Positions 1 to 57,074 of a stretch of 57,074 bases of DNA are shown piece by piece. The stretch lies in the UHGV virus genome UHGV-2195224. The stretch is one strand, 5' to 3'. How positions within the stretch are numbered: position 1 is the first letter of the stretch; each line of letters opens with the position of its first letter. The notes under the pieces were generated by a model. It saw nothing but the letters and a program-made list of their open reading frames with translations, had not been told where the DNA came from and did not search any database. The position numbers were made by a program, and so were the translations under genes. This DNA is from a virus.

Positions 1-426
1 GCCAGCGTATGTCCAGCGCCGTAGCTGATCACATGCGCCTTTGATATCGCCCTGGTTTATTTTGCGAAGAAGCGTCGATGTTCTGAAATTGCCAGCGCCC
101 ACGTTGTAAACGAACGAGTAAAGAGCGCCGCGCGTTGTTTCCGGTATATCGACTTTGATGTACGGGTTAATTTGTCTGGCGACAGTGGCAAGGTCTTTAT
201 TCAGGAGGGCTTTGCATTCTGCTTCGGTATACGTTTTACCGAGCATGATGTCTTTTCCGGTGTGTCCGTGACATACAGTCCATACGCCAACGATATCTTT
301 GTATGGTATGTAGCTGACACCTTCCAGGCCATCGTCACCACTCGGACCAGTGATGAGCACAGACGCTATGGCAACAGCCCCACCACCAATAGCAGCAGCA
401 ATAGCCTTGCGTAATGATGGCGACAT
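1..426 (-). CDS. rrrD: SAR endolysin (phage 21 R / DLP12 RrrD-like lysozyme), C-terminus cut by window edge
   Basis: Minus-strand translation from ATG at 424-426 reads [59 protein letters not shown]...; N-terminal signal-anchor-release segment plus lysozyme core; start overlaps holin stop. Confidence 0.85.
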
Positions 427-641
427 TATTCACCTCTCGCAGCCTTACGCTTATCTTCTTTAATCTTGAAATAAAGGTTTGTCAGATACGTCAGCAAGCC
501 AAATACCAGACTACCCAGCACACCTATTGCCGCCCACTGTGAGGGCGTGACTTTATCGAGCAACTGTAAAAACCAGTACCCGGCACTACCTGCTGAGGTA
601 CCATAGGCGACACCCGTTGTTAACTTATCCATGGATTTCAT
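426..641 (-). CDS. essD: pinholin (phage 21 S21 / DLP12 EssD-like), 71 aa
   Basis: [34 protein letters not shown]...[14 protein letters not shown]; two TM segments; immediately upstream of and overlapping the endolysin. Confidence 0.85.
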
Positions 642-774
642 AACCCCACCTCGCAGACAAAGCGGGTGTAAATTAAGGGGATACTACGTATCGCAATAAA
701 GGCAGAAACGTAACAGATTCGGAGTCAGTGAATAACTCAGGTATTGGGTTATCAGCTAATATCGAGACTCAAAA

Positions 775-800
775 AATGGAAAAACCCGCTCGACGGCGGG
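775..800 (-). terminator. tR-prime-like intrinsic terminator in the late-operon leader upstream of the holin
   Basis: Minus-strand GC hairpin cccgccgtcgagcggg followed by TTTTTCCATTTTTT; a 54-bp block containing it recurs at 43903-43956 upstream of the prophage 2 holin. Confidence 0.45.
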
Positions 801-1229
801 TTTAAGCTGTGTGACGAAGTAACCACTCTTAACAGCATAACCAATTTTTTACGTACGTAAACTACTAAATGATATTTGTGAGAATGCCACCGAGTGTTCA
901 AAACACCACCACAAATACATAAGAAAACTTCAACAAATAACCAATGAATAATTTCCGATGTTATTTTTAGTTTGTTTAAATTAAGCTAAAGAATTATAGA
1001 GCGCTTATAAATAAGTGCCATTAATATAAATTAGCTAATAGATTTATTTTCGTTCAAACAAGAGCCATGAATAGGATTAGATAGAAAAGGTTCAGATAAA
1101 AATAGAGATCTACTTCACAAATTAAATGAGAAACTAAAACTTACATCTTGAAATAATCACATTGATTAGATGAATATTTATCGCGCAGTGACATCATTTT
1201 TTAATAATAGTTCAAAAAAAGGGCGTACA

Positions 1230-2312
1230 ATGAAAAAATTAACAGTGGCAATTTCTGCTGTAGCTGCATCAGTACTGATGGCGATGTCTGCTCAGGCAGC
1301 TGAAATTTATAATAAAGACAGTAACAAGCTGGATCTATACGGGAAAGTTAATGCCAAGCACTACTTCTCCTCTAATGATGCAGATGATGGTGATACTACT
1401 TATGCCCGTCTTGGCTTCAAAGGTGAAACCCAAATCAACGATCAACTGACTGGTTTCGGTCAGTGGGAATATGAATTCAAAGGCAACCGTGCTGAATCTC
1501 AAGGTTCTTCCAAAGACAAAACCCGTCTTGCATTTGCAGGCCTGAAATTTGGTGATTACGGCTCAATCGATTACGGCCGTAACTACGGTGTAGCATACGA
1601 CATCGGTGCGTGGACTGACGTTCTGCCAGAATTCGGTGGTGATACCTGGACCCAAACAGATGTGTTCATGACTGGTCGCACTACTGGTGTTGCAACTTAT
1701 CGTAACAACGACTTCTTTGGTCTGGTCGATGGCCTGAACTTTGCTGCTCAGTATCAGGGTAAAAATGACCGCACTGACGTAACTGAAGCCAATGGTGATG
1801 GTTTCGGTTTCTCCACTACTTATGAGTATGAAGGATTCGGCGTGGGTGCAACCTATGCTAAATCAGATCGCACTGACGGTCAGGTCGCCTATGGTAAGAG
1901 CAAATTCAATGCCTCCGGCAAAAATGCGGAAGTATGGGCTGCAGGCCTGAAATATGATGCGAACAATATCTATCTGGCTACCACATATTCTGAAACTCAG
2001 AATATGACCGTTTTTGGTAATAACCATATTGCAAACAAAGCACAAAACTTTGAAGCAGTAGCACAATATCAGTTTGACTTCGGTCTGCGCCCATCTGTTG
2101 CTTACCTTCAGTCAAAAGGTAAAGACCTTGGTGTTCATGGTGACCGAGACTTAGTCAAGTATGTCGATGTCGGTGCTACTTACTACTTTAATAAAAACAT
2201 GTCCACTTTTGTTGATTACAAAATCAACTTAATTGACGATAGTAAGTTTACCAAAACAGCTGGTATTGATACCGACGACATCGTCGCTGTAGGTCTGGTT
2301 TATCAGTTCTAA
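1230..2312 (+). CDS. nmpC: outer-membrane porin (NmpC/OmpD family), intact
   Basis: ORF with signal peptide [23 protein letters not shown] then [16 protein letters not shown]... and C-terminal ...AVGLVYQF typical of general porins; antisense between Q and the lysis genes as in DLP12. Confidence 0.85.
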
Positions 2313-2329
2313 TCTGACTTACGAAAAAG

Positions 2330-2364
2330 ATATGTTGCGGGAGGCTTTGCCTCCGCAACATATA
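2330..2364 (-). terminator. intrinsic terminator hairpin (T-tract on minus strand), just past the porin stop
   Basis: 15-bp stem atatgttgcgggaggc/gcctccgcaacatat with tttg loop; minus-strand T-run CTTTTTCGT follows. Confidence 0.45.
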
Positions 2365-2450
2365 AGTGGAGCCCTCAAGCCACTTCCTTTAGAAGCACTA
2401 CCTTGCTTCTTACTATATAAACCTTCTGTTATATATTACCCTTTATTTTG

Positions 2451-2476
2451 GGGGCGTTTCCACGCCCCATTTTTAA
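2451..2476 (+). terminator. intrinsic terminator downstream of the porin gene
   Basis: hairpin ggggcgtttccacgcccc followed by ATTTTTAA. Confidence 0.5.
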
Positions 2477-2500
2477 TAACTTTTAGTAAACAATTGCATA

Positions 2501-2884
2501 TCAATTAGAATTATTAGCAACGATATCCATATCTAACCGGATATCTAATGCCATTAACATCCCTTCAATTATGCCCTCAGCCTTCTGTAACCTTTTCCCG
2601 ATATAACCATCCGAGCAGCAATGCTTACTTGCCAGTGACATGAATGTCATACCACATACATAATAATCTACTAATAAATCGTGTAAATCGCTGTTGTTCT
2701 TTTTCAGACGGGCCATGCACCCGCAAATGATCATCGCGTCATCGTCACAACATTGCGGGCGAGATTTTACTTTTGAAGGAATTAATCCCTTAAAACCGGC
2801 AGCAATGGACGACCAGGTCACATCTTCATGATTATTAGCTGCCCACGCCCCCCAACGCTCAAGAACCATCTGAACATCACGCAT
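2501..2884 (-). CDS. quuD: late-gene antiterminator Q
   Basis: ORF ...[35 protein letters not shown]...[18 protein letters not shown]...; Q family; paralogous to 45643-46005; track ORF begins at an upstream TTG. Confidence 0.75.
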
Positions 2885-3106
2885 CAACTTACTCCACAAA
2901 AATTAGGCCAGAACGCCAATTACAAGCAAAAATCAACAAAACAGTATTAGTCGATTGTTATCTCTGACTTCATACACATGCTCCTTTCAGTGTTTTGGCG
3001 TAATTCTTCAGTATCCGGTAATCGGCCAAAACAGAACCAGGAAAACGATATAAGCGCAGGCGCATCCAGCGGTGGCGAAGACGTTCTGCCATATAAAACT
3101 CAAATA

Positions 3107-3469
3107 TCATTCATTCCCCATTTCGGTGATGGTCAGCTCCAGCTTCCCACCTTTGGTAACGGGCATCTTCACAACGCGGTAATCAACGACCTGAGCATCA
3201 TCCAGCCAGAAACCTGCTTTGGTGAGTGCGTCAAAAGCGGCCTTTTGCAGATTATCAAGGTCACGGCGACGGCGATCCGGCATGTGGCACTCAATGCTGA
3301 TTTTCACAGGAATAGCCAGGCCGATATCCAGCATTGCGTTTTTAATGATTCGGGCGACATTATCGCGGTATGCTTGCCCCTCTGCGCTGACGTGCGTGCG
3401 CCCACGATTATGGCGGTAATAGCGATTATTGCTCGGCGGCCAGGGTAGTGTGATATGGTAAGTATTCAC
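3107..3469 (-). CDS. rusA: Holliday-junction resolvase RusA
   Basis: 120-aa [46 protein letters not shown]...[25 protein letters not shown]. Confidence 0.9.
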
Positions 3470-3756
3470 GCCTTAATTACCCCCTCTTTCAGCCAGATAA
3501 CCTGCGTTCTCGCCATACCTTCCAGCGCGCATTCTTTTGCATATCCAGCGTCAACAAAATGCGTGCGACGGTCGATCTCGTCGTGACAGTCAGAACATGC
3601 AATGGTGGCAATAAGGTCTGGCGGTTTAATACCGGTGCCGCACAATCCAGCCAGCCGGATATGTGCCAGTACTGACGTTTCAGGATTGCCATTACATACG
3701 CCAGGGATTCTTACCTGGCATTCCCGACCACGTGCTGCTTTTCTCAAATCAGCCAT
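3466..3756 (-). CDS. ybcO: DLP12 YbcO-like protein (DUF1364, Cys/His-rich putative nuclease)
   Basis: From internal ATG: [37 protein letters not shown]...; 96 aa; overlaps rusA start. Confidence 0.8.
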
Positions 3757-3919
3757 GATTCCTCCTTGCTGCCAGTCGCAACCATTTTTTATCAACCAGG
3801 CTGGCGGTATATCCGAGCAGTGTTGGTATTTCGGATGGTTTCAGCTCAGGCTTACGCTTACGACGATTTGGTACTCTGTAGATGTGTCCGTTCATGACAC
3901 GAATAAGCGGTGTAGCCAT
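3749..3919 (-). CDS. ninE: NinE protein (56 aa)
   Basis: Not in ORF track (below 60 aa); minus-strand ATG at 3917-3919 gives [56 protein letters not shown]; stop overlaps ybcO start. Confidence 0.75.
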   Translation of the reverse strand: MATPLIRVMNGHIYRVPNRRKRKPELKPSEIPTLLGYTASLVDKKWLRLAARRNHG

Positions 3920-4374
3920 TACGCCTCCGGCTTGTCGCGCAGCAGCTGGAACTCGCAGCTCTGCGGAATAGTCAGGTGGCAGCCAATATTCACCGCCCAG
4001 GCTTCAACCTTACACAGGAAGACATACATCTCTCCGGTATCGAGATCGGAGGTATGGCGTAACGACTGGATAGTAGTGATTTCGCCGGTTACGACATCAA
4101 CCAGGTCCTTGGTTTCATAACCGAGGTATGTGTGTTTGAGAGCATCTTTTACCCATGCTGCGGTAGCGAACGATTTCCCCCTGCTGATGAGGTATTCACT
4201 GATTTCGCTGTACCACATGTGGCTGAGTGCATTCTGGGAAAGACTGCGTTTCTCACGCCACGGTTTAAGCACCATGCGAAAGCATTTTCCGTTCTCCAGA
4301 TAAGGCTGGATCTGCTGGCCGATAGCGATGAAGTTACCGCGATGCAGTTTGATGCCATCTTGTGGTAGGTTCAC
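3919..4374 (-). CDS. ybcN: DLP12 YbcN-like protein (151 aa)
   Basis: [65 protein letters not shown]...; first gene of the nin-region block. Confidence 0.8.
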
Positions 4375-4692
4375 GCTTCACCTCCACAGAGGTCAGACGC
4401 TGGATGCAAAAAAACGCAGGTGCATTTCTGCATCTGTGAAGGGAGAAGAGAGTTTGGATTGTGTGTGCGCATAAACGTCCCCGTTTAGCGCAGAAGTCAC
4501 CGGAGTTGTTCAGGCTCCGGTGATACAATTATGGCGAATTGATTATTCATAATCAAACAAGATAAGGTCTCAAACTTCATGCAAGCCAAGATTTATTTCT
4601 GACAGAATTATACAAAGAAGCTATTGGTCAGAATCTACTCGGACTGTAAAACATACGCATAACCTTAAGCTCTCACTTTAAGCATTGTTGAA

Positions 4693-4764
4693 ATAATAGC
4701 CGTCAAGTACAACCTTAACCACGACTGGGATATTTCCCTGGCTACCACGAGTTGTACGGCTATT
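4693..4764. repeat. imperfect inverted repeat (about 17-bp arms, about 40-nt spacer) upstream of the esterase gene
   Basis: aatagccgtcaagtacaacc ... gagttgtacggctatt. Confidence 0.35.
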
Positions 4765-4821
4765 AAACTGCCGTTAAATTCAGTAAGAGAATTTCATCCG
4801 ATAAGTCAAGGCATGTAAAAC

Positions 4822-5865
4822 ATGAAAATTAACAAGATATTATCATCTGCAACACTATTGTATGGTATGTCAATGGCCATGTCGGTCGGGAGTTGTGCAA
4901 CACCTGTCCAGACTAATCTTCCTGGTTACACCCCGGGTGCAGATATCATTAGTGTTTCACCGACCAGAAACCAGGTCGATCTCATTGGTGATGTTGTTTA
5001 TTCCCAGATAAAAGGAACTCGTTCTGTCAGACAGCTTCACATGTCAGTTCTTGTCCCGCGAACAAATGATTTAAAACCAGCCATTATTTATTATCCCGGC
5101 GGCGGATTCATGTCTTCTGAACATGACAAATTTATTGAAATGAGAATGGCTCTGGCAGAAGCTGGTTTTGTTGTGGCCGCTGTAGAATACAGAACAATTC
5201 CTGATACATTTCCAGCACCAGTTGAGGATGGAAAAGCTGCAATACGTTACCTGAGAGAGCATGCCAGCAATTATGGGATTGATCCTCAAAGAATCGGAGT
5301 TCTGGGTGACTCTGCCGGTGGATGGCTTGCTCAGATGATGGGAACTACAAATGGTGACAAAACCTTTGATAAAGGTGACTTTCTTCAGCAATCCTCAGAT
5401 GTTCAGGCAGTTGCCACACTTTATGGGATTTCTGACTTGTTGAATATTGGCGAGGGGTTCCCTGAATCAGTGCAGGAGGTTCATCGCTCTCCTGCCGTAA
5501 CCGAAGCCTTAATGATCAATGGCCCTGCATTCAGAAATTTTGCGGGAGCCCCCATCACAGCGTCAAAAGAAAAAGCGCTAAACGCCAGTCCAATCGGACA
5601 TATGAAAGGAGTAAAACCCCCATTTCTTATTATGCATGGTAGCAAAGACACTCTGGTTTCACCTGAGCAAAGCGCCAAACTATTCAGGATGTTGAAGAAG
5701 AACGGCGATAACGCTGAGTACGTTCTGGTAGAAGGGGCTGAGCATGGTGATAATACATGGTATCAGCCAATTATTATAAACAGAGTTGTTGAGTGGTTTA
5801 CTAAAAACCTGGGAACCCCCATAAAAACCGCTACCCAACAACAAAAAACAAACGCTGACCTGTAA
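4822..5865 (+). CDS. alpha/beta-hydrolase esterase/lipase, probable lipoprotein (HSL/family IV-like)
   Basis: 347-aa ORF; signal peptide ending in lipobox-like VGSC; HGGG-type motif YYPGGGF; nucleophile elbow GDSAGG; C-terminal EGAEHGD; antisense cargo between ybcN and ybcK. Confidence 0.75.
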   Translation: MKINKILSSATLLYGMSMAMSVGSCATPVQTNLPGYTPGADIISVSPTRNQVDLIGDVVYSQIKGTRSVRQLHMSVLVPRTNDLKPAIIYYPGGGFMSSEHDKFIEMRMALAEAGFVVAAVEYRTIPDTFPAPVEDGKAAIRYLREHASNYGIDPQRIGVLGDSAGGWLAQMMGTTNGDKTFDKGDFLQQSSDVQAVATLYGISDLLNIGEGFPESVQEVHRSPAVTEALMINGPAFRNFAGAPITASKEKALNASPIGHMKGVKPPFLIMHGSKDTLVSPEQSAKLFRMLKKNGDNAEYVLVEGAEHGDNTWYQPIIINRVVEWFTKNLGTPIKTATQQQKTNADL

Positions 5866-5870
5866 AAAGC

Positions 5871-5895
5871 AGCCCGCACTTATGCGGGCTAACCT
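5871..5895 (+). terminator. possible intrinsic terminator after the esterase gene
   Basis: hairpin agcccgcacttatgcgggct then weak T-tract. Confidence 0.35.
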
Positions 5896-6214
5896 ATTTC
5901 ACTCGATTCAAAAGAAATTATTTTTAATGGGGGCGTGACCAGCCTCTCGGTGCTCAGATACTTAATGAAGTGGAGTGGCATTCTGGCAGGAGGTTAACAT
6001 CACCTGTTCGCCATAACTAAGCACGTGCACAAAGTTTGTTATCAGTGAATTGTTTTGTGATTGGGTATTGTTGAGCTACTAGAGCGAGAATGCCAACATC
6101 CAGTGGCAGTGCCTATAGTAAAACTATAGCTCAGGGCGCTTCGTTCAAGATAGTTAATATCATAGTAGTTACTTTACTTTCATACCATAGCACGGTTGAA
6201 AAAGTGATTATTAC

Positions 6215-7741
6215 TCAAAAATAAATCTCACCATCAACCATATATTTAAGAGTGCTTATCGCCTGCTGGGCGGATATTACTTTCATTAAAGGATAGTGTT
6301 TAAAAACAATGCCATTCATAAAATAGATATCACAGGTTTTATTATCTGTATTAATTATAATTTTTTCGAATATTTTATAGGCAAGTGTACGACATAGCTC
6401 TCGCCCATTTTTACTAGTTAAATCAATAGCATGAAAATCACCAAGTGAACTCACCCCTTTACTCTTCAAAGTTTTTAATGATACCGAAGCCCTTCGTAAT
6501 TCCTTATCTAATAGTCTTATTTTCTCTGCTATAGCGGTAACTTCAGGCGCGACAGACAATGCAACGATTAAATTATTAATTTTCATCTGAAGCTCAATAA
6601 TTTTTAACTCTAAAGTTTCATTAGCATCTTTCTTGTTTTCAACTGGTTGAATTTTGCTACAATTAAAAAGCAATTCATTAATGATATTATAATCAACCAA
6701 ATCTCTTTTTATTGATGGCCTGTCACATCGATGTAATCTTCTCATCGGACAAACATAATAGCCATGCAAACGTCCAGATACCGCATGAACAATCATGGTA
6801 TTACCACAAGCCTCACACTTCATAACTGTTCGAAGTAGATTTATTAGCATAGGATTCTTGCTACTATTGCTAATACCAAAAGGTGCCAACCGAATTTCCT
6901 GTACAGCGTAAAACAAATCATCTGATATGACTCTGGGATAATAGCCAGCGATTTCACTTATCCCTTTCCCTCTTGCACGATATGAAGGTACGCATATACC
7001 TATCAGAGCTTTATTCGCTAATAATTTTTCAATTACAGAAGGCCCCCATGCACTTTCTTTTCCTGAAAAATTTTTTACAGCATGATCATTTAAATACTTA
7101 GCTATTGCATTCAATGATCGCCTTTCCATCCTGAGTTTAAAAATTAGCTCAATCGTTTTCACCCTGTCGGGGTCTGGAATAAAAGCTGTTCTTTTGTCAT
7201 CCAATGAGAGCCATCTCGGACAAGACGCCGTCATAATCGTGCCTGATTCCAGTGCATCCTGCCGTTTTTTCTTCCATGATAATTTAACCCGACTTGACTT
7301 TATCTCGCTTTCTTCATTTGCCCTTTGTGCTATAAGTATGGCTTTTATTAATGAATATGGCTCATTCAATGAGTCTATATTATAGACTGTATTATCGCAA
7401 AGAGTTATAACATCAATACCGTGATTCAAAATCAATTTCAGACGCTCAATCGCTTCACCGACTTTTTCTCTTGAAAGTCTGTCCAGACTTTCAACTAACA
7501 ATGTAGTCCCTGGCAATATGTAACCATGTTCTATAGCATCTAAAAATTCCGAAAAAGCTCCTGATTGTGCATGCTTTCCATTGAATGCGCTTAACCCCAA
7601 ATCTTCATACGTTACGGTATCAAGGTAATAATCACTATTTACCTTTAGCCATTCAGTAATAAGCCTTCTCTGGCGGTTTAATGAATCACCAGACATCTGA
7701 CCTGGTGATGAAAATCGCATATATGCTATGGCTTTTTTCAT
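6215..7741 (-). CDS. ybcK: large serine recombinase (DLP12 YbcK-like)
   Basis: 508-aa ORF MKKAIAYMRFSSPGQMSGDSLNRQRRLITEW...; N-terminal resolvase-type catalytic domain (RFSS serine), Cys-rich recombinase domain and C-terminal coiled coil. Confidence 0.85.
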   Translation of the reverse strand: MKKAIAYMRFSSPGQMSGDSLNRQRRLITEWLKVNSDYYLDTVTYEDLGLSAFNGKHAQSGAFSEFLDAIEHGYILPGTTLLVESLDRLSREKVGEAIERLKLILNHGIDVITLCDNTVYNIDSLNEPYSLIKAILIAQRANEESEIKSSRVKLSWKKKRQDALESGTIMTASCPRWLSLDDKRTAFIPDPDRVKTIELIFKLRMERRSLNAIAKYLNDHAVKNFSGKESAWGPSVIEKLLANKALIGICVPSYRARGKGISEIAGYYPRVISDDLFYAVQEIRLAPFGISNSSKNPMLINLLRTVMKCEACGNTMIVHAVSGRLHGYYVCPMRRLHRCDRPSIKRDLVDYNIINELLFNCSKIQPVENKKDANETLELKIIELQMKINNLIVALSVAPEVTAIAEKIRLLDKELRRASVSLKTLKSKGVSSLGDFHAIDLTSKNGRELCRTLAYKIFEKIIINTDNKTCDIYFMNGIVFKHYPLMKVISAQQAISTLKYMVDGEIYF

Positions 7742-7996
7742 GGTGACACCTGCTAAAGTATGCTTTTATAAACCTTAGTGGTGAGATATGATTTTTGTTT
7801 AATTTTTATTTAAAAAGACAATTAAGGTCACATTATCTTGAATATACAACAATAATCGTATTGCAATTTTCTTACACCATAATCTTGAAAGTTCAAAAGA
7901 ATGAATAAAAACTAAAGACATTAACAAAAAGCATAAAACGAGGCCCATACAAATATACGAACCTCCATATTTTAGTCGTTTAAAAATAAATTATTT

Positions 7997-8329
7997 TTAA
8001 TGTGGTGTGCTTCGTGACAATAAATTAATAACCAACACACCGGCACAAATCAACATCATGCCTATAATGGCTGGCAGGTCCAACCGTTGGCCGAAAAATC
8101 CCCATGATAGTATGCTAATCAGGACAATACCGACTCCTGACCAGATAGCATAAGCAATCCCTGTAGGTATATAAGCCAGCGTCTGAGCTAATAACCAGAA
8201 TGATGCACAATAACAAATAATTGTACCAACAGATGGCCATAACCGTGTAAAACCTTCTGAAAACTTCATTAAGGTTGTACCAATGACCTCTGCAAGTATT
8301 GCACCACCAAGATAAATATAAGGGTTCAT
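7997..8329 (-). CDS. emrE: SMR-family multidrug efflux transporter EmrE
   Basis: From internal ATG: MNPYIYLGGAILAEVIGTTLMKFSEGFTRLWPSVGTIICYCASFWLLAQTLAYIPTGIAYAIWSGVGIVLISILSWGFFGQRLDLPAIIGMMLICAGVLVINLLSRSTPH, 110 aa, four TM helices. Confidence 0.9.
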   Translation of the reverse strand: MNPYIYLGGAILAEVIGTTLMKFSEGFTRLWPSVGTIICYCASFWLLAQTLAYIPTGIAYAIWSGVGIVLISILSWGFFGQRLDLPAIIGMMLICAGVLVINLLSRSTPH

Positions 8330-8396
8330 AGCATATTCTTTCCTGTTCAAACTGGAGAGAATTGTACTACAGTTTGAACTCAACTCACCTGTTTCA

Positions 8397-8699
8397 TCAT
8401 TGTGTACCCATTGATGTTCTTTTATATACCCTCAATACCCGTTTCATCGCGGCACTCTGGCGACACTCCTTAAAAATCAAATTCGCGCTCACCTTTCCTT
8501 CCCGTTCTTCTCTGGTAGCGAACCGATAATACACCGTTCGCCAGACCTTACCATCAACGACCAGGATTCCTGCCCGCGCCATTTTAGCCGCAGCCTGATT
8601 TATGCTGGTTACGGTTGCGCCTGTTACCGCGGCAACGTCCTGCGCACAGAAGTTCTTATGAGTCCCCAGGTAATGAATAATTGCCTCTTTGCCCGTCAT
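8397..8699 (-). CDS. ren: Ren protein (lambda ren-like)
   Basis: ORF MTGKEAIIHYLGTHKNFCAQDVAAVTGATVTSINQAAAKMARAGILVVDGKVWRTVYYRFATREEREGK... Confidence 0.85.
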   Translation of the reverse strand: MTGKEAIIHYLGTHKNFCAQDVAAVTGATVTSINQAAAKMARAGILVVDGKVWRTVYYRFATREEREGKVSANLIFKECRQSAAMKRVLRVYKRTSMGTQ

Positions 8700-9397
8700 A
8701 CTCTTGCTCCTTTCAGCCCAAACTTAGCTTTGATTTCTGCGATCTTCGCCAGAGCCTGTGCACGATTTAGAGGTCTACCGCCCATGACAGGAATTTGTTT
8801 TACTGGTTCAGGTATAGCCTCACCACGGTTAATTCGCGCTGTCATACAGGTCAGTTCATCGGCAGCCTTGCGCCGTAATTCCGCGTCAGTCAGCGCATTG
8901 GCTCGCATGTTCTGATACAGGTTGGTAACCAACCAGTAATGCGCGTTTGATTTCCATGGATAAGACTCTGCATCCGGATAAAGGCCACGCTTCCGGCAAT
9001 ACTCGTAAACCATATCAACCAGCTCGCTGGCGTTTGGCAGCCCGGCGGTAACGGATGCTTCTTCCCGACACCAGGCAACAAACTGCCCGGGTGATGGCAG
9101 GAATGGTCGATTCTGCCGACGGGCTACGCGCATTCCTGCGTTAACCTGTTCCATTGTGGTGATCCCGTTTTCCCGGAAAGCCAGAACCCACTGGCGGCGG
9201 ATTTCGTTCAGTTCGTTCTGGTCCCGGTTAGCCAGACTCGCCGGGAAAGTTGCCAGTAACTGGCTGAACACACCGTTGATGATCTGCGCTACCTGCTGTA
9301 CCTGCGGCTTTTCGTCGTACTGTTCCGGCATGTTATTGGCGATCCGGCACATCTGCTCACGGTCAAAGTTAACCATCTGTGCGGCGATGTTTTTCAT
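8696..9397 (-). CDS. P: replication protein P (DnaB helicase loader, lambda P-like)
   Basis: 233-aa ORF MKNIAAQMVNFDREQMCRIANNMPEQYDEKPQVQQVAQIINGVFSQLLATFPASLANRDQNEL...; near-colinear with lambda P. Confidence 0.9.
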   Translation of the reverse strand: MKNIAAQMVNFDREQMCRIANNMPEQYDEKPQVQQVAQIINGVFSQLLATFPASLANRDQNELNEIRRQWVLAFRENGITTMEQVNAGMRVARRQNRPFLPSPGQFVAWCREEASVTAGLPNASELVDMVYEYCRKRGLYPDAESYPWKSNAHYWLVTNLYQNMRANALTDAELRRKAADELTCMTARINRGEAIPEPVKQIPVMGGRPLNRAQALAKIAEIKAKFGLKGARV

Positions 9398-10323
9398 AAA
9401 TCCACCCCATAAATCCAGTCAGTGTTTGTCAGGTCGAGTTTTGATTTTCCGGCTGTCACGCCAGCCTGTTGCTTGTTACGGTTGATTTCGAGTTGGGTCC
9501 ACTTGTCGCGGAGTTTGGCCGGACTTAGCACGTTACCGGACCAGAAGTTGTCCTGGCATGCCCAGCGGAACAGTACACACATGTCGCGGTGGTTACGTCC
9601 GTCACGTTCACGCATCAGGCGGATATCGTTAGCCCACCCTGCAAAATTCGGTTTTCTGGCTGATGGCGCGATGGTCTTCACCATGTCAAACATCCACTCT
9701 GCGGCGGTCAGGTCTTCTGCTGTCCCCCACTTGCTGCCGCTCTGAATTGCAGCATCCGGTTTCACCACAGGAAGATCGTTTTCTGGCTGGTCAGAGGATT
9801 CGCCAGAATTCTCGGACGAAAAAGGTTTTATATTGTCTTTTGTTAGTTTGTCTTTTGTGTTTACCTGATTCGGGTAAACGTCTTTACCTGATTTGGGTAA
9901 ACTTTTCTTACCTGATTCAGGTAAATTTACCTCTTTCAGGTAAACTTTATTTTTCTTACCTGATTCGGGTAATGTTGACCATTCACTGACCACATTATTA
10001 ATGCCGATATTCCGCCCGCTCTGAATAAAAATCCCACGCTTTATCAGAACACTTTTTGCAGCAGAACACTTGTGCGGCAATATCCCGGTCAACTCGGAAA
10101 GTTGCTCGTTGCTCACCCAATCCAGTTTTTTATTAAAGCCATATGTTTTGCGCATGACAGCCAGGAAGACCAGAAGCTGGTGCTGTGTTAATCCGGCCAG
10201 CATCACAGCTTCCAGCAACTCATTTGCAATGCGCGTATAACCATCATCGAGATCTGCCACGCGCGGCTCCTTTTGTGCCACATCCGGCACTGGAAAATTG
10301 AATATCTCAGCAGTGTTTGCCAT
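9394..10323 (-). CDS. O: replication initiator O (lambda O-like); start taken at MANTAEIFNF
   Basis: N-terminus aligns with lambda O (MTNTAKILNF...VADLDDGY...); contains the iteron array; stop overlaps P start; ORF track extends to 10413. Confidence 0.8.
   Translation of the reverse strand: MANTAEIFNFPVPDVAQKEPRVADLDDGYTRIANELLEAVMLAGLTQHQLLVFLAVMRKTYGFNKKLDWVSNEQLSELTGILPHKCSAAKSVLIKRGIFIQSGRNIGINNVVSEWSTLPESGKKNKVYLKEVNLPESGKKSLPKSGKDVYPNQVNTKDKLTKDNIKPFSSENSGESSDQPENDLPVVKPDAAIQSGSKWGTAEDLTAAEWMFDMVKTIAPSARKPNFAGWANDIRLMRERDGRNHRDMCVLFRWACQDNFWSGNVLSPAKLRDKWTQLEINRNKQQAGVTAGKSKLDLTNTDWIYGVDL
9860..9975. repeat. replication origin iterons (lambda ori-like) inside O
   Basis: Five tandem copies of an approximately 18-bp unit tacctgattcgggtaaa (variants ...tttgggtaaa, ...ttcaggtaaa, tacctctttcaggtaaa), each an internal inverted repeat. 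Confidence 0.7.
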
Positions 10324-10409
10324 AATTCCTCCCGCAATGAGTGTGTTACGATTTGCACCTGAAAGTCGGTTCTGTTCGCGCAGACCGGCTTTCGCCATTT
10401 CCGAACCTG

Positions 10410-10955
10410 TCATATTGCCCCCAGCATGGTGGTGACCATCGCCATCAGTGGACCAGCCAGATCCGGGTCCACACGAAACATCGACACAATGCCTTCACTC
10501 ATCTCCTTCAGTTTCTGGTGGCGTGGTGCGTTGAGAATGACAGCCTGTTTTGCCTCACTGAGTTCCTTTTCCATTTCAGCCAGCCGAGCCATGAAGCTAT
10601 CCTGCTCAACCAGGTGGCCGCGATATTCCAGCGGTAGTACCGCCAGAATTGCCGGGGTCAGTTCACGCACGTTATTTCGGTATTTTTCAGAATCGAATTT
10701 GTTATCGAGGAAGCGGAACAGCTTCTGGCGTGCACGGCTGACATCATCAGGGAAATCGATGGTGCCGCCGCCCTGCTCCCGATACTCATTCACAATGAGT
10801 GCGGCAACAACATCCTGATTATCTGCAGCCGACCAGGCGCGAACGGCATCACGGATTTTTTCGTGGCCTGGCGCCTGTTTTGTTTGAGAACGATTTATCA
10901 CCGCAGTCGGGCTAAATCCGCTAGTCTGTTGGTATGTAAGTGGTTGCATAGTCAT
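10410..10955 (-). CDS. phage regulatory protein in the cII position (CP76/CII-like family?), 181 aa
   Basis: ORF MTMQPLTYQQTSGFSPTAVINRSQTKQAPGHEKIRDAVRAW...; sits between cro and O on the early-right operon; family assignment from memory. Confidence 0.45.
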   Translation of the reverse strand: MTMQPLTYQQTSGFSPTAVINRSQTKQAPGHEKIRDAVRAWSAADNQDVVAALIVNEYREQGGGTIDFPDDVSRARQKLFRFLDNKFDSEKYRNNVRELTPAILAVLPLEYRGHLVEQDSFMARLAEMEKELSEAKQAVILNAPRHQKLKEMSEGIVSMFRVDPDLAGPLMAMVTTMLGAI

Positions 10956-10979
10956 TGCCTTATCAGTTAACGCCGCAGA

Positions 10980-11207
10980 TTAGGCGGCAGAATTACTCGC
11001 GTTAAACAATGGTGCGAGGTCGGGACGAATATCTGCTGGTTTAATCTTTCCACCAGTGGCTGAGACAATTTTCATTACATAGCGGGCATCAATTCCGCCA
11101 CCGTGTAGCCAACGCCAAACAGTGGGCTGGGCTACACCGCATAGATCTGCCAGTCGTTTTTGACTACCTGTAATACTGATTGCGAGTTGAATGGTTTGAT
11201 TTGTCAT
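10980..11207 (-). CDS. cro: Cro-like HTH repressor
   Basis: 75-aa ORF with HTH ...GSQKRLADLCGVAQPTVWRWLHGG...; divergent from cI across an operator-bearing gap. Confidence 0.7.
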   Translation of the reverse strand: MTNQTIQLAISITGSQKRLADLCGVAQPTVWRWLHGGGIDARYVMKIVSATGGKIKPADIRPDLAPLFNASNSAA

Positions 11208-11317
11208 TATTAATTCCTATTGGTATTACAATGAATAAATAATAGCAATGCGTATTAATCACAGCAATAGCAAAACGTGTTTTGACCATCAATACGCAAG
11301 CGTATAAATTAAAACTT
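11208..11317. promoter_or_regulatory. immunity switch region (OR operators, pR/pRM) between cro and cI
   Basis: 110-bp AT-rich divergent gap with repeated motifs taatagcaatgcgtatta / cagcaatagcaa / atcaatacgcaagcgtat; same CAATAGCAAT family recurs at 13055-13150. Confidence 0.5.
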
Positions 11318-12010
11318 ATGAAAAAAGAAACTCTTGCTGATCGCTTAAACCTAGCGATGGAACAATCTGGAATGTCTCAAGGCGCTCTTGCAAAGGCGTC
11401 TGGCGTAGCTCAACCCACAATCTGGAGACTGACAAGCGGCAACGCGCGCGGCTCAACAAAAATTGTTGAAATAGCTAATGCATTGGGTGTTCGAACAGAG
11501 TGGCTCTCATCAGGCATAGGCCCGATGAGAAATGACGGTCAACAATTAGGGAAGCCTACTGCCAACCATCCCAAATACTTCAAGATTGACGTTCTTGATA
11601 TAGAAGTGAGTGCCGGGCCGGGAGTCATCAACCGTGAGTTTGTAGAAGTTCTACGCTCGGTTGAGTACTCGTTTGACGATGCTCGTCACATGTTCGATGG
11701 TAGGAAGGCAGAAAATATCCGCATCATTAACGTACGCGGTGACAGCATGTCAGGAACGATTGAACCTGGTGATCTTCTGTTCGTTGATATCACGGTTAAA
11801 TCTTTCGACGGTGATGGCATCTATGCGTTTCTGTACGACGACACCGCCCATGTAAAGCGCCTGCAAATGATGAAGGATAAGCTGCTGGTTATCTCTGATA
11901 ACAAGAGCTACTCACCGTGGGACCCGATCGAGAAAGACGAGATGAACCGGGTGTTCATCTTCGGTAAGGTTATTGGGAGCATGCCCCAGACGTACAGGAA
12001 ACATGGATAA
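11318..12010 (+). CDS. cI: CI repressor (HTH plus LexA/S24-like autocleavage domain)
   Basis: From internal ATG: MKKETLADRLNLAMEQSGMSQGALAKASGVAQPTIWRL...; C-terminal S24 peptidase domain with GDSM serine motif; no SD before ATG, consistent with leaderless pRM mRNA. Confidence 0.85.
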   Translation: MKKETLADRLNLAMEQSGMSQGALAKASGVAQPTIWRLTSGNARGSTKIVEIANALGVRTEWLSSGIGPMRNDGQQLGKPTANHPKYFKIDVLDIEVSAGPGVINREFVEVLRSVEYSFDDARHMFDGRKAENIRIINVRGDSMSGTIEPGDLLFVDITVKSFDGDGIYAFLYDDTAHVKRLQMMKDKLLVISDNKSYSPWDPIEKDEMNRVFIFGKVIGSMPQTYRKHG

Positions 12011-12076
12011 TCAGTACTGTGCTGATGAGTCGTTTAGGGGATAGTAAATTTAATTAGAATTAGACGAGAGCGATTT

Positions 12077-12940
12077 ATGGATTGTGACGCTTTACAGGAT
12101 ATAAAAATCTCTCTTAGGTATGACGGAAAAGATGCTTTAAATCATGAAATAGATTTGAACTGCCTAGGAGAATCCCTAAAGGGTTTTTCTAAAGTTCTCT
12201 CAACAGCAGCTTCTTTCTCTGTTACACAAAAATATAGTAAATACATTAATTATCAGGAAGTTAAGGTTTACGCACGCGAAGCAAAAGCTAACTGCTTTAC
12301 TCTTGAAGCAGTTCTTAACTTCGCCACTCAGAACCAGTTGTTCTCGGGGATCGCCGCAACTATACTTGGCGCAATACTACAATATATTTTTGCGAGAAAT
12401 TCTAACAAGAAAGATGAAATGAAAGCTTTGCAGCAGTCACTTGAAAAGGCCATAGAGGCACTAGGAAACAAGGATGCTGGAACCATTGATAAGTTGATCT
12501 CTTTGATTGACCGAATGGCTGTAGAGCTTCGCCCCTCTGTAAGGCAGGCAGTATCACCTATTGGTAATACTTGCGATCAGATAAGTGTTGCAACAAATGT
12601 TGACGGCTGCCTTCTAAAAGTTAACGAGAGAGATAAAGCTGAAATTGATAGGCTTGATGATGATGAAGTTCTCGGTCTTCGTGAGTATCGTGCTTTTCTT
12701 ACAGAATTTGATGCACAAAATATGACAGCTAAAATAATTTTAGATGGTGATGACTCAAAAAAGAGAATCACTGCTGAAATTAGCGATCCAGCTGCAGGAA
12801 AGAAGAATAACCCGTATATTAGAGCTCTTAGTGCATATATATCAACCAAAGGTGATCCATCTGCAGTATTCACTATAACCGCAAAGGCTACTGTTAAAAA
12901 AGGCCAGATAAACAGGTTATTTATTGTAGATGCGAAATGA
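12077..12940 (+). CDS. uncharacterized 287-aa protein in the rexAB/sieB slot downstream of cI
   Basis: [39 protein letters not shown]...; one hydrophobic segment [19 protein letters not shown]; AT-rich; co-directional with cI and followed by a terminator. Confidence 0.6.
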
Positions 12941-12944
12941 TTTC

Positions 12945-12971
12945 CCCGGCCGTCGTGCCGGGTTTTCTTTT
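12945..12971 (+). terminator. intrinsic terminator ending the cI-cargo transcript
   Basis: stem cccggc/gccggg with 6-nt loop followed by TTTTCTTTT. Confidence 0.6.
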
Positions 12972-13054
12972 GCCTCCCCTCATCACATAAACCGTTCAAA
13001 AAACCACCACGACCTCGCTTCAGTTATCGCTATGCGATGCAAGTCACAAAATTA

Positions 13055-13150
13055 ATTCTTTTTGCTATCAAACAGTTAATATCAAAACACATCAATCAAT
13101 AGCAATAAGTATTGATATAGTCAATAGCAATAGCTATTATCACCATGTCG
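13055..13150. promoter_or_regulatory. putative OL/pL operator-promoter region
   Basis: palindromic motifs atcaatagcaataagtattgat and aatagctatt sharing the CAATAGCAAT core with the cro-cI gap. Confidence 0.4.
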
Positions 13151-13417
13151 CAACAACACAACGATACGGCAATCACCTGATTCACCGTTGCGATGACCGC
13201 TTAGATCCGCAGCTTGAATTTCAGCAGGCTCCGGGGAGTGCGAGGGGTGAAGCGGACGCGTGAACGTCGGTGTGACCAGCTGAAATCAACTCAACACCTC
13301 ATACCTCAGTCGCTTCAACGAGGCGGCTTAGTTATGACAACCGGCGGCCATCCACCGCCTGAATACGCGCAGAAGTCTCTATATGTTCAGCAGCCCAGCT
13401 TACGGGCAGGAGTTTTT

Positions 13418-13624
13418 ATGGTTCATCAACATTACGGAACGCAGACCGTTAATCGAGGTGCGGTCATGCCAGGAATGCTGGTCAAACACAAAGATGGTAC
13501 CTGGACTGCATCAGCTAATTTACGCGGACGGCTTTATCTGCATCGCGGCATCGAGCGCACTTATACCCGTGATTTGCTCGTGGAAGTTTTTCTCGACGGA
13601 CGCGGTAACGGCCTCAATCACTAA
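13418..13624 (+). CDS. small early-left-operon protein (68 aa), function unknown (Kil/cIII position)
   Basis: ATG at 13418 preceded by strong SD caggag; [44 protein letters not shown]...; the longer track ORF from 13214 begins at TTG. Confidence 0.35.
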
Positions 13625-13699
13625 TCCCCTTTCCTGTTTTCCTAATCAGCCGGGCATTTCGCGGGCGATATTTTCACAGCCATTTTCAGGAGTTCAGCC

Positions 13700-13996
13700 A
13701 TGAACGCTTATTACATTCAGGATCGTCTTGAGGCTCAGAGCTGGGCACGTCACTACCAGCAGATCGCCCGTGAAGAGAAAGAGGCAGAACTGGCAGACGA
13801 CATGGAAAAGGGTCTGTCCCAGCACCTGTTTGAATCACTCTGCATCGATCATTTGCAACGCCACGGGGCCAGCAAAAAAGCCATTACCCGTGCGTTTGAT
13901 GACGATGTTGAGTTTCAGGAGCGCATGGCAGAACACATCCGGTACATGGTTGAAACCATTGCTCACCATCAGGTTGATATTGATTCAGAGGTATAA
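13700..13996 (+). CDS. gam: Gam (RecBCD inhibitor), short GamS form
   Basis: 98-aa [63 protein letters not shown]...; in-frame stop upstream excludes the long form. Confidence 0.9.
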
Positions 13997-14001
13997 AACG
14001 G

Positions 14002-14787
14002 ATGAGTACAGCACTCGCAACGCTGGCAGGGAAGCTGGCTGAACGTGTCGGCATGGATTCTGTCGACCCACAGGAACTGATCACCACTCTTCGCCAGACA
14101 GCATTTAAAGGCGATGCCAGCGATGCGCAGTTCATCGCATTGTTGATCGTCGCCAACCAGTACGGCCTTAATCCGTGGACGAAAGAAATTTACGCCTTCC
14201 CTGATAAGCAGAACGGCATCGTTCCGGTGGTGGGCGTTGATGGCTGGTCCCGCATCATCAATGAAAACCAGCAGTTTGATGGCATGGACTTTGAGCAGGA
14301 CAATGAATCCTGTACATGCCGGATTTACCGCAAGGACCGTAATCATCCGATCTGCGTTACCGAGTGGATGGATGAATGCCGCCGCGAACCATTCAAAACC
14401 CGCGAAGGCAGAGAAATCACCGGCCCGTGGCAGTCGCATCCCAAACGGATGTTACGGCATAAAGCCATGATTCAGTGTGCCCGTCTCGCCTTCGGATTTG
14501 CTGGTATCTATGACAAGGATGAAGCCGAGCGCATTGTCGAAAATACTGCATACACTGCAGAACGTCAGCCAGAACGCGACATCACTCCGGTTAACGATGA
14601 AACCATGCAGGAGATTAACACTCTGCTGATCGCCCTGGATAAAACATGGGATGACGACTTATTGCCGCTCTGTTCCCAGATATTTCGCCGCGACATTCGC
14701 GCATCGTCAGAACTGACACAGGCCGAAGCAGTGAAAGCTCTTGGATTCCTGAAACAGAAAGCCACTGAGCAGAAGGCGGCAGCATGA
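14002..14787 (+). CDS. bet: Bet / Red-beta single-strand annealing recombinase
   Basis: 261-aa [69 protein letters not shown]... Confidence 0.9.
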
Positions 14788-15464
14788 TACCGGACATTAT
14801 CCTGCAGCGTACCGGGATCGACGTGAGAGCTGTCGAACAGGGGGATGATGCATGGCACAAATTACGGCTCGGCGTCATCACCGCTTCAGAAGTTCACAAC
14901 GTGATAGCAAAGCCCCGCTCAGGAAAGAAGTGGCCTGACATGAAAATGTCCTACTTCCACACCCTGCTGGCTGAGGTTTGCACCGGTGTGGCTCCGGAAG
15001 TTAATGCTAAGGCGCTGGCCTGGGGAAAACAGTACGAGAACGACGCCAGAACCCTGTTTGAATTCACTTCCGGCGTGAATGTTACTGAATCCCCGATCAT
15101 CTATCGCGACGAAAGTATGCGCACCGCCTGCTCTCCCGATGGTTTATGCAGTGACGGCAATGGCCTTGAGCTGAAATGCCCGTTTACCTCCCGGGATTTC
15201 ATGAAGTTCCGGCTCGGTGGTTTCGAGGCCATAAAGTCGGCTTACATGGCCCAGGTGCAGTACAGCATGTGGGTGACGCGAAAAGATGCCTGGTACTTTG
15301 CCAACTATGACCCGCGTATGAAGCGTGAAGGACTGCATTATGTCGTGGTTGAGCGGGATGAAAAGTACATGGCGAGTTTTGACGAGATGGTGCCGGAGTT
15401 CATCGAAAAAATGGACGAGGCACTGGCTGAAATTGGTTTTGTATTTGGGGAGCAATGGCGATGA
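14784..15464 (+). CDS. exo: lambda exonuclease (Exo / Red-alpha)
   Basis: 226-aa [68 protein letters not shown]...; overlaps bet stop. Confidence 0.9.
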
Positions 15465-15643
15465 CGCATCCTCACGATAATATCCGGGTAGGCGCGATCA
15501 CTTTCGTCTACTCCGTTACAAAGCGAGGCTGGGTATTTCCCGGCCTTTCTGTTATCCAAAATCCACTGAAAGCCCAGCGGCTGGCTGAGGAGATAAATAA
15601 TAAACGAGGGGCTGTATGCACAAAGCATCTCCCGTTGAGTTAA
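15455..15643 (+). CDS. small lambdoid early protein (lambda orf61-like)
   Basis: 62-aa [34 protein letters not shown]...; immediately after exo. Confidence 0.45.
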
Positions 15644-15807
15644 GAACGAGTATCGAGATGGCACATAGCCTCGCTCAAATTGGAGTCAGGTTTGTGCCAA
15701 TACCAGTAGAAACAGACGAAGAATTTCATACGTTAGCCACATCCCTTTCACAAAAGCTGGAAATGATGGTGGCGAAAGCAGAAGCAGATGAGAGAGACCA
15801 GGTATGA
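15616..15807 (+). CDS. small lambdoid early protein (lambda orf63-like)
   Basis: 63-aa [40 protein letters not shown]... Confidence 0.45.
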   Translation: MHKASPVELRTSIEMAHSLAQIGVRFVPIPVETDEEFHTLATSLSQKLEMMVAKAEADERDQV

Positions 15808-15883
15808 CAACCACTGAATGCATTTTTCTGGCAGCGGGCTTCATATTCTGTGTGCTTATGCTTGCCGACATGGGACTTGTTCA

Positions 15884-16099
15884 ATGACACCTCAGCAAGA
15901 AAACGCCCTTCGCAGTATTGCCCGTCAGGCTAATTATGAAATCAAAAAAGCCAGACAGCAGTTTCCGGATAAAAACGTCGATGACATTTGCCGTAGCGTA
16001 CTGAAGAAGCACCGCGAAACGGTAACGCTGATGGGATTCACACCGACTCATTTAAGCCTGGCGATCGGCATGTTAAACGGCGTCTTTAAGGAACGGTGA
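15884..16099 (+). CDS. small hypothetical early protein
   Basis: internal ATG MTPQQENALRSIARQANYEIKKARQQFPDKNVDDICRSVLKKHRETV... Confidence 0.4.
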   Translation: MTPQQENALRSIARQANYEIKKARQQFPDKNVDDICRSVLKKHRETVTLMGFTPTHLSLAIGMLNGVFKER

Positions 16100-16121
16100 A
16101 CATGAAAAACAAAATCATCAT

Positions 16122-16148
16122 GGAGCTACAGGCTCCTTTTTTATTATT
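16122..16148 (+). terminator. possible intrinsic terminator
   Basis: hairpin ggagctacaggctcc followed by TTTTTTATTATT. Confidence 0.45.
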
Positions 16149-16197
16149 CGCATTCACCCTCAAGCGTATTAACCAACAATTCAGGGATTAATGAAAG

Positions 16198-16416
16198 ATG
16201 GCAGACATCATTGATTCAGCATCAGAAATTGAAGAATTACAGCGCAACACAGCAATAAAAATGCGCCGCCTGAACCACCAGGCTATATCTGCCACTCATT
16301 GTTGTGAGTGTGGCGATCCGATAGATGAACGAAGACGCCTGGCCGTTCAGGGTTGTCGGACTTGTGCAAGTTGCCAGGAGGAGATCGAACTTAAGAACAA
16401 ACAATGGGGACTGTGA
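16198..16416 (+). CDS. TraR/DksA-family C4 zinc-finger protein
   Basis: 72-aa ORF with CCECGDPIDERRRLAVQGCRTCASC (two CxxC pairs). Confidence 0.7.
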   Translation: MADIIDSASEIEELQRNTAIKMRRLNHQAISATHCCECGDPIDERRRLAVQGCRTCASCQEEIELKNKQWGL

Positions 16417-16463
16417 TGGCCTCAAAGCAGCAAATTTCAACATCGTCCAACTGAGGTGTAAAA

Positions 16464-16703
16464 ATGTTCAGAATCATTTTTCCTAACACCTGGTACGTCG
16501 ACCACCACGGCACTCCCTGCAAAATCCTGCGTTCTACCCACAACAAAGTTCACTACATCCGAAAAGGCAGAACATGTATCGCCAGCATGTTCCGCTTTAA
16601 TCATGACTTTGAACCTGTGAATAAAGCTGATGCAGATCGGATAGCAGAAGAGATCGAAACGGCAGAACACATTAAGAAGTTACGTGCCATACGCAGGAAA
16701 TAG
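16464..16703 (+). CDS. hypothetical small protein
   Basis: 79-aa ORF with SD gaggtg; MFRIIFPNTWYVDHHGTPCKILRSTHNKVHYIRKG... Confidence 0.4.
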   Translation: MFRIIFPNTWYVDHHGTPCKILRSTHNKVHYIRKGRTCIASMFRFNHDFEPVNKADADRIAEEIETAEHIKKLRAIRRK

Positions 16704-16842
16704 AAAAATTGATAAATTCAATACTGCATTTCTCAGCATTAAATTTATCTCTATGACCAGTCAAGAGATGTACCTGCCATGAGCTTAATATCATGTCAGA
16801 TATATCGGTCACAAACTCCCTCAGCAGCTAAGAGGAGGACAA

Positions 16843-17079
16843 ATGTCTCGACTAATCACTTTACAGGACTGGGCTAAAGAAGAATTTGGGGACTTAGCAC
16901 CAAGTGAGCGAGTTCTGAAAAAATACGCGCAAGGGAAAATGATGGCCCCACCCGCTATAAAAGTTGGTCGCTACTGGATGATTGACCGAAATTCCCGTTT
17001 TGTAGGAACGCTTGCAGAACCGCAACTCCCAATAAACGCAAACCCAAAACTCCAACGGATAATCGCTGATGGCTGCTAG
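16843..17079 (+). CDS. xis: excisionase-like protein
   Basis: 78-aa ORF with strong SD aggagg, directly upstream of and overlapping int; homologous to 55721-55966. Confidence 0.6.
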   Translation: MSRLITLQDWAKEEFGDLAPSERVLKKYAQGKMMAPPAIKVGRYWMIDRNSRFVGTLAEPQLPINANPKLQRIIADGC

Positions 17080-18211
17080 ACCCCGATCTCACAAAATCTC
17101 TATACCCAATTTATATTGCAAATTAGATAAGCGAACCGGAAAGGTATATTGGCAATACAAACATCCACTATCCGGTCGTTTTCATAGCTTAGGAACTGAT
17201 GAGAATGAAGCAAAACAAGTTGCTACTGAAGCAAATATCATTATTGCTGAACAACGTACCCGACAAATATTAAGCGTCAATGAGCGTCTGGAAAGAATGA
17301 AAGGCAGGCGCTCAGACATTACGGTGACAGAATGGCTTGATAAATATATTTCTATCCAGGAGGACAGGCTGCAACATAATGAACTAAGACCCAACTCCTA
17401 TCGGCAAAAAGGCAAACCCATTCGTCTTTTCCGTGAGCATTGTGGAATGCAACACCTCAAGGATATTACCGCACTTGATATTGCCGAAATAATTGATGCT
17501 GTAAAGGCTGAAGGTCATAACAGGATGGCGCAAGTCGTGAGAATGGTGTTAATCGACGTCTTCAAAGAAGCACAACACGCAGGACATGTTCCGCCAGGAT
17601 TTAACCCAGCGCAGGCAACAAAACAACCGCGAAATCGAGTAAACCGCCAAAGATTATCACTGCCCGAATGGCAGGCAATATTTGACAGCGTAAGCAGACG
17701 GCAGCCCTATTTAAAATGTGGGATGCTACTTGCTCTTGTCACTGGACAACGTTTAGGCGATATCTGCAATTTGAAATTCTCTGATATCTGGGACGACATG
17801 TTGCACATTACTCAGGAAAAAACCGGTTCAAAACTTGCTATTCCGCTTAACCTGAAATGCGATGCTCTGAATATTACCCTTCGTGAAGTTATATCTCAGT
17901 GCAGGGATGCTGTTGTTAGTAAATATCTGGTCCATTACCGTCACACAACCTCTCAAGCAAACAGAGGAGACCAGGTTTCTGCGAATACTCTGACAACGGC
18001 TTTTAAAAAGGCCAGGGAAAAATGTGGCATAAAATGGGAGCAAGGAACTGCGCCCACATTTCATGAGCAGCGATCTCTGTCAGAACGGTTATATCGGGAA
18101 CAGGGTCTGGATACGCAAAAGTTGTTAGGCCATAAATCCAGAAAAATGACCGACCGATACAATGATGATCGTGGTAAAGACTGGATTATCGTAGATATCA
18201 AAACAGCATAG
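17069..18211 (+). CDS. int: tyrosine integrase (lambda Int family), icd-targeting type
   Basis: 380-aa ORF; catalytic-domain motifs ...LVTGQRLGDI..., ...HEQRSL..., ...LLGHKSRKMTDRY...; adjacent to the icd-derived att core; paralogous to 55947-57074. Confidence 0.9.
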   Translation: MAARPRSHKISIPNLYCKLDKRTGKVYWQYKHPLSGRFHSLGTDENEAKQVATEANIIIAEQRTRQILSVNERLERMKGRRSDITVTEWLDKYISIQEDRLQHNELRPNSYRQKGKPIRLFREHCGMQHLKDITALDIAEIIDAVKAEGHNRMAQVVRMVLIDVFKEAQHAGHVPPGFNPAQATKQPRNRVNRQRLSLPEWQAIFDSVSRRQPYLKCGMLLALVTGQRLGDICNLKFSDIWDDMLHITQEKTGSKLAIPLNLKCDALNITLREVISQCRDAVVSKYLVHYRHTTSQANRGDQVSANTLTTAFKKAREKCGIKWEQGTAPTFHEQRSLSERLYREQGLDTQKLLGHKSRKMTDRYNDDRGKDWIIVDIKTA

Positions 18212-18220
18212 AAAATAGCC

Positions 18221-18258
18221 AGTTTTGGGGAAGGGTTTTGGGGAAAGTTTTGGGGAAG
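18221..18258. repeat. three tandem direct repeats (a/g)gttttggggaa(g/a), candidate Int arm-type sites
   Basis: agttttggggaag / ggttttggggaaa / gttttggggaag directly after the int stop. Confidence 0.4.
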
Positions 18259-18279
18259 ATTTTACATCATCATAAAACA

Positions 18280-18305
18280 ACGGGCGTGTTATACGCCCGT
18301 TTCAA
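18280..18305. terminator. bidirectional hairpin between int and the icd fragment
   Basis: stem acgggcgt/acgcccgt with gttat loop, flanked by AT-rich tracts. Confidence 0.45.
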
Positions 18306-18324
18306 TATTTAACACATGTAGAGA

Positions 18325-18489
18325 TTACATGTTCTTGATGATCGCGTCACCAAACTCTGAACATTTCAGCAGTTTAGCGCCTTCCATCAGACGTTCGAAG
18401 TCATAGGTTACGGTCTTCGCGTTGATTGCGCCTTCCATACCTTTAACAATCAGGTCTGCGGCTTCAGTCCAGCCCATATGGCGCAGCAG
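18325..18489 (-). pseudogene. icd: isocitrate dehydrogenase (icd) 3-prime-terminal fragment = prophage att core
   Basis: Minus-strand translation [54 protein letters not shown] then stop; an in-frame TAA sits immediately upstream so it is not fused to an icd body. Confidence 0.8.
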
Positions 18490-18933
18490 TAGTTAGATGG
18501 TTCATATACAACCGCATGATAAATAAAAATAATCCTATAATTTTATTGTAAATCAACTGGCTTTTATCTTTCCCCTAACCTATTGATTATCAATGTATGT
18601 TTTTTGGTTTTGATAACCGTTTTAGAGGGCAAAAACAAGTGCCTGTACCTATCAGCCCCTTCACGGCAAAGGGATTTTAAATCATGCGTGTTTTCACAAA
18701 CTATCAATGGCTTAACTAAATTTTTCGCCAATAACGTACGCTGTGAGTGAGAGGTGGATATGAAGTTACACACTCCCGGAAAATAAAGAATTGAGCGTTA
18801 TCTCATGCTATTAATGAAAAGTGTTTGCTTAATAGATTACATATAACTATGATTCAAGCCCAATTAAAGTCGTGTGTCTTTGGCTTAAATTGGCAAACAA
18901 ACAATCAAGTCAAGAATATAAAGGAACTATTCA

Positions 18934-19902
18934 ATGAATAAGAATTATAAAACGTTTAAACTTGAACTATGGGAGAAGTTTAAGCATCAATGTGCTTACT
19001 GTGGCACTAAACTTTATGAACCATTGATGGCGGATGTTGATCGTTTTTTCCCAAAATCAAAGTATACTGACTTCCAAGATGCTACAGACAACCTGCTCAT
19101 CGCTTGTAAGGCATGTAGCATGATTAAAAAAGATCAGTTTCCTCTCGATGAAAATGGCAAACCATTACTTCTAAATCCTTTAAATGAAAGTTTTTCAGAA
19201 CATATAAAACAAAATAAAAATGGATATTTAGAAGGTTTAACTGAGCGAGGACATGCGACTATAGATATATTACAGTTGAATAGACCTTCATTAATTGAAC
19301 AGCGCATTCTAGATGTTATTGATATGCAGTACTCTGATGATCGAACGCTATCTGAACGAGATGTCTATATGACATTCCAAAATAGTATGCAGAACGCCAT
19401 AAAACTAAATGATGCTCAGTTAAAAATTGATAGCACTTTACAAATACAAATGTCGTATATGCTATATGCCAATACAATAACTTCCTTGGAAACATATTTA
19501 TGTGACAGATTTATTTCCCTAATTCATGGTAGCCAAACTAATTTGAGAAATTTTGTTGAAACCTTCAAAGATTACAATACAGAAAAATTCTTACTTTCTG
19601 AATTATTTATAAGGCATGAACAAATAGAGTCTCAAGCGATAGAGTCTATGAAGAGTGTTCTTTATCATAATCTGCCAAAAGTAAGTGGCATGTATCGAGA
19701 TACCTTTGGTATTAAATTCCCTGTTTTCACAGAAGTTTATAAAAGCGTGTTAATTAGGCATGACTTAGTTCATCGAGCAGGTAAAACAAAAAATGGTAAT
19801 TTTCATAAGTTAGATTCAGAGTCAGTTAAAGATGTTATCAAAAAATGCTGTGACTTGGTTGAACAACTAGAAAAAGAGCTTAAAGATTGTGCATCATTCT
19901 AG
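18934..19902 (+). CDS. uncharacterized protein: N-terminal HNH-like Cys4 zinc-finger domain plus C-terminal helical domain with R-x4-H (HEPN-like) motif
   Basis: 322-aa AT-rich ORF; CAYCG...DVDRFFPKSKY...DNLLIACKACSMIKKD (Arg where the catalytic His is expected); C-terminal ...SVLIRHDLVHRAGK...; SD aagga. Confidence 0.55.
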   Translation: MNKNYKTFKLELWEKFKHQCAYCGTKLYEPLMADVDRFFPKSKYTDFQDATDNLLIACKACSMIKKDQFPLDENGKPLLLNPLNESFSEHIKQNKNGYLEGLTERGHATIDILQLNRPSLIEQRILDVIDMQYSDDRTLSERDVYMTFQNSMQNAIKLNDAQLKIDSTLQIQMSYMLYANTITSLETYLCDRFISLIHGSQTNLRNFVETFKDYNTEKFLLSELFIRHEQIESQAIESMKSVLYHNLPKVSGMYRDTFGIKFPVFTEVYKSVLIRHDLVHRAGKTKNGNFHKLDSESVKDVIKKCCDLVEQLEKELKDCASF

Positions 19903-20095
19903 GTAATTGCCACCAAATCGAAGGTGATCGCGCTTGCGGTCACCAAAAGTAATAAACTATTCATTCCCATTCGATCATCTGAACCAACACAATTTTATTT
20001 AATAAAGTTGACCTACTTCATTATTTGATACCCATCCAATGTGCGCAAGGGCTGCTTCTGGCACATGGTTACCCTTGATGAGAAGGTAGATCACC

Positions 20096-20219
20096 GCTAT
20101 GGGGTGTCGGGGGCGGAGGTTCAAATCCTCTCGTGCTGACCAAAAATCCTCGAAGAACCAGCCTGTTACGGCTGGTTTTTTTTGCCTGTTTTCTGAACGG
20201 GGAAGCAATGGGGAAATTA
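20096..20219 (+). repeat. direct repeat copy 1: 3-prime 45 nt of a tRNA-Pro gene (to ACCA at about 20142) plus its terminator and flank
   Basis: ctatggggtgtcgggggcggaGGTTCAAATCCtctcgtgctgACCA then aaccagcctgttacggctggttttttt; no 5-prime tRNA half upstream. Confidence 0.7.
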
Positions 20220-20405
20220 GCTTACGATTGACCCCACTGCGAAAAGCGCAGATTTTTATCAATGGACGTACATAGGGTAGATAAGGCACAATACTGCTTC
20301 AATGTCGTCTGATGGTATTGTAATACTAATTACATCAGATGATTTAACTAGATTAGTTCTTTATAGAAATCATTCTTGAATATTAATTGGCTGACTGAGG
20401 TTTTT

Positions 20406-21191
20406 ATGGATGAAAAATACAGAAGATTTGTTGATGAGGTTGACTTTTCAAGACAATTATTAGGCATAGGGCTCACTTCCCTAAGGAAAGCAAATTTTGC
20501 AAGTAGAGGATTGTATTTTCAAGCATTATCCGGCATCAGTTTAGGATTAGAAAGGCTTATGAAACTTTGCCTTATGCTTGATGATTATAATAAAAATGGA
20601 AAATATACATCACGCAAAAAATTAAGAGATTACGGTCATAACTTAAGCAAGTTATTCAACCTAGTCATTGAGAGAGTTGATTCTCCCTCTGGCTTAAATG
20701 AAATTCACTACAGAGTGATGGAGTTGTTAACTAATTTTGCAAATTCATCAAGATATAGTAATATTGATTTCATTACTAATGACAACGACAATGATCCCAT
20801 GAAGCAATGGTATAATGAAATCGATAAGAGCATTTACGATAAAATATTAACAAAAAGACAAAAAAATATAATTGATAAAAAATGCGAGCAATACCGAAGC
20901 TATGGTGAAACACTGCCATGCTATGTGCTTGGATATTATGATGAAGACAGAAACCATATAAACTCTGCAGGGGATTTAAATTATTTACTTAAAAGAAGTG
21001 AAATGCTTGCTGGTTATCGCACTTTATTAGTTATTCATATCATAGAATGCATCTATAACATATTAGACTCAATGACAGTTCAAGCAAAAGATAATCACTT
21101 CCACCATCTTGAATTAGGTCGTTTTTTTGCAACCATCATTTATGGCTCTGATAGAGACAAAATCAATAGAAAAAATTTTATCCGTATGTGA
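20406..21191 (+). CDS. uncharacterized AT-rich protein (about 261 aa from ATG at 20406) bracketed by tRNA-Pro-fragment repeats
   Basis: SD gagg 6 nt upstream; MDEKYRRFVDEVDFSRQLLGIGLTSLRKANFASRGLYFQALSGISLGLERLMKL...; no recognised catalytic motif. Confidence 0.55.
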   Translation: MDEKYRRFVDEVDFSRQLLGIGLTSLRKANFASRGLYFQALSGISLGLERLMKLCLMLDDYNKNGKYTSRKKLRDYGHNLSKLFNLVIERVDSPSGLNEIHYRVMELLTNFANSSRYSNIDFITNDNDNDPMKQWYNEIDKSIYDKILTKRQKNIIDKKCEQYRSYGETLPCYVLGYYDEDRNHINSAGDLNYLLKRSEMLAGYRTLLVIHIIECIYNILDSMTVQAKDNHFHHLELGRFFATIIYGSDRDKINRKNFIRM

Positions 21192-21267
21192 GACTACGAA
21201 GCGACCGACGAATGATGCTATCAACTTACTGTAGACGCATATAGGCCATCAGAATATTAGCACGACA

Positions 21268-21389
21268 CTATGGGGTGTCGGGGGGCGGAGGTTCAAATCC
21301 TCTCGTGCCGACCAAAAATCCTCGAAGAACCAGCCTGTTACGGCTGGTTTTTTTGCCTGTTTTCTGAACGGGGAAGCAATGGGGAATTA
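21268..21389 (+). repeat. direct repeat copy 2: tRNA-Pro 3-prime fragment (to ACCA at about 21314) plus terminator and flank
   Basis: Near-identical to 20096-20219 with a few substitutions/indels (e.g. ctgacca vs ccgacca). Confidence 0.7.
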
Positions 21390-21588
21390 CAGGGGAAAAA
21401 CCCCGTCAAATGTTGCCCCCGTATCGCTAGCACACAATGATTAAGTATCTTTTTCACTTTCGGAATTCATCAATTCACAAAACCATCATTCCGATTTACC
21501 TTACATGCTCCTTTTAAATCTTTAACGGTGTGCACCACTTTTTCTAACTGCCCTATACTTTCAGTCTGACATACGGCTGGAGGTTTCT

Positions 21589-22257
21589 ATGTGTGGACGC
21601 TTTTCACAGTCAATGACCCGTGAAGATTATCTTGCCCTTCTCGCTGATGAATCAGAACGCGATATTCCATACGATCCAGAACCCATCGGAAGATTCAACG
21701 TAGCGCCAGGAACAAAAGTTCTGCTTCTGAGCGAACGTGATGAGCAGTTGCATCTTGATCCAGTTATCTGGGGATACGCCCCCGGTTGGTGGGATAAACC
21801 GCCGCTCATTAATGCACGGTCTGAAACTGCTGCCACCAGCAGAATGTTTAAACCACTCTGGCAGCATGGCCGCGCAATTTGCTTTGCTGATGGATGGTAT
21901 GAGTGGAAAAAGGAAGGCGACCAAAAACAACCCTACTTTATTCACCGGGCAGACGGTCAGCCGATTTTTATGGCGGCGATCGGCAGCACACCATTCGAAC
22001 GTGGAGATGAAGCAGAAGGTTTCCTGATAGTTACAGCTGCAGCTGACAAAGGACTGGTTGATATTCACGACAGACGACCACTGGTACTGCTACCGGAAGC
22101 CGCGCGTGAATGGATGAGGCAGGATGTTGGAGGGAAAGAAGCAGCGGAAATTGCAGCCGACGGTGTTGTACCGGCTGATAAATTTATATGGCACGCCGTA
22201 ACGCGTGCCGTCGGGAATGTGAAAAATCAGGGCGCCGAACTAATAACGCCAATATGA
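21589..22257 (+). CDS. SOS-response-associated peptidase (SRAP / YedK-like abasic-site processing protein)
   Basis: 222-aa ORF starting MCGRFSQS (catalytic Cys2) with SD ggagg; occupies the slot where a Pin/Gin invertase gene would be expected. Confidence 0.7.
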   Translation: MCGRFSQSMTREDYLALLADESERDIPYDPEPIGRFNVAPGTKVLLLSERDEQLHLDPVIWGYAPGWWDKPPLINARSETAATSRMFKPLWQHGRAICFADGWYEWKKEGDQKQPYFIHRADGQPIFMAAIGSTPFERGDEAEGFLIVTAAADKGLVDIHDRRPLVLLPEAAREWMRQDVGGKEAAEIAADGVVPADKFIWHAVTRAVGNVKNQGAELITPI

Positions 22258-22451
22258 TTACATCACCGGACAATCATCAAACTCCGCGTTCCTCGCATCA
22301 TTAATGATGTAAGTAATCACCCCGAATATCGCGGGAGCAGAACCGTAACCGTCATCATCTACTGGTAGCATCTCCCTTCTCCCGCTCTCCAAATTAATCA
22401 GGTGGTGTTGAGGATGAGTCCGATATCGCTTGATCCTGAACTCCCCGTCGA

Positions 22452-22934
22452 TTGCACATATCAGCAGTGAGCCATCGCAGTTTGGGAGAAGGTGCTCCAG
22501 CTATTGGCGTTCCGTTCTTCTGGGCGTCCGCTGCAATGCCAAATACTGTAATCGACAGCTGGTCCAGTATGGTGTTTTTGAAGTTCAACGGGGCGAAATT
22601 TTCTGCCACTGATTACCCTGTGCTGGCGAAAGTGTTTCCGGCGTTGGCATTACCTGACGCACGCGGTGATTTCATTCGTGTCTGGGATGACGGGCGAGGT
22701 GCAGATGGTGGTCGCGAATTATTAAGCTGGCAGGCAGCTACAAACTTTTCTCAGTTTGCCGGGAATATAGGCGAAGGTGCGGGACACGCAATTAACTTTC
22801 ATGATGGCATCGCCGGAAATCAGCCAGGATTTTCACGATTTAATTTCACCAGTAACTCTGTGGGTGATGGTGTGAATTTTGTTGCTGTCAGACCGCGAAA
22901 TATTGCATTTAACTTTCTGGTGAGGGCTAAATAA
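22452..22934 (+). CDS. tail-fibre alternative C-terminal segment (silent inverted cassette)
   Basis: ...GEGAPAIGVPFFWASAAMPNTVIDSWSSMVFLKFNGAKFSATDYPVLAKVFPALALPDARGDFIRVWDDGRG...; begins at the inverted-repeat crossover half-site, no constant N-terminal part. Confidence 0.7.
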   Translation: MHISAVSHRSLGEGAPAIGVPFFWASAAMPNTVIDSWSSMVFLKFNGAKFSATDYPVLAKVFPALALPDARGDFIRVWDDGRGADGGRELLSWQAATNFSQFAGNIGEGAGHAINFHDGIAGNQPGFSRFNFTSNSVGDGVNFVAVRPRNIAFNFLVRAK

Positions 22935-23527
22935 TGAAACCTGTTTTTGATGAAAATGGGCTGGCTACAGTGCCGGGCGATATGCGTTGTTTTTATTATG
23001 ATGCTGAAACATCTGAGTATACGGGCTGGTCTGATGAATATATTAATACTGGCGTAAGTATGCCCGCCTGTTCAACTGGTATTGACCCGGGCGAAAACAT
23101 TCTGGGAAGAGTGACGGTATTTACAGGTAAGGGATGGAGCCATGAGGAAGACCATCGCAATGAGACTGTTTACTCAATCGAAAATGGTGCAGCTGTTACA
23201 GTGGATTATATCGGTGCCATCAAAGACGGTTATGTCACGCTTTCACCGTTAACGCCATACGATAAATGGGATGGTGAGAAATGGGTGACAGACACTGAGG
23301 CACAACACAGTGCCGCAGTAGACGCGGCAGAAGCACAGCGCCAGTCACTGATTGATGCAGCAATGGCTTCCATTAGTCTGATTCAGCTGAAATTACAGGC
23401 CGGACGGAAACTGACTCAGGCAGAAACAACCCGACTTAACGCCGTGCTGGATTACATTGACGCGGTGACGGCAACAGATACCAGCACCGCGCCGGATGTC
23501 ATCTGGCCTGAACTGCCGGAGGCGTAG
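22934..23527 (+). CDS. tail fibre assembly protein (Tfa; partner of the silent fibre cassette)
   Basis: 197-aa ORF MKPVFDENGLATVPGDMRCFYYDAETSEYTGWSDEYINTG... Confidence 0.8.
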   Translation: MKPVFDENGLATVPGDMRCFYYDAETSEYTGWSDEYINTGVSMPACSTGIDPGENILGRVTVFTGKGWSHEEDHRNETVYSIENGAAVTVDYIGAIKDGYVTLSPLTPYDKWDGEKWVTDTEAQHSAAVDAAEAQRQSLIDAAMASISLIQLKLQAGRKLTQAETTRLNAVLDYIDAVTATDTSTAPDVIWPELPEA

Positions 23528-23927
23528 GCCATTCAATATCGGGTGCTGTTGACGTATCAACACGCATCAGCAGCACACGGTATTTCTTCCATTGGGTGAG
23601 AGTTGTAGCTTCTTCATCAGTTGCGATATCAGCATCAACAGCATCCTGACGCCAGGATATTTCACTGTCAGCCTTTTCCCGTAATTGGGATTTTTTAACT
23701 TCAGCAATAGCTATTAATTCCTTTTTGGTCGGCTGAGGAATATCTATCAGTGCTGGTTTTCCATTCAGTGTTCCAATCTGTTTTCCTGGTGGAATATCCA
23801 TAAATAACTTTTTATGTTCTTCCTCACTGACTATTACACCATCATCAGGCCACAGACCTGATGCCTCAAATTTTTCTTTCTCCGATATGGGGAAAAAGCC
23901 ATTTGCTTTAGCGCTCCATACGTACAT
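23499..23927 (-). CDS. tail fibre assembly protein (Tfa; partner of the expressed fibre)
   Basis: 142-aa ORF MYVWSAKANGFFPISEKEKFEASGLWPDDGVIVSEEEHKKLF...; C-termini of the two convergent Tfa genes share ...RVDTSTAPDIEWP... Confidence 0.8.
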   Translation of the reverse strand: MYVWSAKANGFFPISEKEKFEASGLWPDDGVIVSEEEHKKLFMDIPPGKQIGTLNGKPALIDIPQPTKKELIAIAEVKKSQLREKADSEISWRQDAVDADIATDEEATTLTQWKKYRVLLMRVDTSTAPDIEWPTPPAVQAR

Positions 23928-23928
23928 A

Positions 23929-24513
23929 TCAATACCCCACCGCTATAATGTCCACATTAAATCCCCCGGGACCTGCCTGCCAGATGCTGGCCCCTGTTAA
24001 TGATTTTGTTTGATGAACAACCGCCACATTTGCTGGTGATTGTGTTTCAGTTGTTACAGTACCGATATCATTCCAGTTAATTGAGATGGAATAGTTCGTT
24101 GTTGTAAACGACCGGGGGAAAGTTATATGTCTTACATTAGTGCCAATAGGAAATCCAAGATAAACACGCTGAATTATCATTCCTCCAGGTAACATAACCC
24201 AGTTAGCACCTTCTCCCAAACCAAGGTTTTCGAGAGCCGTTTTCACCGTGCCATCCGATTTGATATCGCCAAACGGATTCTTGCGGCTTAACAGCAGCGC
24301 ACGAAGCGCTGTAAGCAGCTGGTCATGCCGCCCCTTCTCCAGGCTGGCACCGGATGCCTCCACAACACTGCAAAGTTCCTCCTGCAACATGTCAAAGTAG
24401 TCATCATCCAGATCGGTGGCAGGTGTGCCGGTCTGGGGGTTACCACGGGTAAAACCGTTCTTACCCGCGCCGAACTTATCCTTCTGCGCGGTTTTCGTGT
24501 CTATACGATGCAT
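23929..24513 (-). CDS. tail fibre protein (Mu S / e14 StfP-like), expressed orientation
   Basis: 194-aa [50 protein letters not shown]...; contains the 26-bp crossover site at the constant/variable junction. Confidence 0.8.
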
Positions 24514-24516
24514 GGA

Positions 24517-25101
24517 TTACTCCGGATATTTAAAAATTACGTAGGTATGCGACGGGCAGAGTTTGTTAAGCACACACTCGACAACGGTGTCGCCCCAGAT
24601 ACGCAGTGCGGAATCACAGGGATCGCCACATGTCATCCAGGTGGTGTTGGTGGCGGCTGGCATGTTGACCTGCCAGTAATACCGCCATTCCGGCGCATTC
24701 ACCGCGTCAGTACAGGCCGATGAGCAGGTGAACGTGCTTTTGTCGTATCGCGTGATGGTGGCGTCTGGTCTGCCCAGGGCAGCAAGCTGTGCAAGGTAAA
24801 AATCCTCATTGATGCCGCCCGCCAGGTTAACCTTCGCATCCAGTCGTTGCTGACGCTGGCGAAGGGTCTGTGTCCCTGCGGGAATACATTCATCCGGCAG
24901 GCCGCACAGACGCTCCCAGCGATTTATCAGTTCGGTGGTGGTGCGCGGATCCAGCTCCCGCATCAGGGCATCCGCACGCTGATGAACGCGGGTTAATGAC
25001 GGTGCCGCACCGGCAATCGCCGGATCGCTGGCTGACCACGCCGGACCGGGGGGCAACAGTGCCGACAACAGATGGATGTAATCATCGTTTGTCACGTCCA
25101 T
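24517..25101 (-). CDS. baseplate/tail protein (Mu gp48 / e14 YmfQ-like, DUF2313)
   Basis: 194-aa ORF directly upstream of the fibre gene; [31 protein letters not shown]... Confidence 0.65.
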
Positions 25102-26150
25102 GAAATCGTCCCCAGTACCGCCAGTTCATTTTTTGCAATGGAGATATTGTCCGCCGGTGCAAGCAACTGATGGCTGTATTCCCCGTTCGCACCGGAAATC
25201 GCCTCACTGATACGCGACACCTTCAGTTCTCCCTGCGGATAACCATCACGCAGCAGGAACGAACGCAACTCGGCGGTGATGGCAGCCCGTATTTCCGGTG
25301 TGTCCGGCGTCACGCGGATATGAAAATCCACTTTATGCGCCACCGGCCTGAATACATACAAATCAGAGCCTGCCACCGGGGCCAGTGGCTCAATGTGTTG
25401 TCTTGCCGCCGTTTCCGTTGATTCTTCCGGAATGGGATTAATCAGGTCACTGCTGGCAATCATCACACCGACAGTCCCCGTTCCCATCCAGTGGCGGTAT
25501 GTCCATGCACGGGTAATGCCGGGCACTTCTTTAGCCCAGACTACATAGTCCCCGTCAGCCCCGCCCTGAGGCGTCCCGTAATACCGCTCAATGACGCGGG
25601 CGCGCCACGTTTCCAGCTCTTCAGTATCAAATCCACCTGTCAGAGTGTCTGCCACGCCGGAAGACGGCAGACCATTCACCGGCGTGACCAGGATTAATGA
25701 CGTACCGTCGTCAGCGTTACCGACCGCTCCTGCACTTGAGCAGGCGATCGGCACGCGCAGGACACCACCGGCGCTGGTTGCATCGGCAGTTGCCGTGTAC
25801 TGAACCAGGTCATCGCGCTGAATAACACTCCCGGCGGTCACCTTCAGGCCATCGCTGACACCTTCCCAGCGCATATACCCGCTGGCAGCCGTGGCCCCCT
25901 TGCGCGGACACCGTTTCATCGCAGCATGTCGCGCCAGCCAGGACTCATCGCACAGGTCAGGCAGCATGTTCATTGCCAGATAATCGATGTAACCGTAAAC
26001 CGTATGCAGCGCCGCCGCATACACCTTTGCCCGCACGTCTTCATCCATGCGCCGGAGCGTGTCGCTGACGTCCAGCCTGGCGAATAAATCGTTACGGAGC
26101 ATACTGATATTTTCTGCCAGCGTCGGGCGCTGAAATTCACTGTCCGCCAT
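25092..26150 (-). CDS. baseplate J-like protein (Mu gp47 / P2 gpJ family)
   Basis: 352-aa ORF; synteny within Mu-type baseplate module. Confidence 0.75.
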
Positions 26151-26565
26151 GCGTTATCGCACTCCACAGATCATCAAAAGAAATCATTACCGGTCCGTCA
26201 CGACGCCAGAGAGTGATACTGTTACCCAGTTCATTAATCCCGGTGCGGCGGATATCCAGATCAATACGGGACACCACACCGTCATCAATCATCCATTGCA
26301 GGCATTCGCGGATATACCCCCTTACCGTCTGCACCAGCTGATTGGTCAGTTTGCCGCGCTGAAGCAGCCACAGCCGGGAGCCGTAACGGTCATTCTGTAC
26401 CGCAGGCCAGGTATCCCCCCACCATCCCATCGGGACGTCGGCATTGTCATCAGGCTCCGCCCGCCGCCAGGTGAACAGGGAAATCACCACGGCGCGGGTC
26501 AGCGGATCCAGCGGTGCGCTGGCGCAGGTGCGTTTACCGTTCACCGTCAGCCACAGTTCCATCAT
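26137..26565 (-). CDS. baseplate protein (Mu gp46 / gpW-like)
   Basis: 142-aa ORF between spike and J-like genes. Confidence 0.6.
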   Translation of the reverse strand: MMELWLTVNGKRTCASAPLDPLTRAVVISLFTWRRAEPDDNADVPMGWWGDTWPAVQNDRYGSRLWLLQRGKLTNQLVQTVRGYIRECLQWMIDDGVVSRIDLDIRRTGINELGNSITLWRRDGPVMISFDDLWSAITHGGQ

Positions 26566-27110
26566 GCCTCCATCGCTTTATCCGGTTTGTCGGTGTTACT
26601 GCCCTGACCGTTCTCTCTGTGACGATGGCCGTTATAGGCAAGCCGCATCGCTGACATGGTGGTGCCGCCGGAGTCGCACAGGTCTTTCACCTGTCCGGTC
26701 ACTTCCAGGTCCATTTCAAAACGTGCTCTGGGCGCATTGCGAAACGTGATCGTTTTACCTGCACCGTCCACCACGATCCCCTCCCGGGTCAGCGTCACAG
26801 ACTGCCCCTGATCGTCATAGACAGCCACCTCACCCGTCTGCAGCCCTTTCAGGCGGTAGCGCCGGTCCGACACCGTAACAACCACCGCATGAGAACGGTC
26901 GCCATCCGGAAACAACACCACCGCTTCCGCACCGCTGTTTGCCCTTGCGGTAAAACCGTAGGGTTCAAGATGTTCAACCCCGGCTTTGGGTTCACCGGCA
27001 ATCAGGGACACATCCACGGTCTGACATTTCGTGGCGGCACTGATGCTTTTCACCACTGCCCGCCCAATCAGGCCGAGAAGTTGTCGCTGCATGGCTTCAA
27101 TCGTCCTCAT
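26562..27110 (-). CDS. baseplate assembly protein V / spike (Mu gp45-like)
   Basis: 182-aa ORF; synteny. Confidence 0.65.
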   Translation of the reverse strand: MRTIEAMQRQLLGLIGRAVVKSISAATKCQTVDVSLIAGEPKAGVEHLEPYGFTARANSGAEAVVLFPDGDRSHAVVVTVSDRRYRLKGLQTGEVAVYDDQGQSVTLTREGIVVDGAGKTITFRNAPRARFEMDLEVTGQVKDLCDSGGTTMSAMRLAYNGHRHRENGQGSNTDKPDKAMEA

Positions 27111-28189
27111 CAGAACGGGTCCTCCTGTACTCTGGCTTTTTTCTTTTTCCGCGCGCCGGGGTCTTCAGGTTCAGGCAGATAAGCATCAGGCGGGCCGACA
27201 CGGATTTCCGTCAGGGTGCCGTTCTGGTCCTGAGTAAACGTGACTTCCGAAACAAGCAGTTCGGTATTGTCAAAACCACAGACCGGATCAAAGACAATCA
27301 CCCGCTGGTTGGGTTGCCACAGCGTACCGTTACCCTGTCGCCAGCCCTGCACCACATAGGTGGTTTCATCCGTCCGCGCCGCCCGTTGCCGGGCTTCAAA
27401 GTCCGCACGGGCAATACAGCCTGCCCCCGTAGCCTGCCCTGTCTGCCTGATATACATCGGACGGTAACGGGCAATAAATGCGTCCTCTGTGCGGGCCCGC
27501 AGCGCGGTGGTGGTGGCCTCACCGAAATCATCGTCGTTTCCGGCACGCTGCCCCGCCACCTGGTAAACTGAAAACCGATCCCGGATACTCTTCTCCGTAT
27601 CACAGGAAAGGATGTTTTCCCCAAGTACCAGCGCGGTATGTGCCCGCGTTGAGCCAATACCACCAATCACCAGCCTGCCGTGCGGGTCGTCATAAGCCAG
27701 CGCCTGCTGCTGACCGAGTATTTTGTTGATCACCTCAATCACCGTTTCACCGTGATCAGGCTGGACATCCGGAATAACACCCGACGGCGCATCGCTGTTC
27801 ACCACCTCAATGCCGAAAGGCGCAGCAAGCGCCTGCGCAATCTGTACCAGCGATCGTCCGTTAAACTGTGTCGGTTCGGCTGCACAGTCAATCAGGTCAG
27901 CAGTCAGACTACGTCCGGCAATACCGGTGCTGACCGAACGGGCATCGTAACGAACGGGGGTCGCCTCCACCCAGCCGGTGATCACCAGCTCATAACCAAT
28001 CAGCACTTCCACTTTTGAACCATTTTTAATGCGCGGCTGAAGCGTGGTGATACCCTCATCTCCCGGCCACTGGCGGGTGATCTCCACGCTGAAATCCCGC
28101 GCCAGCCGTTCAATACCGGCACCGATGCGCACCGATGTCCAGCCATTCCACTCCCGGCCATTTACCCGTAGCGTGACGTTATCGTTCAT
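27110..28189 (-). CDS. baseplate hub / tail protein (Mu gp44 P-like, P2 gpD family)
   Basis: 359-aa ORF MNDNVTLRVNGREWNGWTSVRIGAGIERLARDF... Confidence 0.7.
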   Translation of the reverse strand: MNDNVTLRVNGREWNGWTSVRIGAGIERLARDFSVEITRQWPGDEGITTLQPRIKNGSKVEVLIGYELVITGWVEATPVRYDARSVSTGIAGRSLTADLIDCAAEPTQFNGRSLVQIAQALAAPFGIEVVNSDAPSGVIPDVQPDHGETVIEVINKILGQQQALAYDDPHGRLVIGGIGSTRAHTALVLGENILSCDTEKSIRDRFSVYQVAGQRAGNDDDFGEATTTALRARTEDAFIARYRPMYIRQTGQATGAGCIARADFEARQRAARTDETTYVVQGWRQGNGTLWQPNQRVIVFDPVCGFDNTELLVSEVTFTQDQNGTLTEIRVGPPDAYLPEPEDPGARKKKKARVQEDPF

Positions 28190-29514
28190 TGCACTGGCAC
28201 CTTCAGAGGGATCACCGGCACAAAGCCGGGATGCGTAATGGCATTACGCCGGATAATGTCCGCGTCACGCGCCGCGTTATCAAACCAGGTCGCCGCCAGC
28301 ACCAGCGCGGGTAAAACCTCATCCGGTGTGCGCTGAATGATCCGTGCAGACTGTTCAAGGCGCGTGTTGATATCCGCATTCAGATCTGCTTTCACCCGGC
28401 GCAGCGCCAGAAACAGCGCATCGCTGGTTGTACGGGACAACTCCTTATCAATTGCCGTATTCAGTGTGTCGCGAATGTCAGTCAGTTCTTCCCACGTCGG
28501 CAGGTCAACCGTGTTTTTCACCGCCGGTGCATTGTTCAGTGCCGGATGCGTGACGGAAGGCCAGCCAGTGCTCTGCGCGGGTGTTGTTGCCTGCCCCACT
28601 GCGGAATTCTGCATCACCGCGGAAGTTGTTGGCGCAGGCAATCGGGTGACGGCATACGCCGCTTCGCTGATTGCGGTCGTACGAAGGGTGCTGGCAACCA
28701 CGTTACGCTGCTGCGTCGCCGTGGCGGTGGTTTTACTGTCCGTTTTCCAGACGCCGCGCGGTTGCAGATCGCTGCCGAGGCTGACACCGGAAAGCGTTTT
28801 GATCATGGTGACCAGGTCGCTGGCGTTACCATAAAGGCGTTTCCCGGTACGCCACATTTTTTGCACCTGCTCAACGAAGTTTTTGCCTGACGATGGCGGA
28901 GGCAGAAGTACCGAGATATCCCCCTGCAACAGTCTGGCGGCATCCGATACGGCAGAATCCACCACTTTCATCGCATCAGAAACATACCCAAGCATTGTGC
29001 TGGCATTACCGACGACGTCGTTCTGCACAAAATCCGCCACGCCATCGATACTGAAACCACTGAAACTGTCACTGATGCAGTCATCCAGTGCAGAACAGGA
29101 TGACATCAGCGTCTGCGCCGTCGCCGCACCTGAAGTGGGGTAAGAGAGTTCTCCCGCTTCGACAAACTTCAGGTCAAAGCGGACAATACGCCCTTCACTC
29201 TTCGATGTGCTGACCCGAACTTCTCCGTCAACACAGACTTTCAGCTCACCGTAAGTCGGATGGACAAGCGTGCCGGGACCGGGTTTATTCAGCGCGTCAA
29301 TCAGGCGATCGCGCTGGTCAAAGCAGTCATCTCCCACCACATAAGCTGTGATGGACGGGCGGAAAGTGATTTTCCCCAGGTCTTCGGTATAGGGTTTGTC
29401 GCAGTTCGGGTATTCGTGCGTTTCCACACGACGACCGGTTCCCGCACTTTCTTCTTCAACCTTAAACGGCACACCGCGAAATGACGCGTCCTGAAGTCTG
29501 TCTTTCCACGTCAT
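28186..29514 (-). CDS. DNA circularisation protein (Mu gp43 N-like)
   Basis: From internal ATG: MTWKDRLQDASFRGVPFKVEEESAGTGRRVETHEYPNCDKPYTEDLGK... Confidence 0.7.
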   Translation of the reverse strand: MTWKDRLQDASFRGVPFKVEEESAGTGRRVETHEYPNCDKPYTEDLGKITFRPSITAYVVGDDCFDQRDRLIDALNKPGPGTLVHPTYGELKVCVDGEVRVSTSKSEGRIVRFDLKFVEAGELSYPTSGAATAQTLMSSCSALDDCISDSFSGFSIDGVADFVQNDVVGNASTMLGYVSDAMKVVDSAVSDAARLLQGDISVLLPPPSSGKNFVEQVQKMWRTGKRLYGNASDLVTMIKTLSGVSLGSDLQPRGVWKTDSKTTATATQQRNVVASTLRTTAISEAAYAVTRLPAPTTSAVMQNSAVGQATTPAQSTGWPSVTHPALNNAPAVKNTVDLPTWEELTDIRDTLNTAIDKELSRTTSDALFLALRRVKADLNADINTRLEQSARIIQRTPDEVLPALVLAATWFDNAARDADIIRRNAITHPGFVPVIPLKVPVQ

Positions 29515-29574
29515 ATAAACTCCGTACATAAAAAATCCCACCGGAGTGGGACTCATTAACAGATTAATTTTTCA

Positions 29575-31410
29575 TTACCTGCCAAAGCGCGTATAGCCAA
29601 CATCATGGCTGACATCAAAACCGCTGGATCGCGTTTCCATAACCCGCATACCCGGAGGCGAATTCACAAAAGAGACCTTGATCTCACCATCAACTTTTGG
29701 CGCAGAAGCTTTGTTAATCATGAAGGGATTCGGGCCTGTGGCATCGGAGGCGTTGTTTGACTGAGCCGGATCCACCGCCGGATAAGGTGTGTATCCCCGC
29801 GCCGGTATTCCCGTCCCATAAGCATCATAAGCACCCGCGCCCCACTGCGCAGAGTTAATGGCATCGACCGTGTCACCGGAACTGTCGGTAAACCACTCAA
29901 TAATTGGCTTCAGCTTGTCCCACATATCCTGAAACCACTTAACAACCGGCCCCCAGTTATTGATCACCATCCCCAGCGGCGACCAGGCAAAAACTTTCTT
30001 AAGGAGTTCCCAGCCGGCCTCAAAATAAGGACCAATGGTTTCCCAGAGTTTCTTAAAATAAGGTCCGACAACATCCCAGTTAGTGATAATTAATCCCGCA
30101 GCCAGGGCTATCGCCGTCGCAATCATGCCAATCGGCGTCATCGACATGATCCTGCTGACAATACTGATGGCACCGCCAACGCCCATCAATCCCAGTTTCA
30201 GAATCGCAAGACCGGCAGCAAGCCCGACGACGCCGCGAATAACCCGGGGATTTTCATCCGCAAACTTCGTGAATTTCTCCCCCAACTCCCCCAGCCATTG
30301 CGTGATATTTTTAGCGTCACCAGAAAATGCGCCGCCAATAGCTGCAAGACCGTTAGTTGCGGTCCCCGTCATTGCCTCCCACAGGTTGGACAGCGTACCA
30401 AGCTGTGCCTGAACACGTTTATTCAGGCTGGCCTGTTTATTCATCTTCTGCTGGATCTGATCGTAACCATCCTTCCCTTTATCGATCAGAGCATTGACCA
30501 CCTGAAGGGTTTCGGCATCATCACCAAATATTGCCTTAAGTACACCTGTTCGCTTAACGTCGGTCAGTTTTCGCAGCTTTGCCAGTTGCCTGAACATGTT
30601 ATCAAGACCGCCAAAACTCCCTTTGCCGTCAGTAAAATCGAGCTGCACTCCGAGTTTCTGGCGGGCCATAACTTTATTAACGTCCCTGATTTTCTTAACG
30701 CTTAATCCGGACTGGATAACTTTTCGCAGGGCATTACCTGCCGACTCCCCGTTCATCCCCATCTGATCCATCATGACGCTGATGGGGGCAAGGCTCTGTG
30801 CAGCCTGAAGACCATCCTTGTTCACCATCTTCAGAACAGAACTGGTTTTAGTGAAGAAGGACAACATGTTGGTATCGTCAACGCCCAGATAAAACGCCTT
30901 CTGGATAGTGTCGAACAGCCCCATCATGTCTTCTGACGCCGTTCCGGTAGCATCCTGCATCTTTGCAGCAAACTCAGCAGCCGCTTCCGGTGTTTTTTTC
31001 AGTTGTACCGCAAGATAGGCTGTCGCTTTACCCACACCACCCAGAATGTTTTCTGCCGGGATCCCCTGACGCACCAGCATCTGCATCATGTTCTGGAAAT
31101 CAGCCGTTGTACCGGGTAGCTGGTTACCCAGGCCAATAGCCAGTTTATTGATGTCCTGAAAGCGCTTTCCGACCTCACCGTTCGCATCCATCATGGCAAC
31201 TTTCAGCCCGGTGGCGGCGTTTTCCTGATCGGCATAAGATTTCAGGGAAAGCGTCAGACCCGCAGCCAGTCCGCCACCAAGCGCCAGCCCACCCTGTGAC
31301 GCTTCTTCCGCCTGGCGTTTAAATCCCCGGATTTTCTTTTGCATTTTCGACAGCGCGGGAGAAAGCCTGTCGACACCGGTGATCAACGCCTTAAGCTCAA
31401 ATTCAGCCAT
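29575..31410 (-). CDS. tail tape-measure protein
   Basis: 611-aa ORF with Ala/Gly-rich helical repeats and hydrophobic segments; between chaperone and baseplate genes. Confidence 0.8.
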   Translation of the reverse strand: MAEFELKALITGVDRLSPALSKMQKKIRGFKRQAEEASQGGLALGGGLAAGLTLSLKSYADQENAATGLKVAMMDANGEVGKRFQDINKLAIGLGNQLPGTTADFQNMMQMLVRQGIPAENILGGVGKATAYLAVQLKKTPEAAAEFAAKMQDATGTASEDMMGLFDTIQKAFYLGVDDTNMLSFFTKTSSVLKMVNKDGLQAAQSLAPISVMMDQMGMNGESAGNALRKVIQSGLSVKKIRDVNKVMARQKLGVQLDFTDGKGSFGGLDNMFRQLAKLRKLTDVKRTGVLKAIFGDDAETLQVVNALIDKGKDGYDQIQQKMNKQASLNKRVQAQLGTLSNLWEAMTGTATNGLAAIGGAFSGDAKNITQWLGELGEKFTKFADENPRVIRGVVGLAAGLAILKLGLMGVGGAISIVSRIMSMTPIGMIATAIALAAGLIITNWDVVGPYFKKLWETIGPYFEAGWELLKKVFAWSPLGMVINNWGPVVKWFQDMWDKLKPIIEWFTDSSGDTVDAINSAQWGAGAYDAYGTGIPARGYTPYPAVDPAQSNNASDATGPNPFMINKASAPKVDGEIKVSFVNSPPGMRVMETRSSGFDVSHDVGYTRFGR

Positions 31411-31821
31411 GTGTGCGTTTCTCCTGCTCTATCCTGTTTGCCTGACTGACCAGTAAGGGAATTTCACTGATCGGCATATTCAGCAATTCGAAGGGATTAA
31501 TGCGCCAGTAGCTGGCGCAGTCAAAGAAGCGATCAGTGAGGTATTCAGCCGTCAGGCCTGGAGGAAAAAACCAGCCACAAGCCACGCCGCTGCATTCAGG
31601 TCTGCCGGAGACATCTGGTCGACAGAGTTTTGCGGCACTTTCGCCAGCCGCACAATGTATTTCGATACCACATGCGCCAGAAGTCTGACGGACTCATCCT
31701 GATTCATCTGGTAGGGATACCCCAGCTCGCGGACATCTTTCCCGGTGGGCTCATCAAACTCCAGTACGGAGAGTGTCTCGCCATGAGCGGTAATCGGTTT
31801 CTTTAACTCAAGCTCTTTCAT
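31403..31821 (-). CDS. tail assembly chaperone pair with probable programmed -1 frameshift (G/GT-like)
   Basis: 89-aa ORF 31552-31821 overlaps a -1-frame ORF running to 31403; overlap contains slippery heptamer T TTT TTC (plus-strand gaaaaaa at about 31564-31570). Confidence 0.55.
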
Positions 31822-32177
31822 TACTGGTAATCCCCTTCTTCACCGTGGAACTCAAGATCGACCGTGCCTTCTTCGGCATTATGGTTCGCTTCGCCGTGCA
31901 GCCAGGCAGACGACAGTACATAGACCTGACCGTTCGCCAGCTCGGCAGTGATGGTCATCTCATCAGACGAGGTGATTTTGCTCACCGGAAAATTCTTCGG
32001 CACCTTGAAGGTCCCTTTGACATAGGGCGCACGGTGAGTTTCCTTGCGGTCCACTGAACCGTCCAGGCCGATGATGTCATCATTGACCGTCCTGTTCATG
32101 GGCACCTCAATGCCGCCGGTCAGCGATAGCTGCTGACCGTCAATTTTGAAATAACAGGTTCCCCCGATACGGGCCAT
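31821..32177 (-). CDS. tail tube protein (Mu gpM-like)
   Basis: 118-aa ORF directly downstream of the sheath gene. Confidence 0.7.
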   Translation of the reverse strand: MARIGGTCYFKIDGQQLSLTGGIEVPMNRTVNDDIIGLDGSVDRKETHRAPYVKGTFKVPKNFPVSKITSSDEMTITAELANGQVYVLSSAWLHGEANHNAEEGTVDLEFHGEEGDYQ

Positions 32178-33673
32178 TATGCAGACTCCTCTGAATACTG
32201 AAGACGGAACTGGTTAACCACGGCAAAGACACGCAACTGGTTAACATAGTCAGGCGGGAACAGCGTGTTCAGGCGGTTCGGATCGCTGGCATCACGCTCC
32301 ACAACCAGGTACTGCTTAAACAGTTCGTAGTTTTCCACGATCCCCGCACGCTCGAGCTGACGGTAGGTTGCCAGCAGTTCCCCTTTGATCACCGCCGGGG
32401 TGACAATCGCCTGACCGGGACCAAAGCGGGTACCGTCACTGGCAAGCTTGTGACGCCCGTACTTACTGGTAATGACGGATTTCAGTTTGCGCAGTACATA
32501 CGCGCTGGTATGCAGCGTCTCGCTGTCGAGGTAGCTGTTATCCGCAACCCCGTAAGCGTTTTTCCTGTACGTGGTGACATCACGCTGAATGCGCAGTACC
32601 CCGCTTTCGACATACGCCGTTGCCACGCCATGAGACAGCAGGGTCTGTTGTTCGGTCATCGTGAACCGTTTCCCCTTCGGCGCAGGCAACATACCCACCA
32701 GCTCACCGGTCTGCGTGGGACGTGCCGGATCGTTGCGGATAAACACCGCTGCGCGGGCGGTACGGCTTGCCGCCAGCTCGTCGGCAGGCGTCTGGGTCTC
32801 TTTTTCGTACCCCGCCAGGGTGATGTGCTGCTGGTTAAACTGGTCACCTGCGGTCACCAGTTCTGACAGCGTGCCGATCTTTGCCGTATACACATGACCA
32901 TACAGCTGACGCGCATAGCTCCAGCGACCGCTGGTATCGTTCATCTCGGTCACCAGCGTGTTAACGGAGGCCGTGTCGTTGAACGGCAGACCGATATAAT
33001 CAAACGGCTCATCCGCCATTGCAGCCACCGCACCGGTGAGAACCGGAGCGCCCGTTCCGGCGGTCCCCGTCGCCACGGCAATCTGTACGCCCGCTGGCAG
33101 CACTTCGCCCCCACCGAAGCCGTAGTAATTGAGGCTGACAGGAATTTCATTCCCGCAAAGCCCCTTATGACGCGCGGTCAGTGTGACCACGCCTGCCGAA
33201 GATGAGGCCGTAAACGGCAGGGCCGGAACGGCATTAATGGCATCCTGGATACTGCTGGCAATCGTCGTGACGTTATCGCCGTTAGTCACCGGTGCCTGCA
33301 CGCGGGTACGTCCCACATAAACATTCACCGTGCCGGTTTCGGTTGCTGCTCCGGTCACCGTCAGCGTAACCGTTGCCGCCGCGCCTGTGGCTTCCGGAAC
33401 GGCAATCACATACAGCTCGCCAAACGGGTCGGTCTGGCGATAAGCCTCGACCATACGCGCCAGCTGACTTCCCGCACCACAAATCTGGCGTGCATAGTCT
33501 GCCGACGGCATCAACACCAGACTGTTGGCAACAATCTCTGCACCGTTATTGGCGTGACCAATCAGCAACGATGCCCCGCTGTCCTGTGCAGTATTCGCCG
33601 CCTGGTTATCCATTTCCGCATAAAACAACGGAACCAGCGTATTCGACGGAATGGTGTTAAAGCTTATCGTCAT
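32177..33673 (-). CDS. contractile tail sheath protein (Mu gpL-like)
   Basis: 498-aa ORF MTISFNTIPSNTLVPLFYAEMDNQAANTAQDSGASLLIG... Confidence 0.8.
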   Translation of the reverse strand: MTISFNTIPSNTLVPLFYAEMDNQAANTAQDSGASLLIGHANNGAEIVANSLVLMPSADYARQICGAGSQLARMVEAYRQTDPFGELYVIAVPEATGAAATVTLTVTGAATETGTVNVYVGRTRVQAPVTNGDNVTTIASSIQDAINAVPALPFTASSSAGVVTLTARHKGLCGNEIPVSLNYYGFGGGEVLPAGVQIAVATGTAGTGAPVLTGAVAAMADEPFDYIGLPFNDTASVNTLVTEMNDTSGRWSYARQLYGHVYTAKIGTLSELVTAGDQFNQQHITLAGYEKETQTPADELAASRTARAAVFIRNDPARPTQTGELVGMLPAPKGKRFTMTEQQTLLSHGVATAYVESGVLRIQRDVTTYRKNAYGVADNSYLDSETLHTSAYVLRKLKSVITSKYGRHKLASDGTRFGPGQAIVTPAVIKGELLATYRQLERAGIVENYELFKQYLVVERDASDPNRLNTLFPPDYVNQLRVFAVVNQFRLQYSEESA

Positions 33674-33835
33674 CGGTATTCACCTTTTTATTCACGCGCC
33701 GGATATCACCCGCTGCTTCACGGCGCAGCCAGTAGTTGTTCTCGTCAACATTTCGCCCTTCGGCGGGCAAAAGGTCGCCGCGGGCAGGGTCAGGAACTGA
33801 CCGCCCTTTAACAGGTTTGACAAACATGAGGATCC

Positions 33836-34396
33836 TCAGGAAGGAAGGGTTATTTCGGTGTGATGTTCGATATCGCCGTCAGGCCCGTTACCGGGCTCGA
33901 GATAATCAACATCAATCGCCAGCGTTTGCAGTTCATCCAGACTGTTCAGATCATCCTGCTGGCGGGTATCGTCTTCGGTCAGCTCGCTGATGATCGAAAA
34001 ATCGAACTGATAAATCAGCTCATGACGATTCAGATCCAGCAGCGTGCCGCCGTCATAGGTAATCGGGTTACCGCACGCTTCCGGGTTCCAGCCCAGCAGA
34101 GCCTTAAAGAGCATCTGCCGGACATCGTCCACCACATCATACGAGGCAAACTGACCGCGCTCATCACGCCCGTTACTCAGTATGACAACCACGGAGAAGC
34201 CCTCTTTCAGCTCCTGCCAGTAGTCGGTCTGGCTTTTGTTTTCTCCCGGAGAGTCATCACCCGGTACCACATACGCCGCCGGGAGTCTCAGCTTTCCGAC
34301 CTCCGGCAGATTTTTGAACTGTGCCGCGCCTGCCACCCGGTTTTCAAAATACGGGCAGCGGGCACGCAGCGCAGCAATAACAGGCGTCAGTTTCAT
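33836..34396 (-). CDS. phage tail-associated protein (Mu gp37-like)
   Basis: 186-aa ORF; synteny. Confidence 0.45.
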   Translation of the reverse strand: MKLTPVIAALRARCPYFENRVAGAAQFKNLPEVGKLRLPAAYVVPGDDSPGENKSQTDYWQELKEGFSVVVILSNGRDERGQFASYDVVDDVRQMLFKALLGWNPEACGNPITYDGGTLLDLNRHELIYQFDFSIISELTEDDTRQQDDLNSLDELQTLAIDVDYLEPGNGPDGDIEHHTEITLPS

Positions 34397-34899
34397 CTGC
34401 GTCGTCGCTCCGGCTTCAGTGATTTACGTAATTCCCGCGCCAGAAAATAGCGTGTCCAGCTGCGGTTCTTTTCAAGAGTTTCCACCATAAAGTTATTACG
34501 TGGAGCCAGCCGCCAGCCGCTGCCACCGGATGCACCACGATGATGACTACGACGACGTTTTGCTCCTCCCCGGACACCAAAAAACAGAAACGCCGGATAG
34601 AAGTCACCAGAGATCATCCGGTTCCCCTTCCCGTTGCGCTGGTTAGGGGCAATGCGTGTCATAAAACCGGCTCGCTTTTTACTGGCTCCCGGCACCATGT
34701 AACCAATCGAACGAGCCAGGCGTCCGGTCTGATAACCGGGGTTTTCACCCGGTGCCGACCGCGCACGGCGCATCACCAGCCGACGAGCATCACGCATATG
34801 ACGCTGCCCAATCGTGACAAACGCCCGCCGGACACGGGCGCGGTTAAAGCGCATCTCCGCGGGCTGCTGAACATCAACGTGAAAAAAGGGAGTCGCCAT
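34393..34899 (-). CDS. virion morphogenesis / tail completion protein (Mu G-like)
   Basis: internal ATG MATPFFHVDVQQPAEMRFNRARVRRAF...; synteny. Confidence 0.5.
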   Translation of the reverse strand: MATPFFHVDVQQPAEMRFNRARVRRAFVTIGQRHMRDARRLVMRRARSAPGENPGYQTGRLARSIGYMVPGASKKRAGFMTRIAPNQRNGKGNRMISGDFYPAFLFFGVRGGAKRRRSHHRGASGGSGWRLAPRNNFMVETLEKNRSWTRYFLARELRKSLKPERRRR

Positions 34900-35284
34900 T
34901 GCTGCCTCCGTGACTCTGCGTAAATTCGCCCAGCTCCGTACACTCCAGCAGCAGAAAGCGCCGCGCACCGTTCAGATCGCGCTGACGTTTCACCCGGTAC
35001 ACACTGTCACCGCAGACCACCTCATAATCAGCGGTGATCCCCCGGCGGTAGCGAATGGTGATGTAATGGGTGATGGCGTCTCCGGTCTGCGCGGTTTCCT
35101 GCCAGGTGGTGGCACTGGTCTGGACAACCTTCGCCCATGCCCGGAACGCAACCGGGTATTGAGGCTCCACGCCAAAGTTATCCGCGGGCATATCCACCCG
35201 CTGGCGGATCAGGACGCGTTTATTCAGTTCGCCGGGGTCCGGCAGAATGTAGGTTGCGCTGGTCTGCGCCTGACGAATTTTCAT
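34874..35284 (-). CDS. head-tail adaptor / head closure protein
   Basis: 136-aa ORF between connector and tail genes. Confidence 0.5.
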   Translation of the reverse strand: MKIRQAQTSATYILPDPGELNKRVLIRQRVDMPADNFGVEPQYPVAFRAWAKVVQTSATTWQETAQTGDAITHYITIRYRRGITADYEVVCGDSVYRVKRQRDLNGARRFLLLECTELGEFTQSHGGSNGDSLFSR

Positions 35285-35604
35285 TGCGGAAAGTACCTGT
35301 ACGGGCCAACAAGCCAGCCAAAACTCTGCGGCATGTCGAGTTTCTCCACTTCCGTAACCGACGAGCGGTTTTCGTAAAAATGGCTGATAAGCATCAGCAT
35401 CCCCAGACGAATATCATCCGGCAGGTGTAGTCCGTCCGGGTCGCTGTCCGGAATGGTTTCATCCGGTGCATAGAGCTTCCGGTTCAGATACGTTTCCGTC
35501 CGCTTTTGCGCCGCACAGGCCAGCAGTTGCAGATGGCGGTCATCAGCATCGAAATCCTCATCCAGCCGGAGTTGGGCTTTAATCTCTTCCATTGTCAGAA
35601 GCAT
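35281..35604 (-). CDS. head-tail connector protein (gp6-like)
   Basis: 107-aa ORF MLLTMEEIKAQLRLDEDFDADDRHLQLL... Confidence 0.55.
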   Translation of the reverse strand: MLLTMEEIKAQLRLDEDFDADDRHLQLLACAAQKRTETYLNRKLYAPDETIPDSDPDGLHLPDDIRLGMLMLISHFYENRSSVTEVEKLDMPQSFGWLVGPYRYFPQ

Positions 35605-35606
35605 AC

Positions 35607-35807
35607 TCAGCCCTCTTTACTGGTCGTGGCTTTTTTCTCTTTTGTCGCTTTACTGCTTTTTGCACTGGTTCCGCGCTCTGCTAACCCGGCCTGAAGTGCA
35701 ATCTCCTGCACCCGGGCAGGAAGCGCCCCGTCGTCATACTCACCGGCCCGAATGACCTCAACACGCATACCGTCCGGTGACCATTTCAGATCTTGTTTCA
35801 GGATCAT
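35607..35807 (-). CDS. small hypothetical head-module protein
   Basis: 66-aa ORF, Lys-rich C-terminus. Confidence 0.35.
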   Translation of the reverse strand: MILKQDLKWSPDGMRVEVIRAGEYDDGALPARVQEIALQAGLAERGTSAKSSKATKEKKATTSKEG

Positions 35808-35855
35808 GATTCTTCACCCTTCAGAACAGGGGCGCGGTTCAGCGCCCCTGAGTGA

Positions 35856-37060
35856 TTACGCCGCTGCAATCTTCAGCAGTTTGATGGCCTGCGAATCGAC
35901 CAGCATCCCGCCGGTGCGCTTGGTGGTATAAAAACCGACAAACGGTTTATTGGTGTACGGGTCGCGCAGAATGCGGGTGCCGATACGGTCAACGATGGTG
36001 TAACCCCGTTTGAAGTTACCAAATGCAATGGCTTTCGCATCAGCGGCGATATCCGGCATCTGTTCGTTTTCAGCGATACCGTAACCCGCCAGAGAGGACG
36101 GCTGCCCCAGTTCCAGCCCCGGACGCCACAGATAGTTACCCTCGGTGTCTTTCAGCAAACGGATGGCAAACAGGCTGTTGTTGTTCATCATGAACTTCGC
36201 GCCGGTGCGGTGTGCCTTTCGCAGCGTGTAAATCAGTTTGATAATGGCGTCTGCGGTCACCCCCGTCGCTTCGCCGGATACAATATGCTGAAGTTTGCCG
36301 AACGCCCGGACCTTATCGGTTTCATCGGTGGATTCATACGCCAGGAACCCTTCGGCTTCTTGGTACCATCGCCTGAGGTAAAGGCAATTTCTTCCTGTTC
36401 GGCAAATTCGGTTGCCAGCTCGCTGTTGATCCAGGCCTCCACGTTGAAGAAGGCATCGTCCAGCATTTTCTGGGTAGCCTGCGGGTTGCCGTAGATTTCC
36501 CCCATGAGAGGTTCAATCAGCTCCAGTCTGGAGGTGGCAGTCTGGGATCGCGTATCCGTTTCCCCCACCCATCCGGAAGCCGTACCGCCCAGATTCACCA
36601 GTTTTTTGTAGTCGGAACCGCCAACGGTGATCACCGTGGCTTCCTGACGCATCACCACTTCATCTTTCAGCAGGTTAAGAATGTTGCGATCCAGTTCTTC
36701 CGGCACGGCGTAGCCACCGTCTTCATCGGTGCCCACCTGCAATGCCTTACGCTCCAGATCGCGCAGACCGTCTTCACGGCCTTTACGCAGGAAGCCCACA
36801 AACGCCTCTTTATGCTCGGTGGCCAGTTTATTTTGCGCTCCACCTGCCGGACGTTTCAGCTCAAGCAGCTCTTTTTCAAGATCGCTTTTGAGGTTTTCCA
36901 GCTCGCTGAGTTTCCCGTTCAGGGTTTCCACCTGCCCGGCAAGTTTGCCTTTTTCCTGCTCAATCGCATCCACGCGCTTGTCGTTCTTTGCTTTGAAGTC
37001 GTCAAACTTCTGCTGCAGCTCCTGCGCGACCTGTTCGACATCTTTAATATCAACCGCCAT
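35856..37060 (-). pseudogene. HK97-family major capsid protein, reading frame broken by a 1-nt indel
   Basis: N-terminal part (track ORF 36257-37060) and C-terminal part (35856-36260) are in different frames; C-terminal frame stays open upstream of its ATG (FLAYESTDETDKVRAFGKLQHIVSGEATGV...); switch at minus-strand GGG run near 36366-36372. Confidence 0.65.
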
Positions 37061-37074
37061 CGTATTTCTCCTGA

Positions 37075-37761
37075 TTAGAAGTTCAGATTTTTCAGTGCAT
37101 TCAGTGCAGAGCCCACATCCTCAGCGTCGCGCAGGGACAGTGCGCCATAGCCCCCGGCCATGAATGCTTTGGCCTGGGTACGGGAGAGTCCGACATCACG
37201 CAGGACTCTTTCGATTTTTTTCTGTTCGGGGATTTCCCCGCGGGCCAGTGCGTTCTTGACGTCGCTGATCCGCGCCTCGTCGTTAGACGGGAACGTCACT
37301 AGGCTGACTTCCCAGAGGTCGATTTCTTTCAACAGAAAGGCTTCTTTGCTCCGGTCGTATTCCCAGTCTTTCAGGACGTACCCAATAGAAAGGCCGGTTA
37401 ACGAACCGGCCTTCATGTGTGCATGTGCGCGTTTTGCGAGGGGATCATCATCAATAAGCAACCGTCCCCTGACGTAAAGCCCGACATCGTCTTCCTTCAT
37501 TTCGGTGTAAACACCGATGGGTTCATCCATGCGGTGCTGCCAGAGCAGCGCAGGTAACGCTTTTCTGTCACTCCACGCCCGCAGGGAAGCAGCAAATGCC
37601 CCGGACATCACCACATCATCGTGGCTGTCCTTTACACCAAAGACGGAGCCATACCCTTCAAACTCACCGGAGTCACTGACAGATTTCAGACTCAGCGGTA
37701 CATCAAGACGTTGTTTCGTCTGCATTGGCGTTATCCTTCTGCTTACCGGCTTTACTGCCAT
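37075..37761 (-). CDS. prohead protease (HK97 family)
   Basis: 228-aa ORF ...ALPALLWQHRMDEPIGV...; between portal and capsid. Confidence 0.8.
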   Translation of the reverse strand: MAVKPVSRRITPMQTKQRLDVPLSLKSVSDSGEFEGYGSVFGVKDSHDDVVMSGAFAASLRAWSDRKALPALLWQHRMDEPIGVYTEMKEDDVGLYVRGRLLIDDDPLAKRAHAHMKAGSLTGLSIGYVLKDWEYDRSKEAFLLKEIDLWEVSLVTFPSNDEARISDVKNALARGEIPEQKKIERVLRDVGLSRTQAKAFMAGGYGALSLRDAEDVGSALNALKNLNF

Positions 37762-38944
37762 CGGAGGGTTTCGTGGTCATGTTCATCGGTGTGAGATAGA
37801 CATCACCACCGGGACGCGGATTCATATCTTCCAGGTCGCGGCAGTCATTGGGAGAGTAAATTCCCCAGTTGATCCCGGTGGCGTAGGCTTCAAAACGGGA
37901 CTTCATATCCCCGCGCAGTAACGCCCCGGCGTTAAATTTGGCGTAATAAACGCCCTGCTTACTTTTTCGTACCAGTCCGGTGTTGATCCGCTGTTCGATG
38001 CGGGTCAGATACGGCACCAGTGAATAGTTGATAAATCCGAGCCCCAGTTCTTCGATATTGTTGAAGGTGGCGCGATCGGTGTTCTGCACCATGTGCAACG
38101 GTACCCGGAACAGACGACAGATTTCTTCAAGCTGAAACTTGCGGGTTTCCAGGAACTGGCTGTCCTCGGCGTTCAGCGCCATCGACTTCCAGTCCAGCCC
38201 CATCTCAAGGATCATCGGGCGGTGAGCATTGCCAAGCCCGGTGTGACGCTCCTCAAAATCTTTCTTCAGGCGCTCATAAGCCTGATCTGACAGCGTCTGC
38301 TCTGTACGCAACACACCCGACGTCACCGCACCATTGCTGAACAGTCTGGCCCCGTGCTCTTCAGTCGCTGCCGCCAGCGATATTGCCTCGCGGGCATAGG
38401 CGATGGGATTCAGCCCCACCAGTCCGTCCAGCGTCAGCGTGCGCACATGCCAGATATCCTCCTGGCTCAGCACATCCGTGGAGCCGTCCGGGAATGTGAC
38501 CTGATAGACCGGCTCCCAGCTACTGTTAAGCTTCGGTACCACACAGCCAGGATCGACGGGCAGCAGTTCAGCCACTTCGCCAAATGCTTTCACTTTGTAG
38601 GCGTAAAAGTTTCCCCTCAGGCACAGACAGGTGACCACCAGCTCCCAGAACTCCTGCGGCGTCATATAGCCATTGGGATGCGTGGAGATCAGCTTATGCA
38701 GACGTTCGCCGGTGGCTCTCTGCTTCAGGCTGCCATTCAGGTGATACAGATTGCAGGGCAACATCCCGACCGACTCTGCCAGCACTCTGATGCAGGAAAA
38801 AACCGCCGTCAGTCGCATGGCCCGCTGACTGCTGATCTGCTTTCCGGTATAGGTGTCGTAGGACAACCCGATGGCATCCGCCAGCTCTGCTGGCGTGGTC
38901 ACCGGTGCGTCACTTTTTCGTTGAAATAATCCCGAAAAGAACAC
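37703..38944 (-). CDS. portal protein (HK97 family)
   Basis: 413-aa ORF downstream of terminase. Confidence 0.8.
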   Translation of the reverse strand: MFFSGLFQRKSDAPVTTPAELADAIGLSYDTYTGKQISSQRAMRLTAVFSCIRVLAESVGMLPCNLYHLNGSLKQRATGERLHKLISTHPNGYMTPQEFWELVVTCLCLRGNFYAYKVKAFGEVAELLPVDPGCVVPKLNSSWEPVYQVTFPDGSTDVLSQEDIWHVRTLTLDGLVGLNPIAYAREAISLAAATEEHGARLFSNGAVTSGVLRTEQTLSDQAYERLKKDFEERHTGLGNAHRPMILEMGLDWKSMALNAEDSQFLETRKFQLEEICRLFRVPLHMVQNTDRATFNNIEELGLGFINYSLVPYLTRIEQRINTGLVRKSKQGVYYAKFNAGALLRGDMKSRFEAYATGINWGIYSPNDCRDLEDMNPRPGGDVYLTPMNMTTKPSDGSKAGKQKDNANADETTS

Positions 38945-39126
38945 TATTTACCTCCGCCGACAGACGGCTGTGTACGGTCGAGATATCGCGCCACCAGCCA
39001 CGACCAGAACAGGCACAACGCCCCGGCAACAACAAACCCCGCCGGGGGATAAATCAGCCAGGCACCATACGCCAGCAAAAGCGCCCCCAGCACGCCCACC
39101 AGAGGCGCGAGAATCAGCATGATCAT
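38944..39126 (-). CDS. small hydrophobic protein (two predicted TM helices)
   Basis: 60-aa [51 protein letters not shown]... Confidence 0.35.
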
Positions 39127-39137
39127 AATTACCTCAG

Positions 39138-40871
39138 TTAAAGCGAGCGGATCCCATAGGACTCAATGTGGTCAGACAGCGTGTCTTCTTTCTCGTACAG
39201 CATGGCTCTGCCAACCGCCATAATCAGCGCAACTGCACCATCGATTTTGTTTTCCGCCTGCTCTTTGACGGGCTTCACCACATCATCGTTACCCGGAATG
39301 GTTTTGCCGACCACGTTGCCAATACACCAGGTCATGATGGGATTGCCATCATGATGAAAGCGCCCCGATTCAATTGCCGCTTCCAGCTCTTTCATCGGGT
39401 CGGACATGTTGGTGTAGTTCTGAATGATAGTGATGGGGTTCAGGTCTTCATCAGCAAGGTCATGTGACAACCCGGTCGCCCCGAAGGGGTCGATGGGTGA
39501 CTCACTGACCGGACTGATTTTGTTCGCCGCTTTGGCCTCCTCGAGGATGTAGCGATAATCCACCTCCGCACCATCGGTAACGGTCAGAACGCCCATTTCC
39601 ACCCATTTCTGAAAGCGTTCGGCTGTCCGGCGATCTTCATTTTTCTCGACGCTGTACACCGTGTCATACGGTACCCAGAAACGCGGGGCCACACTGTAGT
39701 AATGCGTTTTACCGTCAATCTCGCGGGTATAAAGTCGCGCCATGCTGTTCATATCCAGCTTACGCGCCAGGTCAAAGGCCAGAATGCACGGCTGCCCCTC
39801 GAACTGCTCAAGAGTCAGTGATTTATCCTCGCAGCTCTGCCAGCTCACCAGGTTGAAATACGCCGAACGCGCCGACACCCAGATATTGAGGTGTTTTGTT
39901 TTAAAGACGTTTGCCAGACGGGCGTTATTTTTCGCACGCTGCTGCTGACTTAACAAAAATTCGCGATAAACCGACACGCCAATATTCGGGTTAGCTTTTT
40001 CCAGCACCTGCGGGTCGGTCCAGTCATCGCCTTCGTCAACGGTATAGATGATCCCGAACAGTTCATCGTTGGGTACCGACCCGTTGAGCATCTCGATAAC
40101 TTCCCGTCGCTTGTCGTAGCACGGCCCCTCAATGTTGTACCCGGCAGTAGTAATGGCCCACATCAGTGGCTGACGTCGCGCCCCCATCCCGGTAAGCATC
40201 GTGGTGTAAAGCGCATCGGTGGCGTGCTCGTGATATTCATCCACCACCGCACAGTGGGGTGATGAACCATCACCGGGGTTACCGATCAGCGGTTCAAACC
40301 GCGCGCCATCCTCCGGACGATTCATGTTTGAGGCGTTAACCTCAATCCCGAACGCTTCCGTCAGCATGGGTGTGCGTTTACACATCAGTCGCGCCGGGCG
40401 AAAGACTTCCCACGCCTGTTTCTCTGTCGTGGCACCGGAATACACTTCCGCGCCAAACTCGTTATCACAGGCAAAACAATACAGGGCAACACCGGCAGAG
40501 ATTGCCGATTTGCCGTTCTTACGGGGGATTTCGGTATACACCTCCCGGAAGCGGCGCAGCCGGGACCCTTTATTGACCCAGCCAAACGCACAGCAGACCA
40601 CAAATAGCTGCCACGGCTCCAGCGTGATGGGCATCCTCTTGAATGCCCACTCACCCTTGGTGTGCGGCAACAGCTGAATAAATTTGGCGGCCCGTTCAGC
40701 CAGGTCCTTGTCGAAGCGGTAACGAAACGACTTACTTTTTTCCGCCATCAGGTCATCAAGATGGCGCTGGCAGGCCTGAATCACAAACTGGCAGGCCACA
40801 ATCTTTCCGCGCACAACATCACGGGCATACTGATTGGCAGCATTTACGTTGGGGTAAGATTTCCGGCTCAT
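39138..40871 (-). CDS. terminase large subunit
   Basis: 577-aa ORF with Walker A-like PRKNGKS and C-terminal nuclease domain. Confidence 0.9.
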
Positions 40872-41371
40872 GACTCGATGATTTTCAGAAACGGGTTAGT
40901 GGCTTTCTTCTGCCCCGCCAGGCCAATCAGACGCTGGCGGCTGCTGGGGTCGAGTCCGAGCATTGCCCCCGTGCTGCTCATCTCGGACTCCTGTTCTTTT
41001 TTGGCGGTCAGCTCCGGATTTTTGACCCTGCCGCCCATTGCACCGGTGATGGTGTTGCCCTGTATGGCAATATTTTTCACGGCACGTCGCCAGAACTCGT
41101 AGGCCACGCACCACCGCTCAAGCACCGCGAGGTCAGTCACGCACAGCAGGCCCTGACCGCAGAGTTCTTTGGTTGTCAGTTGCCACATGATCGTGGCGAG
41201 AGGGAGATCTTCTTCAGCGAACCACTCCGGTGGCTCAACACCTTTGATGGGCGTAAAAACAGGTTCATCTTTATTCAGGGCTCGCTTGCCGGGGTTTCCG
41301 GCCAGCGCCTTGCGCGCCGTTGGCTTGGGGCGACGCCCGGAACGCCCCGCCGTTCCAGCCATATGCGGCAC
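40868..41371 (-). CDS. terminase small subunit
   Basis: 167-aa ORF overlapping the large-subunit start; basic N-terminus. Confidence 0.7.
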
Positions 41372-41487
41372 TCCTGGTTAAATTTCATTTTTCGCGGGTA
41401 TAAAAAAACGATGGGGCGGGCAGTCCGGAAGACGTCAGGCCGCAGAGATTTGACCCGCCCCTCCCCTCAGACAGTTGAGAATTATTA

Positions 41488-41877
41488 TCACTTTAGCCGT
41501 TCACGGGCCGTCTTCGCCTTGTGGCACGGCCAGCACAGACTCTGCAGATTGCTGTCGGCATCTGTGCCGCCATGCGCTTTAGGAATGATGTGGTCAACGG
41601 TTTTCGCCTCACGTACCACACCAGCACGCAGACATAACTGACACAGGCCTTTGTCACGTTGCAGCACACGCACGCGAATAACATCCCACTTAGAACCATA
41701 ACCGCGCTGATGACGGGATTGTCCTGGCTTGTATTGCTTCCAGCCCTCGCTTTTGTGGCTTTCGCAATAGCCTGACGGATCAGTAGTGGTATCGCGGCAG
41801 CCGCGAACGCGGCAGGCTTTTGGGGTTCGTGGTGGCATGTAAAATATCCATAATGAGAGAGTACTTGTCTCTCTCAT
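41488..41877 (-). CDS. HNH endonuclease (terminase-associated type)
   Basis: 129-aa ORF with CxxC...HHIIP-like DHIIPKAHGG...N...CWPCH motif; directly upstream of terminase genes. Confidence 0.8.
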   Translation of the reverse strand: MRETSTLSLWIFYMPPRTPKACRVRGCRDTTTDPSGYCESHKSEGWKQYKPGQSRHQRGYGSKWDVIRVRVLQRDKGLCQLCLRAGVVREAKTVDHIIPKAHGGTDADSNLQSLCWPCHKAKTARERLK

Positions 41878-41884
41878 ATAAAAA

Positions 41885-42373
41885 TCAATCTATGAACACT
41901 ACAATTCTAGAATATATTTTTTCTATTTTTGATAAGTAGCACTTTTTATTTCCACCAGTCAGAATATATTGACTATAATCAGTCCTGAGTTGTCTCCATT
42001 CATCATGTATACTTTTATCTTTAATCCCCCCTTCACATAAAACCCATGCTCTCACTGCATTCTGGTATGCTGATTCAAGGTTTTCTTTCATGAAATATAG
42101 TTGTGCTTCATCATCAACTCGGTGAACAACAGCATTATACTGCTGTTTAACTCTTGTTTTAGCTATTCTATATTGTGTGGAATCCCAATTATCGGGCATT
42201 GCCTCAAAGGCATCCTCCAGCTCAAGTAAAGCTCTTTTAAACTCTAACTTTACTTTAAATTGCTCTTGTCTATTCCATGTGTTTAACGCCTTGCGTGCAT
42301 AACACAACGCCCCCAAAGACGCGATAGCCGAACCACAAGCCCCAATAGCAGACCACATATTCCAATCAATCAT
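41885..42373 (-). CDS. uncharacterized membrane-anchored protein (single N-terminal TM helix), AT-rich cargo
   Basis: 162-aa ORF with SD ggagg; MIDWNMWSAIGACGSAIASLGALCYARK...; between spanins and HNH/terminase. Confidence 0.5.
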   Translation of the reverse strand: MIDWNMWSAIGACGSAIASLGALCYARKALNTWNRQEQFKVKLEFKRALLELEDAFEAMPDNWDSTQYRIAKTRVKQQYNAVVHRVDDEAQLYFMKENLESAYQNAVRAWVLCEGGIKDKSIHDEWRQLRTDYSQYILTGGNKKCYLSKIEKIYSRIVVFID

Positions 42374-42435
42374 AATACCTCCAGTTAAAAGAGCAATATT
42401 AACATGGAATCATCTCTATGAAATTACATGCCCTT

Positions 42436-42684
42436 TTACTTGTTAGCGTCGATATTTTTTATTGTCGCTTTATCAAGATTACACTGTTCCAACGCTGACA
42501 TCAGACTCACATTCAACTCCAGACTGTCACCATAGGTCAGAGTATCGGGTATGTGCGGTACTGGTGTTTCCAAAGTCAGAGTAGCTGGAAGCGGAATTGG
42601 AGGTACTGTTACGTAAACTGTCCGCGTACTTCCGCAACCGGTCAGCAGCGGCAGCAGGCACAGGACGTGAAGCACAATCATCAT
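42436..42684 (-). CDS. o-spanin lipoprotein (Rz1-like), embedded in the Rz frame
   Basis: +1-frame ORF inside Rz with lipobox MMIVLHVLCLLPLLTGCGS and Pro-rich mature part. Confidence 0.6.
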   Translation of the reverse strand: MMIVLHVLCLLPLLTGCGSTRTVYVTVPPIPLPATLTLETPVPHIPDTLTYGDSLELNVSLMSALEQCNLDKATIKNIDANK

Positions 42685-42961
42685 CCGCAACAGCCATTTT
42701 GATATCTTCCTGGGTTCTCTGTGACTCCAGTGCGATCTGCTGTTTTGCATGCTGGTTAGCCTCCAGTACTGTATTGACAATTTGCAGTGATTGCAGGACG
42801 TTATTGGTAATGGCAGTTGCCAATTTGGCATTTTGTACAGCTTCATCAGCACGTTTCTTTTCGTACTGATATTTGCTGTAGTAGTGGTTGGCTGACCAGA
42901 TGAAAGAACCAATGACAGTAACGAAGAAAGCAGAGATAACCAGCTTATAGCTCAACTTCAT
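42527..42961 (-). CDS. i-spanin (Rz-like)
   Basis: 144-aa ORF with N-terminal TM helix and coiled-coil periplasmic domain; follows endolysin. Confidence 0.7.
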   Translation of the reverse strand: MKLSYKLVISAFFVTVIGSFIWSANHYYSKYQYEKKRADEAVQNAKLATAITNNVLQSLQIVNTVLEANQHAKQQIALESQRTQEDIKMAVADDDCASRPVPAAAADRLRKYADSLRNSTSNSASSYSDFGNTSTAHTRYSDLW

Positions 42962-43421
42962 TTACCACCCCACCAGCCTCTTTAAACCGGGAAATCAGGT
43001 CACCGATTTTATGTTCATACTGACCGTAACCTGCACCAGGTAACGACGCCCAGATATTGCTGCAACGATCAATAGCCTGACGGATATCACCGCGATCAAT
43101 CATCGGTAAAGCGCCACGCTCTTTAATCTGCTGCAATGCCACTGCGTCCTGGCTTTTGGGGGAGAAGTTTTTCAAACCAAGCTGTTTACGGTAAGCATCC
43201 CACCAGCGTGAAAGAAGCTGATAACGTCCGGCGGCTGTTGATTTGAGTTTGGGGTTTAGCGTGACAAGTTTGCGAGGGTGATCGGAGTAATCAGTAAATA
43301 GCTCTCCGCCTACAATGACGTCATAACCATGATTTCTGGTTTTCTGCCGTCCGTTATCCGTTCCTTCTGACCATGCCACCATATCGAGGAAAGCTTTACG
43401 CTGGGAATTTAGTGCCTGCAT
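42945..43421 (-). CDS. R: endolysin (lambda R-like lytic transglycosylase)
   Basis: 158-aa ORF ...QRKAFLDMVAWSEGTDNGRQKTRNHGYDVIVGGELFTDYSDHPRKLVTLNPKLKSTAAGRYQLLSRWWDAYRKQLGL... Confidence 0.9.
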   Translation of the reverse strand: MQALNSQRKAFLDMVAWSEGTDNGRQKTRNHGYDVIVGGELFTDYSDHPRKLVTLNPKLKSTAAGRYQLLSRWWDAYRKQLGLKNFSPKSQDAVALQQIKERGALPMIDRGDIRQAIDRCSNIWASLPGAGYGQYEHKIGDLISRFKEAGGVVNEVEL

Positions 43422-43424
43422 AAA

Positions 43425-43751
43425 TTACTCCTTCGAGCTACCAAATTTGTTACCGATTACTCGCATTGCAGCCCCACGAATTGCATCGACACCAATCAGC
43501 CCAACACCGCCACCAATGGCAACAGAAAGAGATTTAGGCCATCCGACATACTCAAGAGCGGATGCAAAAGTCAGCGTCAGAGCACCACAGAGCAAAATCT
43601 CGAGCGTTTTTCGCTTCCACCCACCACCACCGCCAAAATAGGCAATACGCAATCCAGCCATAACAATCGACATAATCACTGCGCCCAGTGGTGTGTCTCC
43701 ACGCCACCAGCTCTGGACCAACTCCAGCCAGGTATTTGGGTTATGAGGCAT
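43425..43751 (-). CDS. holin
   Basis: 108-aa ORF with multiple TM segments, first gene after the tR-prime-like element and immediately upstream of the endolysin. Confidence 0.7.
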   Translation of the reverse strand: MPHNPNTWLELVQSWWRGDTPLGAVIMSIVMAGLRIAYFGGGGGWKRKTLEILLCGALTLTFASALEYVGWPKSLSVAIGGGVGLIGVDAIRGAAMRVIGNKFGSSKE

Positions 43752-43902
43752 TTGTAGTTATCTCTCACCTCGCTGATACAGCAGGTGCAAATTGAGGGAA
43801 CATCATGTACCGCAAATCAGAAGCGGAAACGTCAAAGAAGCCGAGCCAATGGATAACTGCGGAATAGGCCAGGACCAACGAATCCCCAGCCCCAGAGACG
43901 AC

Positions 43903-43956
43903 AAAACCCGCTCGACGGCGGGTTTAAGCTGTGTGGCGAAGTAACCACTCTTAACA
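43903..43956 (-). promoter_or_regulatory. conserved late-leader element including tR-prime-like hairpin (paralog of 781-834)
   Basis: aaaacccgctcgacggcgggtttaagctgtgtggcgaagtaaccactcttaaca, one mismatch to the prophage 1 copy. Confidence 0.45.
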
Positions 43957-44038
43957 CGATACAATAGTTTTTGCGTACGCGTTAGTGGTTATGTAAACTT
44001 TCTCCATATAAAAACAGCAAAGAAGCGGATATTTTGAA

Positions 44039-45067
44039 ATGGCTACACTGGACGCATTCAGTAGAGTAATAACTCATCATACTATTACGATCGATACACA
44101 ATACCGTACACAGAAAATTGATGATAGCATCAGATCGAACTGTGTTTGCCCAGTACCAACAATGCGTGAACTTGCTTCTAAAATAGTACATTGTAAAGCA
44201 ATGATGCACAGTTATGAAAAAGGAGACTTAGTTTTAACTTTACAAGATGTAATATTCTTATCAAACAGAGCCGATAAAAAACCCAGCCATCTTGGTCTTT
44301 TAATTAATGCTGTAGATAAAAATGGAAGCACTACTGTATTAAAAAACATTAATACAGATGTTCGCACCGAAATATCACCAAAACATGAGGAAGGTGAAGG
44401 TTACGAAGTTTCTTCTCATATGATTATTTCTCTAGACGGAAATATGCGAACGTATGACATGAGTTTTATGCCAATACCAGGAGTTTCCACAGCAAAAATA
44501 AATGGTTTCCTGAATAAAGTTCTCTTTAACGTAGCCAAAGATAATGAAGATATCTTTTCATGTAACACTTTAACAAATGAAGTATCAAGTTTAACAAAGA
44601 AAAAAATAAAAGTATTATACAAGCCAGTCTTTGATATATCTGGAAAGTTAGATGAAGATTTGTTCAATAAAATAAATAAAGAAGGACTTTCTGATGTCGT
44701 TTTGGTAAAGAATGAATACAGAACTATTAATGCGCCAGATGTTAACGCGGCTATTATTCCTAAAGAAAGTACTTTACGCTTAGTACCAAACCATGGCCCC
44801 AACAATGTCCTTGGATGGATAAAATCTGTCTCAAACTTCTTTAAAGAAGATAAAAATGGAGGTTATGACTTAATAAAAATAAAATTCAAAGAGCCAGAGA
44901 CAGGATTCACAAGACAAGTTGACCTTCAAACTTCAAATGTAAGGCTGGATGGGCTGGAAAAAACATTTATCAAAAAGAGTGTAATAAATGGTTTTTCTTC
45001 GCGCTTAAAGGATTCTTATGATAGTATTAACATGGAGTTTGTGAATAAGATTATCGAGGTCATGTGA
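44039..45067 (+). CDS. uncharacterized soluble protein (342 aa), first gene of an AT-rich antisense cargo operon between Q and the holin
   Basis: ORF MATLDAFSRVITHHTITIDTQYRTQKIDDSIRSN...; no recognised motif; weak SD. Confidence 0.55.
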   Translation: MATLDAFSRVITHHTITIDTQYRTQKIDDSIRSNCVCPVPTMRELASKIVHCKAMMHSYEKGDLVLTLQDVIFLSNRADKKPSHLGLLINAVDKNGSTTVLKNINTDVRTEISPKHEEGEGYEVSSHMIISLDGNMRTYDMSFMPIPGVSTAKINGFLNKVLFNVAKDNEDIFSCNTLTNEVSSLTKKKIKVLYKPVFDISGKLDEDLFNKINKEGLSDVVLVKNEYRTINAPDVNAAIIPKESTLRLVPNHGPNNVLGWIKSVSNFFKEDKNGGYDLIKIKFKEPETGFTRQVDLQTSNVRLDGLEKTFIKKSVINGFSSRLKDSYDSINMEFVNKIIEVM

Positions 45068-45074
45068 GGCTAAT

Positions 45075-45650
45075 ATGATTAGTATATTTTCACATTTATT
45101 TAGACCGTTTGGTTACCTTTTCATTAAGGGAATTAGTGGTAAGTGCGCATACGATTTTTATGCACCTGCCGGGCTTGCTGTGATTTCTTTTTTTTACTTT
45201 TATTTATTTAAAATACCTACATCAGACCTACTAAAAGATGGCGGCTTTATTAAGTCTATATCTGGATTTGTATCAAATCTGCCAGGTTTTTATATAGCAG
45301 CTCTTGCAGCAATAGCCACTTTCAACAGAGAACAAATTGACTACCCTCTGATAGGAACTAATGGCACTCCTTTTATTAAAATTACACGAACAAAAGAAAA
45401 TGGTAGAATTGTTGACACTCAAGAGAAACTTACCAGAAGATTATTTCTGTGCATGTTATTTTCATTTTTAACTGCCCTCAGCATATGCATAGTGATTTTC
45501 AACGCTTTTATCACACCACTAATAAACATACTGAATAATGATATAGCAAACTGGTGCTATATCATTATCTTTTTATTCCTTACATGGCAAATGCTTGTTT
45601 CAACATTTTTTGGACTATACTATCTTGGTGATAGGATTCACATTAATTAA
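45075..45650 (+). CDS. uncharacterized integral membrane protein (191 aa, about four TM helices), second gene of the cargo operon
   Basis: Starts 8 nt after the upstream stop with SD gagg; hydrophobic runs AGLAVISFFYFYLF, LPGFYIAALAAIATF, LFLCMLFSFLTALSICIVIFNAFI, WCYIIIFLFLTWQMLVSTFFGLYYL. Confidence 0.6.
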   Translation: MISIFSHLFRPFGYLFIKGISGKCAYDFYAPAGLAVISFFYFYLFKIPTSDLLKDGGFIKSISGFVSNLPGFYIAALAAIATFNREQIDYPLIGTNGTPFIKITRTKENGRIVDTQEKLTRRLFLCMLFSFLTALSICIVIFNAFITPLINILNNDIANWCYIIIFLFLTWQMLVSTFFGLYYLGDRIHIN

Positions 45651-46005
45651 CTACCATAATGGGGTTTATAGTTATTATTACACCGCTGATAAACCCCATG
45701 GCAGTCTGCAATTCCTTCCTAATTGTGCCATCTGAACATCTTCTCTTCTTGGCAATAGTGCGTAATGAGATACCAATAACAAAGTGAGCTATGATCAGCT
45801 CATATTCCTCTGGTTTATACTTTCGCAACCGAGCCACACAACCGTCTATCATGATGCCTTCATCATCATCACACTGGAGACGTGACTTTTTACCGTGTGG
45901 TAAAAGTCCCTTGAAACCAGCCGCTATCGGCTGCCAGTCCACACCACTATTTTCTGCTGCAGCCCATGCTCCCCAGCGGTCCAATACTTCATACATATCA
46001 CGCAT
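45643..46005 (-). CDS. late-gene antiterminator Q (paralog of quuD)
   Basis: ...[62 protein letters not shown]... Confidence 0.75.
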   Translation of the reverse strand: MRDMYEVLDRWGAWAAAENSGVDWQPIAAGFKGLLPHGKKSRLQCDDDEGIMIDGCVARLRKYKPEEYELIIAHFVIGISLRTIAKKRRCSDGTIRKELQTAMGFISGVIITINPIMVVN

Positions 46006-46022
46006 CAACTTTCTCCACAAAA

Positions 46023-47018
46023 TCAGGCCAGCACGCCAATTGCCAGCGCACGATCGATAAAACGAAATATCAGCTCCAGCTGGGAGCCATACTTCTCTTC
46101 AAATGCCACGGTATCCGCATGCAGCTCGTCGTGATGCTTTCTGCACAAAGGCAACACAAAAAGGTCATGCGCTTTTGTTCCCATTCCACCCTGACCGTAA
46201 CCTATCAGGTGGTGGGGATCATCAGCGGGCCTTCCACAACATGCACACGGCTGTGTCTTAACCCAGCGCGTGTACTTTTCATTAACCCAGCGGCGACGTT
46301 TGGGGCGTAACATAAAAGACTCCGGCGACTCCGGATCCACTTTCAGCGCCAGCACCTTTTTCGCCTTATCCTGGATGATGCTGGTGGCAGGAACCGAAGG
46401 CACAAGGTCACTTTCCCGGGTGACAGACGGCACAACAGGCTTCGGTAATCTCAGTGCCTTACGGGCTGCACTTTCCGGTAAGGCATCCGCCAGGTCATTA
46501 CGAATCAGCCACCAGCACAGTTCCGGCATTGTCACAACGTGACTGTCATCAAAACCGAGATCCCGACACACAACAGACAACACCCAGCGGGCACAGTTAT
46601 CCGTTGCCATTGATTCCAGCCGTTCCGTGAACTGATCGCGCAGCTGGTTATCGCAGTGCCAGCACAGACGGATTGCGCCCGGCGCGTGTCGCATTGTGGT
46701 CATGTTCTCGCTGTGCCAGTCGGAATGAGGCCACTGACAGCCCTTTTCACGAAGTAACCAGCTTTCAAGACATTCCACGCCACCAGCACGACGGATCACT
46801 GCCTCATTGCGGAACACGGCCCGAACGGCAGGATCATCCGCCAGCGGTTGTGATGCCACCGGAACGGCACCACTGGCGAAAGATGAATAACGTTCCGGCT
46901 CAGGCTCCAGCAGGACACGCCCCTGCATAAACAGGGGCATCAGCTCTGAACCTGGCCTGAACAATACGATCCCCATACGCGGGGCAATTTCAGGGGTCAG
47001 TAGTGCTCTCACGGTCAC
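46023..47018 (-). CDS. DUF968-type phage protein with C-terminal Cys/His-rich HNH-like region
   Basis: 331-aa ORF; C-terminal ...QPCACCGRPADDPHHLIGYGQGGMGTKAHDLFVLPLCRKHHDELH... Confidence 0.55.
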   Translation of the reverse strand: MTVRALLTPEIAPRMGIVLFRPGSELMPLFMQGRVLLEPEPERYSSFASGAVPVASQPLADDPAVRAVFRNEAVIRRAGGVECLESWLLREKGCQWPHSDWHSENMTTMRHAPGAIRLCWHCDNQLRDQFTERLESMATDNCARWVLSVVCRDLGFDDSHVVTMPELCWWLIRNDLADALPESAARKALRLPKPVVPSVTRESDLVPSVPATSIIQDKAKKVLALKVDPESPESFMLRPKRRRWVNEKYTRWVKTQPCACCGRPADDPHHLIGYGQGGMGTKAHDLFVLPLCRKHHDELHADTVAFEEKYGSQLELIFRFIDRALAIGVLA

Positions 47019-47019
47019 C

Positions 47020-47817
47020 TCAATGAACGGTATCGAGCAGCTTTAACAGCTCAGGGAATCGGGATTCGAAGAAATGCGGCTGCGTCTCGCGCGGATTTGC
47101 GGGACTGGTGATGTTCTTGCCGAACATGCAGCCTTTCGCTGTCAGCGACCAGAATTTTTTGATGTTGTTAATCGCGGTACGGCTGTATCGTTCGCGTTGT
47201 TCAACTATCCCCAGCTTCGCCATCTGGTGATATGCCTGATTAGCCGTCAGGCAGATACCATACTGTTTCAGCAGTGCACTCAGTGACAGTGTCGGGCGAC
47301 TTGAGCCATCGTGTGCATCAGCAGGAGCATCAATGGCATAGCGCGGTGCCAGATTCGGTAAGCCAACAGCCTCCTGGAGTTTCTGACAGGCTCCAAGCAC
47401 TGAAGAGTTAGACAGATTTAACTCCCGGCGCATAAAGTCCAGCAGAATCACGCCAGCCTGCATCTTGTCAGCAGCCTGTCCGGATAACTTTTCCGGCGCG
47501 CTGGTTACCATATCGAAAGTACGGATCACCTTCAGATGGAATGACGGACTGATCCACATTGCATAGGCATACACCAGTTCCTTGCAGACATACGTCCCCT
47601 GGTTATTTCCGCCACGAATAACGTTAACTGGCTCTATATTGACCGAGTTGCAAATCTGCAACTCGCTTATTAAACGTTCAGTTTGCTCATTGCGGAGCCA
47701 GAATGCAGGCTTATGCTTATCCAGAGAACCGGCAGCCCTGTGCAGATCGTTCAGGCTGTAACGCCCATAAGCATCACGACGAACTTCAATACCATCAATG
47801 ACCATCAGATTATTCAT
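47020..47817 (-). CDS. KilA-N domain protein (antirepressor-like)
   Basis: 265-aa ORF; N-terminal ...IEVRRDAYGRYSLNDLHRAAGSLDKHKPAFWLRNEQTERLISEL... Confidence 0.55.
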   Translation of the reverse strand: MNNLMVIDGIEVRRDAYGRYSLNDLHRAAGSLDKHKPAFWLRNEQTERLISELQICNSVNIEPVNVIRGGNNQGTYVCKELVYAYAMWISPSFHLKVIRTFDMVTSAPEKLSGQAADKMQAGVILLDFMRRELNLSNSSVLGACQKLQEAVGLPNLAPRYAIDAPADAHDGSSRPTLSLSALLKQYGICLTANQAYHQMAKLGIVEQRERYSRTAINNIKKFWSLTAKGCMFGKNITSPANPRETQPHFFESRFPELLKLLDTVH

Positions 47818-47836
47818 ACTTCGTTTCTCCTCTTAA

Positions 47837-48226
47837 TCAGGCGGCTGCACCCGCCGTTTTCTCGTACTTACTGATAGTTATCTCGACCTTCCCTTCCGGG
47901 ATAACCGGTCCCCACTCCACCAGCATTCTTTTCACCTGGCTGTCGTCTTCCCACACACCCGCGTGGGTCAGGGCGTCAAACAGCGCCTTGTTATAGTTGT
48001 CCAGATCGCGGCTCCGGTTATCCGGAGGAAACAACACGATCTCCACTGAAGCAGGTGCCGACGTTGGTTTCGGCAGACGACGTAACTGCTCAACTATTGC
48101 TGCGCAGGCCGTGCTCTGGAATTTACGCCCCGCCGCGCTTATCAGGCTCTTACCAGCAAACGCCCCTTTGTTGGGGTGTCGCCAGTACGTGTTCACGCTG
48201 GGCGGGAAAGGCAGGATCAGCTTCAT
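47837..48226 (-). CDS. RusA-family Holliday-junction resolvase
   Basis: 129-aa ORF MKLILPFPPSVNTYWRHPNKG...DLDNYNKALFDALTHAGVWEDDSQV. Confidence 0.8.
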   Translation of the reverse strand: MKLILPFPPSVNTYWRHPNKGAFAGKSLISAAGRKFQSTACAAIVEQLRRLPKPTSAPASVEIVLFPPDNRSRDLDNYNKALFDALTHAGVWEDDSQVKRMLVEWGPVIPEGKVEITISKYEKTAGAAA

Positions 48227-48549
48227 ACTTTCAGGCCCCTCTCATGTAACCAGTGGGCTGCACGCAGCCTGCCGTTTTCCTCACCGGCAAGCAGTGCGCG
48301 GATAATCCCGACCGCCTCGCTGTCGTCGTCCTTCACCGCGGTATGAAGCGTGATGCCCCGGGCCACGCCACGCTTTATCGTGATGACGCCTTTTTTCTCC
48401 AGTGCGCGAAGATGCTCCACCGCTGCATTCACTGAACGGTATCCCAGCATGGTTGCCACCTCCTGATTGGTTGGCGGAAAGCCACGTTCTTGCTGGTAAG
48501 AAATCAGCATATCCAGCACCTGCTGCTGGCATTGAGTTAACGTCGTCAT
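48223..48549 (-). CDS. LexA-N-terminal-like winged-helix DNA-binding protein
   Basis: 108-aa ORF ...QQVLDMLISYQQERGFPPTNQEVATMLGYRSVNAAVEHLRALEKKGVI... Confidence 0.55.
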   Translation of the reverse strand: MTTLTQCQQQVLDMLISYQQERGFPPTNQEVATMLGYRSVNAAVEHLRALEKKGVITIKRGVARGITLHTAVKDDDSEAVGIIRALLAGEENGRLRAAHWLHERGLKV

Positions 48550-49199
48550 GCTGCCATCTCCCTGACAATTTTTTCTGCCTGCTGGCGAACCTGCACCAGA
48601 AAGGCCTCACCACATGCCTCAAGTTCATCGCGCCCGATGTAGCTGATTGCTGGTCCCTTCCAGGTCTTGTCGAAAACAGCAATAGCACCAGCGAAGAAAG
48701 CGCCTGTCGGCACCTGCTTCTCGTCCTTCGGGATAAACCAGGCTGGCAGTTCAAAACCAATACGCCCGCGAATAAAAGCAATATGGTCTGCATCTTCCGG
48801 CCACCAAACTTCGCTGGTGGCAGCTTTGATCAGGAAAACATAGCGCCCGCCTTTATCACGCATAGCACTGGCATGTTTCATGATGTAACGCATGCCGGTG
48901 ATGTATTGCCCCTCATGCTGACTGGCGCGGCTGTACGGGGGATTACCAAAGGCAGCACCTTTAAGCTCCGCAAGACGTTCAGACCAGTCATGCGCCAGCG
49001 CGTTGTCTTCCGCAGTGTAATAAGCGGCACATTTGGCGTTATCACCATCAGTGAACAGATCCAGAACAAACGGGCCAAACAGGGTGTTAATTCCCCAGAA
49101 AATGTTGTCCGGCGTGCGCCACTGATCGCCCACTTCCTTCAGTTCATGGGCTGGTTTGTTCCGCAGCTCCACCAGCGCCTGGCAATATTTATTACTCAT
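48546..49199 (-). CDS. phage DNA N6-adenine methyltransferase (orphan, Dam-like)
   Basis: Internal ATG MSNKYCQALVELRNK...; catalytic NPPY motif (GNPPYSRASQHEG); no adjacent restriction gene. Confidence 0.7.
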   Translation of the reverse strand: MSNKYCQALVELRNKPAHELKEVGDQWRTPDNIFWGINTLFGPFVLDLFTDGDNAKCAAYYTAEDNALAHDWSERLAELKGAAFGNPPYSRASQHEGQYITGMRYIMKHASAMRDKGGRYVFLIKAATSEVWWPEDADHIAFIRGRIGFELPAWFIPKDEKQVPTGAFFAGAIAVFDKTWKGPAISYIGRDELEACGEAFLVQVRQQAEKIVREMAA

Positions 49200-49693
49200 T
49201 AAGCCCCCACGTAATTCCCTGACAGATACCACTCTTCACCCGATGCAGCGCGCTTGCTGCTTTTCCGTAAGCACCGCTCACGATGCGCCAGAAAATTGTT
49301 TCGTTCTGGCTGGGAGTGGCTTTCACGGAATGCCTCCATCCACACCGTTGCAGCTCGACGGAATAAGCCCCTGGACTCCAGTTCTTCAGCCTGGCGGGTC
49401 AGGCACAAAATCACCCGGGGGTCGTTAGTGCCGACATAGAAATTGCGCATAGGTCTGGTTTCACGAACTGGTTGTGGTTCCGGCTCCTGCGCTCTCTCAG
49501 TCAGGCGCGGGAAATGTCTGCGTGTATCTCCTTCACAACGGTGAGCCACACGCCCACTCTGACGTAACTTGCTTGCTGACTGCAGAACGCGCTGCCGTGA
49601 GTAACCTGCAAAAGCATCCGCAATGTCTCCGGAAGTACACCCCGGATGGGCTTCAATGAATTTCTGAACTTCATTCAAAAGACTCATAATCAC
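49199..49693 (-). CDS. phage protein with PerC-like C-terminal motif
   Basis: 164-aa ORF; ...ESRGLFRRAATVWMEAF... resembles the PerC-family GLWRRAA motif. Confidence 0.4.
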   Translation of the reverse strand: MIMSLLNEVQKFIEAHPGCTSGDIADAFAGYSRQRVLQSASKLRQSGRVAHRCEGDTRRHFPRLTERAQEPEPQPVRETRPMRNFYVGTNDPRVILCLTRQAEELESRGLFRRAATVWMEAFRESHSQPERNNFLAHRERCLRKSSKRAASGEEWYLSGNYVGA

Positions 49694-50661
49694 CCCCTGA
49701 ATCCTGCCGGGATCTGGCTGTAGTCCACGTTGTCGTAACTGGCTTTGAAGTACGGGTCTTCACGTTTTTCTGTGTGCGTGCTGACGGACGGCGATAAGCG
49801 CAGGGAAAGCTCATCCCATTTTTCCCGCAACTTCGACGGGCTGAGCACGTTACGGCACCAGAACGGATCGCGGCTGACGCGGCTGTACATCTCGCAGATT
49901 TGTTTGTGAGTACGACCATCCTGCACACACATCAGGCGAATTTCGTTTGCCCAGGCTGTCCAGTTAGGTTCTTTGGGACGAACCACATCGCCGTCACATT
50001 CGGCGGCCTGCTCGTACAGGGCGATGATTTTTTTCCAGAGCCACTGTGCGCAGGTCAAATCATCCTGCGTCCCCCACTGGCGCTTTTTAGGGCTGAATAC
50101 AACCGCATCAGGATGGCGAGTTAAAAAATCCTGTTCATCCGTCTGCGTGTCCGGTTGCGAAGCGTCCGGACGAGAAGGTTTTTTATCTGACGGATCATGT
50201 TTTGATTTTACTGACGGATCCCCGCCAGATTCTGACGGGTGAAAACCCGCTTTTTTGCCAGATTTCGACGCATCAAATTTTGACGGGTCAGATTTTGATG
50301 CGTCAGATTTTGACGGGTCAGATTTTGATGCGTCAGATTTTGACGGGTCAGAATCTGACAGTTGAGAAAATGCCGCTGCCTGAAGCTTCGCAACGTTAAG
50401 CTGATAAACATTCGACGCATTGCGGTTACCCTGGCGACGCGCCTTACGCGTTAACCAGCCTTCTGCTTCCAGCCGTGCGATAGCCGTTCTGACGGTACTC
50501 ATCCCCGCGCCAATCTGACGGGCAATGGTTTCAATTGATGGCCAGCACACACCTTCGTCATTACTGAAATCAGCCAGGCGGGCCATAATTGCCACGCTGG
50601 ATAACTTCATGCCTGACGCAGCGCAACCATCCCATACATAGCCGGTTAATTTAGTGCTCAT
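49690..50661 (-). CDS. replication initiation protein (O-like; wHTH N-terminus, internal iteron-encoded repeats)
   Basis: 323-aa ORF; internal SDPSKSDASK repeats; C-terminal block PNWTAWANEIRLM...VLSPSKLREKWDEL parallels PNFAGWANDIRLM...VLSPAKLRDKWTQL in the prophage 1 O protein. Confidence 0.7.
   Translation of the reverse strand: MSTKLTGYVWDGCAASGMKLSSVAIMARLADFSNDEGVCWPSIETIARQIGAGMSTVRTAIARLEAEGWLTRKARRQGNRNASNVYQLNVAKLQAAAFSQLSDSDPSKSDASKSDPSKSDASKSDPSKFDASKSGKKAGFHPSESGGDPSVKSKHDPSDKKPSRPDASQPDTQTDEQDFLTRHPDAVVFSPKKRQWGTQDDLTCAQWLWKKIIALYEQAAECDGDVVRPKEPNWTAWANEIRLMCVQDGRTHKQICEMYSRVSRDPFWCRNVLSPSKLREKWDELSLRLSPSVSTHTEKREDPYFKASYDNVDYSQIPAGFRG
50255..50362. repeat. ori iterons: about six tandem 15-bp units tcagattttga(c/t)g(g/c)g inside the replication gene
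   Basis: catcaaattttgacgggtcagattttgatgcgtcagattttgacgggtcagattttgatgcgtcagattttgacgggtcagaatctgac. Confidence 0.6.
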
Positions 50662-50670
50662 GACCGACCT

Positions 50671-51009
50671 CTATTTCCCTGAATTTACGACGAAACTGTT
50701 CGAGCGGACTGAAGCATTCATGCTCATAGCCTTCGCGGAGGTAGATAACCCGTTGTGTTTCCGGTTCCCAACGAATGACTCTGACGGGCACTCCGTAGTG
50801 ATCTTTGAACCAGCGGTTAACTTGTCGCAAAGGACTGTCTCCTTCTGCCGGTTGAAATCACCCACAGCCCACTCAGCAAAGCTGTGGGTTACAATTTCCC
50901 TGTCACCTGGTACATTTACTGCATAGCAATACTCCACCTTCGCTTTTCCACCCGGTACAGGAAGCGCAATCAGTTGCGAGCGACGGTAGTGTGTTGTTAA
51001 ACTGTTCAT
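50671..51009 (-). CDS. hypothetical early protein (e14 YmfM-like position)
   Basis: 112-aa ORF between the YmfL-like gene and the replication gene. Confidence 0.4.
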
Positions 51010-51569
51010 GCGTTAGTTTCTCCACAGTCACGACACGCCACGGCGCCCGGAGCTGCACACTCGCGGGCGTCACTACTTTCTGAAACGCAAAAGATTTTGT
51101 AGACCAGTGCTGCATGCTCCTGCAGCTTCGAAATTGAGAGGTACAGCTCATCGTTAATTGCTGTCTTCTCATGCGGTTCCACTACACCGTCTTCAATTGC
51201 TGAACGAATCTGTTTTGAATAACTGCCGATCTGTTCAATGACCTCCAGCAGGCGTTGGTTGATATCGGCGTTGTCCACATCCTCGACGTCAGGAAGAGAC
51301 ACAAAGACGCCATTTGCAGACTGCGCCACAGCATCAGCAATGAAGTGAGTGCCACCAGCACGCTGTAAAACCATTGCCCATCCCAGCGGGAAAATCTGAT
51401 CGCCATCTGCACGAAGGCGGTTGAATAAAGCGTTTTCTGTTACATCGAGCCAGTCAGCCGCTTCAGCGTAACCACCCGGCAACGCCGCGATAGTTTTTCT
51501 GACAGCTTTCACGTACCACTCAGGCTGTTTTTCTATTTTCCAGTGATGCTTACCCACGATTAGCCTCAT
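51006..51569 (-). CDS. phage early regulatory protein (e14 YmfL-like position, follows cro)
   Basis: 187-aa [55 protein letters not shown]... Confidence 0.45.
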
Positions 51570-51600
51570 CGTTCTGTGGTTAAAAATTGAAAGTGTTCTG

Positions 51601-51801
51601 CTAATCTTTCGGATAGATATCCGGTCTTAAGTCAGATTTCGTAATTGCACCTGACGTGCATTGCTCAAGTTTTTTAGCCAGCACAAAACTGGCTTTTTTA
51701 TAGCCATTGAAAACCAGCCGTAAGTAGCCAGGTGTTGAGCCAACTTTTCCGGCCAACTCGCCCTGCTGTTCTTTGGTTAAAGAGTCCCAATACGCTTTCA
51801 T
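51601..51801 (-). CDS. cro: Cro-like HTH repressor (66 aa)
   Basis: Internal ATG MKAYWDSLTKEQQGELAGKVGSTPGYLRLVFNGYKK...; divergent from cI across an operator gap. Confidence 0.6.
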   Translation of the reverse strand: MKAYWDSLTKEQQGELAGKVGSTPGYLRLVFNGYKKASFVLAKKLEQCTSGAITKSDLRPDIYPKD

Positions 51802-51891
51802 ACAATATGTACCTCCGGTGTACATATTACATGATTGAAATGAACCTTCAAGATACTTGTACCTTAACGGTACAAGGGTTTTAATTTCGTT
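51802..51891. promoter_or_regulatory. immunity switch of prophage 2 (OR operators, divergent promoters)
   Basis: palindromes atatgtacctccggtgtacatat and cttgtaccttaacggtacaag (GTAC half-sites). Confidence 0.55.
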
Positions 51892-52566
51892 ATGAAAACA
51901 ATCCATGACATCCGGCGGTCTAACGCCAGAAAACTGAGAGATGGTGTTGGCGGGAATTCTTCCTTTGCCACTATGATTGATCGCGAGCCAACCCAGACCA
52001 GCAGGTTTATGGGAGATGGTGCTACTAAAAATATCGGTGACAGCATGGCACGACACATCGAAAAATGTTTCGACCTGCCTGTCGGATGGCTCGATCAAGA
52101 ACACCAGACAACGAACATCACAAAAAAACCTGATGTTTCAATCACTAATAAACAAATCACATTAGTCCCTGTCATATCATGGGTACAGGCCGGAGCATGG
52201 AAAGAAGTTGGATATTCTGAGGTTGATTTGAGCACAGCAGAAACGTATCCCTGCCCTGTACCCTGTGGGGAAATGACTTATATCTTGCGGGTGATAGGTG
52301 ATTCAATGATTGATGAGTACCGCCCGGGAGACATGATTTTTGTCGATCCTGAAGTACCTGCCTGCCACGGTGACGACGTTATTGCATTGATGCACGATAC
52401 AGGTGAAACCACCTTCAAAAGGTTGATAGAAGATGGGACACAGCGTTATCTCAAAGCGTTAAACCCAAACTGGCCTGAGCCTTACATTAAGATCAACGGT
52501 AATTGCTCTATAATTGGTACTGTGATTTTCTCAGGAAAACCAAGAAGATACAAAATCAAAGCCTAA
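51892..52566 (+). CDS. cI: CI-type repressor (HTH plus S24 LexA-like domain)
   Basis: 224-aa ORF; C-terminal ...LRVIGDSMIDEYRPGDMIFVDPE... S24 peptidase motif. Confidence 0.85.
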   Translation: MKTIHDIRRSNARKLRDGVGGNSSFATMIDREPTQTSRFMGDGATKNIGDSMARHIEKCFDLPVGWLDQEHQTTNITKKPDVSITNKQITLVPVISWVQAGAWKEVGYSEVDLSTAETYPCPVPCGEMTYILRVIGDSMIDEYRPGDMIFVDPEVPACHGDDVIALMHDTGETTFKRLIEDGTQRYLKALNPNWPEPYIKINGNCSIIGTVIFSGKPRRYKIKA

Positions 52567-52577
52567 TCAATGTTTAT

Positions 52578-52603
52578 GAACCTGCTTCGGCAGGTTTTTT
52601 TAT
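52578..52603 (+). terminator. intrinsic terminator after cI
   Basis: hairpin cctgcttcggcagg followed by TTTTTTTAT. Confidence 0.55.
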
Positions 52604-52719
52604 ACTTGACAATGTACCCTTGAGATACATAATGTACCCAAGAGAAACAACAAACAGGCAGGATGCCCACAAAGTAGCCGCCTGGGGCATATGAAGTCCA
52701 GGATGATTCGTTAGCAACA

Positions 52720-52748
52720 AAAAAGCGCCCTATAGGACGCTTCGCTCT
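52720..52748 (-). terminator. intrinsic terminator after the DUF1311-like gene
   Basis: minus-strand hairpin agcgtcctatagggcgct followed by TTTTTTGTTGC. Confidence 0.5.
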
Positions 52749-52768
52749 TTAACAATCTGGATGACTTA

Positions 52769-53281
52769 TTACTCAGATTTGAACTTTGGTTCTGGCAAAA
52801 GAGGAGGAGTTGAGTCCTCGAATCGTAGCCAGTGCTCCCAGATATCGTGGGATTGTAATTCCAGAAGACCAATTTGACGTGATGCAACTGCAGTGCCAGC
52901 TATAGTTCCTCCTGCATAATCAACCTGGACGGACTTTGACGCTTTCTCAATTAATTCTGTCCAAGCTTCACTTTCCGCGTTAAAAGAAGCAGTTAATTCC
53001 TGCAGACGCTGTGGATCATCCTTGTTGTCTTGTTTCAAACGATTCAGGGCGGCCACCGAATACTTATTCTTAACCCAACTAACCTGAGCTAACTGAACTC
53101 TCTGACAAGCGTCCATATCAGTAGTTGTTTCCTGAGGCATATCAAAGCAGGAAATAAAAAAAGTCTCAACACCATCATTTAGACTACTGCTCGGCTGGTT
53201 CAAAGCATCAGAAGCATTGGATGCTATCGGTATTATCAGTGCTACCGACAGAATCAAACGTTTAACATAAATCGCTCCCAT
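52769..53281 (-). CDS. secreted/periplasmic protein (DUF1311 / LprI-like lysozyme-inhibitor family?)
   Basis: 170-aa ORF with signal peptide and SD agagggg; own terminator; convergent with cI; family assignment from memory. Confidence 0.5.
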   Translation of the reverse strand: MGAIYVKRLILSVALIIPIASNASDALNQPSSSLNDGVETFFISCFDMPQETTTDMDACQRVQLAQVSWVKNKYSVAALNRLKQDNKDDPQRLQELTASFNAESEAWTELIEKASKSVQVDYAGGTIAGTAVASRQIGLLELQSHDIWEHWLRFEDSTPPLLPEPKFKSE

Positions 53282-53559
53282 TTAATTATCCCCTCTAAGA
53301 ACAGAGTCATCCAGATTAGCCGAATCCTTGTTGTTGGGGAATAACCAGGCCCACCTCGCCTGATGTGGCTAAAAGCAGGCACATAACAGCTAAGTATTTT
53401 CAACCAGAGAGAATCCTTAGCGTTGTGGTGAATGCGGCTCAGCGCACGCGGGTTAAGGTTGAGGCTGACAGTCGACCTTCTGTGGATACCCACCCGCCTG
53501 GTGTGCAACCTTCGCCAGGCACCGGGAGGCACCCGGCACCACAACTTTATGCTGTGTGT

Positions 53560-53606
53560 AGTCCTGGCGGTACCAGCTTGTACCCTTGCTTCCTGCTGGT
53601 ACCGCT
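53560..53606. promoter_or_regulatory. putative OL/pL of prophage 2
   Basis: GGTACCAGCTTGTACC and a second GGTACC share GTAC half-sites with the cro-cI gap operators. Confidence 0.4.
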
Positions 53607-53749
53607 CTTTTTACAAAACAGAGAAGAGCATCACCGGACGACGGGCTCATAACCCAATCCACCCGGGCGGCTGCCACCGCAGGTGTTCTTCTCTGTTTTG
53701 TGGAGAAACCAACCGACCTTGCAGGGTCGATATGATGAGGAACAGCAAA

Positions 53750-54112
53750 ATGGCTAGCGAACGCAGTACCAACGTGCAGGAATTTATCGGGGAGCTGGAC
53801 GGCGGCGTATTTGAAACCAAAATCGGCGCAGTTCTCAGTGAAGTCGCTTCCGGTGTGATGAACACGAAAACCAAAGGTAAGGTCTCGCTCAACCTGGAAA
53901 TCGAACCATTTGATGAGAACCGTGTGAAAATCAAACACAAACTCTCATATGTTCGCCCGACTAACCGCGGGAAAATTTCTGAAGAAGACACCACCGAAAC
54001 GCCGATGTATGTCAATCGCGGTGGTCGCCTGACTATTCTGCAGGAAGACCAGGGACAATTACTGACTCTTGCCGGTGAACCTGACGGAAAACTCCGCGCA
54101 GCAGGTCATTAA
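53750..54112 (+). CDS. hypothetical early-left protein (CPS-53 YfdP-like, 120 aa)
   Basis: ATG with SD gagga; MASERSTNVQEFIGELDGGVFETKIGAVLSEVASGVMNTKTKGK... Confidence 0.5.
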   Translation: MASERSTNVQEFIGELDGGVFETKIGAVLSEVASGVMNTKTKGKVSLNLEIEPFDENRVKIKHKLSYVRPTNRGKISEEDTTETPMYVNRGGRLTILQEDQGQLLTLAGEPDGKLRAAGH

Positions 54113-54177
54113 TATCGTTTTTAATTAACTGATTATTTATCTCATCACTGAATATTTTTATATAGTGAGGACTTATT

Positions 54178-55002
54178 ATGTCTCAGAACTTAGACGCAAC
54201 TGCAATTAATCAAATCCATGCACTTATTTCTGCTCAGGGTGTTAATGAAATTATCAGTAAGATTGGTGCTGATGCTGTGGCATTGCCTGAGAATTTCCGC
54301 ATTCATGATCTGGAAAAATTTAATTTAAATCGTTTCCGTTTCCGTGGTGCGCTTTCCACTGCCAGCATCGATGACTTTACCCGTTATTCTAAAGATCTTG
54401 CAGATGAAGGCACCCGCTGCTTTATCGATGCCGATAATATGCGTGCCGTCAGTGTGCTTAACCTGGGTACTATTGATGAACCAGGTCACGCAGATAACAC
54501 CGCCACTCTCAAACTGAAAAAAACAGCACCGTTCTCTGCTCTGTTGTCTGTTAATGGCGAGCGTAACTCCCAGAAATCACTGGCAGAATGGATTGAAGAC
54601 TGGGCCGACTACCTTGTGGGCTTTGATGCTCATGGTGACACCATTCAGGCAACAAAAGCGGCTGCGGCAGTCCGTAAAATCACGATTGAAGCAAACCAGA
54701 CCGCTGAGTTTGAAGATAATGACTTAAGCGGCAAACGCTCCCTGATGGAGTCTGTCGAAGCGAAGACCAAAGACATTATGCCAGTGGCATTTGAATTTAA
54801 ATGCGTTCCGTTTGAAGGTCTGAAAGAACGTCCGTTTAAATTACGCCTCAGCATTATCACTGGCGATCGTCCTGTATTGGTTCTGCGCATTATTCAGCTG
54901 GAAGCGGTGCAGGAAGATATGGCTAACGAATTTCGTGATCTGCTTGTTGAGAAATTCAAAGACAGCAAAGTAGAAACCTTTATTGGTACTTTCACCGCCT
55001 GA
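54178..55002 (+). CDS. DUF2303-family protein (CPS-53 YfdQ-like, 274 aa)
   Basis: [64 protein letters not shown]... Confidence 0.55.
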
Positions 55003-55021
55003 TTTCATTACTGCAAATGCC

Positions 55022-55048
55022 CCTGCGGGGGCATTTATGGAAACGTAA
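55022..55048 (+). terminator. possible intrinsic terminator
   Basis: hairpin aaatgcccctgcgggggcattt. Confidence 0.4.
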
Positions 55049-55129
55049 TTTACTCAATAATCGCCGGATGGTAAGGGATTCTTTTTACCAGAATTCAGCG
55101 CGGTGCAGCGCATATACGTGGAGAACAAA

Positions 55130-55666
55130 ATGTCATTTATTAAAACTTTTTCCGGGAAGCATTTTTATTATGACAAGATAAATAAAGACGACATCGATAT
55201 TAACGATATCGCGGTTTCCCTTTCAAATATCTGTCGCTTTGCCGGTCATCTTTCGCACTTCTACAGCGTCGCCCAACATGCGGTGCTTTGCAGCCAGCTG
55301 GTACCGCAGGAATTTGCTTTTGAAGCGTTAATGCATGATGCAACAGAAGCGTATTGCCAGGACATCCCCGCACCACTGAAACGCCTTCTTCCTGACTATA
55401 AACGGATGGAAGAAAAAATAGACACCATAATCCGTGAGAAATACGGGTTACCCCCGGTTATGAGCACGCCTGTGAAATATGCCGATCTCATCATGCTGGC
55501 AACCGAACGCCGCGATCTCGGGCTTGATGATGGCTCTTTCTGGCCTGTACTGGAAGGTATCCCGGCAACAGAGATGTTCAACGTGATTCCACTGGCACCG
55601 GGCCATGCCTACGGGATGTTTATGGAACGTTTTAAAGAGCTGCATAAGATGCATAAGCAATCCTAA
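55130..55666 (+). CDS. HD-domain phosphohydrolase (CPS-53 YfdR-like 5-prime-deoxynucleotidase family), 178 aa
   Basis: internal ATG MSFIKTF...; ...HLSHFYSVAQHAVLCSQL...ALMHDATEAY... HD motif. Confidence 0.55.
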   Translation: MSFIKTFSGKHFYYDKINKDDIDINDIAVSLSNICRFAGHLSHFYSVAQHAVLCSQLVPQEFAFEALMHDATEAYCQDIPAPLKRLLPDYKRMEEKIDTIIREKYGLPPVMSTPVKYADLIMLATERRDLGLDDGSFWPVLEGIPATEMFNVIPLAPGHAYGMFMERFKELHKMHKQS

Positions 55667-55720
55667 CTGCGAAATTAACTAGTGAAATAGTTTTGTAGCA
55701 AAAGAAATGATGTTATCAAA

Positions 55721-55966
55721 ATGCTTCAAATGCTGACACTTGAGGAATGGGCTGCGGAAAAATTTAGGAGTAACCCTCCAAGTGTGTCCACATTGCGTCG
55801 TTATGCTAAGCAGAATTTATTTTGTCCACCGGCAATGAAACAAGGTCGACTATGGCGAGTACGTGAGGACGCAGAGTTAGTTGGAGAATTAGTTACTCCT
55901 GTCATTAAGAAAAGTGATTCTATTATTCTACAAAGGATTTTAAGTAATGGCAGCCAGACCACGTAA
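55721..55966 (+). CDS. xis: excisionase-like protein (paralog of 16843-17079)
   Basis: 81-aa ORF MLQMLTLEEWAAEKFRSNPPSVSTLRRYAKQNLFCPPAMKQGRLW...; overlaps int start. Confidence 0.55.
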   Translation: MLQMLTLEEWAAEKFRSNPPSVSTLRRYAKQNLFCPPAMKQGRLWRVREDAELVGELVTPVIKKSDSIILQRILSNGSQTT

Positions 55967-57074
55967 GAATAATGTTTCAGTCCCGAACTTGTATCCGCTC
56001 TATAGCAGAAAAGTAAATAAAGTTTATTGGCGATATAAGCATCCAGTGACCGGGAAGTTTCATTCTTTGGGCACAAACGAAGCTGAAGCCATTGCTATTG
56101 CCACTGAGGCCAATACACGCCTAGCTGAGCAAAGAACCCGGCAGATTCTAGCTATCAGTGACAGGATCGCAACCAGCAAAGGAAAAGCAATCACAACGTC
56201 AACCTGGTTAGATCGCTATCAAGCAATCCAGGAAGACAGACTGAAAAGTGGCGATATAAAGCTCAACACCTATAAACAGAAAGCCAAACCAGTATCCTTG
56301 CTCAGGGAACGAGCAGGACTGAAGTTGATATCAGCCGTTGATGTCAGAGATATAGCACAATTACTTGATGAGTATATCTCTGCTGGACAGCCTAGAATGG
56401 CCCAGGTCGTAAGGTCTGTATTGATCGATGTGTTTAAGGAAGCACAGCATTACGGCGAAGTTCCACCAGGGTATAACCCTGCTCTTGCAACGAAGCAACC
56501 CAGAAGGAAAATTAGCCGTCAACGCCTCAGCCTAGAAGAATGGAAAAAAATATTCGATATCGCAGACGCCGCTCATCGTTATATGGGAAATGCCATGCTC
56601 CTAGCTTTGGTCACAGGGCAGCGTTTAGGAGATATATCCAAAATGAAATTTAGTGATATTTGGGAGGATCATCTTCACGTCATTCAGGAAAAGACCGGGA
56701 GCAAAATCGCTATCCCTCTTTCTTTACGTTTGAATGCTATCAACTGGTGTTTACGTGATGTAGTAGCTCGCTGCCGTGACTACGCAGTCAGCCCATACTT
56801 AGTGCATTTTTTCCGTACTACATCACAGGCTGAACGTGGCGCACAGGTAAAAGCTAATACACTAACGATGAACTTTAGCAAGGCACGTGATCTGGCAGAA
56901 ATTGATTGGGGTACTGGAACTCCAGCAACTTTTCATGAACAAAGATCTTTATCTGAGCGTCTTTACAAGGAACAAGGGATTGATACCAGAAAGTTACTGG
57001 GCCATAAAACCCAGCAGCAAACCGATCGTTACCATGATGACCGAGGGAAAGGTTGGAGCAAAGTAGCATTGTAA
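55947..57074 (+). CDS. int: tyrosine integrase (paralog of 17069-18211)
   Basis: 375-aa ORF ending at the last base of the window; ...LVTGQRLGDI..., ...HEQRSL..., ...LLGHKTQQQTDRY... Confidence 0.9.
   Translation: MAARPRKNNVSVPNLYPLYSRKVNKVYWRYKHPVTGKFHSLGTNEAEAIAIATEANTRLAEQRTRQILAISDRIATSKGKAITTSTWLDRYQAIQEDRLKSGDIKLNTYKQKAKPVSLLRERAGLKLISAVDVRDIAQLLDEYISAGQPRMAQVVRSVLIDVFKEAQHYGEVPPGYNPALATKQPRRKISRQRLSLEEWKKIFDIADAAHRYMGNAMLLALVTGQRLGDISKMKFSDIWEDHLHVIQEKTGSKIAIPLSLRLNAINWCLRDVVARCRDYAVSPYLVHFFRTTSQAERGAQVKANTLTMNFSKARDLAEIDWGTGTPATFHEQRSLSERLYKEQGIDTRKLLGHKTQQQTDRYHDDRGKGWSKVAL

Follow-up and report, generated by a model that had tools for sequence, protein, structure and literature searches.

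The window, by which we mean the whole 57,074-nt stretch of DNA that was analysed, has two prophages integrated in tandem at icd. The first, a lambdoid prophage, is represented by its early and lysis regions (bases 1 to ∼18250), with the integrase gene last, as in SE15, where the lambdoid prophage adjoins icd. This right arm (window 1–18250) carries a phage porin gene (1170–2312), Q, rusA, O/P, bet/exo, xis and int (17069–18211), and a large serine recombinase gene of the ybcK type lies at 6215–7741. The second prophage is a full-length relative of the e14 element of Escherichia coli K-12. The features of its att-proximal part are collected in Table 1. An icd pseudogene is annotated at the corresponding place in AH01, and the pseudo-copy in the window shows where the e14-family prophage ends in a duplicated attachment site. 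Read from this att end, the order is icd′, an HNH nuclease gene, tRNA-Pro′, an orphan ORF, a second tRNA-Pro′, an SRAP gene and a humD remnant, beyond which come an invertible segment, the constant part of the tail fibre and ymfQ. This order, from icd′ through to ymfQ, puts the SRAP gene among the cargo of the prophage.

Table 1. Features around the SRAP gene at the icd′ end of the e14-family prophage (window positions)
Feature	Position	Strand	Basis or remarks
icd 3′-end pseudo-copy (icdC-like)	18272..18499	-	94.7% identical to K-12 icdC, 87% to the icd 3′ end
Cargo HNH endonuclease, 322 aa, ∼32% GC	18934..19902	+	PADLOC PtuB, E=1e-23; PHROG HNH families
tRNA-Pro(proL)-derived pseudogene, copy 1, with terminator	20059..20219	+	Repeat proper 20097–20215
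Orphan ORF, 271 aa from TTG (261 aa as annotated in relatives), ∼30–32% GC	20376..21191	+	Between the tRNA-Pro′ copies
tRNA-Pro(proL)-derived pseudogene, copy 2, with terminator hairpin	21229..21389	+	Repeat 21268–21386
Conserved upstream block, TATACT (21554–21559) and SD GGAGG (21579–21583)	21530..21588	+	Nine-locus alignment
SRAP / YedK-subfamily gene, 222 aa	21589..22257	+	Pfam, NCBIfam, PDB alignment, dN/dS
humD-family (UmuD′-like) 3′ remnant, 74 C-terminal codons	22258..22480	-	Convergent with SRAP, abutting
Deletion junction 22480/22481 and truncated outer pix site	22480..22496	.	Inner half-site (G)TTTGGGAGAA alone left
Invertible tail-fibre segment, presumably now locked	22481..24222	.	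Collinear with CDF6, inverted relative to AH01; Caudo_TAP Pfam matches
Intact inner pix site TTCTCCCAAACC-AA-GGTTTTCGAGAG	24211..24236	.	Within the expressed tail-fibre gene 23929–24513 (-)

The earlier note had seen here a 222-residue ORF beginning MCGRF, with the Cys2 signature of SRAP proteins and a strong Shine–Dalgarno sequence, placed between the second tRNA-Pro repeat and a degenerate crossover site, and the ORF list, the profile searches and the feature map agree with it on each of these points. The ORF is intact, with the sequence GGAGG 5 nt ahead of its ATG, and encodes a full-length SRAP protein. Residues 1–211 align with positions 1–214 of the 214-position Pfam profile PF02586 (E=6.8e-51), with a score of 173 bits as compared with the curated cut-off of 27.1. 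The model of the YedK subfamily (NCBIfam PRK09951 / NF007413) gives 464 bits, the cut-off being 349, and PHROG 1599, the phage SRAP family, also matches (E=3e-88). The alignment with E. coli YedK (PDB 6kcq/2icu/6nua) is gapless, with 194 of 222 residues identical (87.4%), and in it C2, N75, R77, E105, H160 and R162 of YedK are all kept, as is the invariant cysteine after the initiator methionine, which is the N-terminal nucleophile. In the assembly collection, 296 blocks list an identical protein.

Int/xis, ymfK–M, the baseplate/ymfQ region and the tail-fibre segment are 85–98% identical in nucleotide sequence to K-12 e14 (blastn). The marks of the e14 family that were found are integration in icd, a duplicated icd 3′ end, e14-type int/xis, ymfK–M, the baseplate genes and ymfQ; Pin together with two complete pix sites, a further mark of the family, is missing from the window. 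K-12 e14, with the order icd ... ymfQ-stfP-tfaP-tfaE-stfE′-pinE-mcrA-icdC, is cryptic, whereas its relative in the window is full length. The two share the integration site, the icd′ duplication, a nuclease gene at the att-proximal end and a tail-fibre inversion module. They differ in that pin is deleted from the window, and in that the HNH gene, the orphan ORF, tRNA-Pro′, the SRAP gene and the humD remnant are found there instead of mcrA. The prophage around the SRAP gene is thus of the e14 family and occupies icd, which agrees with the proposal that the gene is prophage cargo.

Within this cargo, the HNH gene occupies the slot that mcrA has in K-12 e14. Its product combines an N-terminal HNH domain of the PtuB/retron type with an uncharacterised C-terminal domain (phrog_29321), and is likely to be a stand-alone defence nuclease. 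Searches of Pfam, NCBIfam, PADLOC, PHROGs, the PDB and the phage collection with the product of the orphan ORF gave zero matches. The orphan ORF is bracketed by the 119-nt direct repeats, as if it had been swapped in by recombination between tRNA-Pro′ copies.

The ORF could in principle be the host's own chromosomal yedK, and hence backbone rather than cargo, and its 87% amino acid identity to YedK at equal length would be in keeping with this. We nevertheless regard it as extremely improbable, since the context of the gene refutes it. Chromosomal E. coli yedK is 77–78% identical to the window gene at the nucleotide level, in an alignment confined to the gene itself, and with pN 0.078 and pS 0.75 the synonymous sites are saturated. 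When the yedK neighbourhood was compared, no flanks were common to the two loci; the synteny of the E. coli yedK locus is missing around the window gene, which sits instead between the icd′ att duplication and the prophage tail genes. The allele, or a 93% variant of it, is present in only 25 of 5,426 complete E. coli genomes (megablast) and so is missing from >99% of them, and AH01 contains both copies, the SRAP gene matching two places in that genome, namely the prophage copy and one other that is presumably its own chromosomal yedK. The identity and shared synteny with yedK by which the earlier note would have recognised host backbone were therefore not found. Judged from sequence and gene context, the SRAP gene of the window is a second yedK-type copy, that is, a prophage-borne YedK paralogue and not host yedK.

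The proteins nearest to it are those of the Citrobacter freundii complex, with amino acid identities of 96% in C. braakii, 95% in C. murliniae and 94% in C. werkmanii. Relative to its closest relatives (the Citrobacter and AR_0128 copies) the gene shows a dN/dS of 0.055–0.126, and values this low indicate that it has evolved under strong purifying selection. The 96% copy of C. braakii lies in the chromosomal backbone, at tonB-yciA, and no tRNA-Pro′ accompanies it. Among possible donors, E. coli yedK or a duplicated host gene was ruled out by the saturated synonymous divergence, and Atlantibacter was ruled out as a direct donor by an amino acid identity of 80%, as compared with 94–96% for Citrobacter.

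Six complete genomes share this prophage end at 99.6–99.9% identity and have more genes there than the window. In these relatives what comes after SRAP is, in order, a convergent member of the S24 family, a small pseudogene, dinI, the gene for a serine recombinase of the Pin type and the invertible segment. The S24 gene is a humD, of the family of HumD, the UmuD′-like protein of phage P1. In the near-identical prophages of AH01 and CDF6 pin lies ∼1.1 kb downstream of the SRAP stop codon. The window is collinear with CDF6 apart from 1,518 missing bp (L086 7382–8899), so that dinI, pin and the 5′ portion of humD are gone. The deleted stretch also takes in the two LexA-like boxes that immediately precede dinI in AH01 (L001 13843–13882). 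No Pin or DinI homologue was detected by tblastn anywhere in the 57-kb window. What is left of humD matches positions 57–129 of the 129-position NCBIfam HumD model NF051876 (E=3e-33), and its PHROG match is UmuD-like. The full-length relative in L097 encodes 141 aa and begins MGFPSPA, like cleaved UmuD′.

The humD genes of the near-identical prophages contain a (CCAG)n tract, which has been deleted from the window. Among L001 (∼13480–13520), L086, L091, L095, L096 and L097 the values of n are 9, 9, 9, 10, 11 and 12, and only n=11 (L097) gives the 141-aa reading frame, so that humD is frameshifted in most of the relatives. Such variation has the look of phase variation of a UmuD′ analogue by strand slippage, which would be unusual for E. 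coli.

The sequence across the deletion junction reads ...GAGCCATCGCAG joined to TTTGGGAGAAGG..., with 1 nt of microhomology. In the outer pix site, TTTTCATAAACG-TT-GGTTTGGGAGAA, the Pin cleavage position is the central TT, and the right-hand end of the deletion falls 1–2 nt inside it. The identical junction was found in six of the ten retrieved assemblies that encode an identical SRAP protein, and among these are some that lack the tandem lambdoid prophage as well as some that have it. SNPs that are common to the deletion-type loci and absent from the undeleted forms point to a single ancestral deletion, and for the same reason recurrent independent deletions are unsupported. A clean Pin-catalysed deletion, using a quasi-pix site in humD, was considered and rejected: ∼4 of 12 positions per half-site agree with pix, and the observed product differs by 1 nt from the recombinant that such an event should give. 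As this poor likeness on the humD side makes a clean site-specific event unlikely, illegitimate joining near the cleavage point is preferred to clean Pin catalysis. That the junction is so close to the cleavage position hints at an abortive Pin break that was then repaired. The recombinase may thus, by an abortive cut at pix followed by microhomology joining, have deleted its own gene and frozen the host range. A 160-aa ORF at 22452–22934 (+) is a fusion artefact: its TTG start lies within the humD remnant but on the other strand, and it reads across the deletion point and on into the silent cassette of the tail-fibre C-terminus.

The SRAP gene now adjoins the invertible segment, where pinE is found in K-12 e14, and the earlier note, which saw the gene where the invertase should be, offered as one of two possibilities that it was cargo that had replaced the invertase. 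Insertion of an SRAP cassette that displaced the invertase is, however, very improbable. SRAP and pin are present together in near-identical prophages, the window is CDF6 less 1,518 bp, with the humD remnant left behind, and the deletion-type loci form a derived clade as judged by their shared SNPs. It follows that SRAP did not replace the invertase, and that its position against the non-inverting tail-fibre segment is due to the 1,518-bp deletion beside it. The cargo half of the proposal stands; the replacement half does not.

The segment itself holds a silent tail-fibre C-terminal part, up to 22934 (+), and two tfa genes (22934–23527, + and 23499–23927, −). The truncated pix site is the inverted partner of the intact 12-2-12 site. 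As in other systems of the Din family (Pin/pix, Gin/gix, Cin/cix, Hin/hix), the site has 26 bp in a 12-2-12 arrangement with a central AA/TT, and the two sites are inverted and bound a segment with the tail-fibre C-terminus and tfa. Unlike those systems, the window has neither a recombinase gene nor the outer half of one site. With a lone inner half-site and a missing recombinase the tail-fibre switch should be locked, and the 194-aa gp53-like fibre (23929–24513) should be the one expressed in the locked state.

The 119-nt direct repeats upstream of the SRAP gene are 99% identical to one another. Each contains the 3′ half of tRNA-Pro(GGG)/proL plus a terminator, both copies keep a degenerate 5′ half, and the repeat is ∼88% identical to genuine E. 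coli proL with its terminator. No functional tRNA was called at the repeats by ARAGORN (0) or by Rfam (0 at E≤1), and they are therefore pseudogenes. In copy 2 the tRNA 3′ end is at 21316, and the terminator scan places a hairpin at 21324–21353. tRNA-Pro′-SRAP is a conserved unit, in which 272 nt separate the 3′ end of the tRNA from the ATG. It recurs, at 93% nucleotide identity, in an e14-like remnant of E. coli AR_0128, where PGAP annotates a tRNA-Pro; in a C. werkmanii island (L005 5680–8486), where a convergent umuC-umuD pair comes next; and at the right end of Gifsy-2 (L085 1507–2347), after stf-tfa-sseI, in one continuous 75% alignment. The C. werkmanii island lies downstream of purB and consists of an SRAP fragment, an OLD-family nuclease gene, tRNA-Pro′, SRAP and umuC-umuD. 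In Gifsy-2 the unit is decayed and unannotated.

Five Atlantibacter genomes have a genuine tRNA-Pro(GGG) in a conserved yejK-yejM-proL position, and in three of them (L071, L079, L081; 5835–6675) an SRAP gene follows 89 nt after the tRNA. The genes downstream of SRAP in L071 and L079 are non-phage, and the layout of terminator and TATACT in Atlantibacter resembles that of the window. The tRNA-Pro′-SRAP unit resembles this chromosomal proL-yedK junction, which is still present in Atlantibacter. The remnants of the tRNA 5′ half in the phage copies make capture of a whole proL-yedK junction more likely than a vestigial attP. The second proposal of the earlier note, that a host gene was captured at a recombination junction, does not hold for this host and this junction; in an older sense it plausibly does, given the Atlantibacter junction and the occurrence of the unit in several phages. 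An ancient capture of the chromosomal proL-yedK junction by a temperate phage and, separately, loss of the invertase by abortive Pin cleavage make up a pair of proposals that, taken jointly, we consider possible but doubtful. The captured unit may since have circulated, with a promoter of its own, among islands and unrelated phages (an e14-like myovirus and the lambdoid Gifsy-2), and it may typically have docked beside genes of the Pol V type, either umuDC or a phase-variable humD with dinI.

The block upstream of the gene, comprising TATACT and the Shine–Dalgarno sequence, is kept in the e14-like copies, the C. werkmanii island, the C. braakii chromosomal copy, Gifsy-2, PHB10 and an Enterobacter copy. 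We take it as a candidate for SRAP's own promoter, which would be independent of DNA damage (non-LexA, constitutive). A simple sigma-70 scan upstream of SRAP called no promoter, and the −35 element of the proposed promoter is weak, so that an own promoter is something that we infer. A hairpin over the Shine–Dalgarno sequence, flagged by the terminator scan, was discounted, as it folds no better than shuffled sequences (z=−0.44). The check for an upstream LexA box that the earlier note advised was run and found none. The consensus 20-mer, at ≤3 mismatches, is absent from the window, and a 16-mer at ≤1 mismatch gave nothing above background. Allowing ≤2 mismatches, the 400 nt upstream contain two 16-mer matches, where ∼1.9 are expected, and neither has an intact CTG...CAG. 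A conserved CTG-N11-CAG around TATACT was rejected as a LexA box because its spacing is wrong. The CTGT-N8-ACAG type of box that marks the SOS (LexA) regulon is thus not seen at the SRAP gene.

Taking these observations together, we consider it very probable that the gene is a functional SRAP of the YedK type, carried as cargo of an e14-family prophage near its icd′ end, beside a 1,518-bp deletion. The identity of the gene, its conserved catalytic residues, the purifying selection on it, the prophage context and the deletion map are all observed. In YedK, the amine and thiol of Cys2 attack the aldehyde of a ring-opened abasic (AP) site in single-stranded DNA and form a thiazolidine crosslink, Glu105 and His160 catalysing ring opening and Schiff-base formation; the crosslink protects the AP site and is slowly reversible (PMC9436759; PMC6821365). 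The roles of Asn75, Glu105 and His160 in the active site have been described (PMC9436759). By homology, the window protein would lose Met1, and its exposed Cys2 would attack the ring-opened AP-site aldehyde in single-stranded DNA. The resulting thiazolidine DNA–protein crosslink, catalysed by Glu105/His160, would shield the AP site from strand breakage and error-prone bypass. Such biochemical activity is what homology would predict, and it may be of some benefit to the lysogen. As to how the gene came to its present surroundings, the travelling unit would consist of the decayed tRNA-Pro (proL), the terminator, the conserved promoter-like block and SRAP. In the intact relatives this unit would form part of a DNA-damage-tolerance cassette, made up of SRAP, the convergent humD (a pre-cleaved UmuD′ analogue) and dinI, with pin following. 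In the lineage of the window, humD lost its 5′ part, and dinI (together with its candidate LexA boxes) and pin were lost altogether, through a single 1,518-bp deletion; the position of the junction suggests that Pin cleavage may have played a role in it. With the partner genes of the cassette gone from the window, any joint function would have been lost.

Two other views of its function need to be weighed against this. The gene may be an intact but idle relic, either unexpressed or redundant with host yedK now that its humD and dinI partners are gone. Neither a consensus promoter nor a LexA box was found upstream, the partners are deleted, humD is frameshifted in most relatives, and the copy in Gifsy-2 is a truncated remnant, all of which would fit. 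The strong purifying selection along the lineage speaks against this, and the conserved upstream block with its strong Shine–Dalgarno sequence, together with the persistence of the identical protein in many assemblies, likewise makes this view unlikely. Alternatively, SRAP may serve the phage itself, as a damage sensor for induction or as a shield of single-stranded DNA against AP sites made by glycosylases. SRAP does recur in unrelated temperate phages (PHROG 1599), a DNA-damage sensor that feeds induction has been proposed by Aravind et al. 2013 (PMC3765255), and glycosylase-based defence makes AP sites in phage DNA (PMC11078745). Nevertheless, deletion of host yedK left Brig1 immunity unchanged (PMC11078745), the gene lies in the cargo region and not in a regulatory or replication module, and in sequence the protein is almost the same as the housekeeping proteins of YedK type in Citrobacter. 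PADLOC gives no match for SRAP, by which membership of a defence system was also rejected. We therefore hold a phage-specific role to be quite improbable, and retain the reading of a functional YedK-type cargo gene.

E. coli YedK (2ICU, 6NUA, 6KBS, 6KCQ) is the bacterial prototype of SRAP/HMCES, and the window protein is of equal length and belongs to the same subfamily, PRK09951. The two differ in location, yedK lying in the yedF-yedL locus and the window gene among prophage cargo, and by 23% in nucleotide sequence. Like the window gene, YoqW of SPbeta (Bacillus subtilis) and the SRAP genes of PHB10 (Escherichia) and Gifsy-2 (Salmonella) are carried as lysogen cargo; their products are 27–86% identical to the window protein, and they are often found near umuDC-type genes, tail-fibre genes or att ends. 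Gifsy-2 shares the whole unit of tRNA-Pro′, 272 nt and SRAP, although its SRAP copy is truncated, whereas PHB10 has the order int-SRAP...umuDC-tail fibre without the tRNA-Pro′ part. The neighbours of SRAP are humD and dinI in the intact e14-like relatives, and umuDC in Citrobacter and PHB10. As regards HumD of phage P1 and UmuD′, the remnant in the window matches the C-terminal 73 positions of the HumD-family model, and the full-length relative, like cleaved UmuD′, has its start at the GFPSPA motif. In comparison with P1 HumD the window retains the 3′ ∼40% alone, while the relatives carry a (CCAG)9–12 tract.

SRAP genes beside UmuCD and in temperate phages were reported by Aravind et al. 2013 (PMC3765255), and their presence on prophages (SPbeta YoqW, Gifsy-2, PHB10) and next to umuDC is thus already described. 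The flagged SRAP gene is real but ordinary cargo. What is mildly new is a deletion mapped at one end to the pix cleavage point, the tRNA-Pro′-SRAP unit in unrelated phages, and the variable (CCAG)n tract of humD. The practical value of the analysis lies in annotation, in that the gene should be labelled as a prophage-borne YedK paralogue, and neither as a host gene nor as a replacement of the invertase. The locus also adds one more well-mapped case of SRAP and Pol V-type genes on temperate phages, and illustrates that a small deletion can at the same time strip a cassette of its SOS-linked partners and lock the tail-fibre switch of the phage. If the junction capture, the (CCAG)n variation in humD and the deletion at the cleavage point are all true, they would be of modest help in explaining the transfer of damage-tolerance genes between phages and chromosomes.

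Follow-up and report, generated by a model that had tools for sequence, protein, structure and literature searches.

The closest described relatives of the locus studied here are the G segment of phage Mu, inverted by Gin, the C segment of P1, inverted by Cin, and the P region of the e14 prophage of E. coli K-12 (stfP-tfaP / tfaE-stfE, pinE). In Mu and P1, a constant 5′ part of a fibre gene is followed by two convergent cassettes, each composed of a fibre C-terminus and a Tfa chaperone, together with 26-bp crossover sites; the invertase gene lies beside the distal site and carries an enhancer in its 5′ end. A functional switch of this Din family relies on two inverted 26-bp sites, each an imperfect dyad, an identical core dinucleotide in both, an adjacent serine invertase gene (~185 aa) and a Fis enhancer in cis, and is found in both orientations. 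With Hin, Gin and Cin, the strands cannot be religated after a single 180-degree exchange if the cores of the two sites differ. Iida and Hiestand-Nauer reportedly observed in the 1980s that Cin uses secondary ‘quasi’ sites at low frequency. In K-12, the deletion of pinE was shown to lock the P segment, and the inversion-dependent effect is lost upon deletion of stfE or stfP, either of which takes one repeat with it (Kirigo et al., NAR 2025, PMC12529663). In the same study, PinQ, which is encoded by another prophage, was shown to invert the e14 P segment in trans (PMC12529663).

Here, we analysed a stretch of viral DNA of 57,074 nucleotides (hereafter the window) and propose, with a probability of about 0.9, that it contains the P-type invertible segment of an e14-family prophage, locked by a single 1,503-bp deletion. 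The segment spans positions 22480-24236, within an e14-family prophage that occupies the window from 18.3 to 57 kb and is inserted at icd, as indicated by the duplicated icd 3′ end, an e14-type integrase and baseplate genes of the ymfQ/jayE type. This prophage combines an HK97-type head with a Mu-type contractile tail, and shares 96-100% identity with the prophage of E. coli fEC.1 in its head, tail and baseplate proteins (99-100% for the baseplate proteins). The features on which the analysis is based are the following:

18325-18477, minus strand: icd 3′ fragment, the e14-family attachment locus
21589-22257, plus strand: SRAP (YedK-like) gene (Pfam SRAP, E = 6.8e-51)
22258-22479, minus strand: 3′ remnant of an S24 peptidase (UmuD-like) gene, 73 codons and stop, matching the C-terminus of the 141-aa S24 protein of relative L017
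22480-22490, minus strand: inner half of the residual pin-proximal crossover site, TTCTCCCAAAC, 11 nt kept
22482-22934, plus strand: silent stfE-like cassette for a fibre C-terminus, 150 codons, lacking its own start codon
22934-23527, plus strand: Tfa chaperone of the silent cassette, 197 aa (Pfam Caudo_TAP, E = 3.8e-27)
23499-23927, minus strand: Tfa chaperone of the expressed cassette, 142 aa (Pfam Caudo_TAP, E = 6.6e-33)
23929-24513, minus strand: expressed tail-fibre gene, 194 aa, with a constant part (residues 1-~97, outside the segment) and a gp53-like variable part (residues ~98-194)
24211-24236, plus strand: intact 26-bp crossover site, TTCTCCCAAACC AA GGTTTTCGAGAG, at the constant/variable junction of the expressed fibre
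24517-25101, minus strand: YmfQ / Mu gp48-like baseplate gene (Pfam Phage_Mu_Gp48, E = 1e-26), product 100% identical to the fEC.1 protein
55947-57065: e14-type integrase, 93% identical to that of E. coli fEC.1

The cassettes are arranged as in Mu G, P1 C and e14 P: the segment encloses two convergent C-terminus and Tfa cassettes and excludes the constant 5′ part of the fibre gene. The YmfQ gene directly upstream of the fibre gene marks the late operon from which the fibre is expressed, and the Mu-type baseplate genes continue from there on the minus strand. Over its N-terminal 103 residues the expressed fibre differs from K-12 StfP at one position and diverges afterwards; its residues 108-194 match Gp53-like_C with 24.3 bits, just below the cut-off of 24.9. 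The silent cassette gives a weak match to the Pfam Collar family (19 bits for a cut-off of 24) and is identical to K-12 stfE at 73 of 139 positions, and the 197-aa Tfa shares 127 of 196 positions with TfaE. The silent cassette has neither its partner site nor the 13-codon ATG leader that, in the relatives, lies outside the segment.

The core AA of the intact site is located at 24223-24224, within codon Leu97 of the expressed fibre, and the site region is translated there as ALENLGLGE. All 26 positions are identical to the stfP-side site of K-12 e14, and likewise to the corresponding site of the fEC.1 prophage. At the other end of the segment, positions 22480-22496 comprise the residual inner half-site and 6 nt of common coding sequence, and form a perfect 17-nt inverted repeat with 24205-24221; by our own arithmetic, about 5e-4 such repeats are expected by chance per 4.2 kb. 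The outer half and the central dinucleotide of this site are gone: only 3 of the 12 outer positions match, and the core position reads GC (minus strand) versus AA in the intact partner. Indeed, when the 12-nt half-site TTCTCCCAAACC was searched with at most one mismatch in the 57 kb, it was found at two places only, the intact and the residual sites. The window thus has one full site and one half-site, which do not share a core dinucleotide. An earlier note, made from the letters of this DNA, had described the convergent fibre-C-terminus/Tfa cassettes, the 26-bp dyad at the constant/variable junction and a partner reduced to a 17-bp inverted match with one half-site, and the open reading frames, the Pfam matches and the sites themselves agree with this description on each count.

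The comparison with the pinE-stfE region of e14, which the same note had recommended, is informative. Both elements occupy icd, with genes arranged as ymfQ, fibre, tfa, tfa′, fibre′, pin; in intact relatives of the window, each of the two 26-bp sites matches its K-12 e14 counterpart exactly, and Pin shares 88% identity with PinE. Unlike e14, the window has no pinE and retains only half of the pinE-side site, carries a gp53-like cassette where K-12 has the StfP C-terminus, and has a Collar cassette that is 52% identical to stfE. Its prophage is also of full length (~39 kb), in contrast to the 15-kb e14 remnant, and the end module of the window and its relatives consists of SRAP, umuD′ and dinI, in place of mcrA in e14. 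The likeness to Mu and P1 extends to the baseplate and fibre module, the rest of the phage backbone being different; the fibres are much shorter here (194 or 248 aa) and the invertase is absent from the window.

This absence, already noticed from the open reading frames, was confirmed with a true Pin query: tblastn with the Pin of the fEC.1 prophage found no small serine invertase gene anywhere in the 57-kb window, and a search with an approximate Pin sequence found none either. The only serine recombinase of the window is the product of a YbcK-type gene in the neighbouring lambdoid prophage (6215-7741, minus strand). It was rejected as a candidate invertase, being a large recombinase of 508 aa (Resolvase, Recombinase and Zn ribbon) and not of the Din type.

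In a megablast search against 5,426 complete E. coli genomes, fEC.1 and CDF6 covered the whole query, in separate pieces, and their prophages (L001 and L002, respectively) were used as references for pairwise blastn. Window 18272-22480 corresponds to 3073-7281 of L001 (99.7% identity) and window 22480-30000 to 8784-16304 (99.8%); with CDF6, the left and right flanks are 99.6% and 98.5% identical. Colinearity with both genomes is broken only by 1,503 bp (L001 7282-8784) that are lacking at 22480|22481 of the window. Read base by base, the endpoints share 1 bp (G) of microhomology, and blastn of the 1,503 bp against the window revealed no relocated copy. In the relatives, this stretch contains, in order, the 5′ part of the S24 (UmuD-like) gene, a short ORF, dinI, a gene for a 183-aa invertase, a 13-codon ATG leader that belongs to the stfE-type ORF, and the outer half and core of the second crossover site, the full version of which reads TTCTCCCAAACC AA CGTTTATGAAAA in fEC.1, CDF6 and K-12. 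The invertase gene adjacent to the segment is present in L001, L002, L005 and others. Its product, Pin, has the Pfam domains Resolvase and HTH_7, and is identical to K-12 PinE at 160 of 181 positions and to Mu Gin at 145 of 183 (79%). The reading of the region as a fossil, locked switch of the Mu-G/P1-C/e14-P type, put forward in the earlier note, is therefore strengthened by close relatives in which the missing 1,503 bp, invertase included, are documented.

The same comparison led us to abandon one proposal of that note, namely that the SRAP gene had taken the slot of the invertase. In fEC.1 and CDF6 the SRAP gene is found at the same position, with pin 1.1 kb further on; it is a normal neighbour, and the slot itself has been deleted. 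SRAP is an ordinary accessory gene at this prophage end, outside the switch, which the deletion has brought to 225 bp from the silent cassette. No terminator-like site was found on the plus strand between the SRAP stop codon and the silent cassette, and read-through transcription into this cassette may therefore be possible.

In the intact relatives, SRAP is part of an accessory module with an SOS flavour, in which it is followed by a UmuD′-like S24 peptidase, DinI and then pin (L001 7059-8714; L017 4670-6337). The UmuD′-like peptidase of intact relatives has 141 aa and begins at a GFPSPA motif, and its gene is already frameshifted in fEC.1 and CDF6. A separate case was observed in GCA_964037355.1 (L011 5778-6963, equivalent to L020 1598-2783), in which an IS element encoding an rve-type transposase truncates pin to 125 aa; there, the segment has the orientation of the window (A). 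This is an independent route to invertase loss.

From this anatomy, we can propose how the element would have worked and how it was arrested. In the intact element, the serine invertase Pin would bind the two inverted 26-bp sites and, with the help of an enhancer that Fis binds within the 5′ end of the invertase gene, flip ~1.75 kb, which would join fibre codons 1-97 either to the gp53-like cassette and the 142-aa Tfa, or to the Collar-type cassette and the 197-aa Tfa. One 1,503-bp deletion at a 1-bp microhomology then took away pin, the enhancer region, dinI, the stfE-type ATG leader, the 5′ two-thirds of the UmuD-like gene and, from the pin-proximal site, the core together with the outer half. 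The fibre would thereby be fixed in its gp53-like form, leaving the Collar-type cassette and its Tfa as a silent fossil. As predicted from their sequence, neither the Collar cassette nor its Tfa nor the stfE-type leader fusion can then be expressed in the usual way.

Inversion itself is apparent among relatives in which pin is intact. Five of them have the segment in orientation A, as in the window (L001, L002, L018, L023 and L024), and six have it in orientation B (L005, L016, L017, L021, L022 and L025). In orientation B, the counterpart of the silent cassette is fused to the constant part to give a chimeric 248-aa fibre. E. coli AH01 carries the same prophage, with identical RefSeq accessions for the baseplate proteins, and an inverted segment: after ymfQ come the 248-aa fibre, whose end is the Collar cassette, and the 197-aa Tfa, and the gp53-like cassette adjoins pin. 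Both sites read the same in orientations A and B, and are regenerated unchanged after inversion because their two inner halves are identical.

The situation is different among genomes that carry the deletion. An identical 34-nt deletion junction was found in nine other assemblies (L008, L009, L010, L012, L013, L014, L034, L035 and L037), seven of them NCBI isolates and two ENA metagenome scaffolds; the carrier isolates include GCA_013064305.1 and GCA_047964525.1. In all nine, the segment is in orientation A and the spacing to the intact site is unchanged, and the junction predicted for the inverted state (…GAGCCATCGCAGTTTGGGAGAAGGTGCTAACTGG…) was found in none of them. Six carriers were compared with the window over 7.5 kb: five (L009, L010, L012, L013 and L014) show 0-4 substitutions in an ungapped count, from which L008 was left out owing to an indel offset. 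Over 21,080 positions, ENA scaffold ERZ28568594 and the window show 2 differences. Such near-identity points to one ancestral deletion event, and the shared orientation of the nine carriers may thus reflect common descent rather than nine independent tests. Some carriers have, like the window, a tandem lambdoid prophage upstream, and others have iraM or ycgX directly upstream.

At the scale of the 57-kb window, the switch is almost certainly locked, with no invertase, the putative enhancer gone, a random outer half-site and a GC core facing AA. With respect to the enhancer, pin and Mu gin are nearly identical over their first 100 bp, in keeping with the high conservation of the 5′ DNA of the two genes, and both contain two sites resembling the Fis consensus at the same positions (+22..36 and +71..85). 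In pin, these sites lie ~90-150 bp from the crossover site, a geometry shared with Hin, whose enhancer is ~100 bp from hixL. The 5′ region of pin lies within the deleted 1,503 bp and, if this assignment based on gin homology and consensus matches is correct, enhancer function would have been lost with it. Likewise, we infer that invertases supplied in trans would be unable to use the residual half-site.

The explanation that best survives next to a locked switch is that the segment still flips occasionally, through a Din-family invertase from another part of the genome (PinQ/PinR, or of the P2/Mu/P1 type) that uses the half-site as a quasi-site. The earlier note had kept such a rescue in trans as a caveat. 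In principle it is conceivable, because PinQ acts in trans across prophages on this very P segment in K-12 (PMC12529663), and the window retains a full inner half-site and the 17-nt inverted repeat. It is nonetheless less likely than was stated, and we consider it improbable: the outer half-site and the core are lost, wild-type invertases are inactive without an enhancer and the enhancer region is deleted, and none of the nine carriers is inverted, as opposed to the roughly 5:6 split among pin-intact relatives.

Even less probable is that the missing invertase is an assembly artefact, produced by a collapse or a mis-join around the invertible repeat. Invertible regions are a known source of misassembly, and the junction has no contiguous match in any of the 5,426 complete RefSeq E. 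coli genomes; an exact-match scan of the GTDB species-representative genomes gave no matches to it, and the allele was recovered solely by protein-identity look-ups in draft and metagenome assemblies. Against an artefact, the junction occurs in nine independently assembled records, and its endpoints fall in unique sequence with 1 bp in common, leaving no repeat to collapse.

As for polarity, we read the window as the deleted state because it keeps only the last 73 of the 141 codons of the S24 gene, whose product in L017 is a Pfam Peptidase_S24 protein, and half of a 26-bp dyad, its colinearity with L001 stopping at 7281; judged on these remnants, the direction of change is unambiguous. Accessory (‘moron’) modules are often acquired at prophage ends, but the opposite polarity, with an ancestral window and relatives that gained a umuD′-dinI-pin module by insertion, is the least credible of all, since the ‘insert’ would complete exactly both a mid-domain gene fragment and a half dyad, and K-12 e14 has the same complete site beside pinE.

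Having retained a deletion, we considered how it may have arisen. Its endpoint on the segment side lies 1-2 bp within the inner half-site, next to the core dinucleotide that serine invertases cut and 1-2 bp away from the phosphodiester cleaved by Pin at the core TT/AA, and a random endpoint would fall within 2 bp of the cleavage position with a chance of ~0.3% in a 1.5-kb neighbourhood. We therefore suggest, as a tentative and rather doubtful possibility, that the deletion is a scar of invertase chemistry, left by an aborted Pin double-strand break followed by resection on the pin side and microhomology end-joining. If so, the switch would have destroyed its own recombinase gene, and if the deletions of other pin-less elements likewise tended to end at this core, that would point to invertase-induced breaks as a recurrent cause of switch loss. 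Ordinary illegitimate recombination could also be at the origin of the deletion. We rejected a conservative exchange in which Pin would have recombined the pix site with a direct pseudo-site, as the register and one base do not fit: such an exchange predicts X12-NN-GGTTTGGGAGAA and the junction reads …GCAG-TTTGGGAGAA, with an A beside the core where a G is required.

The window switch, locked by its 1,503-bp deletion, is a decayed copy of a textbook system, and its kind is already known. It resembles a natural double version of the K-12 Delta-pinE and Delta-stfE/stfP mutants (PMC12529663). It differs from them in that a single natural deletion caused it and took the enhancer region and the stfE leader as well. 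Its significance hardly goes beyond annotation, where it provides an example of the decay of a host-range switch in which one deletion leads to the loss of enzyme, enhancer and half-site. A natural allele of this ‘locked’ kind, which at least nine other assemblies share, could also be used as a control when P-segment inversion and the reported PinQ/StfE2 anti-T2 effect are studied.

Several other observations were made in the window. Two prophages are arranged in tandem at icd (1-18477), a lambdoid element (integrase 17069-18211, excisionase 16843-17079) adjoining the icd 3′ fragment, followed by the e14-like prophage. On the other side of this fragment, at the position of mcrA in K-12 e14, lies a 322-aa ORF (18934-19902, plus strand) that is called an HNH endonuclease in RefSeq relatives and has no Pfam match here. 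Further on, a direct repeat of ~120 bp, 97% identical between its copies (20097-20219 and 21270-21389), flanks a 271-aa ORF (20376-21191) without Pfam match. Each copy contains a stretch resembling a tRNA 3′ end (GGTTCAAATCC…GACCA) and a terminator-like hairpin; ARAGORN and Rfam gave no match to the repeat, nor to any other part of the window. Together, the repeat and the ORF look like a small insertion that duplicated its target.

Finally, the prophage of the window is defective for a second reason. In the major capsid gene (35856-37060, minus strand), one A is lost in the A-run CCGAAAGGG, which gives ORFs of 267 and 134 aa where one of 401 aa is expected. This frameshift is real, because the exact 267-aa product recurs on 11 other contigs. 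Four other genomes with the same pin deletion have an intact capsid gene, suggesting that the frameshift arose later than this deletion.

Follow-up and report, generated by a model that had tools for sequence, protein, structure and literature searches.

A very probable recent loss-of-function deletion of one base in the capsid gene of an SfI/SfV/e14-like myovirus prophage

The closest described relatives of the prophage analysed here belong to the SfI/SfII/SfIV/SfV/e14 group, in which a gene order from small terminase to capsid and connector is followed by a Mu-like contractile tail. Shigella phage SfI is a viable, inducible, plaque-forming myovirus (PMC3636060), and its capsid gene is intact (401 aa). 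ST64B of Salmonella Typhimurium, a member of the same group and the nearest analogue of the present case, is otherwise complete but non-infectious through a single frameshift, conserved across strains, in a tail assembly gene (PMC7067206). The capsid gene of ST64B is 91.5% identical to that of our prophage; ST64B has been studied by experiment, whereas the prophage described below is known from sequence alone. Resuscitation of ST64B by spontaneous revertants was reportedly described by Figueroa-Bossi and Bossi in 2004. The e14 element of Escherichia coli K-12 is much more degraded than the prophage analysed here and is not known to carry head and tail modules.

The stretch of DNA under study (the window) comprises 57,074 nt of the viral genome UHGV-2195224, and, to judge from the regions 17069-18488 and 55947-57074, two prophages appear to lie in it in tandem at icd. 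The integrase of prophage 1, which is lambdoid, is bordered by the final ~164 nt of icd (about 18325-18488); prophage 2 begins right after this icd fragment and extends beyond the end of the window, with a lambda-type integrase at 55947-57074 on the plus strand. By its HK97-type head, its Mu-like tail and its near-identity to named members, prophage 2, a prophage of E. coli, belongs to the SfV/SfI/e14-like temperate myoviruses, and it shares their gene order: small terminase, large terminase, ymfR-like gene, portal, S78 protease, capsid, connector and head closure, then tail terminator, sheath, tube, tape measure and Mu-like baseplate. It also carries the e14-type genes ymfK/L/T/R/Q and a lambda-type integrase, and its position beside the 3'-end fragment of icd fits insertion at icd, as in e14. 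In contrast to the SfI-type phages, it has no gtr serotype-conversion cassette and bears other cargo instead. At the nucleotide level its capsid gene shares 96-98% identity with those of SfI, SfII and SfIV, but while the SfI gene is intact, the window copy is frameshifted. The comparisons presented here make it very probable that this is a recent, genuine and heritable loss of function, caused by the loss of one A from an A3 run in codon 237 of the capsid gene of an SfI/SfV/e14-like myovirus prophage.

Table 1. Coordinates of the capsid gene, its parts and the adjacent modules in the window
Feature	Position	Strand	Evidence
Disrupted major capsid protein gene (HK97 family)	35856..37060	-	100% coverage of intact 'phage major capsid protein' genes
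N-terminal ORF, 267 aa	36257..37060	-	PF05065 match; exact protein on 11 contigs
C-terminal coding part, -1 frame	35856..36350	-	Homologous to residues 238-401 (GFLAYESTDE...KLLKIAAA); PF05065 match
Stretch with both frames open, 256 nt	36257..36512	-	No X XXY YYZ slippery heptamer
One-base deletion site: plus TT (minus AA) against TTT (AAA) in all intact relatives	36351..36352		Alignments
Intact upstream head/packaging genes: prohead protease (S78), portal, ymfR-like small protein, large terminase	37075..40871	-	Full length, 98.3-99.8% identity to intact relative; Pfam
Intact downstream head-completion and Mu-like contractile-tail module	23499..35807	-	Single full-length match per gene; Pfam

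The capsid gene of the window is 1205 nt long, as against 1206 nt in its intact relatives, which are annotated in RefSeq as 'phage major capsid protein'. It matches the PF05065 family profile and has the typical neighbourhood, with the portal (PF04860) and then the Peptidase_S78 (PF04586) genes immediately upstream. When the 401-aa capsid protein of a relative was aligned to the window by tblastn, it fell into two pieces, residues 1-238 in frame -2 and residues 234-401 in frame -1, so that the whole HK97 fold is not encoded in one continuous frame; the first-pass annotation had rightly placed the N- and C-terminal parts in different frames. Both products, of 267 and 134 aa, are matched by PF05065 (Phage_capsid) in the precomputed annotation of an identical contig. 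A continuous 401-aa protein homologous to both halves occurs in 1098 of the 5426 complete E. coli genomes, and because both halves are homologous to this one protein, the two-frame pattern is no chance arrangement. To judge from its sequence, the window copy is a pseudogene of an HK97-family capsid gene, not a functional member of the family.

The N-terminal ORF consists of 237 native residues, which cover the delta/scaffold domain and the first part of the HK97 fold, followed by 30 out-of-frame residues (SWRMNPPMKPIRSGRSANFSILYPAKRRG) and a TGA stop. The C-terminal ORF, as given by the ORF listing, starts with a GTG at 36260 and ends at 35856 (134 aa), and upstream of it the same frame reads ...EGFLAYESTDETDKVRAFGKLQHIVSGEATGVTADAII... 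without a stop. It is open from 36512, that is, over 321 nt before its first ATG at 36191. Thus the overlap of the C-terminal frame with the end of the N-terminal ORF, noticed at first reading, is borne out by the 256 nt over which both are open, while the figure of about 110 nt of open frame before the ATG has to be replaced by 321 nt. The GTG of the C-terminal frame shares its last two bases with the TGA that ends the truncated N-terminal ORF (GTGA, 36257-36260). Coupled re-initiation at this site could in principle yield the 134-aa C-terminal fragment, but the overlap is probably a coincidence.

Alignment to intact capsid genes, which had been proposed as the means of locating the missing base, places it at the TT of plus 36351-36352 and confirms that a single-base indel breaks the gene. 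Against the allele of E. coli C1, which encodes protein WP_021576801.1, the alignment has one 1-nt gap and 0 mismatches over 1206 nt, and one gap is also seen against phage SfI, whose capsid gene is 98.0% identical. A 1216-nt query from the window spans 1217 nt in every full-length match listed from complete E. coli genomes, as well as in the matches to the E. coli/Shigella phages SfI, SfII and SfIV. At nucleotides 709-711 of the reference, CCGAAAGGGTTCC is changed to CCGAAGGGTTCC: the relatives read CCG AAA GGG TTC CTG (P K G F L) where the window reads CCG AAG GGT TCC TGG, and the A lost from the A3 run of codon 237 (AAA GGG to AAG GGT) stood directly 5' of a G3 run, the CCC/GGG at 36348-36350. 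The earlier proposal of an indel inside the G run is therefore not upheld, as the missing base is an A of the neighbouring AAA (AAAGGG to AAGGG). Loss of a G from an AAGGGG parent was rejected, with 0 complete E. coli genomes having AAGGGG in the same context; the alignments indicate that the parent allele lost an A, not a G. The motif gaagggttcc had been correctly recognized as the place of the frame switch, but it lies at plus 36344-36353 and not at 36366-36372; the lost base stands ~15-20 nt from the latter coordinates.

A missing base in such a place may also come from sequencing or assembly error, in which case the true genome would read AAAGGG and the capsid gene would be intact. The short homopolymer context, A3 beside G3, is compatible with this reading, and so are the absence of the deletion from the 5426 complete E. 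coli genomes and the fact that some other split copies of the gene (L008, L015, L016) have a split portal and protease too, which looks like assembly error. However, an artefact should not be reproduced by independent sequencing, whereas three or more datasets, each sequenced independently and 0 to 3 substitutions away from the window, carry this deletion, and 11 contigs encode the exact truncated protein (Table 1). The three loci from different sources that share the deletion are ERZ28568594 from ENA, a metagenome scaffold from sample SAMEA2580220 (0 substitutions over 20.8 kb), OGPN01000106 (3 over 19.7 kb) and SRR31283963 from Logan (1 over 16.8 kb). OGPN01000106, ERZ1745613 NODE_106 and JGI 3300045988 are one 60,892-bp assembly under three names. 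Being near-identical, the carriers represent one lineage sequenced several times and not many independent events. Every neighbouring gene in the carrier assemblies is of normal length, an A3 run is too short for a typical error hotspot, and no other compared gene of the window is frameshifted.

General poor quality of the assembly was likewise rejected. Apart from the capsid site, the whole window shows three 1-nt indels relative to close relatives: in an intergenic A7/A8 run at 1213, in an intergenic G4/G5 run at 35828, where the window has the same state as E. coli C1, and at 53375, where an alignment block starts. The A7 run at 1213, which is A8 in the closest E. coli relative, lies just upstream of an ompC/nmpC-like porin gene of prophage 1, according to the annotation of the relative. 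Since independent sequencing reproduces the deletion and the window is not prone to homopolymer errors, the deletion is best taken as a real mutation that has been passed on in a single lineage of close relatives. A homopolymer error, which the first-pass annotation had kept as an alternative, is highly improbable; the same deletion and the exact 267-aa product in independent samples effectively refute it.

The mutant allele is rare. An 80-nt query across the site finds the deletion in none of the 5426 complete E. coli genomes (the best match, 98.8%, has one gap), and an exact 35-mer spanning the deletion has no match either in the GTDB representative genomes or in IMG/VR. Its one match in JGI metagenomes is the same 60,892-bp contig and adds no sample. 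IMG/VR has at least 120 contigs with the corresponding intact 36-mer and 0 with the deleted 35-mer, and the identical intact capsid protein is present on 467 contigs. The 134-aa C-terminal fragment is found in NCBI records of E. coli HVH 188 and others, a match at the level of the fragment.

The open overlap of the two frames calls for consideration of recoding, by which a programmed -1 ribosomal frameshift or transcriptional slippage would give a full-length capsid protein and a functional prophage. Some phage structural genes do use programmed frameshifts, T7 gene 10 and the tail assembly chaperones among them, and a -1 shift anywhere within the 256 nt would join the frames. But the signals are missing: the overlap (36512..36257) contains no X XXY YYZ heptamer in the zero frame, the codons CCG-AAG-GGU at the switch leave the tRNAs no way to re-pair in the -1 frame, and a long A/T run on which the polymerase could slip is likewise absent. 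For the 86 nt downstream of the site the minimum free energy is -17.2 kcal/mol against a mean of -24.7 for shuffled sequences (z = +2.25), and none of the 200 shuffles folds less well, which argues against a stable stimulatory structure. Moreover, the two-frame arrangement is not conserved, all listed relatives being single-frame (1217 against 1216 nt), and a single uninterrupted frame is found in more than 1000 relatives, the viable phage SfI among them. Because the allele is otherwise identical to the intact one, recoding signals would have had no time to evolve. With neither a slippery heptamer nor a downstream structure, programmed frameshifting was rejected, and a functional gene by recoding is very improbable. 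Low-level spontaneous ribosomal frameshifting may occur, but the resulting capsid yield would be negligible.

The rest of the prophage looks fully preserved. When the 51 proteins of an intact relative, from E. coli GPEC620-622, were compared with the window, each of the 50 genes besides the capsid gave a single full-length match in one frame. The downstream module (Table 1) includes connector, head closure, terminator, sheath, tube, tape measure, baseplate and fibre genes, and the Pfam families present are sheath, tube, DNA_circ_N, Mu Gp45, GP46 and baseplate J. Since all compared proteins but the capsid match over their full length in one frame (50/50 other genes intact), the earlier description of an otherwise complete module holds, and its companion claim, that the prophage is defective for virion production, follows as a prediction from the sequence. 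The mutation itself is very young, because the gene is otherwise unchanged relative to the intact allele and all the other compared prophage genes are intact.

The reconstructed protein aligns with the capsid protein of RcGTA (PDB 6TB9) over residues 31-400 with E = 1e-75, which extends the homology to a solved HK97 fold over the full length; the alignment was made with the protein of an intact relative, which is the same as the window gene but for the deletion. The RcGTA protein (Rcc01687, PDB 6TB9/6TBA) shares with the reconstructed protein the motif F-x-SGDG-x-KP-x-GFL, and it is there, at residue 237/238 within the conserved core motif F-T-S-G-D-G-x-K-P-K-G-F-L, that the break lies. Unlike the RcGTA capsid, the window copy is not continuous, and the first 237 residues alone are made in frame. 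The break removes the C-terminal 164 residues (41%) of an HK97-fold protein, a part which in this fold would hold most of the A-domain and the C-terminal strands of the P-domain. The 267-aa product is made up of the coiled-coil delta domain, the N-terminal portion of the fold and 30 unrelated residues at its end; we infer that it could not form capsomers or heads, and very probably the prophage would be unable to make virions.

A simple course of events can be proposed. Replication slippage is the likely cause of the deletion of one A, after which translation would give the 267-aa product with only the scaffold-like delta domain and the N-terminal fold. Induction would presumably be followed by excision and replication, by the assembly of tails and by lysis of the cell, but neither heads nor infectious particles would form. 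The lesion in ST64B lies in a tail gene and leads to tail-less heads, while the lesion in the window, in the capsid gene, is predicted to lead to head-less tails. Insertion of one base in the AA or the GGG run would restore the wild-type protein, so rare revertants are possible: because AAA GGG and AAG GGG both read Lys-Gly, an added A or an added G would give back exactly Lys-Gly-Phe-Leu. By analogy, a one-base insertion could revive this prophage as reversion reportedly does ST64B.

Other disruptions of the same gene exist. In the collection, 166 indexed blocks contain the 134-aa C-terminal fragment, and among ten loci that we fetched there were other, independent disruptions of the capsid gene. 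A G5 run at nucleotides 558-562 of the gene (window 36499-36503) has lost a G in three assemblies (L008, L013, L015) and gained one in a fourth (L011), and may be a small mutational hotspot, or a hotspot of sequencing error in lower-quality assemblies. Three loci (L009, L012, L017) have premature stops without an indel, which we infer to be nonsense changes, one (L014) has an internal deletion and one (L016) a double frameshift. The assemblies of L008, L015 and L016, in which the portal and protease genes are split as well, are probably error-rich. As intact copies are in the large majority, the overall picture suggests ordinary decay in a prophage family that is very abundant.

The same observations could be read as selected inactivation, or domestication, in which the mutation is real and capsid knock-outs are favoured in the prophage family, either because the spread of the phage is stopped while cargo and defence genes are kept, or because a tailocin-like head-less element results. 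In keeping with it, the gene is broken in different ways in other assemblies, the 134-aa fragment recurs across the indexed blocks, the tail and lysis modules are intact, and candidate defence cargo is present. But intact copies vastly outnumber broken ones, and neutral decay of a large prophage population gives the same pattern; some of the broken copies come from assemblies with many frameshifts and are probably errors; and loss of the capsid gives the host no protection from lysis on induction. Selected inactivation is thus unlikely. Still less probable is a specific version of it, an incipient tailocin-like element that has lost its capsid gene but kept its contractile-tail, lysis and regulatory modules and would free killing tails on SOS induction, with the capsid knock-outs reflecting selection or a hotspot switch. 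If it were true, the repeated knock-outs, several of them in the G5 run, would represent a switch between phage and head-less element rather than neutral decay.

The preferred reading, a young and heritable loss of function through one missing A, describes an already known kind of event, an ordinary young pseudogene in the ordinary course of prophage decay, and the deletion raises no new biological question. It does have practical consequences. Annotators should mark the capsid gene as a true pseudogene instead of repairing it as an error, and should score the prophage, for all its complete appearance, as one that probably makes no virions. It offers a clean, datable first step of prophage decay, with one lesion and all else intact, and it illustrates that tools that score prophage completeness by gene content can overcall functional phages.

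Several cargo genes of prophage 2 deserve mention. Between the holin and the Q antiterminator, two genes are encoded antisense (44039-45067 and 45075-45650, both on the plus strand). They have no Pfam family, are 100% identical in E. coli GPEC620-622, and match PDC-M53, one of the candidate defence systems in PADLOC (M53A, E = 2e-31; M53B, E = 1.7e-54); by these matches the pair looks like a candidate defence moron. At the left end there are three more cargo genes on the plus strand (18934-19902, 20376-21191 and 21589-22257). The 322-aa protein among their products matches models of PtuB/HNH-type nucleases of Septu-like systems (E = 1e-23), with no PtuA ATPase partner seen, the 271-aa ORF has no family match, and the third gene encodes a SRAP (YedK-like) peptidase (PF02586). 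Finally, a 162-aa ORF without a Pfam or PADLOC match lies between the HNH endonuclease and the lysis genes (41885-42373, minus strand), and at about this position the relative carries a gene for a GrlR-family regulator.

What the first reader, a model, noticed from the sequence alone, without database searches (positions are those of the whole stretch)
41885..42373. Membrane-anchored AT-rich gene between the spanins and HNH/terminase
Seen: a 162-aa ORF with strong SD, one N-terminal TM helix and a soluble helical domain, co-directional with late genes but compositionally distinct. Established: the post-lysis slot commonly holds morons (lambda bor; cor and other exclusion genes elsewhere). Inference: possible superinfection-exclusion or envelope-modifying protein.
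Basis: partly seen in the sequence, partly recalled or inferred. Interest (0 to 1): 0.45.

Follow-up and report, generated by a model that had tools for sequence, protein, structure and literature searches.

The report
Membrane-anchored prophage cargo gene, function unknown
This is a real but uncharacterised accessory ("moron") gene that a lambda-like prophage carries between its lysis and DNA-packaging genes. It encodes a small inner-membrane protein whose helical domain faces the cytoplasm; it may exclude other phages, but nothing here shows what it does.

Summary
The 162-aa ORF at 41885-42373 (- strand) has a GGAGG Shine-Dalgarno (SD), GC 0.37 against 0.54-0.60 next door, one weakly hydrophobic N-terminal helix and a predicted helical bundle. 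It is under purifying selection (dN/dS 0.35).

It is optional cargo. The spanin|HNH flanks occur in 1220 of 5426 complete E. coli genomes, the ORF in 9, and the slot can be empty or hold other genes. The family is small (132 clusters at 50% identity; phrog_6169) and matches no Pfam, NCBIfam, PADLOC or PDB entry. Every context examined lies between a lysis cassette and a terminase.

Charge bias gives N-out/C-in topology in 66 of 66 members.

Across the family the gene looks like its own transcription unit:
- a -10-like box at a fixed distance (75% of leaders vs 4% of controls);
- a hairpin pairing the SD with an anti-SD placed between the -10 box and the expected start site;
- terminator-like hairpins downstream.

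These signals are weak in the window copy.

Best guess: a lysogen-expressed exclusion or abortive-infection protein at the inner membrane (about 0.35). Rivals are a lysis accessory, counter-defence or host-fitness role. It is an ordinary kind of element with an unknown family.

The parts
41885..42373 (-). 162-aa ORF (phrog_6169 family): N-terminal membrane helix (about aa 6-26), conserved juxtamembrane motif ALNTWNRQEQFKVKLEF (aa 29-45), cytoplasmic helical bundle (aa about 30-156)
41839..42435 (-). Whole AT-rich cargo insert between the Rz1 stop codon and the HNH start codon; replaced by about 60 nt in an empty-site prophage
42378..42382 (-). Shine-Dalgarno GGAGG, 4 nt upstream of the ATG
42396..42404 (-). 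Extended -10-like TGTTAATAT (TAATAT 4/6 plus TG). A weak -35-like ATTTCA lies at 42419-42424 with a 17-nt spacer. This is only a candidate own promoter: the consensus scan tool did not call it.
   Evidence: against:
42399..42409 (-). Possible anti-SD arm (UUCCA.GUUAA) that pairs with UUAAC-UGGAG of the SD region in read-through RNA. It lies upstream of the expected start site of the candidate promoter. The fold is weak: -8.7 kcal/mol, z -1.24.
41853..41877 (-). Perfect 9-bp hairpin AUGAGAGAG-N7-CUCUCUCAU just after the stop codon (-13.7 kcal/mol, z -3.7). The T-run is not adjacent, so it may be a 3' stabiliser or a weak terminator.
   Evidence: not called by the terminator scan
42436..42961 (-). 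Upstream neighbours: Rz-like i-spanin (42527-42961) with embedded Rz1/LysC o-spanin (42436-42597)
41488..41838 (-). Downstream neighbour: HNH endonuclease of the HK97-type packaging module, followed by the P27-family TerS and TerL

Best explanation
The ORF is a horizontally acquired moron sitting in the variable slot between the lysis cassette and the packaging genes of a lambdoid, HK97-type-packaging prophage. It encodes a bitopic inner-membrane protein. Only a few residues face the periplasm. A Gly/Ala/Ser-rich transmembrane helix with small-xxx-small spacing follows, then a highly conserved basic juxtamembrane helix, then a cytoplasmic helical bundle.

Shown by computation:
- The gene is real.
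- It is optional.
- It is position-specific.
- It has N-out/C-in topology.
- Its family usually has a promoter-like -10 box, an SD-sequestering hairpin and a terminator-like hairpin of its own.

Inferred: the protein is made at a low level from its own promoter in the lysogen. On the Q-antiterminated late transcript, the anti-SD arm lies between the -10 box and the expected start site, so it is present only in read-through RNA. There it damps translation. This is the logic IS10 uses to protect itself from outside transcription (recalled from memory, not checked here).

Most speculative step: the conserved TM/juxtamembrane module is an anchor or effector, and the fast-changing, recombinationally swapped C-terminal bundle is a specificity domain. 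Together they would exclude or abort infection by other phages at the cytoplasmic face of the inner membrane, either by blocking DNA entry or by triggered membrane damage.
For: Optional cargo:
- Flanks occur in 1220 of 5426 E. coli genomes, the ORF in 9.
- Empty and alternative occupants of the slot exist.
- GC is 0.37.

Real gene: dN/dS 0.35.

Topology: there are more K+R on the C-terminal flank of the TM helix in 66 of 66 members, mean 3.95 vs 0.53.

Position: all contexts examined lie between lysis and terminase genes, across different holin, endolysin and terminase types. PHROG scans of the three nearest flanking ORFs on each side, for one locus per 85%-identity family cluster, agree.

Own transcription unit, at family level:
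- A -10 hexamer matching at least 5 of 6 positions at -38..-25 in 75% of 44 distinct leaders vs 4% of 489 control leaders.
- Promoter score of at least 8 in 66% vs 6%.
- SD paired to an upstream arm with MFE <= -7 kcal/mol in 67% vs 31% (Fisher p = 3e-6).
- Shuffle z-score -1.61 vs -0.24, despite lower GC in the family leaders.
- The anti-SD core lies 0 to +9 nt after the -10 box in 18 of 22 leaders, with A at +7 in 13 of 22.
- A terminator-like hairpin lies within 90 nt of the stop in 20 of 43 loci vs 82 of 800 controls.
- Bona fide terminators precede the cassette in several loci.

Window copy: predicted SD accessibility is 0.20 in read-through RNA and 0.81 in RNA starting at the candidate start site.

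Modularity:
- dS is 0.22 for codons 1-72 and 1.09 for codons 73-162, window vs L007.
- The N-terminal module is fused to an unrelated C-terminal domain in P0047 and the L200 group.
- Many profile hits cover only the N-terminal module.
Against: There is no functional evidence of any kind. There is no PADLOC, Pfam, NCBIfam or PDB relative, and fold searches return only generic four-helix bundles.

In the window copy itself the regulatory signals are weak:
- The -10 box matches 4 of 6 positions plus TG, and the -35 box 3 of 6.
- The consensus scan calls no promoter or terminator on the - strand there.
- The leader hairpin has z -1.24, with 24 of 200 shuffles folding as well.
- The gene has a strong SD and lies in the late operon, so late expression is not excluded.

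The family leaders are not phylogenetically independent. Truncating any RNA frees its SD, so the read-through versus own-transcript comparison is partly trivial. Neighbouring cargo in relatives includes counter-defence genes (Acb2/Tad1-like, DNA-modification genes), so the slot does not by itself point to defence.
Confidence: 0.35

Rival explanations
1. Late-expressed lysis accessory. The protein would be made from the late transcript together with holin, endolysin and spanins. Through its small-residue-rich TM helix it would modulate holin triggering or membrane integrity, acting as an antiholin-like or timing factor.
For: It is immediately adjacent to and co-directional with the lysis cassette in every context. 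It has a strong SD in the window copy. The TM helix is Gly/Ala/Ser-rich with small-xxx-small spacing, as in holin TM domains (the comparison with holins is from memory). The promoter evidence is weak in the window copy.
Against: It is present in only 9 of the 1220 E. coli genomes that carry the same lysis/HNH flanks. PHROG does not class the family as lysis. Family leaders carry promoter-like boxes, and hairpins that would reduce translation from the late transcript. The N-out/C-in topology with a cytoplasmic domain is unlike T4 RI (RI topology from memory). The same slot holds clearly non-lysis cargo.
Confidence: 0.17
2. Counter-defence or infection-supporting accessory protein. A membrane-tethered factor would neutralise a membrane-associated host defence or otherwise help the phage during infection, like other cargo of this region.
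For: In relatives the same post-lysis region holds Acb2/Tad1-hairpin proteins (E 4e-18), methyltransferases, DAM-like/GNAT, ParB_N and TAGT (DpdA-like) genes. The C-terminal domain diverges fast, and dN/dS is about 1 or higher among close alleles, though counts are small.
Against: No similarity to any known anti-defence family was found. A hairpin that damps translation on the late transcript would be counter-productive for a lytic-cycle function.
Confidence: 0.15
3. Lysogenic-conversion gene unrelated to phages. It would provide a host-fitness, stress or virulence function of an inner-membrane protein expressed from the prophage.
For: It has moron architecture and AT-rich composition. It is widespread in Salmonella, Shigella, E. 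coli and Citrobacter isolates.
Against: There is no signal peptide or lipobox, and the domain is cytoplasmic, so a Bor-like surface role is unlikely. The family is confined to phage contexts in every locus examined. No domain suggests a metabolic or regulatory activity.
Confidence: 0.18
4. Decaying or functionless remnant that is merely tolerated in a permissive slot.
For: It is rare. Truncated copies exist, such as the 148-aa L015 copy in Shigella. dN/dS is near 1 among the closest alleles, based on very few substitutions.
Against: dN/dS is 0.35 overall and 0.19 in the N-terminal module at larger divergence. The full-length family is conserved across Enterobacterales down to 25-30% identity, with invariant residues. 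The AlphaFold2 model is confident.
Confidence: 0.05

Closest known systems
Lambdoid-phage morons (Hendrix-type: a gene with its own promoter and terminator inserted between conserved genes; e.g. lambda bor in the post-lysis region)
   Same: It is an optional AT-rich insert between conserved late genes. It occupies the same post-lysis slot. Promoter-like and terminator-like signals flank the gene in the family.
   Different: It is co-directional with the late operon, whereas bor is on the opposite strand (from memory). The protein is not a lipoprotein, and there is no Lambda_Bor Pfam hit. The domain is cytoplasmic.
Inner-membrane superinfection-exclusion proteins (P22 SieA, HK97 gp15, T4 Imm)
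   Same: It is a small single-gene prophage product anchored in the inner membrane. It may be lysogen-expressed.
   Different: No sequence-profile relation to any annotated exclusion family in Pfam or PHROGs was found. The genomic position differs. The exclusion phenotype is untested. It has one TM helix with a roughly 135-aa cytoplasmic bundle; the architectures of the named proteins are recalled from memory and were not compared here.
IS10/IS50 'protection from outside transcription' (fold-back inhibition of the transposase ribosome-binding site in read-through transcripts)
   Same: The anti-SD arm lies at or upstream of the gene's own expected start site. Only transcripts coming from upstream can therefore sequester the SD.
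   Different: This is inferred from sequence only. No start site has been mapped. The signal is weak in the window copy. The IS10 mechanism is cited from memory.
Pfam DUF4760 (the name UniRef gives to some members of the 90% cluster)
   Same: UniRef labels P0001 and P0007 'DUF4760 domain-containing protein'. 'DUF4760' E. coli proteins of 332-339 aa are listed as predicted defence genes in the DefensePredictor supplement (PMC13092281).
   Different: hmmscan against the current Pfam-A gives no DUF4760 hit for the ORF, its close homologues or 66 family members. No relation to those longer proteins was shown.

Membership tests
Moron (autonomous transcription unit inserted in a phage operon) | Present or absent between otherwise conserved flanking genes | tested here: met
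   Flanks occur in 1220 genomes and the ORF in 9. An empty site and an alternative occupant were found. The insert boundaries are mapped.
Moron (autonomous transcription unit inserted in a phage operon) | Own promoter upstream | tested here: inconclusive
   Family level: a -10 box in 75% of leaders vs 4% of controls, and a promoter score of at least 8 in 66% vs 6%. Window copy: only TGTTAATAT plus a 3/6 -35 box, and the consensus scan calls nothing. No start-site data.
Moron (autonomous transcription unit inserted in a phage operon) | Own terminator downstream | tested here: inconclusive
   Family: 20 of 43 loci vs 82 of 800 controls. Window: a stable hairpin (z -3.7) without an adjacent T-run, not called.
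Moron (autonomous transcription unit inserted in a phage operon) | Deviant base composition | tested here: met
   GC 0.372 and GC3 0.307, against 0.54-0.60 in the packaging genes.
Superinfection-exclusion / anti-phage defence protein | Reduces infection by other phages when expressed | not testable with these tools
   Needs plaque, adsorption and DNA-entry assays.
Superinfection-exclusion / anti-phage defence protein | Sequence membership in a known exclusion or defence family | tested here: not met
   PADLOC gives 0 hits at E <= 1. Pfam and PHROGs give only phrog_6169, of unknown function. NCBIfam gives none.
   There is no lipobox. Positive-inside bias places the C-terminal domain in the cytoplasm in 66 of 66 members. 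This is a prediction, not an experiment.
Phage lysis proteins (holin, antiholin, spanin, releasin) | Profile membership in a lysis family | tested here: not met
   No lysis PHROG or Pfam hit for the ORF, whereas the neighbouring Rz, holin and endolysin hit strongly.
Phage lysis proteins (holin, antiholin, spanin, releasin) | Needed for normal lysis timing | not testable with these tools
   Needs deletion and induction kinetics. Its rarity among prophages with the same lysis cassette argues against a core role.
Pfam DUF4760 | Score above the gathering threshold of PF15956 (accession recalled from memory) | tested here: not met
   No hit at E <= 10 for 4 close homologues. None at E <= 0.01 for 66 family members.

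The most novel reading that the evidence does not exclude
The ORF belongs to a modular family of single-gene, inner-membrane abortive-infection or exclusion proteins. A conserved TM plus juxtamembrane 'effector' module would be fused to recombinationally swappable cytoplasmic sensor domains. Such genes would be kept silent on the phage's own late transcript by an anti-SD placed between the -10 box and the start site. In many enterobacterial phages they would travel as cassettes headed by a roughly 40-bp portable promoter/operator element, which also heads Acb2/Tad1-like and other arms-race cargo.
Probability: 0.2. Interest if true: 0.65.

Novelty: new member of a known kind. Interest (0 to 1): 0.38.

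Why it matters
Prophage cargo slots are a main reservoir of undiscovered defence and counter-defence genes. This analysis defines a small, phage-restricted, structurally simple family with a strict genomic address. It corrects the expected topology, which redirects the useful assays away from outer-membrane receptors and towards inner-membrane or cytoplasmic steps. If the insulation design holds up (own promoter with an anti-SD in the discriminator region), it would explain how a potentially self-harmful lysogen gene can sit inside the late operon. The conserved 40-nt element found in relatives may mark exchangeable cargo cassettes and could be used to mine more of them.

Tried and rejected
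**Sequence and profile searches**
- Pfam, NCBIfam, PADLOC and PDB-sequence searches found nothing.
- Rfam searches of the leader and gene region found nothing.

**Fold searches**
- BFVD gave no hit at E <= 0.001. The best was an uncharacterised Mycobacterium phage Redi protein at E 0.02.
- The afdb50 library was unavailable.

**Ideas tested and dropped**
- A relation between the ORF family and the two proteins of the second AT-rich island (PDC-M53A/B): hhalign probability <= 0.2%.
- The window leader as a degenerate copy of the 40-nt element. It looked similar by eye, but an nhmmer profile and mismatch searches find nothing there.
- sigma-54 and CRP readings of that element did not fit the consensus spacing (own inspection).

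**Literature**
- Searches for DUF4760, the accession numbers, phrog_6169 and the element sequence found nothing relevant.
- The Tai paper (PMC11364771) was read and found unrelated.

**Other**
- The first attempt to scan genome contigs with the 66-sequence alignment failed because it lacked a conserved stretch.

Full report
**1. What is there**

The - strand of 41885-42373 carries a 162-aa ORF with an ATG start. A GGAGG lies 4 nt upstream of the ATG.

Upstream on the same strand are:
- a lambda-family holin (43425-43751);
- a GH24 endolysin (42945-43421);
- an Rz-like i-spanin (42527-42961) with the embedded Rz1/LysC o-spanin (42436-42597).

Downstream are an HNH endonuclease (41488-41838), a P27-family small terminase and the large terminase.

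GC is 0.372 (GC3 0.307) for the ORF. It is 0.56-0.60 for HNH/TerS, 0.54 for TerL and 0.47-0.51 for the lysis genes.

**2. It is a real gene and optional cargo**

Against a 68%-identical homologue (L007), dN/dS is 0.35. It is 0.19 in codons 1-72 and 0.34 in codons 73-162.

A 1.6-kb query spanning the flanks matches 1220 of 5426 complete E. coli genomes. Only 9 of them cover the ORF. The ORF alone is found in 9 genomes: six at 96-97% identity and three at 78%.

The same slot takes other forms:
- In strain 2018-06-4CC it holds two unrelated opposite-strand genes.

Alignment fixes the insert at 41839-42435.

**3. The family**

The ORF matches phrog_6169 (unknown function) at 2e-67. Nothing matches in Pfam, NCBIfam or PADLOC.

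The word-indexed protein search found only three close clusters, from Salmonella, Shigella, E. coli and Citrobacter. tblastn against GenBank phages found one 28%-identical protein, in Salmonella phage 118970_sal3, also sitting directly after the spanin.

A profile of both subfamilies, searched against 1.84 billion representatives, gave 132 proteins at E <= 0.001. They are mostly 137-196 aa long.

UniRef calls a few members 'DUF4760 domain-containing'. The current Pfam-A does not hit the ORF, its homologues or 66 family members. No solved structure is related by sequence.

**4. Structure and topology**

The hydrophobic segment is MWSAIGACGSAIASLGALC. It is weak (KD 1.47) and 58% Gly/Ala/Ser, with small-xxx-small spacing. 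The family mean KD is 1.96.

In 66 of 66 family members the C-terminal flank of the helix has more Lys+Arg than the N-terminal flank, with means of 3.95 and 0.53. By the positive-inside rule the protein is N-out/C-in, so the bundle is cytoplasmic. This is a prediction, but a uniform one. It argues against receptor blocking at the outer membrane or a Bor-like role.

The best-conserved part of the family is the TM helix plus the juxtamembrane motif (A)L-x-T-W-x-x-Q-E-x-x-K-V-K-x-x-F. The C-terminal half varies.

**5. Modularity**

Between the window and L007, synonymous divergence is 0.22 in codons 1-72 and 1.09 in codons 73-162. That points to a recombination joint inside the gene.

Many profile hits cover only the N-terminal module. 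P0047 and a group of eight ORFs represented by the 196-aa L200 protein join the same N-terminal module to an unrelated C-terminal domain with no Pfam hit.

One Enterobacter prophage carries two paralogues 2 kb apart.

**6. Genomic address**

Every context I looked at puts the gene, co-directional, between a lysis cassette and a terminase. This holds although the holins, endolysins (GH24, GH19, GH108), spanins and terminases (P27/HK97-type, lambda GpA-type, Terminase_2) differ.

I took one locus for each of 37 family clusters defined at 85% identity (one was skipped in the script) and scanned the three nearest flanking ORFs on each side against PHROGs. Upstream ORFs are dominated by endolysins, Rz-like spanins and holins. 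Downstream ORFs are dominated by HNH and terminase subunits.

The same region in relatives also holds:
- Acb2/Tad1-hairpin proteins;
- DUF2560;
- Trypsin_2;
- methyltransferases;
- DAM-like/GNAT, ParB_N and TAGT genes.

The address is therefore an accessory or arms-race region, not evidence for a lysis role as such.

**7. Regulatory anatomy of the family**

I compared the 44 distinct leaders that remained after five loci with uncertain start codons were dropped and identical leaders merged. Controls were the leaders of other ORFs in the same loci.

- A -10-like hexamer matching at least 5 of 6 positions starts at -38..-25 in 75% of family leaders and 4% of 489 controls.
- A combined -35/-10/TG score of at least 8 occurs in 66% vs 6%.
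- Directly after the -10 box comes a pyrimidine-rich arm that pairs with the SD. SD pairing to an upstream arm with MFE <= -7 kcal/mol is seen in 67% of family leaders and 31% of SD-bearing controls (Fisher p = 3e-6).
- Shuffle z-scores are -1.61 vs -0.24, although the family leaders are less GC-rich.
- In 18 of 22 leaders that show both features, the anti-SD core lies 0 to +9 nt after the -10 box. An A sits at +7 in 13 of 22.

A transcript starting at the usual distance would therefore lack the anti-SD arm, while read-through RNA would contain it.

Arm sequences differ in a compensatory way: CACUUCACC/GGUGAGGUG, AUCCUCAU/AUGAGGAU, CUCACU/AGUGAG. The L005 leader folds at -18.4 kcal/mol with z -3.3.

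Terminator-like hairpins with T-runs follow the stop codon in 20 of 43 loci vs 82 of 800 controls. Clear terminators precede the cassette in several loci.

The family therefore has classical moron architecture, plus what looks like insulation from outside transcription. That is the principle I recall for IS10; I did not check the source.

Caveats:
- The leaders are related to one another.
- No start site is known.
- Shortening any RNA tends to free its SD.

**8. The window copy in particular**

Its leader has only:
- an extended -10-like TGTTAATAT (42396-42404);
- a 3/6 -35-like ATTTCA (42419-42424);
- a possible anti-SD arm at 42399-42409, upstream of the expected start site.

The 48-nt leader folds at -8.7 kcal/mol with z -1.24, and 24 of 200 shuffles fold as well. 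Predicted SD accessibility is 0.20 in read-through RNA and 0.81 in the short RNA. The consensus scan calls no promoter or terminator on this strand.

The 3' hairpin AUGAGAGAG-N7-CUCUCUCAU (41853-41877) is significant, at -13.7 kcal/mol with z -3.7, but it lacks an adjacent T-run.

For this copy, late expression from the Q-dependent transcript cannot be excluded.

**9. Interpretation**

*Secure:* this is an optional, horizontally moving moron of a phage-restricted family, and it encodes a bitopic inner-membrane protein.

*Predicted, but consistently so:* the helical domain is cytoplasmic.

*Likely at family level:* independent low-level expression, and damped translation on the late transcript. 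This fits a lysogen function that is useless or harmful during the phage's own lytic growth.

*Speculative:* an exclusion or abortive-infection role at the inner membrane, with the conserved N-terminal module as anchor or effector and the swappable bundle as specificity domain. I put this at about 0.35.

*Rivals:*
- A lysis accessory (0.17).
- Counter-defence (0.15).
- A non-phage host-fitness role (0.18).
- A functionless remnant (0.05).

No literature on the family was found. The DefensePredictor supplement lists 332-339-aa 'DUF4760' E. coli proteins as predicted defence genes (PMC13092281), but I could not show that they are related to this ORF.

**10. Verdict**

The finding is real, and the 'moron' reading is right. 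The specific functional suggestions need redirecting from the envelope surface to the inner membrane and cytoplasm. It is an ordinary kind of element (prophage cargo) with an uncharacterised protein family and a tidy but unproven regulatory design. Interest is moderate.

Noticed in passing
window 44039-45650 (+ strand): A second AT-rich island (GC about 0.32) lies between the Q-like antiterminator region and the holin, on the opposite strand to the late genes. Its two ORFs, of 342 and 191 aa, match the PADLOC candidate defence system PDC-M53 (M53A 2e-31, M53B 1.7e-54) and PHROGs of unknown function. They are unrelated to the target ORF by hhalign. The same Q|holin slot holds other cargo in related prophages: a nucleoid-associated protein plus a hypothetical protein in FT130.
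   Followed up: partly
related loci L005, L009, L011, L017, L079 and L150-L269; phage phi80 44298-44337 (L270:3501-3540): A nearly invariant element of about 40 nt, GGCATTACAGCA-GGCATTCACTGAGTGCCTG-TGATAATG, contains the palindrome CAGGCA-N9-TGCCTG and an extended -10-like TGTGATAAT. It usually starts right after a stop codon in the post-lysis region. It is followed by very diverse cargo: 49 clusters among 95 ORFs, including this family, HNH, BamE-like lipoproteins, DUF2513 and DUF551. Acb2/Tad1-like and DUF2560 genes often lie just upstream. It is unannotated in phi80, has no Rfam family, and no paper held in the library prints the sequence. It may be a portable promoter/operator or a recombination linker for cargo cassettes. 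It is absent from the window.
   Followed up: partly
L016 5944-6465 and 8106-8660 (Enterobacter sp. kpr-6 prophage; also L033/L104): Two diverged paralogues of the family (173 and 184 aa) sit about 2 kb apart in one prophage's post-lysis region.
   Followed up: no
P0047; L200 (196 aa) and seven related ORFs downstream of the 40-nt element: These chimeric proteins share the family's N-terminal segment and TM helix but carry an unrelated C-terminal domain with no Pfam hit. The N-terminal membrane module therefore appears to be reused.
   Followed up: partly
L014 and L015 (Shigella flexneri SFBU0723, CP182557.1): One Shigella chromosome carries two copies of the ORF (93% and 91% identity to the window protein) in two prophages. 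One copy is truncated to 148 aa.
   Followed up: no
window 41839-41877: The longest ORF for the HNH gene starts at an ATG at 41877, inside the 3' hairpin of the cargo insert. RefSeq annotations of relatives, and the empty-site alignment, support the start at 41838 instead. The 13 extra codons belong to the insert.
   Followed up: yes

Follow-up and report, generated by a model that had tools for sequence, protein, structure and literature searches.

Gene structure of the locus

The stretch of DNA analysed here (the window) is the 57,074-nucleotide virus genome UHGV-2195224, in which two co-oriented genes on the plus strand lie antisense between the genes for antiterminator Q and a holin of a lambdoid E. 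coli prophage. Gene A (44039-45067) encodes a soluble protein of 342 amino acids with a RexA/RdgC-like two-domain fold, which is proposed to be a sensor or activator, and gene B (45075-45650) encodes a four-helix inner-membrane protein of 191 amino acids, which is proposed to be a membrane-damaging effector; by profile match they fall in the families PDC-M53A and PDC-M53B, respectively. A first-pass annotation, made from the sequence alone, had called both reading frames at these positions, and both were confirmed, as was the Shine-Dalgarno sequence that it had placed ahead of the second gene, a plus-strand GAGG (45066-45069) that overlaps the stop codon of A. The tight linkage of the two genes also held, but the gap between them, given earlier as 8 nt, measures 7 nt (ggctaat) from the TGA of A to the ATG of B. 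This short spacing, together with a Shine-Dalgarno sequence lying over the A stop codon, suggests that translation of A and B is coupled.

A base-composition estimate predicts one stop every ~13 codons at the ~33% GC of this region and gives a probability of ~1e-11 for an open reading frame of 342 codons, so gene A is not a product of chance. In addition, the dN/dS of A relative to diverged alleles is ~0.09-0.10, and its N-terminus is conserved from Met1 across genera of the Enterobacterales. The RefSeq PGAP annotation of an identical locus (L001, 12463-13368) starts A at an internal methionine and predicts a protein of 301 amino acids. Among the 41 residues upstream of that start (window 44039-44161), M1, A6, R9, T12, H13, H14, D19, R23, C35 and P40 are invariant across genera, which indicates that the 342-residue start is right and that the RefSeq call is too short. 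A and B are real genes.

A promoter scan of the plus strand upstream of A found no σ70 site scoring at least 9 of 12, and manual inspection identified a weak TATAAA at 44007-44012 as the sole candidate promoter element. Within the coding region of B, a 14-bp inverted repeat (45535-45568) has the score of an intrinsic terminator in either orientation, and it might halt antisense transcripts that run on from the Q operon, which converges on B.

A cargo cassette in the Q-holin slot

The pair lies in a cassette (43986-45685) that comprises the region upstream of A, both genes and the end of Q, as judged from homology breakpoints, the GC profile and an alignment of the upstream region. The earlier description of A and B as far more AT-rich than the backbone is borne out by a GC content of 0.31-0.35 over 44050-45700 (31-35% for the cassette), compared with 0.50-0.58 in the flanks. 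Backbone homology of ~93-96% to E. coli prophages with different cargo stops at 43986-43996 (at 43986-43987 for L002 and L003) and restarts at 45680-45691, and these breakpoints define a swappable unit of ~1.7 kb. As homology restarts only there, the last ~13 codons of Q (45643-45691) fall inside the variable cassette, which implies that each cargo brings its own Q C-terminus.

The surrounding genes belong to the phage backbone. The gene for Q (45643-46005, minus strand; PF06530, E 2.8e-45, and annotated as such in RefSeq at the identical locus) is convergent with B, and its last 8 nt overlap the 3' end of B. On the opposite side, the first of the late lysis genes encodes a holin of the lambda family (43425-43751, minus strand; PF05106, E 5.7e-25), and the other minus-strand neighbours of the cassette encode an endolysin, Rz and a DUF968 protein. 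The interval between cassette and holin includes a conserved backbone block of 96 bp (43890-43985, minus strand) that is invariant in five prophages with different cargo. This block contains a hairpin, AAACCCGC-TCGAC-GGCGGGTTT, at 43905-43926, which is followed on the minus strand by the T-run TTTTGTCGTC, and from these features it is presumed to be the late leader with a tR'-like terminator. Placement of the pair between Q and the pR'/tR' leader, as first proposed, is therefore reasonable with regard to position, while the naming of the block as pR'/tR' is presumptive. An S24-type repressor gene is found at 51892-52566, ~6 kb from the cassette.

Among the prophages compared, the Q-holin slot holds four different cargoes. 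The first is the window allele, found as a 100% identical module in E. coli VTB96816v, and the second, found in E. coli PF9285 and the serotype-converting Shigella phage SfII, is an allele whose A and B proteins are 58% and 64% identical to those of the window. In SfII, the PDC-M53 pair corresponds to orf50 and orf49 (L106, 1465-3079), which are both annotated as hypothetical and likewise lie in the Q-holin slot in antisense orientation. The third cargo, in E. coli H22, is an allele of 22% (A) and 26% (B) identity that still matches PDC-M53. The fourth, in E. coli 720632 (L003, 1845-2845), is an unrelated overlapping pair that encodes proteins of 87 and 246 amino acids; neither has a match in Pfam, and in PADLOC the larger has only a negligible match to DndH (E 0.003) and the smaller has none, so this pair is another uncharacterised cargo of the Q-holin hotspot. 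A search of the literature on Q-holin defence hotspots and on the defence arsenals of E. coli prophages turned up nothing that deals with the A/B module in particular.

Two other genes of the window were also noted. An AT-rich ORF of 162 amino acids (41885-42373, minus strand; GC 0.36-0.41) with a hydrophobic N-terminus directly follows the Rz/Rz1 lysis genes. Neither Pfam nor PADLOC contains a match to this ORF, which may be another moron. The gene for a KilA-N domain protein (47020-47817, minus strand) has a short local PADLOC match to the candidate PDC-S22 (E 4.6e-6, 38 residues), which probably reflects a common domain rather than a defence gene. Scans for tRNA genes and Rfam families across the whole window found nothing.

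Family membership and distribution

Sequence searches with A and B gave no match in Pfam, NCBIfam or the PDB, and in PHROGs both proteins matched only families of no assigned function (phrog_8257 in the case of B). In the defence-model database PADLOC-DB v2, however, both match PDC-M53, which is listed there as a phage-defence candidate. Protein A matches the PDC-M53A model PDLC04696 with an E value of 2e-31 (residues 8-340 on profile positions 5-316 of 320), as well as three more PDC-M53A models, and protein B matches the PDC-M53B model PDLC04699 with an E value of 1.7e-54 (residues 4-190 on positions 2-186 of 188). A search of the literature library used here for PDC-M53 found no paper that names it.

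The family is large and its two genes travel together. There are 609 homologues of B, and a profile search for the A family, which evolves faster than B, recovered 307 representatives (clustered at 50% identity), of which almost all are 310-360 amino acids long. A genome scan with a B profile located 78 loci in Gamma-, Beta- and Alphaproteobacteria, plus Nitrospira, Desulfovibrionaceae and Victivallales. An A-family gene lies directly upstream of B on the same strand at 73 of them; the other five comprise three that are truncated where the contig ends and two that are apparently frameshifted. Such obligate pairing in a fixed order points to A and B acting as one functional unit. At L039 (4862-5920) and L083 (4911-5944) the A-family gene is apparently split into fragments upstream of an intact B, which may represent a pseudogene or a sequencing frameshift.

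Within E. coli the module is rare, as it occurs in 24 of 5426 complete genomes, in every case on the chromosome (15 at >=99% identity and nine at ~67%). One further copy lies on a 2.2-kb contig of an Erysipelotrichaceae metagenome-assembled genome (L028), where B is 100% identical to the window protein over residues 1-191 (tblastn) and the score of the A gene is on a par with that of the closest enterobacterial homologue. Most likely, this contig is a fragment of an E. coli prophage that was mis-binned, rather than an occurrence in the Firmicutes.

The settings in which the pair is found bear on its function. In Salmonella phage F1055 it lies ahead of the holin gene in sense orientation, in a Vibrio tectivirus-like prophage it adjoins the integrase gene, and in a P. 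putida QH1 prophage it is located between genes for a serine recombinase and a tape-measure protein. The 135 immediate neighbours in other genomes include genes for S24/HTH repressors, resolvases, integrases, methyltransferases, Type IIG/III restriction-modification systems, MADS and ArdC, as well as housekeeping genes. Carriage by unrelated temperate elements, next to genes for mobility and defence, fits a mobile defence cargo.

One could instead propose that the pair serves the cycle of its own prophage, by stabilising the lytic/lysogenic decision, by protecting phage proteins from ClpXP or by tuning the timing of lysis. There is precedent for this in lambda, where RexA binds DNA and CI/Cro and can bias the bistable switch without RexB, and where RexB inhibits proteolysis by ClpXP/ClpAP (PMC11077077), and the window cassette does adjoin the late leader and lysis genes and converge on Q. 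However, the varied contexts described above, in which an intact pair sits beside a tectivirus-like integrase, restriction-modification or MADS genes or housekeeping genes, and its sense orientation in F1055 speak against a function bound up with lambdoid lysis or with Q/S regulation, and related prophages lack the pair or hold unrelated cargo in the same slot. We consider a role in the prophage's own cycle quite unlikely and favour one in defence.

Relationship to RexABpp of Pseudomonas putida

A characterised system appears to belong to the same family. RexABpp (PP_5643/PP_5644) is encoded by prophage P1 of P. putida, and its defence is lost on deletion of either gene (Rosendahl et al., Sci Rep 2026, PMC12894663). 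In this system RexApp binds DNA, RexBpp is the membrane-damaging effector, and overexpression of RexApp causes B-dependent growth arrest and membrane permeabilisation; by HHpred, RexApp is linked to RexA at 98%, whereas RexBpp has no link to RexB (PMC12894663).

A homologue search with a Pseudomonas A protein returned no entry named PP_5643, so the link to PDC-M53 is drawn from primer-derived peptides and protein mass. The primers place MHRTATFV and QSIIKSITALMV at the two ends of PP_5643, and MLIGQLAKPL and GLYYLGYKLQE at those of PP_5644, with a stop codon following each C-terminal peptide. Pseudomonas proteins of the A family start with MHRTATFVD and end in INQSIIKSIIALMV, and the B partner at locus L066 starts with MLISQLTKPLG and ends in GLYYLGYKLQE and a stop codon. 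In addition, the family protein P0307 with a His6 tag would have a mass of 37.4 kDa, and RexApp-His6 is given as 37.5 kDa (PMC12894663). The L066 pair matches PDC-M53A with an E value of 1.5e-149 and PDC-M53B with one of 4.8e-71. Taken together, the matching termini, the mass and these model matches provide strong, if indirect, grounds for assigning RexABpp to PDC-M53.

The window pair is a distant relative of this system. Window B is 40% identical to the Pseudomonas L066 protein, used as a proxy for RexBpp (E 6e-30), whereas window A is ~20% identical to Pseudomonas A (pairwise E 0.016) and is joined to it through family models, with PDLC04696 as the PADLOC sub-model for the window protein and PDLC04694 for the Pseudomonas proteins. 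The two systems also differ in host and in setting, as RexABpp lies downstream of a CI-like repressor gene and the window pair between Q and the holin gene, where it runs antisense to the late genes. A need for both genes in exclusion, DNA binding by A and activation of B by A with loss of membrane integrity or potential are known from lambda Rex and from RexABpp; for the E. coli/Shigella branch they are predictions. The first-pass annotation had proposed a novel module of unknown family, a view that does not stand, since A and B both match PDC-M53 over their full length and a validated pair is placed in the same family. By these profile matches, the A/B pair is a member of a PADLOC candidate family and not a new defence family.

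Predicted structures of proteins A and B

The solubility claimed earlier for the first protein agrees with a maximum KD19 of 0.70, as A contains no hydrophobic segment. Structure comparison of its AlphaFold model, a check that had been proposed, yielded a RexA/RdgC-like two-domain fold. The two top structural matches also give the longest alignments, of 158 and 163 residues, they are structural relatives of one another, and kinetochore relatives of both are found among the other matches. The Pfam RdgC model matched neither A nor ten distant members of the A family, and so the modelled resemblance of A to RdgC is at the level of the fold only. RdgC itself, a ring-shaped DNA-binding protein associated with recombination (PDB 2OWL), differs from A in acting alone, without a membrane partner, and in having a role in modulating RecA rather than in phage defence.

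A resemblance of this kind might reflect a generic α+β fold, in which case the pair could have a function unrelated to phages, for example in membrane-associated DNA metabolism or transport. This is highly improbable given the length and mutual relatedness of the top matches and the presence of their kinetochore relatives, the existence of a family member that combines a defence phenotype with the HHpred link to RexA noted above, the listing of the family by PADLOC as a phage-defence candidate, and its movement on prophages and mobile islands.

Residues R9, L88, N90, D93, E120, G121, S125, H127 (98%) and D234 are conserved throughout the A family. Several of them form a motif, L88-x-N90-x2-D93 and E120-G121-x3-S125-x-H127, whose two halves flank a low-confidence loop (residues 96-120) that carries arginine or lysine at three positions in ~60% of the family. 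This loop is a candidate surface for DNA sensing or for contact with B. The L88-H127 motif residues show no obvious conservation in lambda RexA.

For protein B, AlphaFold2 predicts a four-helix bundle (pLDDT 86.8, pTM 0.82) with helices of membrane length at residues 23-44, 58-82, 121-153 and 156-187, in line with the roughly four hydrophobic helices noted at first, and a β hairpin (100-118) in the loop between TM2 and TM3. Charged residues cluster in the N-terminus and in the TM2-TM3 loop, and the distribution of lysine and arginine predicts that the N-terminus, this loop and the C-terminus are cytoplasmic. Near-invariant motifs of the family are LPGFYIAALAAIATF in TM2, LTRR..L..F.FLTA with LTRR at the junction that precedes TM3, and GLYYLG, which closes TM4. 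The structure check that had been suggested for B thus produced a four-helix model but, in a Foldseek search against viral models, no significant relative.

Comparison with lambda Rex and other two-gene systems

The suggestion that the pair has a RexA/RexB-type architecture is supported by its organisation, by the fold of A, by its family and by its characterised homologue RexABpp. As in lambda, a soluble protein of ~30-38 kDa with a RexA/RdgC fold is followed, in the same gene order, by a small four-helix inner-membrane protein; both pairs would be expressed from the prophage, and exclusion is presumably due to loss of membrane function. The differences are that A is 63 and B 47 residues longer than the lambda proteins, that B has the extra β-hairpin loop, that the S125/H127 motif of A is not conserved in RexA, and that the pair lies outside the immunity region, between Q and the holin gene, and is not co-transcribed with cI from pRM.

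At the sequence level, no homology of A or B to lambda RexA or RexB was found. The PADLOC RexA and RexB models, which are matched by lambda's own proteins, gave no match to window A or B. Comparisons by hhalign of A profiles built from 31, 232 and 130 sequences with RexA were not significant (probability below 1%), and a Pseudomonas-only A profile gave a collinear alignment of 200 columns that was also not significant (E 0.063); these are weak tests, as RexA was represented by one or two sequences (100%- and 76%-identical copies in viral contigs). The B profile was likewise not significantly related to RexB by hhalign (probability 0.5%).

The pairs of the actinobacteriophages Sbash (gp30/31), CarolAnn (gp44/43) and Butters (gp30/31) are also two-gene prophage systems that combine a soluble RexA-like protein with a four-helix membrane protein, and in each case particular genes of the infecting phage act as the trigger. 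A 165-residue Sbash protein was the fifth-ranked Foldseek match of B, at a TM-score of ~0.4 that is not significant (E = 1). These pairs occur in different phyla from the window pair, no significant sequence or structure match to it was seen here, and in Butters the roles are reversed.

Kiwa also consists of two genes, for a small four-helix membrane protein (KwaA) and a soluble, DNA-associated protein of ~310 amino acids (KwaB, DUF4868). Identity of the window pair with Kiwa was rejected, as A and B have neither a PADLOC match to Kiwa nor a Pfam match to DUF4868.

Proposed mechanism

The analysis shows the gene structure, the family membership, the conserved pairing of A with B, the fold of A, the topology of B and the hotspot behaviour of the cassette. 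We think it probable that the two genes form an abortive-infection module of the RexAB type, in which case the cassette would be a phage-exclusion moron of the PDC-M53 family in the Q-holin slot of a lambdoid prophage. In a lysogen, the operon would be expressed from its own rightward promoter. A, a soluble, probably dimeric and probably DNA-binding protein, would detect something that arises when another phage infects the cell, for example intermediates of replication or recombination, or DNA in complex with a phage protein. Either A in its activated state or a shift in the A:B ratio would then engage B, probably at its basic cytoplasmic TM2-TM3 loop, and B would oligomerise or open so that the inner membrane is compromised or depolarised. 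Damage to the membrane by B would stop growth and thereby abort the infection. For the window locus, we infer defence, the trigger, the A-B contact and the direction of signalling from the homologous RexABpp and, by analogy, from the lambda pair.

The direction of signalling could also be the opposite one. Butters gp30/gp31, one of five Rex-like systems described, works with a reversed logic (PMC12894663), and in a pair of that type A would be the toxic or antiviral effector, which B sequesters until infection. The motif of A that is absent from lambda RexA could mark an activity of its own. Against this, loss of defence on deletion of either gene of RexABpp and the dependence on B of the toxicity of overexpressed A argue for B as the effector, as does its status as the more conserved partner, and we regard a reversed logic at the window locus as unlikely.

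Small prophage-encoded inner-membrane proteins, such as those of the Sie and Imm type, often block injection, and the pair might similarly exclude superinfecting phages at the membrane by blocking DNA entry; or it might be an addiction module, given that latent toxicity of B under excess A resembles the behaviour of a toxin-antitoxin pair. A cytoplasmic partner of 342 amino acids with a DNA-binding RdgC/RexA fold would be unexpected in an entry block, PADLOC and Pfam identified no toxin- or antitoxin-like domains, and the findings on RexABpp are in keeping with an arrest of growth that follows infection. It is thus very unlikely that entry block or addiction, rather than abortive infection, accounts for the module.

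Implications for Rex-type phage exclusion

Rex was the first abortive-infection system to be described, and its trigger and mechanism of activation are still a puzzle. As a kind of defence, the pair analysed here is not new; what is new is an E. coli/Shigella branch within the known Rex type. The cross-reference between PDC-M53 and RexABpp places a validated system in a family with hundreds of diverse members across the Proteobacteria.

It is possible, if doubtful, that PDC-M53 is the large and previously unrecognised core of a Rex superfamily of which lambda RexAB is a divergent outlier, with A structurally midway between RexA and RdgC and its E-G-x3-S-x-H / L-x-N-x2-D motif, which flanks the flexible basic loop, having a ligand-binding or catalytic role. 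If this were true, the mechanism of A would differ from the classical model in which RexA binds and opens a RexB channel, and the E. coli and Shigella (SfII) alleles would provide a tractable coliphage system for a 70-year-old problem.

The window module is in addition an E. coli-native Rex-type candidate that is accessible to standard coliphage panels, and its conserved residues are open to mutation, including R9, N90, D93, E120, G121, S125, H127 and D234 in A and LPGFYIAALAAIATF, LTRR and GLYYLG in B. In this way, family membership also provides a functional label for genes that are now annotated as hypothetical, such as orf50/orf49 of SfII.

Follow-up and report, generated by a model that had tools for sequence, protein, structure and literature searches.

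What does a long, nearly perfect RNA hairpin do between the leader of a phage early-left operon and the first gene of that operon? The question was raised by a stretch of 57,074 nucleotides from virus genome UHGV-2195224, here called the window, which is the immunity/early-left end of a lambdoid prophage of the SfV/SfIV/SfII/ST64B/CPS-53 type. The original prediction, made from the letters of the window, took the hairpin for a candidate antiterminator RNA of the put or nut type, or else for a regulated leader element. Our analysis led to another reading of the hairpin, and it also corrected the map of the early-left leader with respect to the position of PL, the nature of the presumed operators and the place of the real boxA.

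The leader was mapped from the repressor gene onward. The cI gene (51892-52566, Peptidase_S24) is followed by its terminator at 52578-97. The probable PL, TTGACA-16-CATAAT at 52606-52633 on the + strand, matches the sigma-70 promoter at 11/12 positions and is the sole strong match 3' of cI. It lies among phage-specific operator-like repeats, and homologous leaders begin after phage-specific promoter/operator sequences. The distance from PL to the long hairpin is about 980 nt. Shortly after PL, a conserved structured 5'-leader domain was found at 52646-52714 (+ strand), in which a hairpin CCUGG..CCAGG covaries and the closing helix is ACGAA/UUCGU. This domain was present in 62 of 111 early-left loci, and also in Yersinia YeP1-3, Pectobacterium ZF40 and Salmonella SPN3UB. 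It resembles putL in position; we rejected its identification as put, because only short motifs (CGAAC, GGAUGA) are common to the two and the put signature is absent. It is followed by a hairpin at 52723-42 (+ strand), which stands directly before the boxA CGCUCUUUAACAAU at 52743-56 (+ strand). This boxA is an exact match to the rrn type, about 100 nt after PL. In 17 of 125 related loci, the module made of hairpin and boxA was found at this distance from PL and was followed by differing cargo genes; the copy in the window (52723-52756) may serve the early-left operon as a site where Nus factors are loaded. The boxA and the 5'-leader domain are better candidates for a role in early antitermination than the long hairpin.

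The region between boxA and the long hairpin contains two further modules. On the minus strand, an ORF of 170 aa (52769-53281) with its own terminator (52743-22, minus strand) had no Pfam match. This ORF is a moron that has entered the leader at a point where other phages have different cargo. It is the sole sizeable ORF between PL and the first early-left gene, and the original prediction was right that no N-like ORF lies there. On the + strand, a structured small RNA (sRNA) at 53392-53614 matched RF02076 over its full length with 45.4 bits (gathering score, 47; E value, 7e-8). STnc100 and PasD represent the prophage sRNA family RF02076 (bioRxiv 10.64898/2026.05.13.724894), and judging from its sequence the STnc100-like sRNA of the window is probably a divergent member or a PasD-like sister of that family. 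It is closed by GUUGUGGUG/CACCACAAC and ends with its own intrinsic terminator (53567-53612, + strand), which has an 11-bp stem (GCGGUACCAGC/GCUGGUACCGC), a 17-nt loop and the U-tract UCUUUUU. The arms and loop of this terminator stem account for the GGTACC/TGTACC repeats at 53567-53605, which had been read as OL-like operators immediately before the long hairpin. The segment CGCUCUUUUUAC (53603-14) was considered as a boxA and rejected: it is only the U-tract of the terminator, and homologues do not keep it. A 10-mer, TGTACCCTTG, occurs twice, at 52613-52622 in the PL/OL region and at 53579-53588 in the terminator loop before the hairpin. This repetition is probably a coincidence, because the terminator module is common to phages with other immunity regions.

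The first early-left gene was correctly placed at 53750 in the original prediction. It is yfdP (53750-54112, + strand), which is named YfdP in RefSeq E. coli genomes and had no Pfam match, and it is followed by yfdQ (DUF2303) and then by yfdR, xis and int, all on the + strand.

We then turned to the fold of the hairpin itself. The 17-bp arms with one G.U pair that had been predicted, caaaacagagaagagca (53614-53630) and tgttcttctctgttttg (53684-53700), were borne out, the wobble being G53628.U53686, and the helix (P1) extends further. P1 begins inside the U-tract of the terminator. It comprises 20 standard or wobble pairs between a 5' arm at 53613-53632 and a 3' arm at 53682-53701 (both + strand), 23 pairs in the MFE structure of the isolated element and 25 when 53385-53760 was folded. 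The MFE of the element on the + strand was -47.3 kcal/mol. Among 200 dinucleotide-preserving shuffles the value was -27.1 +/- 3.4 (z = -5.9), and none of them was as good. The G+C-rich part enclosed by P1 is internally structured, in agreement with the original prediction: P1 closes a three-way junction with an imperfect, conserved arm, P2 (53634-53666), and a variable hairpin, P3 (53667-53680), so that the element measures about 89 nt. The P1, P2 and P3 modules were also present in the fold of the 376-nt context. From the junction outward, P2 consists of the helix P2a (53634-39/53661-66), an invariant internal loop (GAC, 53640-42; AAUCC, 53656-60) and a tip of three G-C pairs (53643-45/53653-55) carrying the 7-nt loop CUCAUAA (53646-52). 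P3 is a short hairpin in the window, GCGG-CUGCCA-CCGC. Family members differ in the sequence and length of P3, which ranges from a 4-bp hairpin to an insert of about 45 nt and is absent in the Acidobacteriaceae copy; the recurring loop classes are CUGCCA/CAGUCA, YUCCUAA and UUGCAG.

Two features lie between the element and the ribosome binding site of yfdP (SD, 53737-42; ATG, 53750). A conserved tail, GUGGAGAAAC (53700-53709, + strand), stands 3' of P1 in early-left copies, and a small hairpin with a UGCA loop follows at 53714-53729 (+ strand). The stem of the latter varies in homologues, and the UGCAG motif is kept. Pairing of the tail with the U-tract was considered and rejected, since the tail is kept even in copies in which the 5' U-tract is absent (L065 and L092). 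Two further ideas were dropped, because each holds for some members only: that the P3 loop kisses the UGCA hairpin, and that the YUCCUAA loops have an anti-SD-like role.

The long hairpin is a genuine RNA structure of the + strand, and its pairing is maintained by covariation. In an alignment of 16 early-left sequences, the proposed structure was 91.9% paired, compared with 34-52% when the partners were slid, and 7 pairs were changed on both sides; the observed values were reached by 0 of 500 shuffles. The 20 pairs of P1 were 94.4% paired in the early-left alignment (A1), with double compensatory changes in 4 of them. For P2a, we used 33 distinct P2 domains of all types: double changes occurred in 6 of 6 pairs, and 90.9% of the cells were paired (slid controls, 26-57%; matched by 0 of 500 shuffles). 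RNAalifold independently yielded the same three-way junction, including the P2 arm. The uninterrupted run of P1 pairs is 23 long in the E. coli group and 15-17 elsewhere, and a single mismatch (column 14/86), about 10 bp away from the junction, recurs in many homologues. Most of the family members are closely related to one another, and the P2 core itself served as the seed for part of the sampling. With regard to the strand, the frequent G.U and U.G pairs are compatible only with the + strand, and covariance model R1 scored 109.6 bits on the + strand and 39.8 bits on the minus strand. The covariance analysis across homologous prophages that had been suggested for the hairpin thus found the pairing conserved with compensatory changes. 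Simple action as a terminator, which had also been raised, does not fit the sequence after the stem. There, GUGGAGAAACC follows P1, no U-tract is present, and a terminator scan did not call this stem on either strand.

Is this structure a put- or nut-like element? HK022 putL is about 70 nt long, forms two stem-loops and lies just downstream of PL, and putR lies about 270 nt from PR (PMC9378689). The two, together with the annotated putL-like RNA of HK639, have a common signature, CGAACGGCGCG..UAAACCAUGCGUCGG..CAGGAxGAxCGGCAAU, which is absent from the element. Put RNA acts in cis on RNA polymerase, at the zinc-binding domain of the beta' subunit, and suppresses termination. Like the put sites of HK022 and HK639, the element is a structured RNA encoded in cis within the early leader of a lambdoid phage without an N gene. 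A put-like RNA acting on terminators further down the left operon would also suit the leaders of long operons that must pass terminators, and one phage contig, L103, has copies in two operons, loosely like putL and putR. However, the element (53613-53701) forms a three-way junction and is found about 980 nt from PL, beyond the leader terminators rather than between them and the promoter. It has no sequence or structure in common with HK022 putL/putR or HK639 putL, and covariance models R1 and R2 found no match in the early regions of HK022 and HK639. Moreover, copies occur in late leaders after Q genes, where Q already antiterminates, and in tRNA arrays, and a PL antiterminator would have no role there. 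We therefore regard a put-like function, the reading first given to this hairpin, as highly improbable. A nut site was rejected as well, since no conserved boxA is found at the element and no N-like ORF is present.

To judge how widespread the element is, copies were sought by BLAST and with the 18-mer of the core. BLAST found it in 2520 of 5426 complete E. coli genomes (46%), at up to 5 places per genome, and among the matches listed the E. coli copies carried no annotation except an occasional hypothetical protein. It was also found by BLAST in SfV, SfII, SfIV, ST64B, mEp460, cdtI, LLS and Stx2a/Stx2c phages. In K-12, CPS-53 is without the element, which was lost by deletion. The 18-mer scan detected at least 120 viral contigs, and 38 plasmid records had a match, unannotated. 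With one genome per species, the 18-mer was present in Escherichia, Shigella, Citrobacter, Enterobacter, Kosakonia, Mixta, Leclercia, Raoultella, Phytobacter, Pseudescherichia, Pseudocitrobacter, Erwinia, Buttiauxella, Klebsiella and Pantoea. The matches outside Enterobacterales were mostly due to chance and inside coding regions; the exceptions were L197 and L215. A permissive cmscan of the element against Rfam 15 gave best E values of 0.14-8, far below the gathering scores, and Rfam gave no matches for five variants, which were Klebsiella tRNA-array, post-Q, other early-left and Acidobacteriaceae copies. The core sequence occurs in no paper of searchable full text; the papers on STnc100 and Pas do not describe the hairpin, and the SfIV genome paper mentions Q only. 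The element is a copy of a widespread, unannotated and undescribed phage RNA family. If the analysis holds, nearly half of the complete E. coli genomes carry an unannotated structured RNA, which is shared by many prophages of Shigella, Salmonella, Klebsiella and other Enterobacterales. It would be a new RNA family beside the sRNAs, tRNAs and antiterminator RNAs already described from phage leaders.

The copies were found in four genomic contexts. The first is the early-left leader, as in the window, with the order terminator, cassette, tail GUGGAGAAAC, UGCA(G)-loop hairpin and varied first genes. The second is the late leader, after Q genes (PF06323 in L063 and L021; PF06530 in L224) and before holins, in most cases again just 3' of a terminator. 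A hairpin with a U-run precedes nearly all early-left copies, and also the late-leader copies L224, L243, L249 and L103. The third context is the end of the tRNA array that follows Q in lambdoid phages of Klebsiella and Raoultella. All 12 distinct copies of this kind begin about 5 nt 3' of the tRNA that closes the array (Arg, Asn, Phe or Thr), a gap equal to that between the tRNAs of the array themselves, and they have a P1 of 6-7 bp followed by RCCA (A/G-CCA). The fourth is a prophage-like region of Acidobacteriaceae, in which the copy is intergenic. SfV, ST64B and the window have one copy each. The phage contig L103 has two (12006-12066, + strand; 3310-3434, minus strand), one early-left and one in the late leader. 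The late-leader copy of L103 is divergent, has one G fewer in the stem and lies downstream of two terminators, between a 286-aa ORF in the position of Q and a 129-aa ORF in the position of the holin. The varied downstream genes, the two copies on L103 and the copies after Q genes and in tRNA arrays speak for an RNA unit that stands by itself, and against a regulator tied to a single gene.

The part that stays constant among these contexts is the tip of P2 with its internal loop. The 21-nt core GAC-GGG-CUCAUAA-CCC-AAUCC was identical between lineages whose P1 and P2a differ completely, including the Klebsiella tRNA-array type, the post-Q type, Pantoea L224 and Acidobacteriaceae L197/L241. P1 reads ACAAAACAGAG... 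in the window, GGCCUG/CAGGCC in the Klebsiella type, GGCCC/GGGCC in another late-leader type and GCGCGGGCUG in the Acidobacteriaceae MAG. To avoid the bias of seeding with the core, early-left copies were also found by their 3' flank alone, which gave 122 flank matches. The canonical core was present in 86 of them. Of the remaining 36, about 20 were true copies in which the core is altered and one was a truncated copy, and the set also included chance matches within coding sequence. The altered cores had changes at loop positions 32, 33, 37 and 38 or in the closing pairs; in all, positions 32, 33 and 37-40 varied. CAU was kept in all but one variant and was the least variable part of the loop.

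[quoted passage not shown] A stretch of 14 nt, CGGGCUCAUAACCC (53642-53655, + strand), is exactly identical to C28-C41 of E. coli metZ and spans the three G-C pairs and the anticodon loop CUCAUAA, as in an initiator anticodon stem-loop, with the 'anticodon' CAU at 53648-50 (+ strand) in the loop of P2. Over 20 nt, the element and metZ were identical at 17 positions. The longest word shared with metZ in 5000 shuffles of the element was 12. The likeness does not go beyond the loop, its three G-C pairs and some adjacent bases: pairs 27-43 and 28-42 are mismatched, and there is no D or T arm. ARAGORN found 0 tRNA genes in the window and yielded only noise in relaxed mitochondrial mode, and the Rfam tRNA model did not match the element or the Klebsiella-type copies. 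If the analysis holds, the only invariant part of this RNA is a copy of the initiator-tRNA anticodon hairpin. Because the core is identical despite different stems and varied contexts, the element is best understood as an RNA unit complete in itself, with the tRNAfMet-like hairpin as its functional end, and not as a regulator tied to PL or yfdP.

The identity with tRNAfMet may have been inherited from an ancestral tRNA gene and retained for another reason. In this respect, a truncated tRNAfMet-like gene was noticed in a gammaproteobacterial MAG (L215, about 3640-3730), in which an internal deletion joins the CCC of the anticodon stem to the AAUCC of the T loop. The junction CCC|AAUCC is that of the element core, a sequence likeness that hints at the origin of the core. 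Taken further, the whole element might be a non-functional remnant, either a decayed tRNA gene or attachment-site fragment or a DNA inverted repeat that marks a recombination boundary between phage modules. The tRNA-derived core, the L215 gene and the resemblance of the ends of P1 (CACAAC/GUUGUG) to the closing helix of the adjoining sRNA would suit such a remnant. However, compensatory changes were found in three helices, wobble pairs are strand specific, the core is invariant across phyla, and 46% of the complete E. coli genomes carry the element. These findings argue for selection on the RNA, so that a mere relic has very little probability.

The tRNA likeness could instead serve in cis. 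The element might be an operator that controls downstream translation, either by binding a protein or ribosomal site specific for the initiator anticodon arm or by pairing with the start region. Its place upstream of a ribosome binding site, with the conserved small hairpin and tail between them, would suit such an operator, as would the identity with the tRNAfMet anticodon arm. Yet copies lie at the ends of tRNA arrays, others are 90-150 nt away from varied downstream genes, and no complementary target of the UUAUGAG type was found on an mRNA strand in the window; an operator of this kind is accordingly quite unlikely. A search of the window for antisense targets complementary to the loop and stem gave matches at chance level only, the best of them on the non-coding strand of the holin gene.

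The length of P1 raised the further question of whether the helix, rather than the core, is what matters. Long helices processed by RNase III are known from the lambda N-leader hairpin and T7 R1.1, and E. coli K-12 is where RNase III sites have been mapped. An rRNA leader-trailer helix also serves as an RNase III processing helix (PMC10250234). The element is like these in having a long, near-perfect helix formed from the flanks of a structured RNA in a terminator-resistant transcription unit, and it occupies the same place as the lambda N-leader hairpin, between the leader and the first early-left gene. It differs in its cargo: those helices enclose rRNA or nothing, whereas P1 encloses a small, conserved arm that is tRNA-like, and its cleavage is a prediction. 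With 20-25 bp, P1 has the length of an RNase III substrate (about two turns, at least 20 bp of nearly uninterrupted double-stranded RNA). P1 might be purely a cis-acting RNase III site that determines where the yfdP-xis-int mRNA begins, how stable it is or how it is translated, with no role for the inner part. A perfect helix of 20-25 bp about 50 nt before a start codon, pairing maintained by compensatory changes and the mismatch that many homologues share about 10 bp from the junction all fit this explanation. But the inner core is more conserved than P1, it is identical where P1 has only 5-7 bp (in tRNA-array and post-Q copies) or is entirely different, and the downstream genes and their distances vary. 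We thus consider a purely cis-acting processing or stability element unlikely, albeit worth keeping in mind.

The explanation that we favor, to which we give somewhat less than even confidence, is that the element is a read-through-dependent RNA cassette that is excised at P1, probably by RNase III, and mimics the anticodon arm of the initiator tRNA. Since the cassette starts in the U-tract of the terminator, the complete RNA can be made only upon read-through, and the order of terminator and then cassette recurs in relatives. Polymerase coming from PL, presumably in a terminator-resistant state after induction, would pass the terminator at 53567-612 and produce the complete cassette RNA; the dependence on read-through is deduced from this arrangement. 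Judging from the length of the helix alone, RNase III would then cut the 20-25 bp of P1, separating the upstream sRNA from the yfdP mRNA. The small RNA so released would consist of a short stem with P2 and P3, which is the form of the tRNA-array relatives with their stem of 6-7 bp. Relatives with a P1 of 5-7 bp cannot be RNase III substrates, and excision, if general, therefore needs other routes. We infer that the released RNA would act in trans through its tip, by mimicking the initiator anticodon arm toward a factor that reads this arm. It is thus a testable candidate for tRNA mimicry by a temperate phage, as a decoy, a sensor or a translational device.

Which factor might read the tip? Candidate readers of the initiator anticodon arm are the P site of the 30S subunit with IF3, MetRS and the VapC toxins of enteric bacteria. 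VapC-type PIN toxins of Shigella and Salmonella are described as cleaving tRNAfMet between A38 and C39 (PMC4105405, citing Winther & Gerdes 2011). The element is a candidate decoy or sensor for such initiator-tRNA nucleases: the excised RNA might compete for, or be cut by, VapC-type toxins during lytic growth. This more specific idea is speculative and, in our estimate, distinctly unlikely. It is consistent with the hosts (Shigella, Salmonella, E. coli and Klebsiella), with the position beside phage tRNA genes, and with the natural variation, which is concentrated at positions 37-40 around the scissile bond with CAU fixed. If it were true, translation initiation would be protected from a shut-off resembling abortive infection. 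A literature search on initiator-tRNA decoys found nothing.

Phage-encoded tRNAs have been proposed to escape anticodon nucleases (PMC10264068). The element is similar to them in its occurrence in late leaders beside phage tRNA genes and in having the anticodon loop as its conserved or varied business end. Since it has no cloverleaf and is not a tRNA, it could only be a decoy or mimic and could not replace a tRNA in translation. Parts of tRNAs are also copied in other RNAs that are not tRNAs, among them the thrS operator, which binds ThrRS, the tRNA-like domain of tmRNA, the bacterial Y RNA YrlA, and the P1 C4 and P4 CI RNAs, which are processed by RNase P. Some of these are phage encoded and processed from leaders, like the RNA proposed here. 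The element has no homology with them, and what it copies is the initiator anticodon stem-loop, placed on an extended arm of a three-way junction. As for the adjoining sRNA, STnc100/PasD RNAs and the element share a location in prophage leaders or late regions, and the neighboring module of the window belongs to or resembles that family. However, the hairpin is a separate module: the RF02076 match stops at 53614, no STnc100 match was found over 53614-53701, and the hairpin also occurs without an STnc100-like sRNA, in mEp460 and Stx2c phages.

Other structured RNAs were noticed in the related phages. In some leaders that carry the element, a second, different long-stem element lies 500-700 nt upstream (L009, 2809-2948; L102, 4752-4838; L090, 1456-1542; L002, about 3455-3530). 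These second elements stand just 3' of a terminator and have ends of the CACAAC/GUUGUG type, and the one in L009 holds a perfect T-arm-like CUGGUUCGAUUCCAG. In the rightward early region of ST64B (L002, 909-1097, minus strand), a C4 antisense RNA (79.7 bits) was found beside isrK (64.3 bits).
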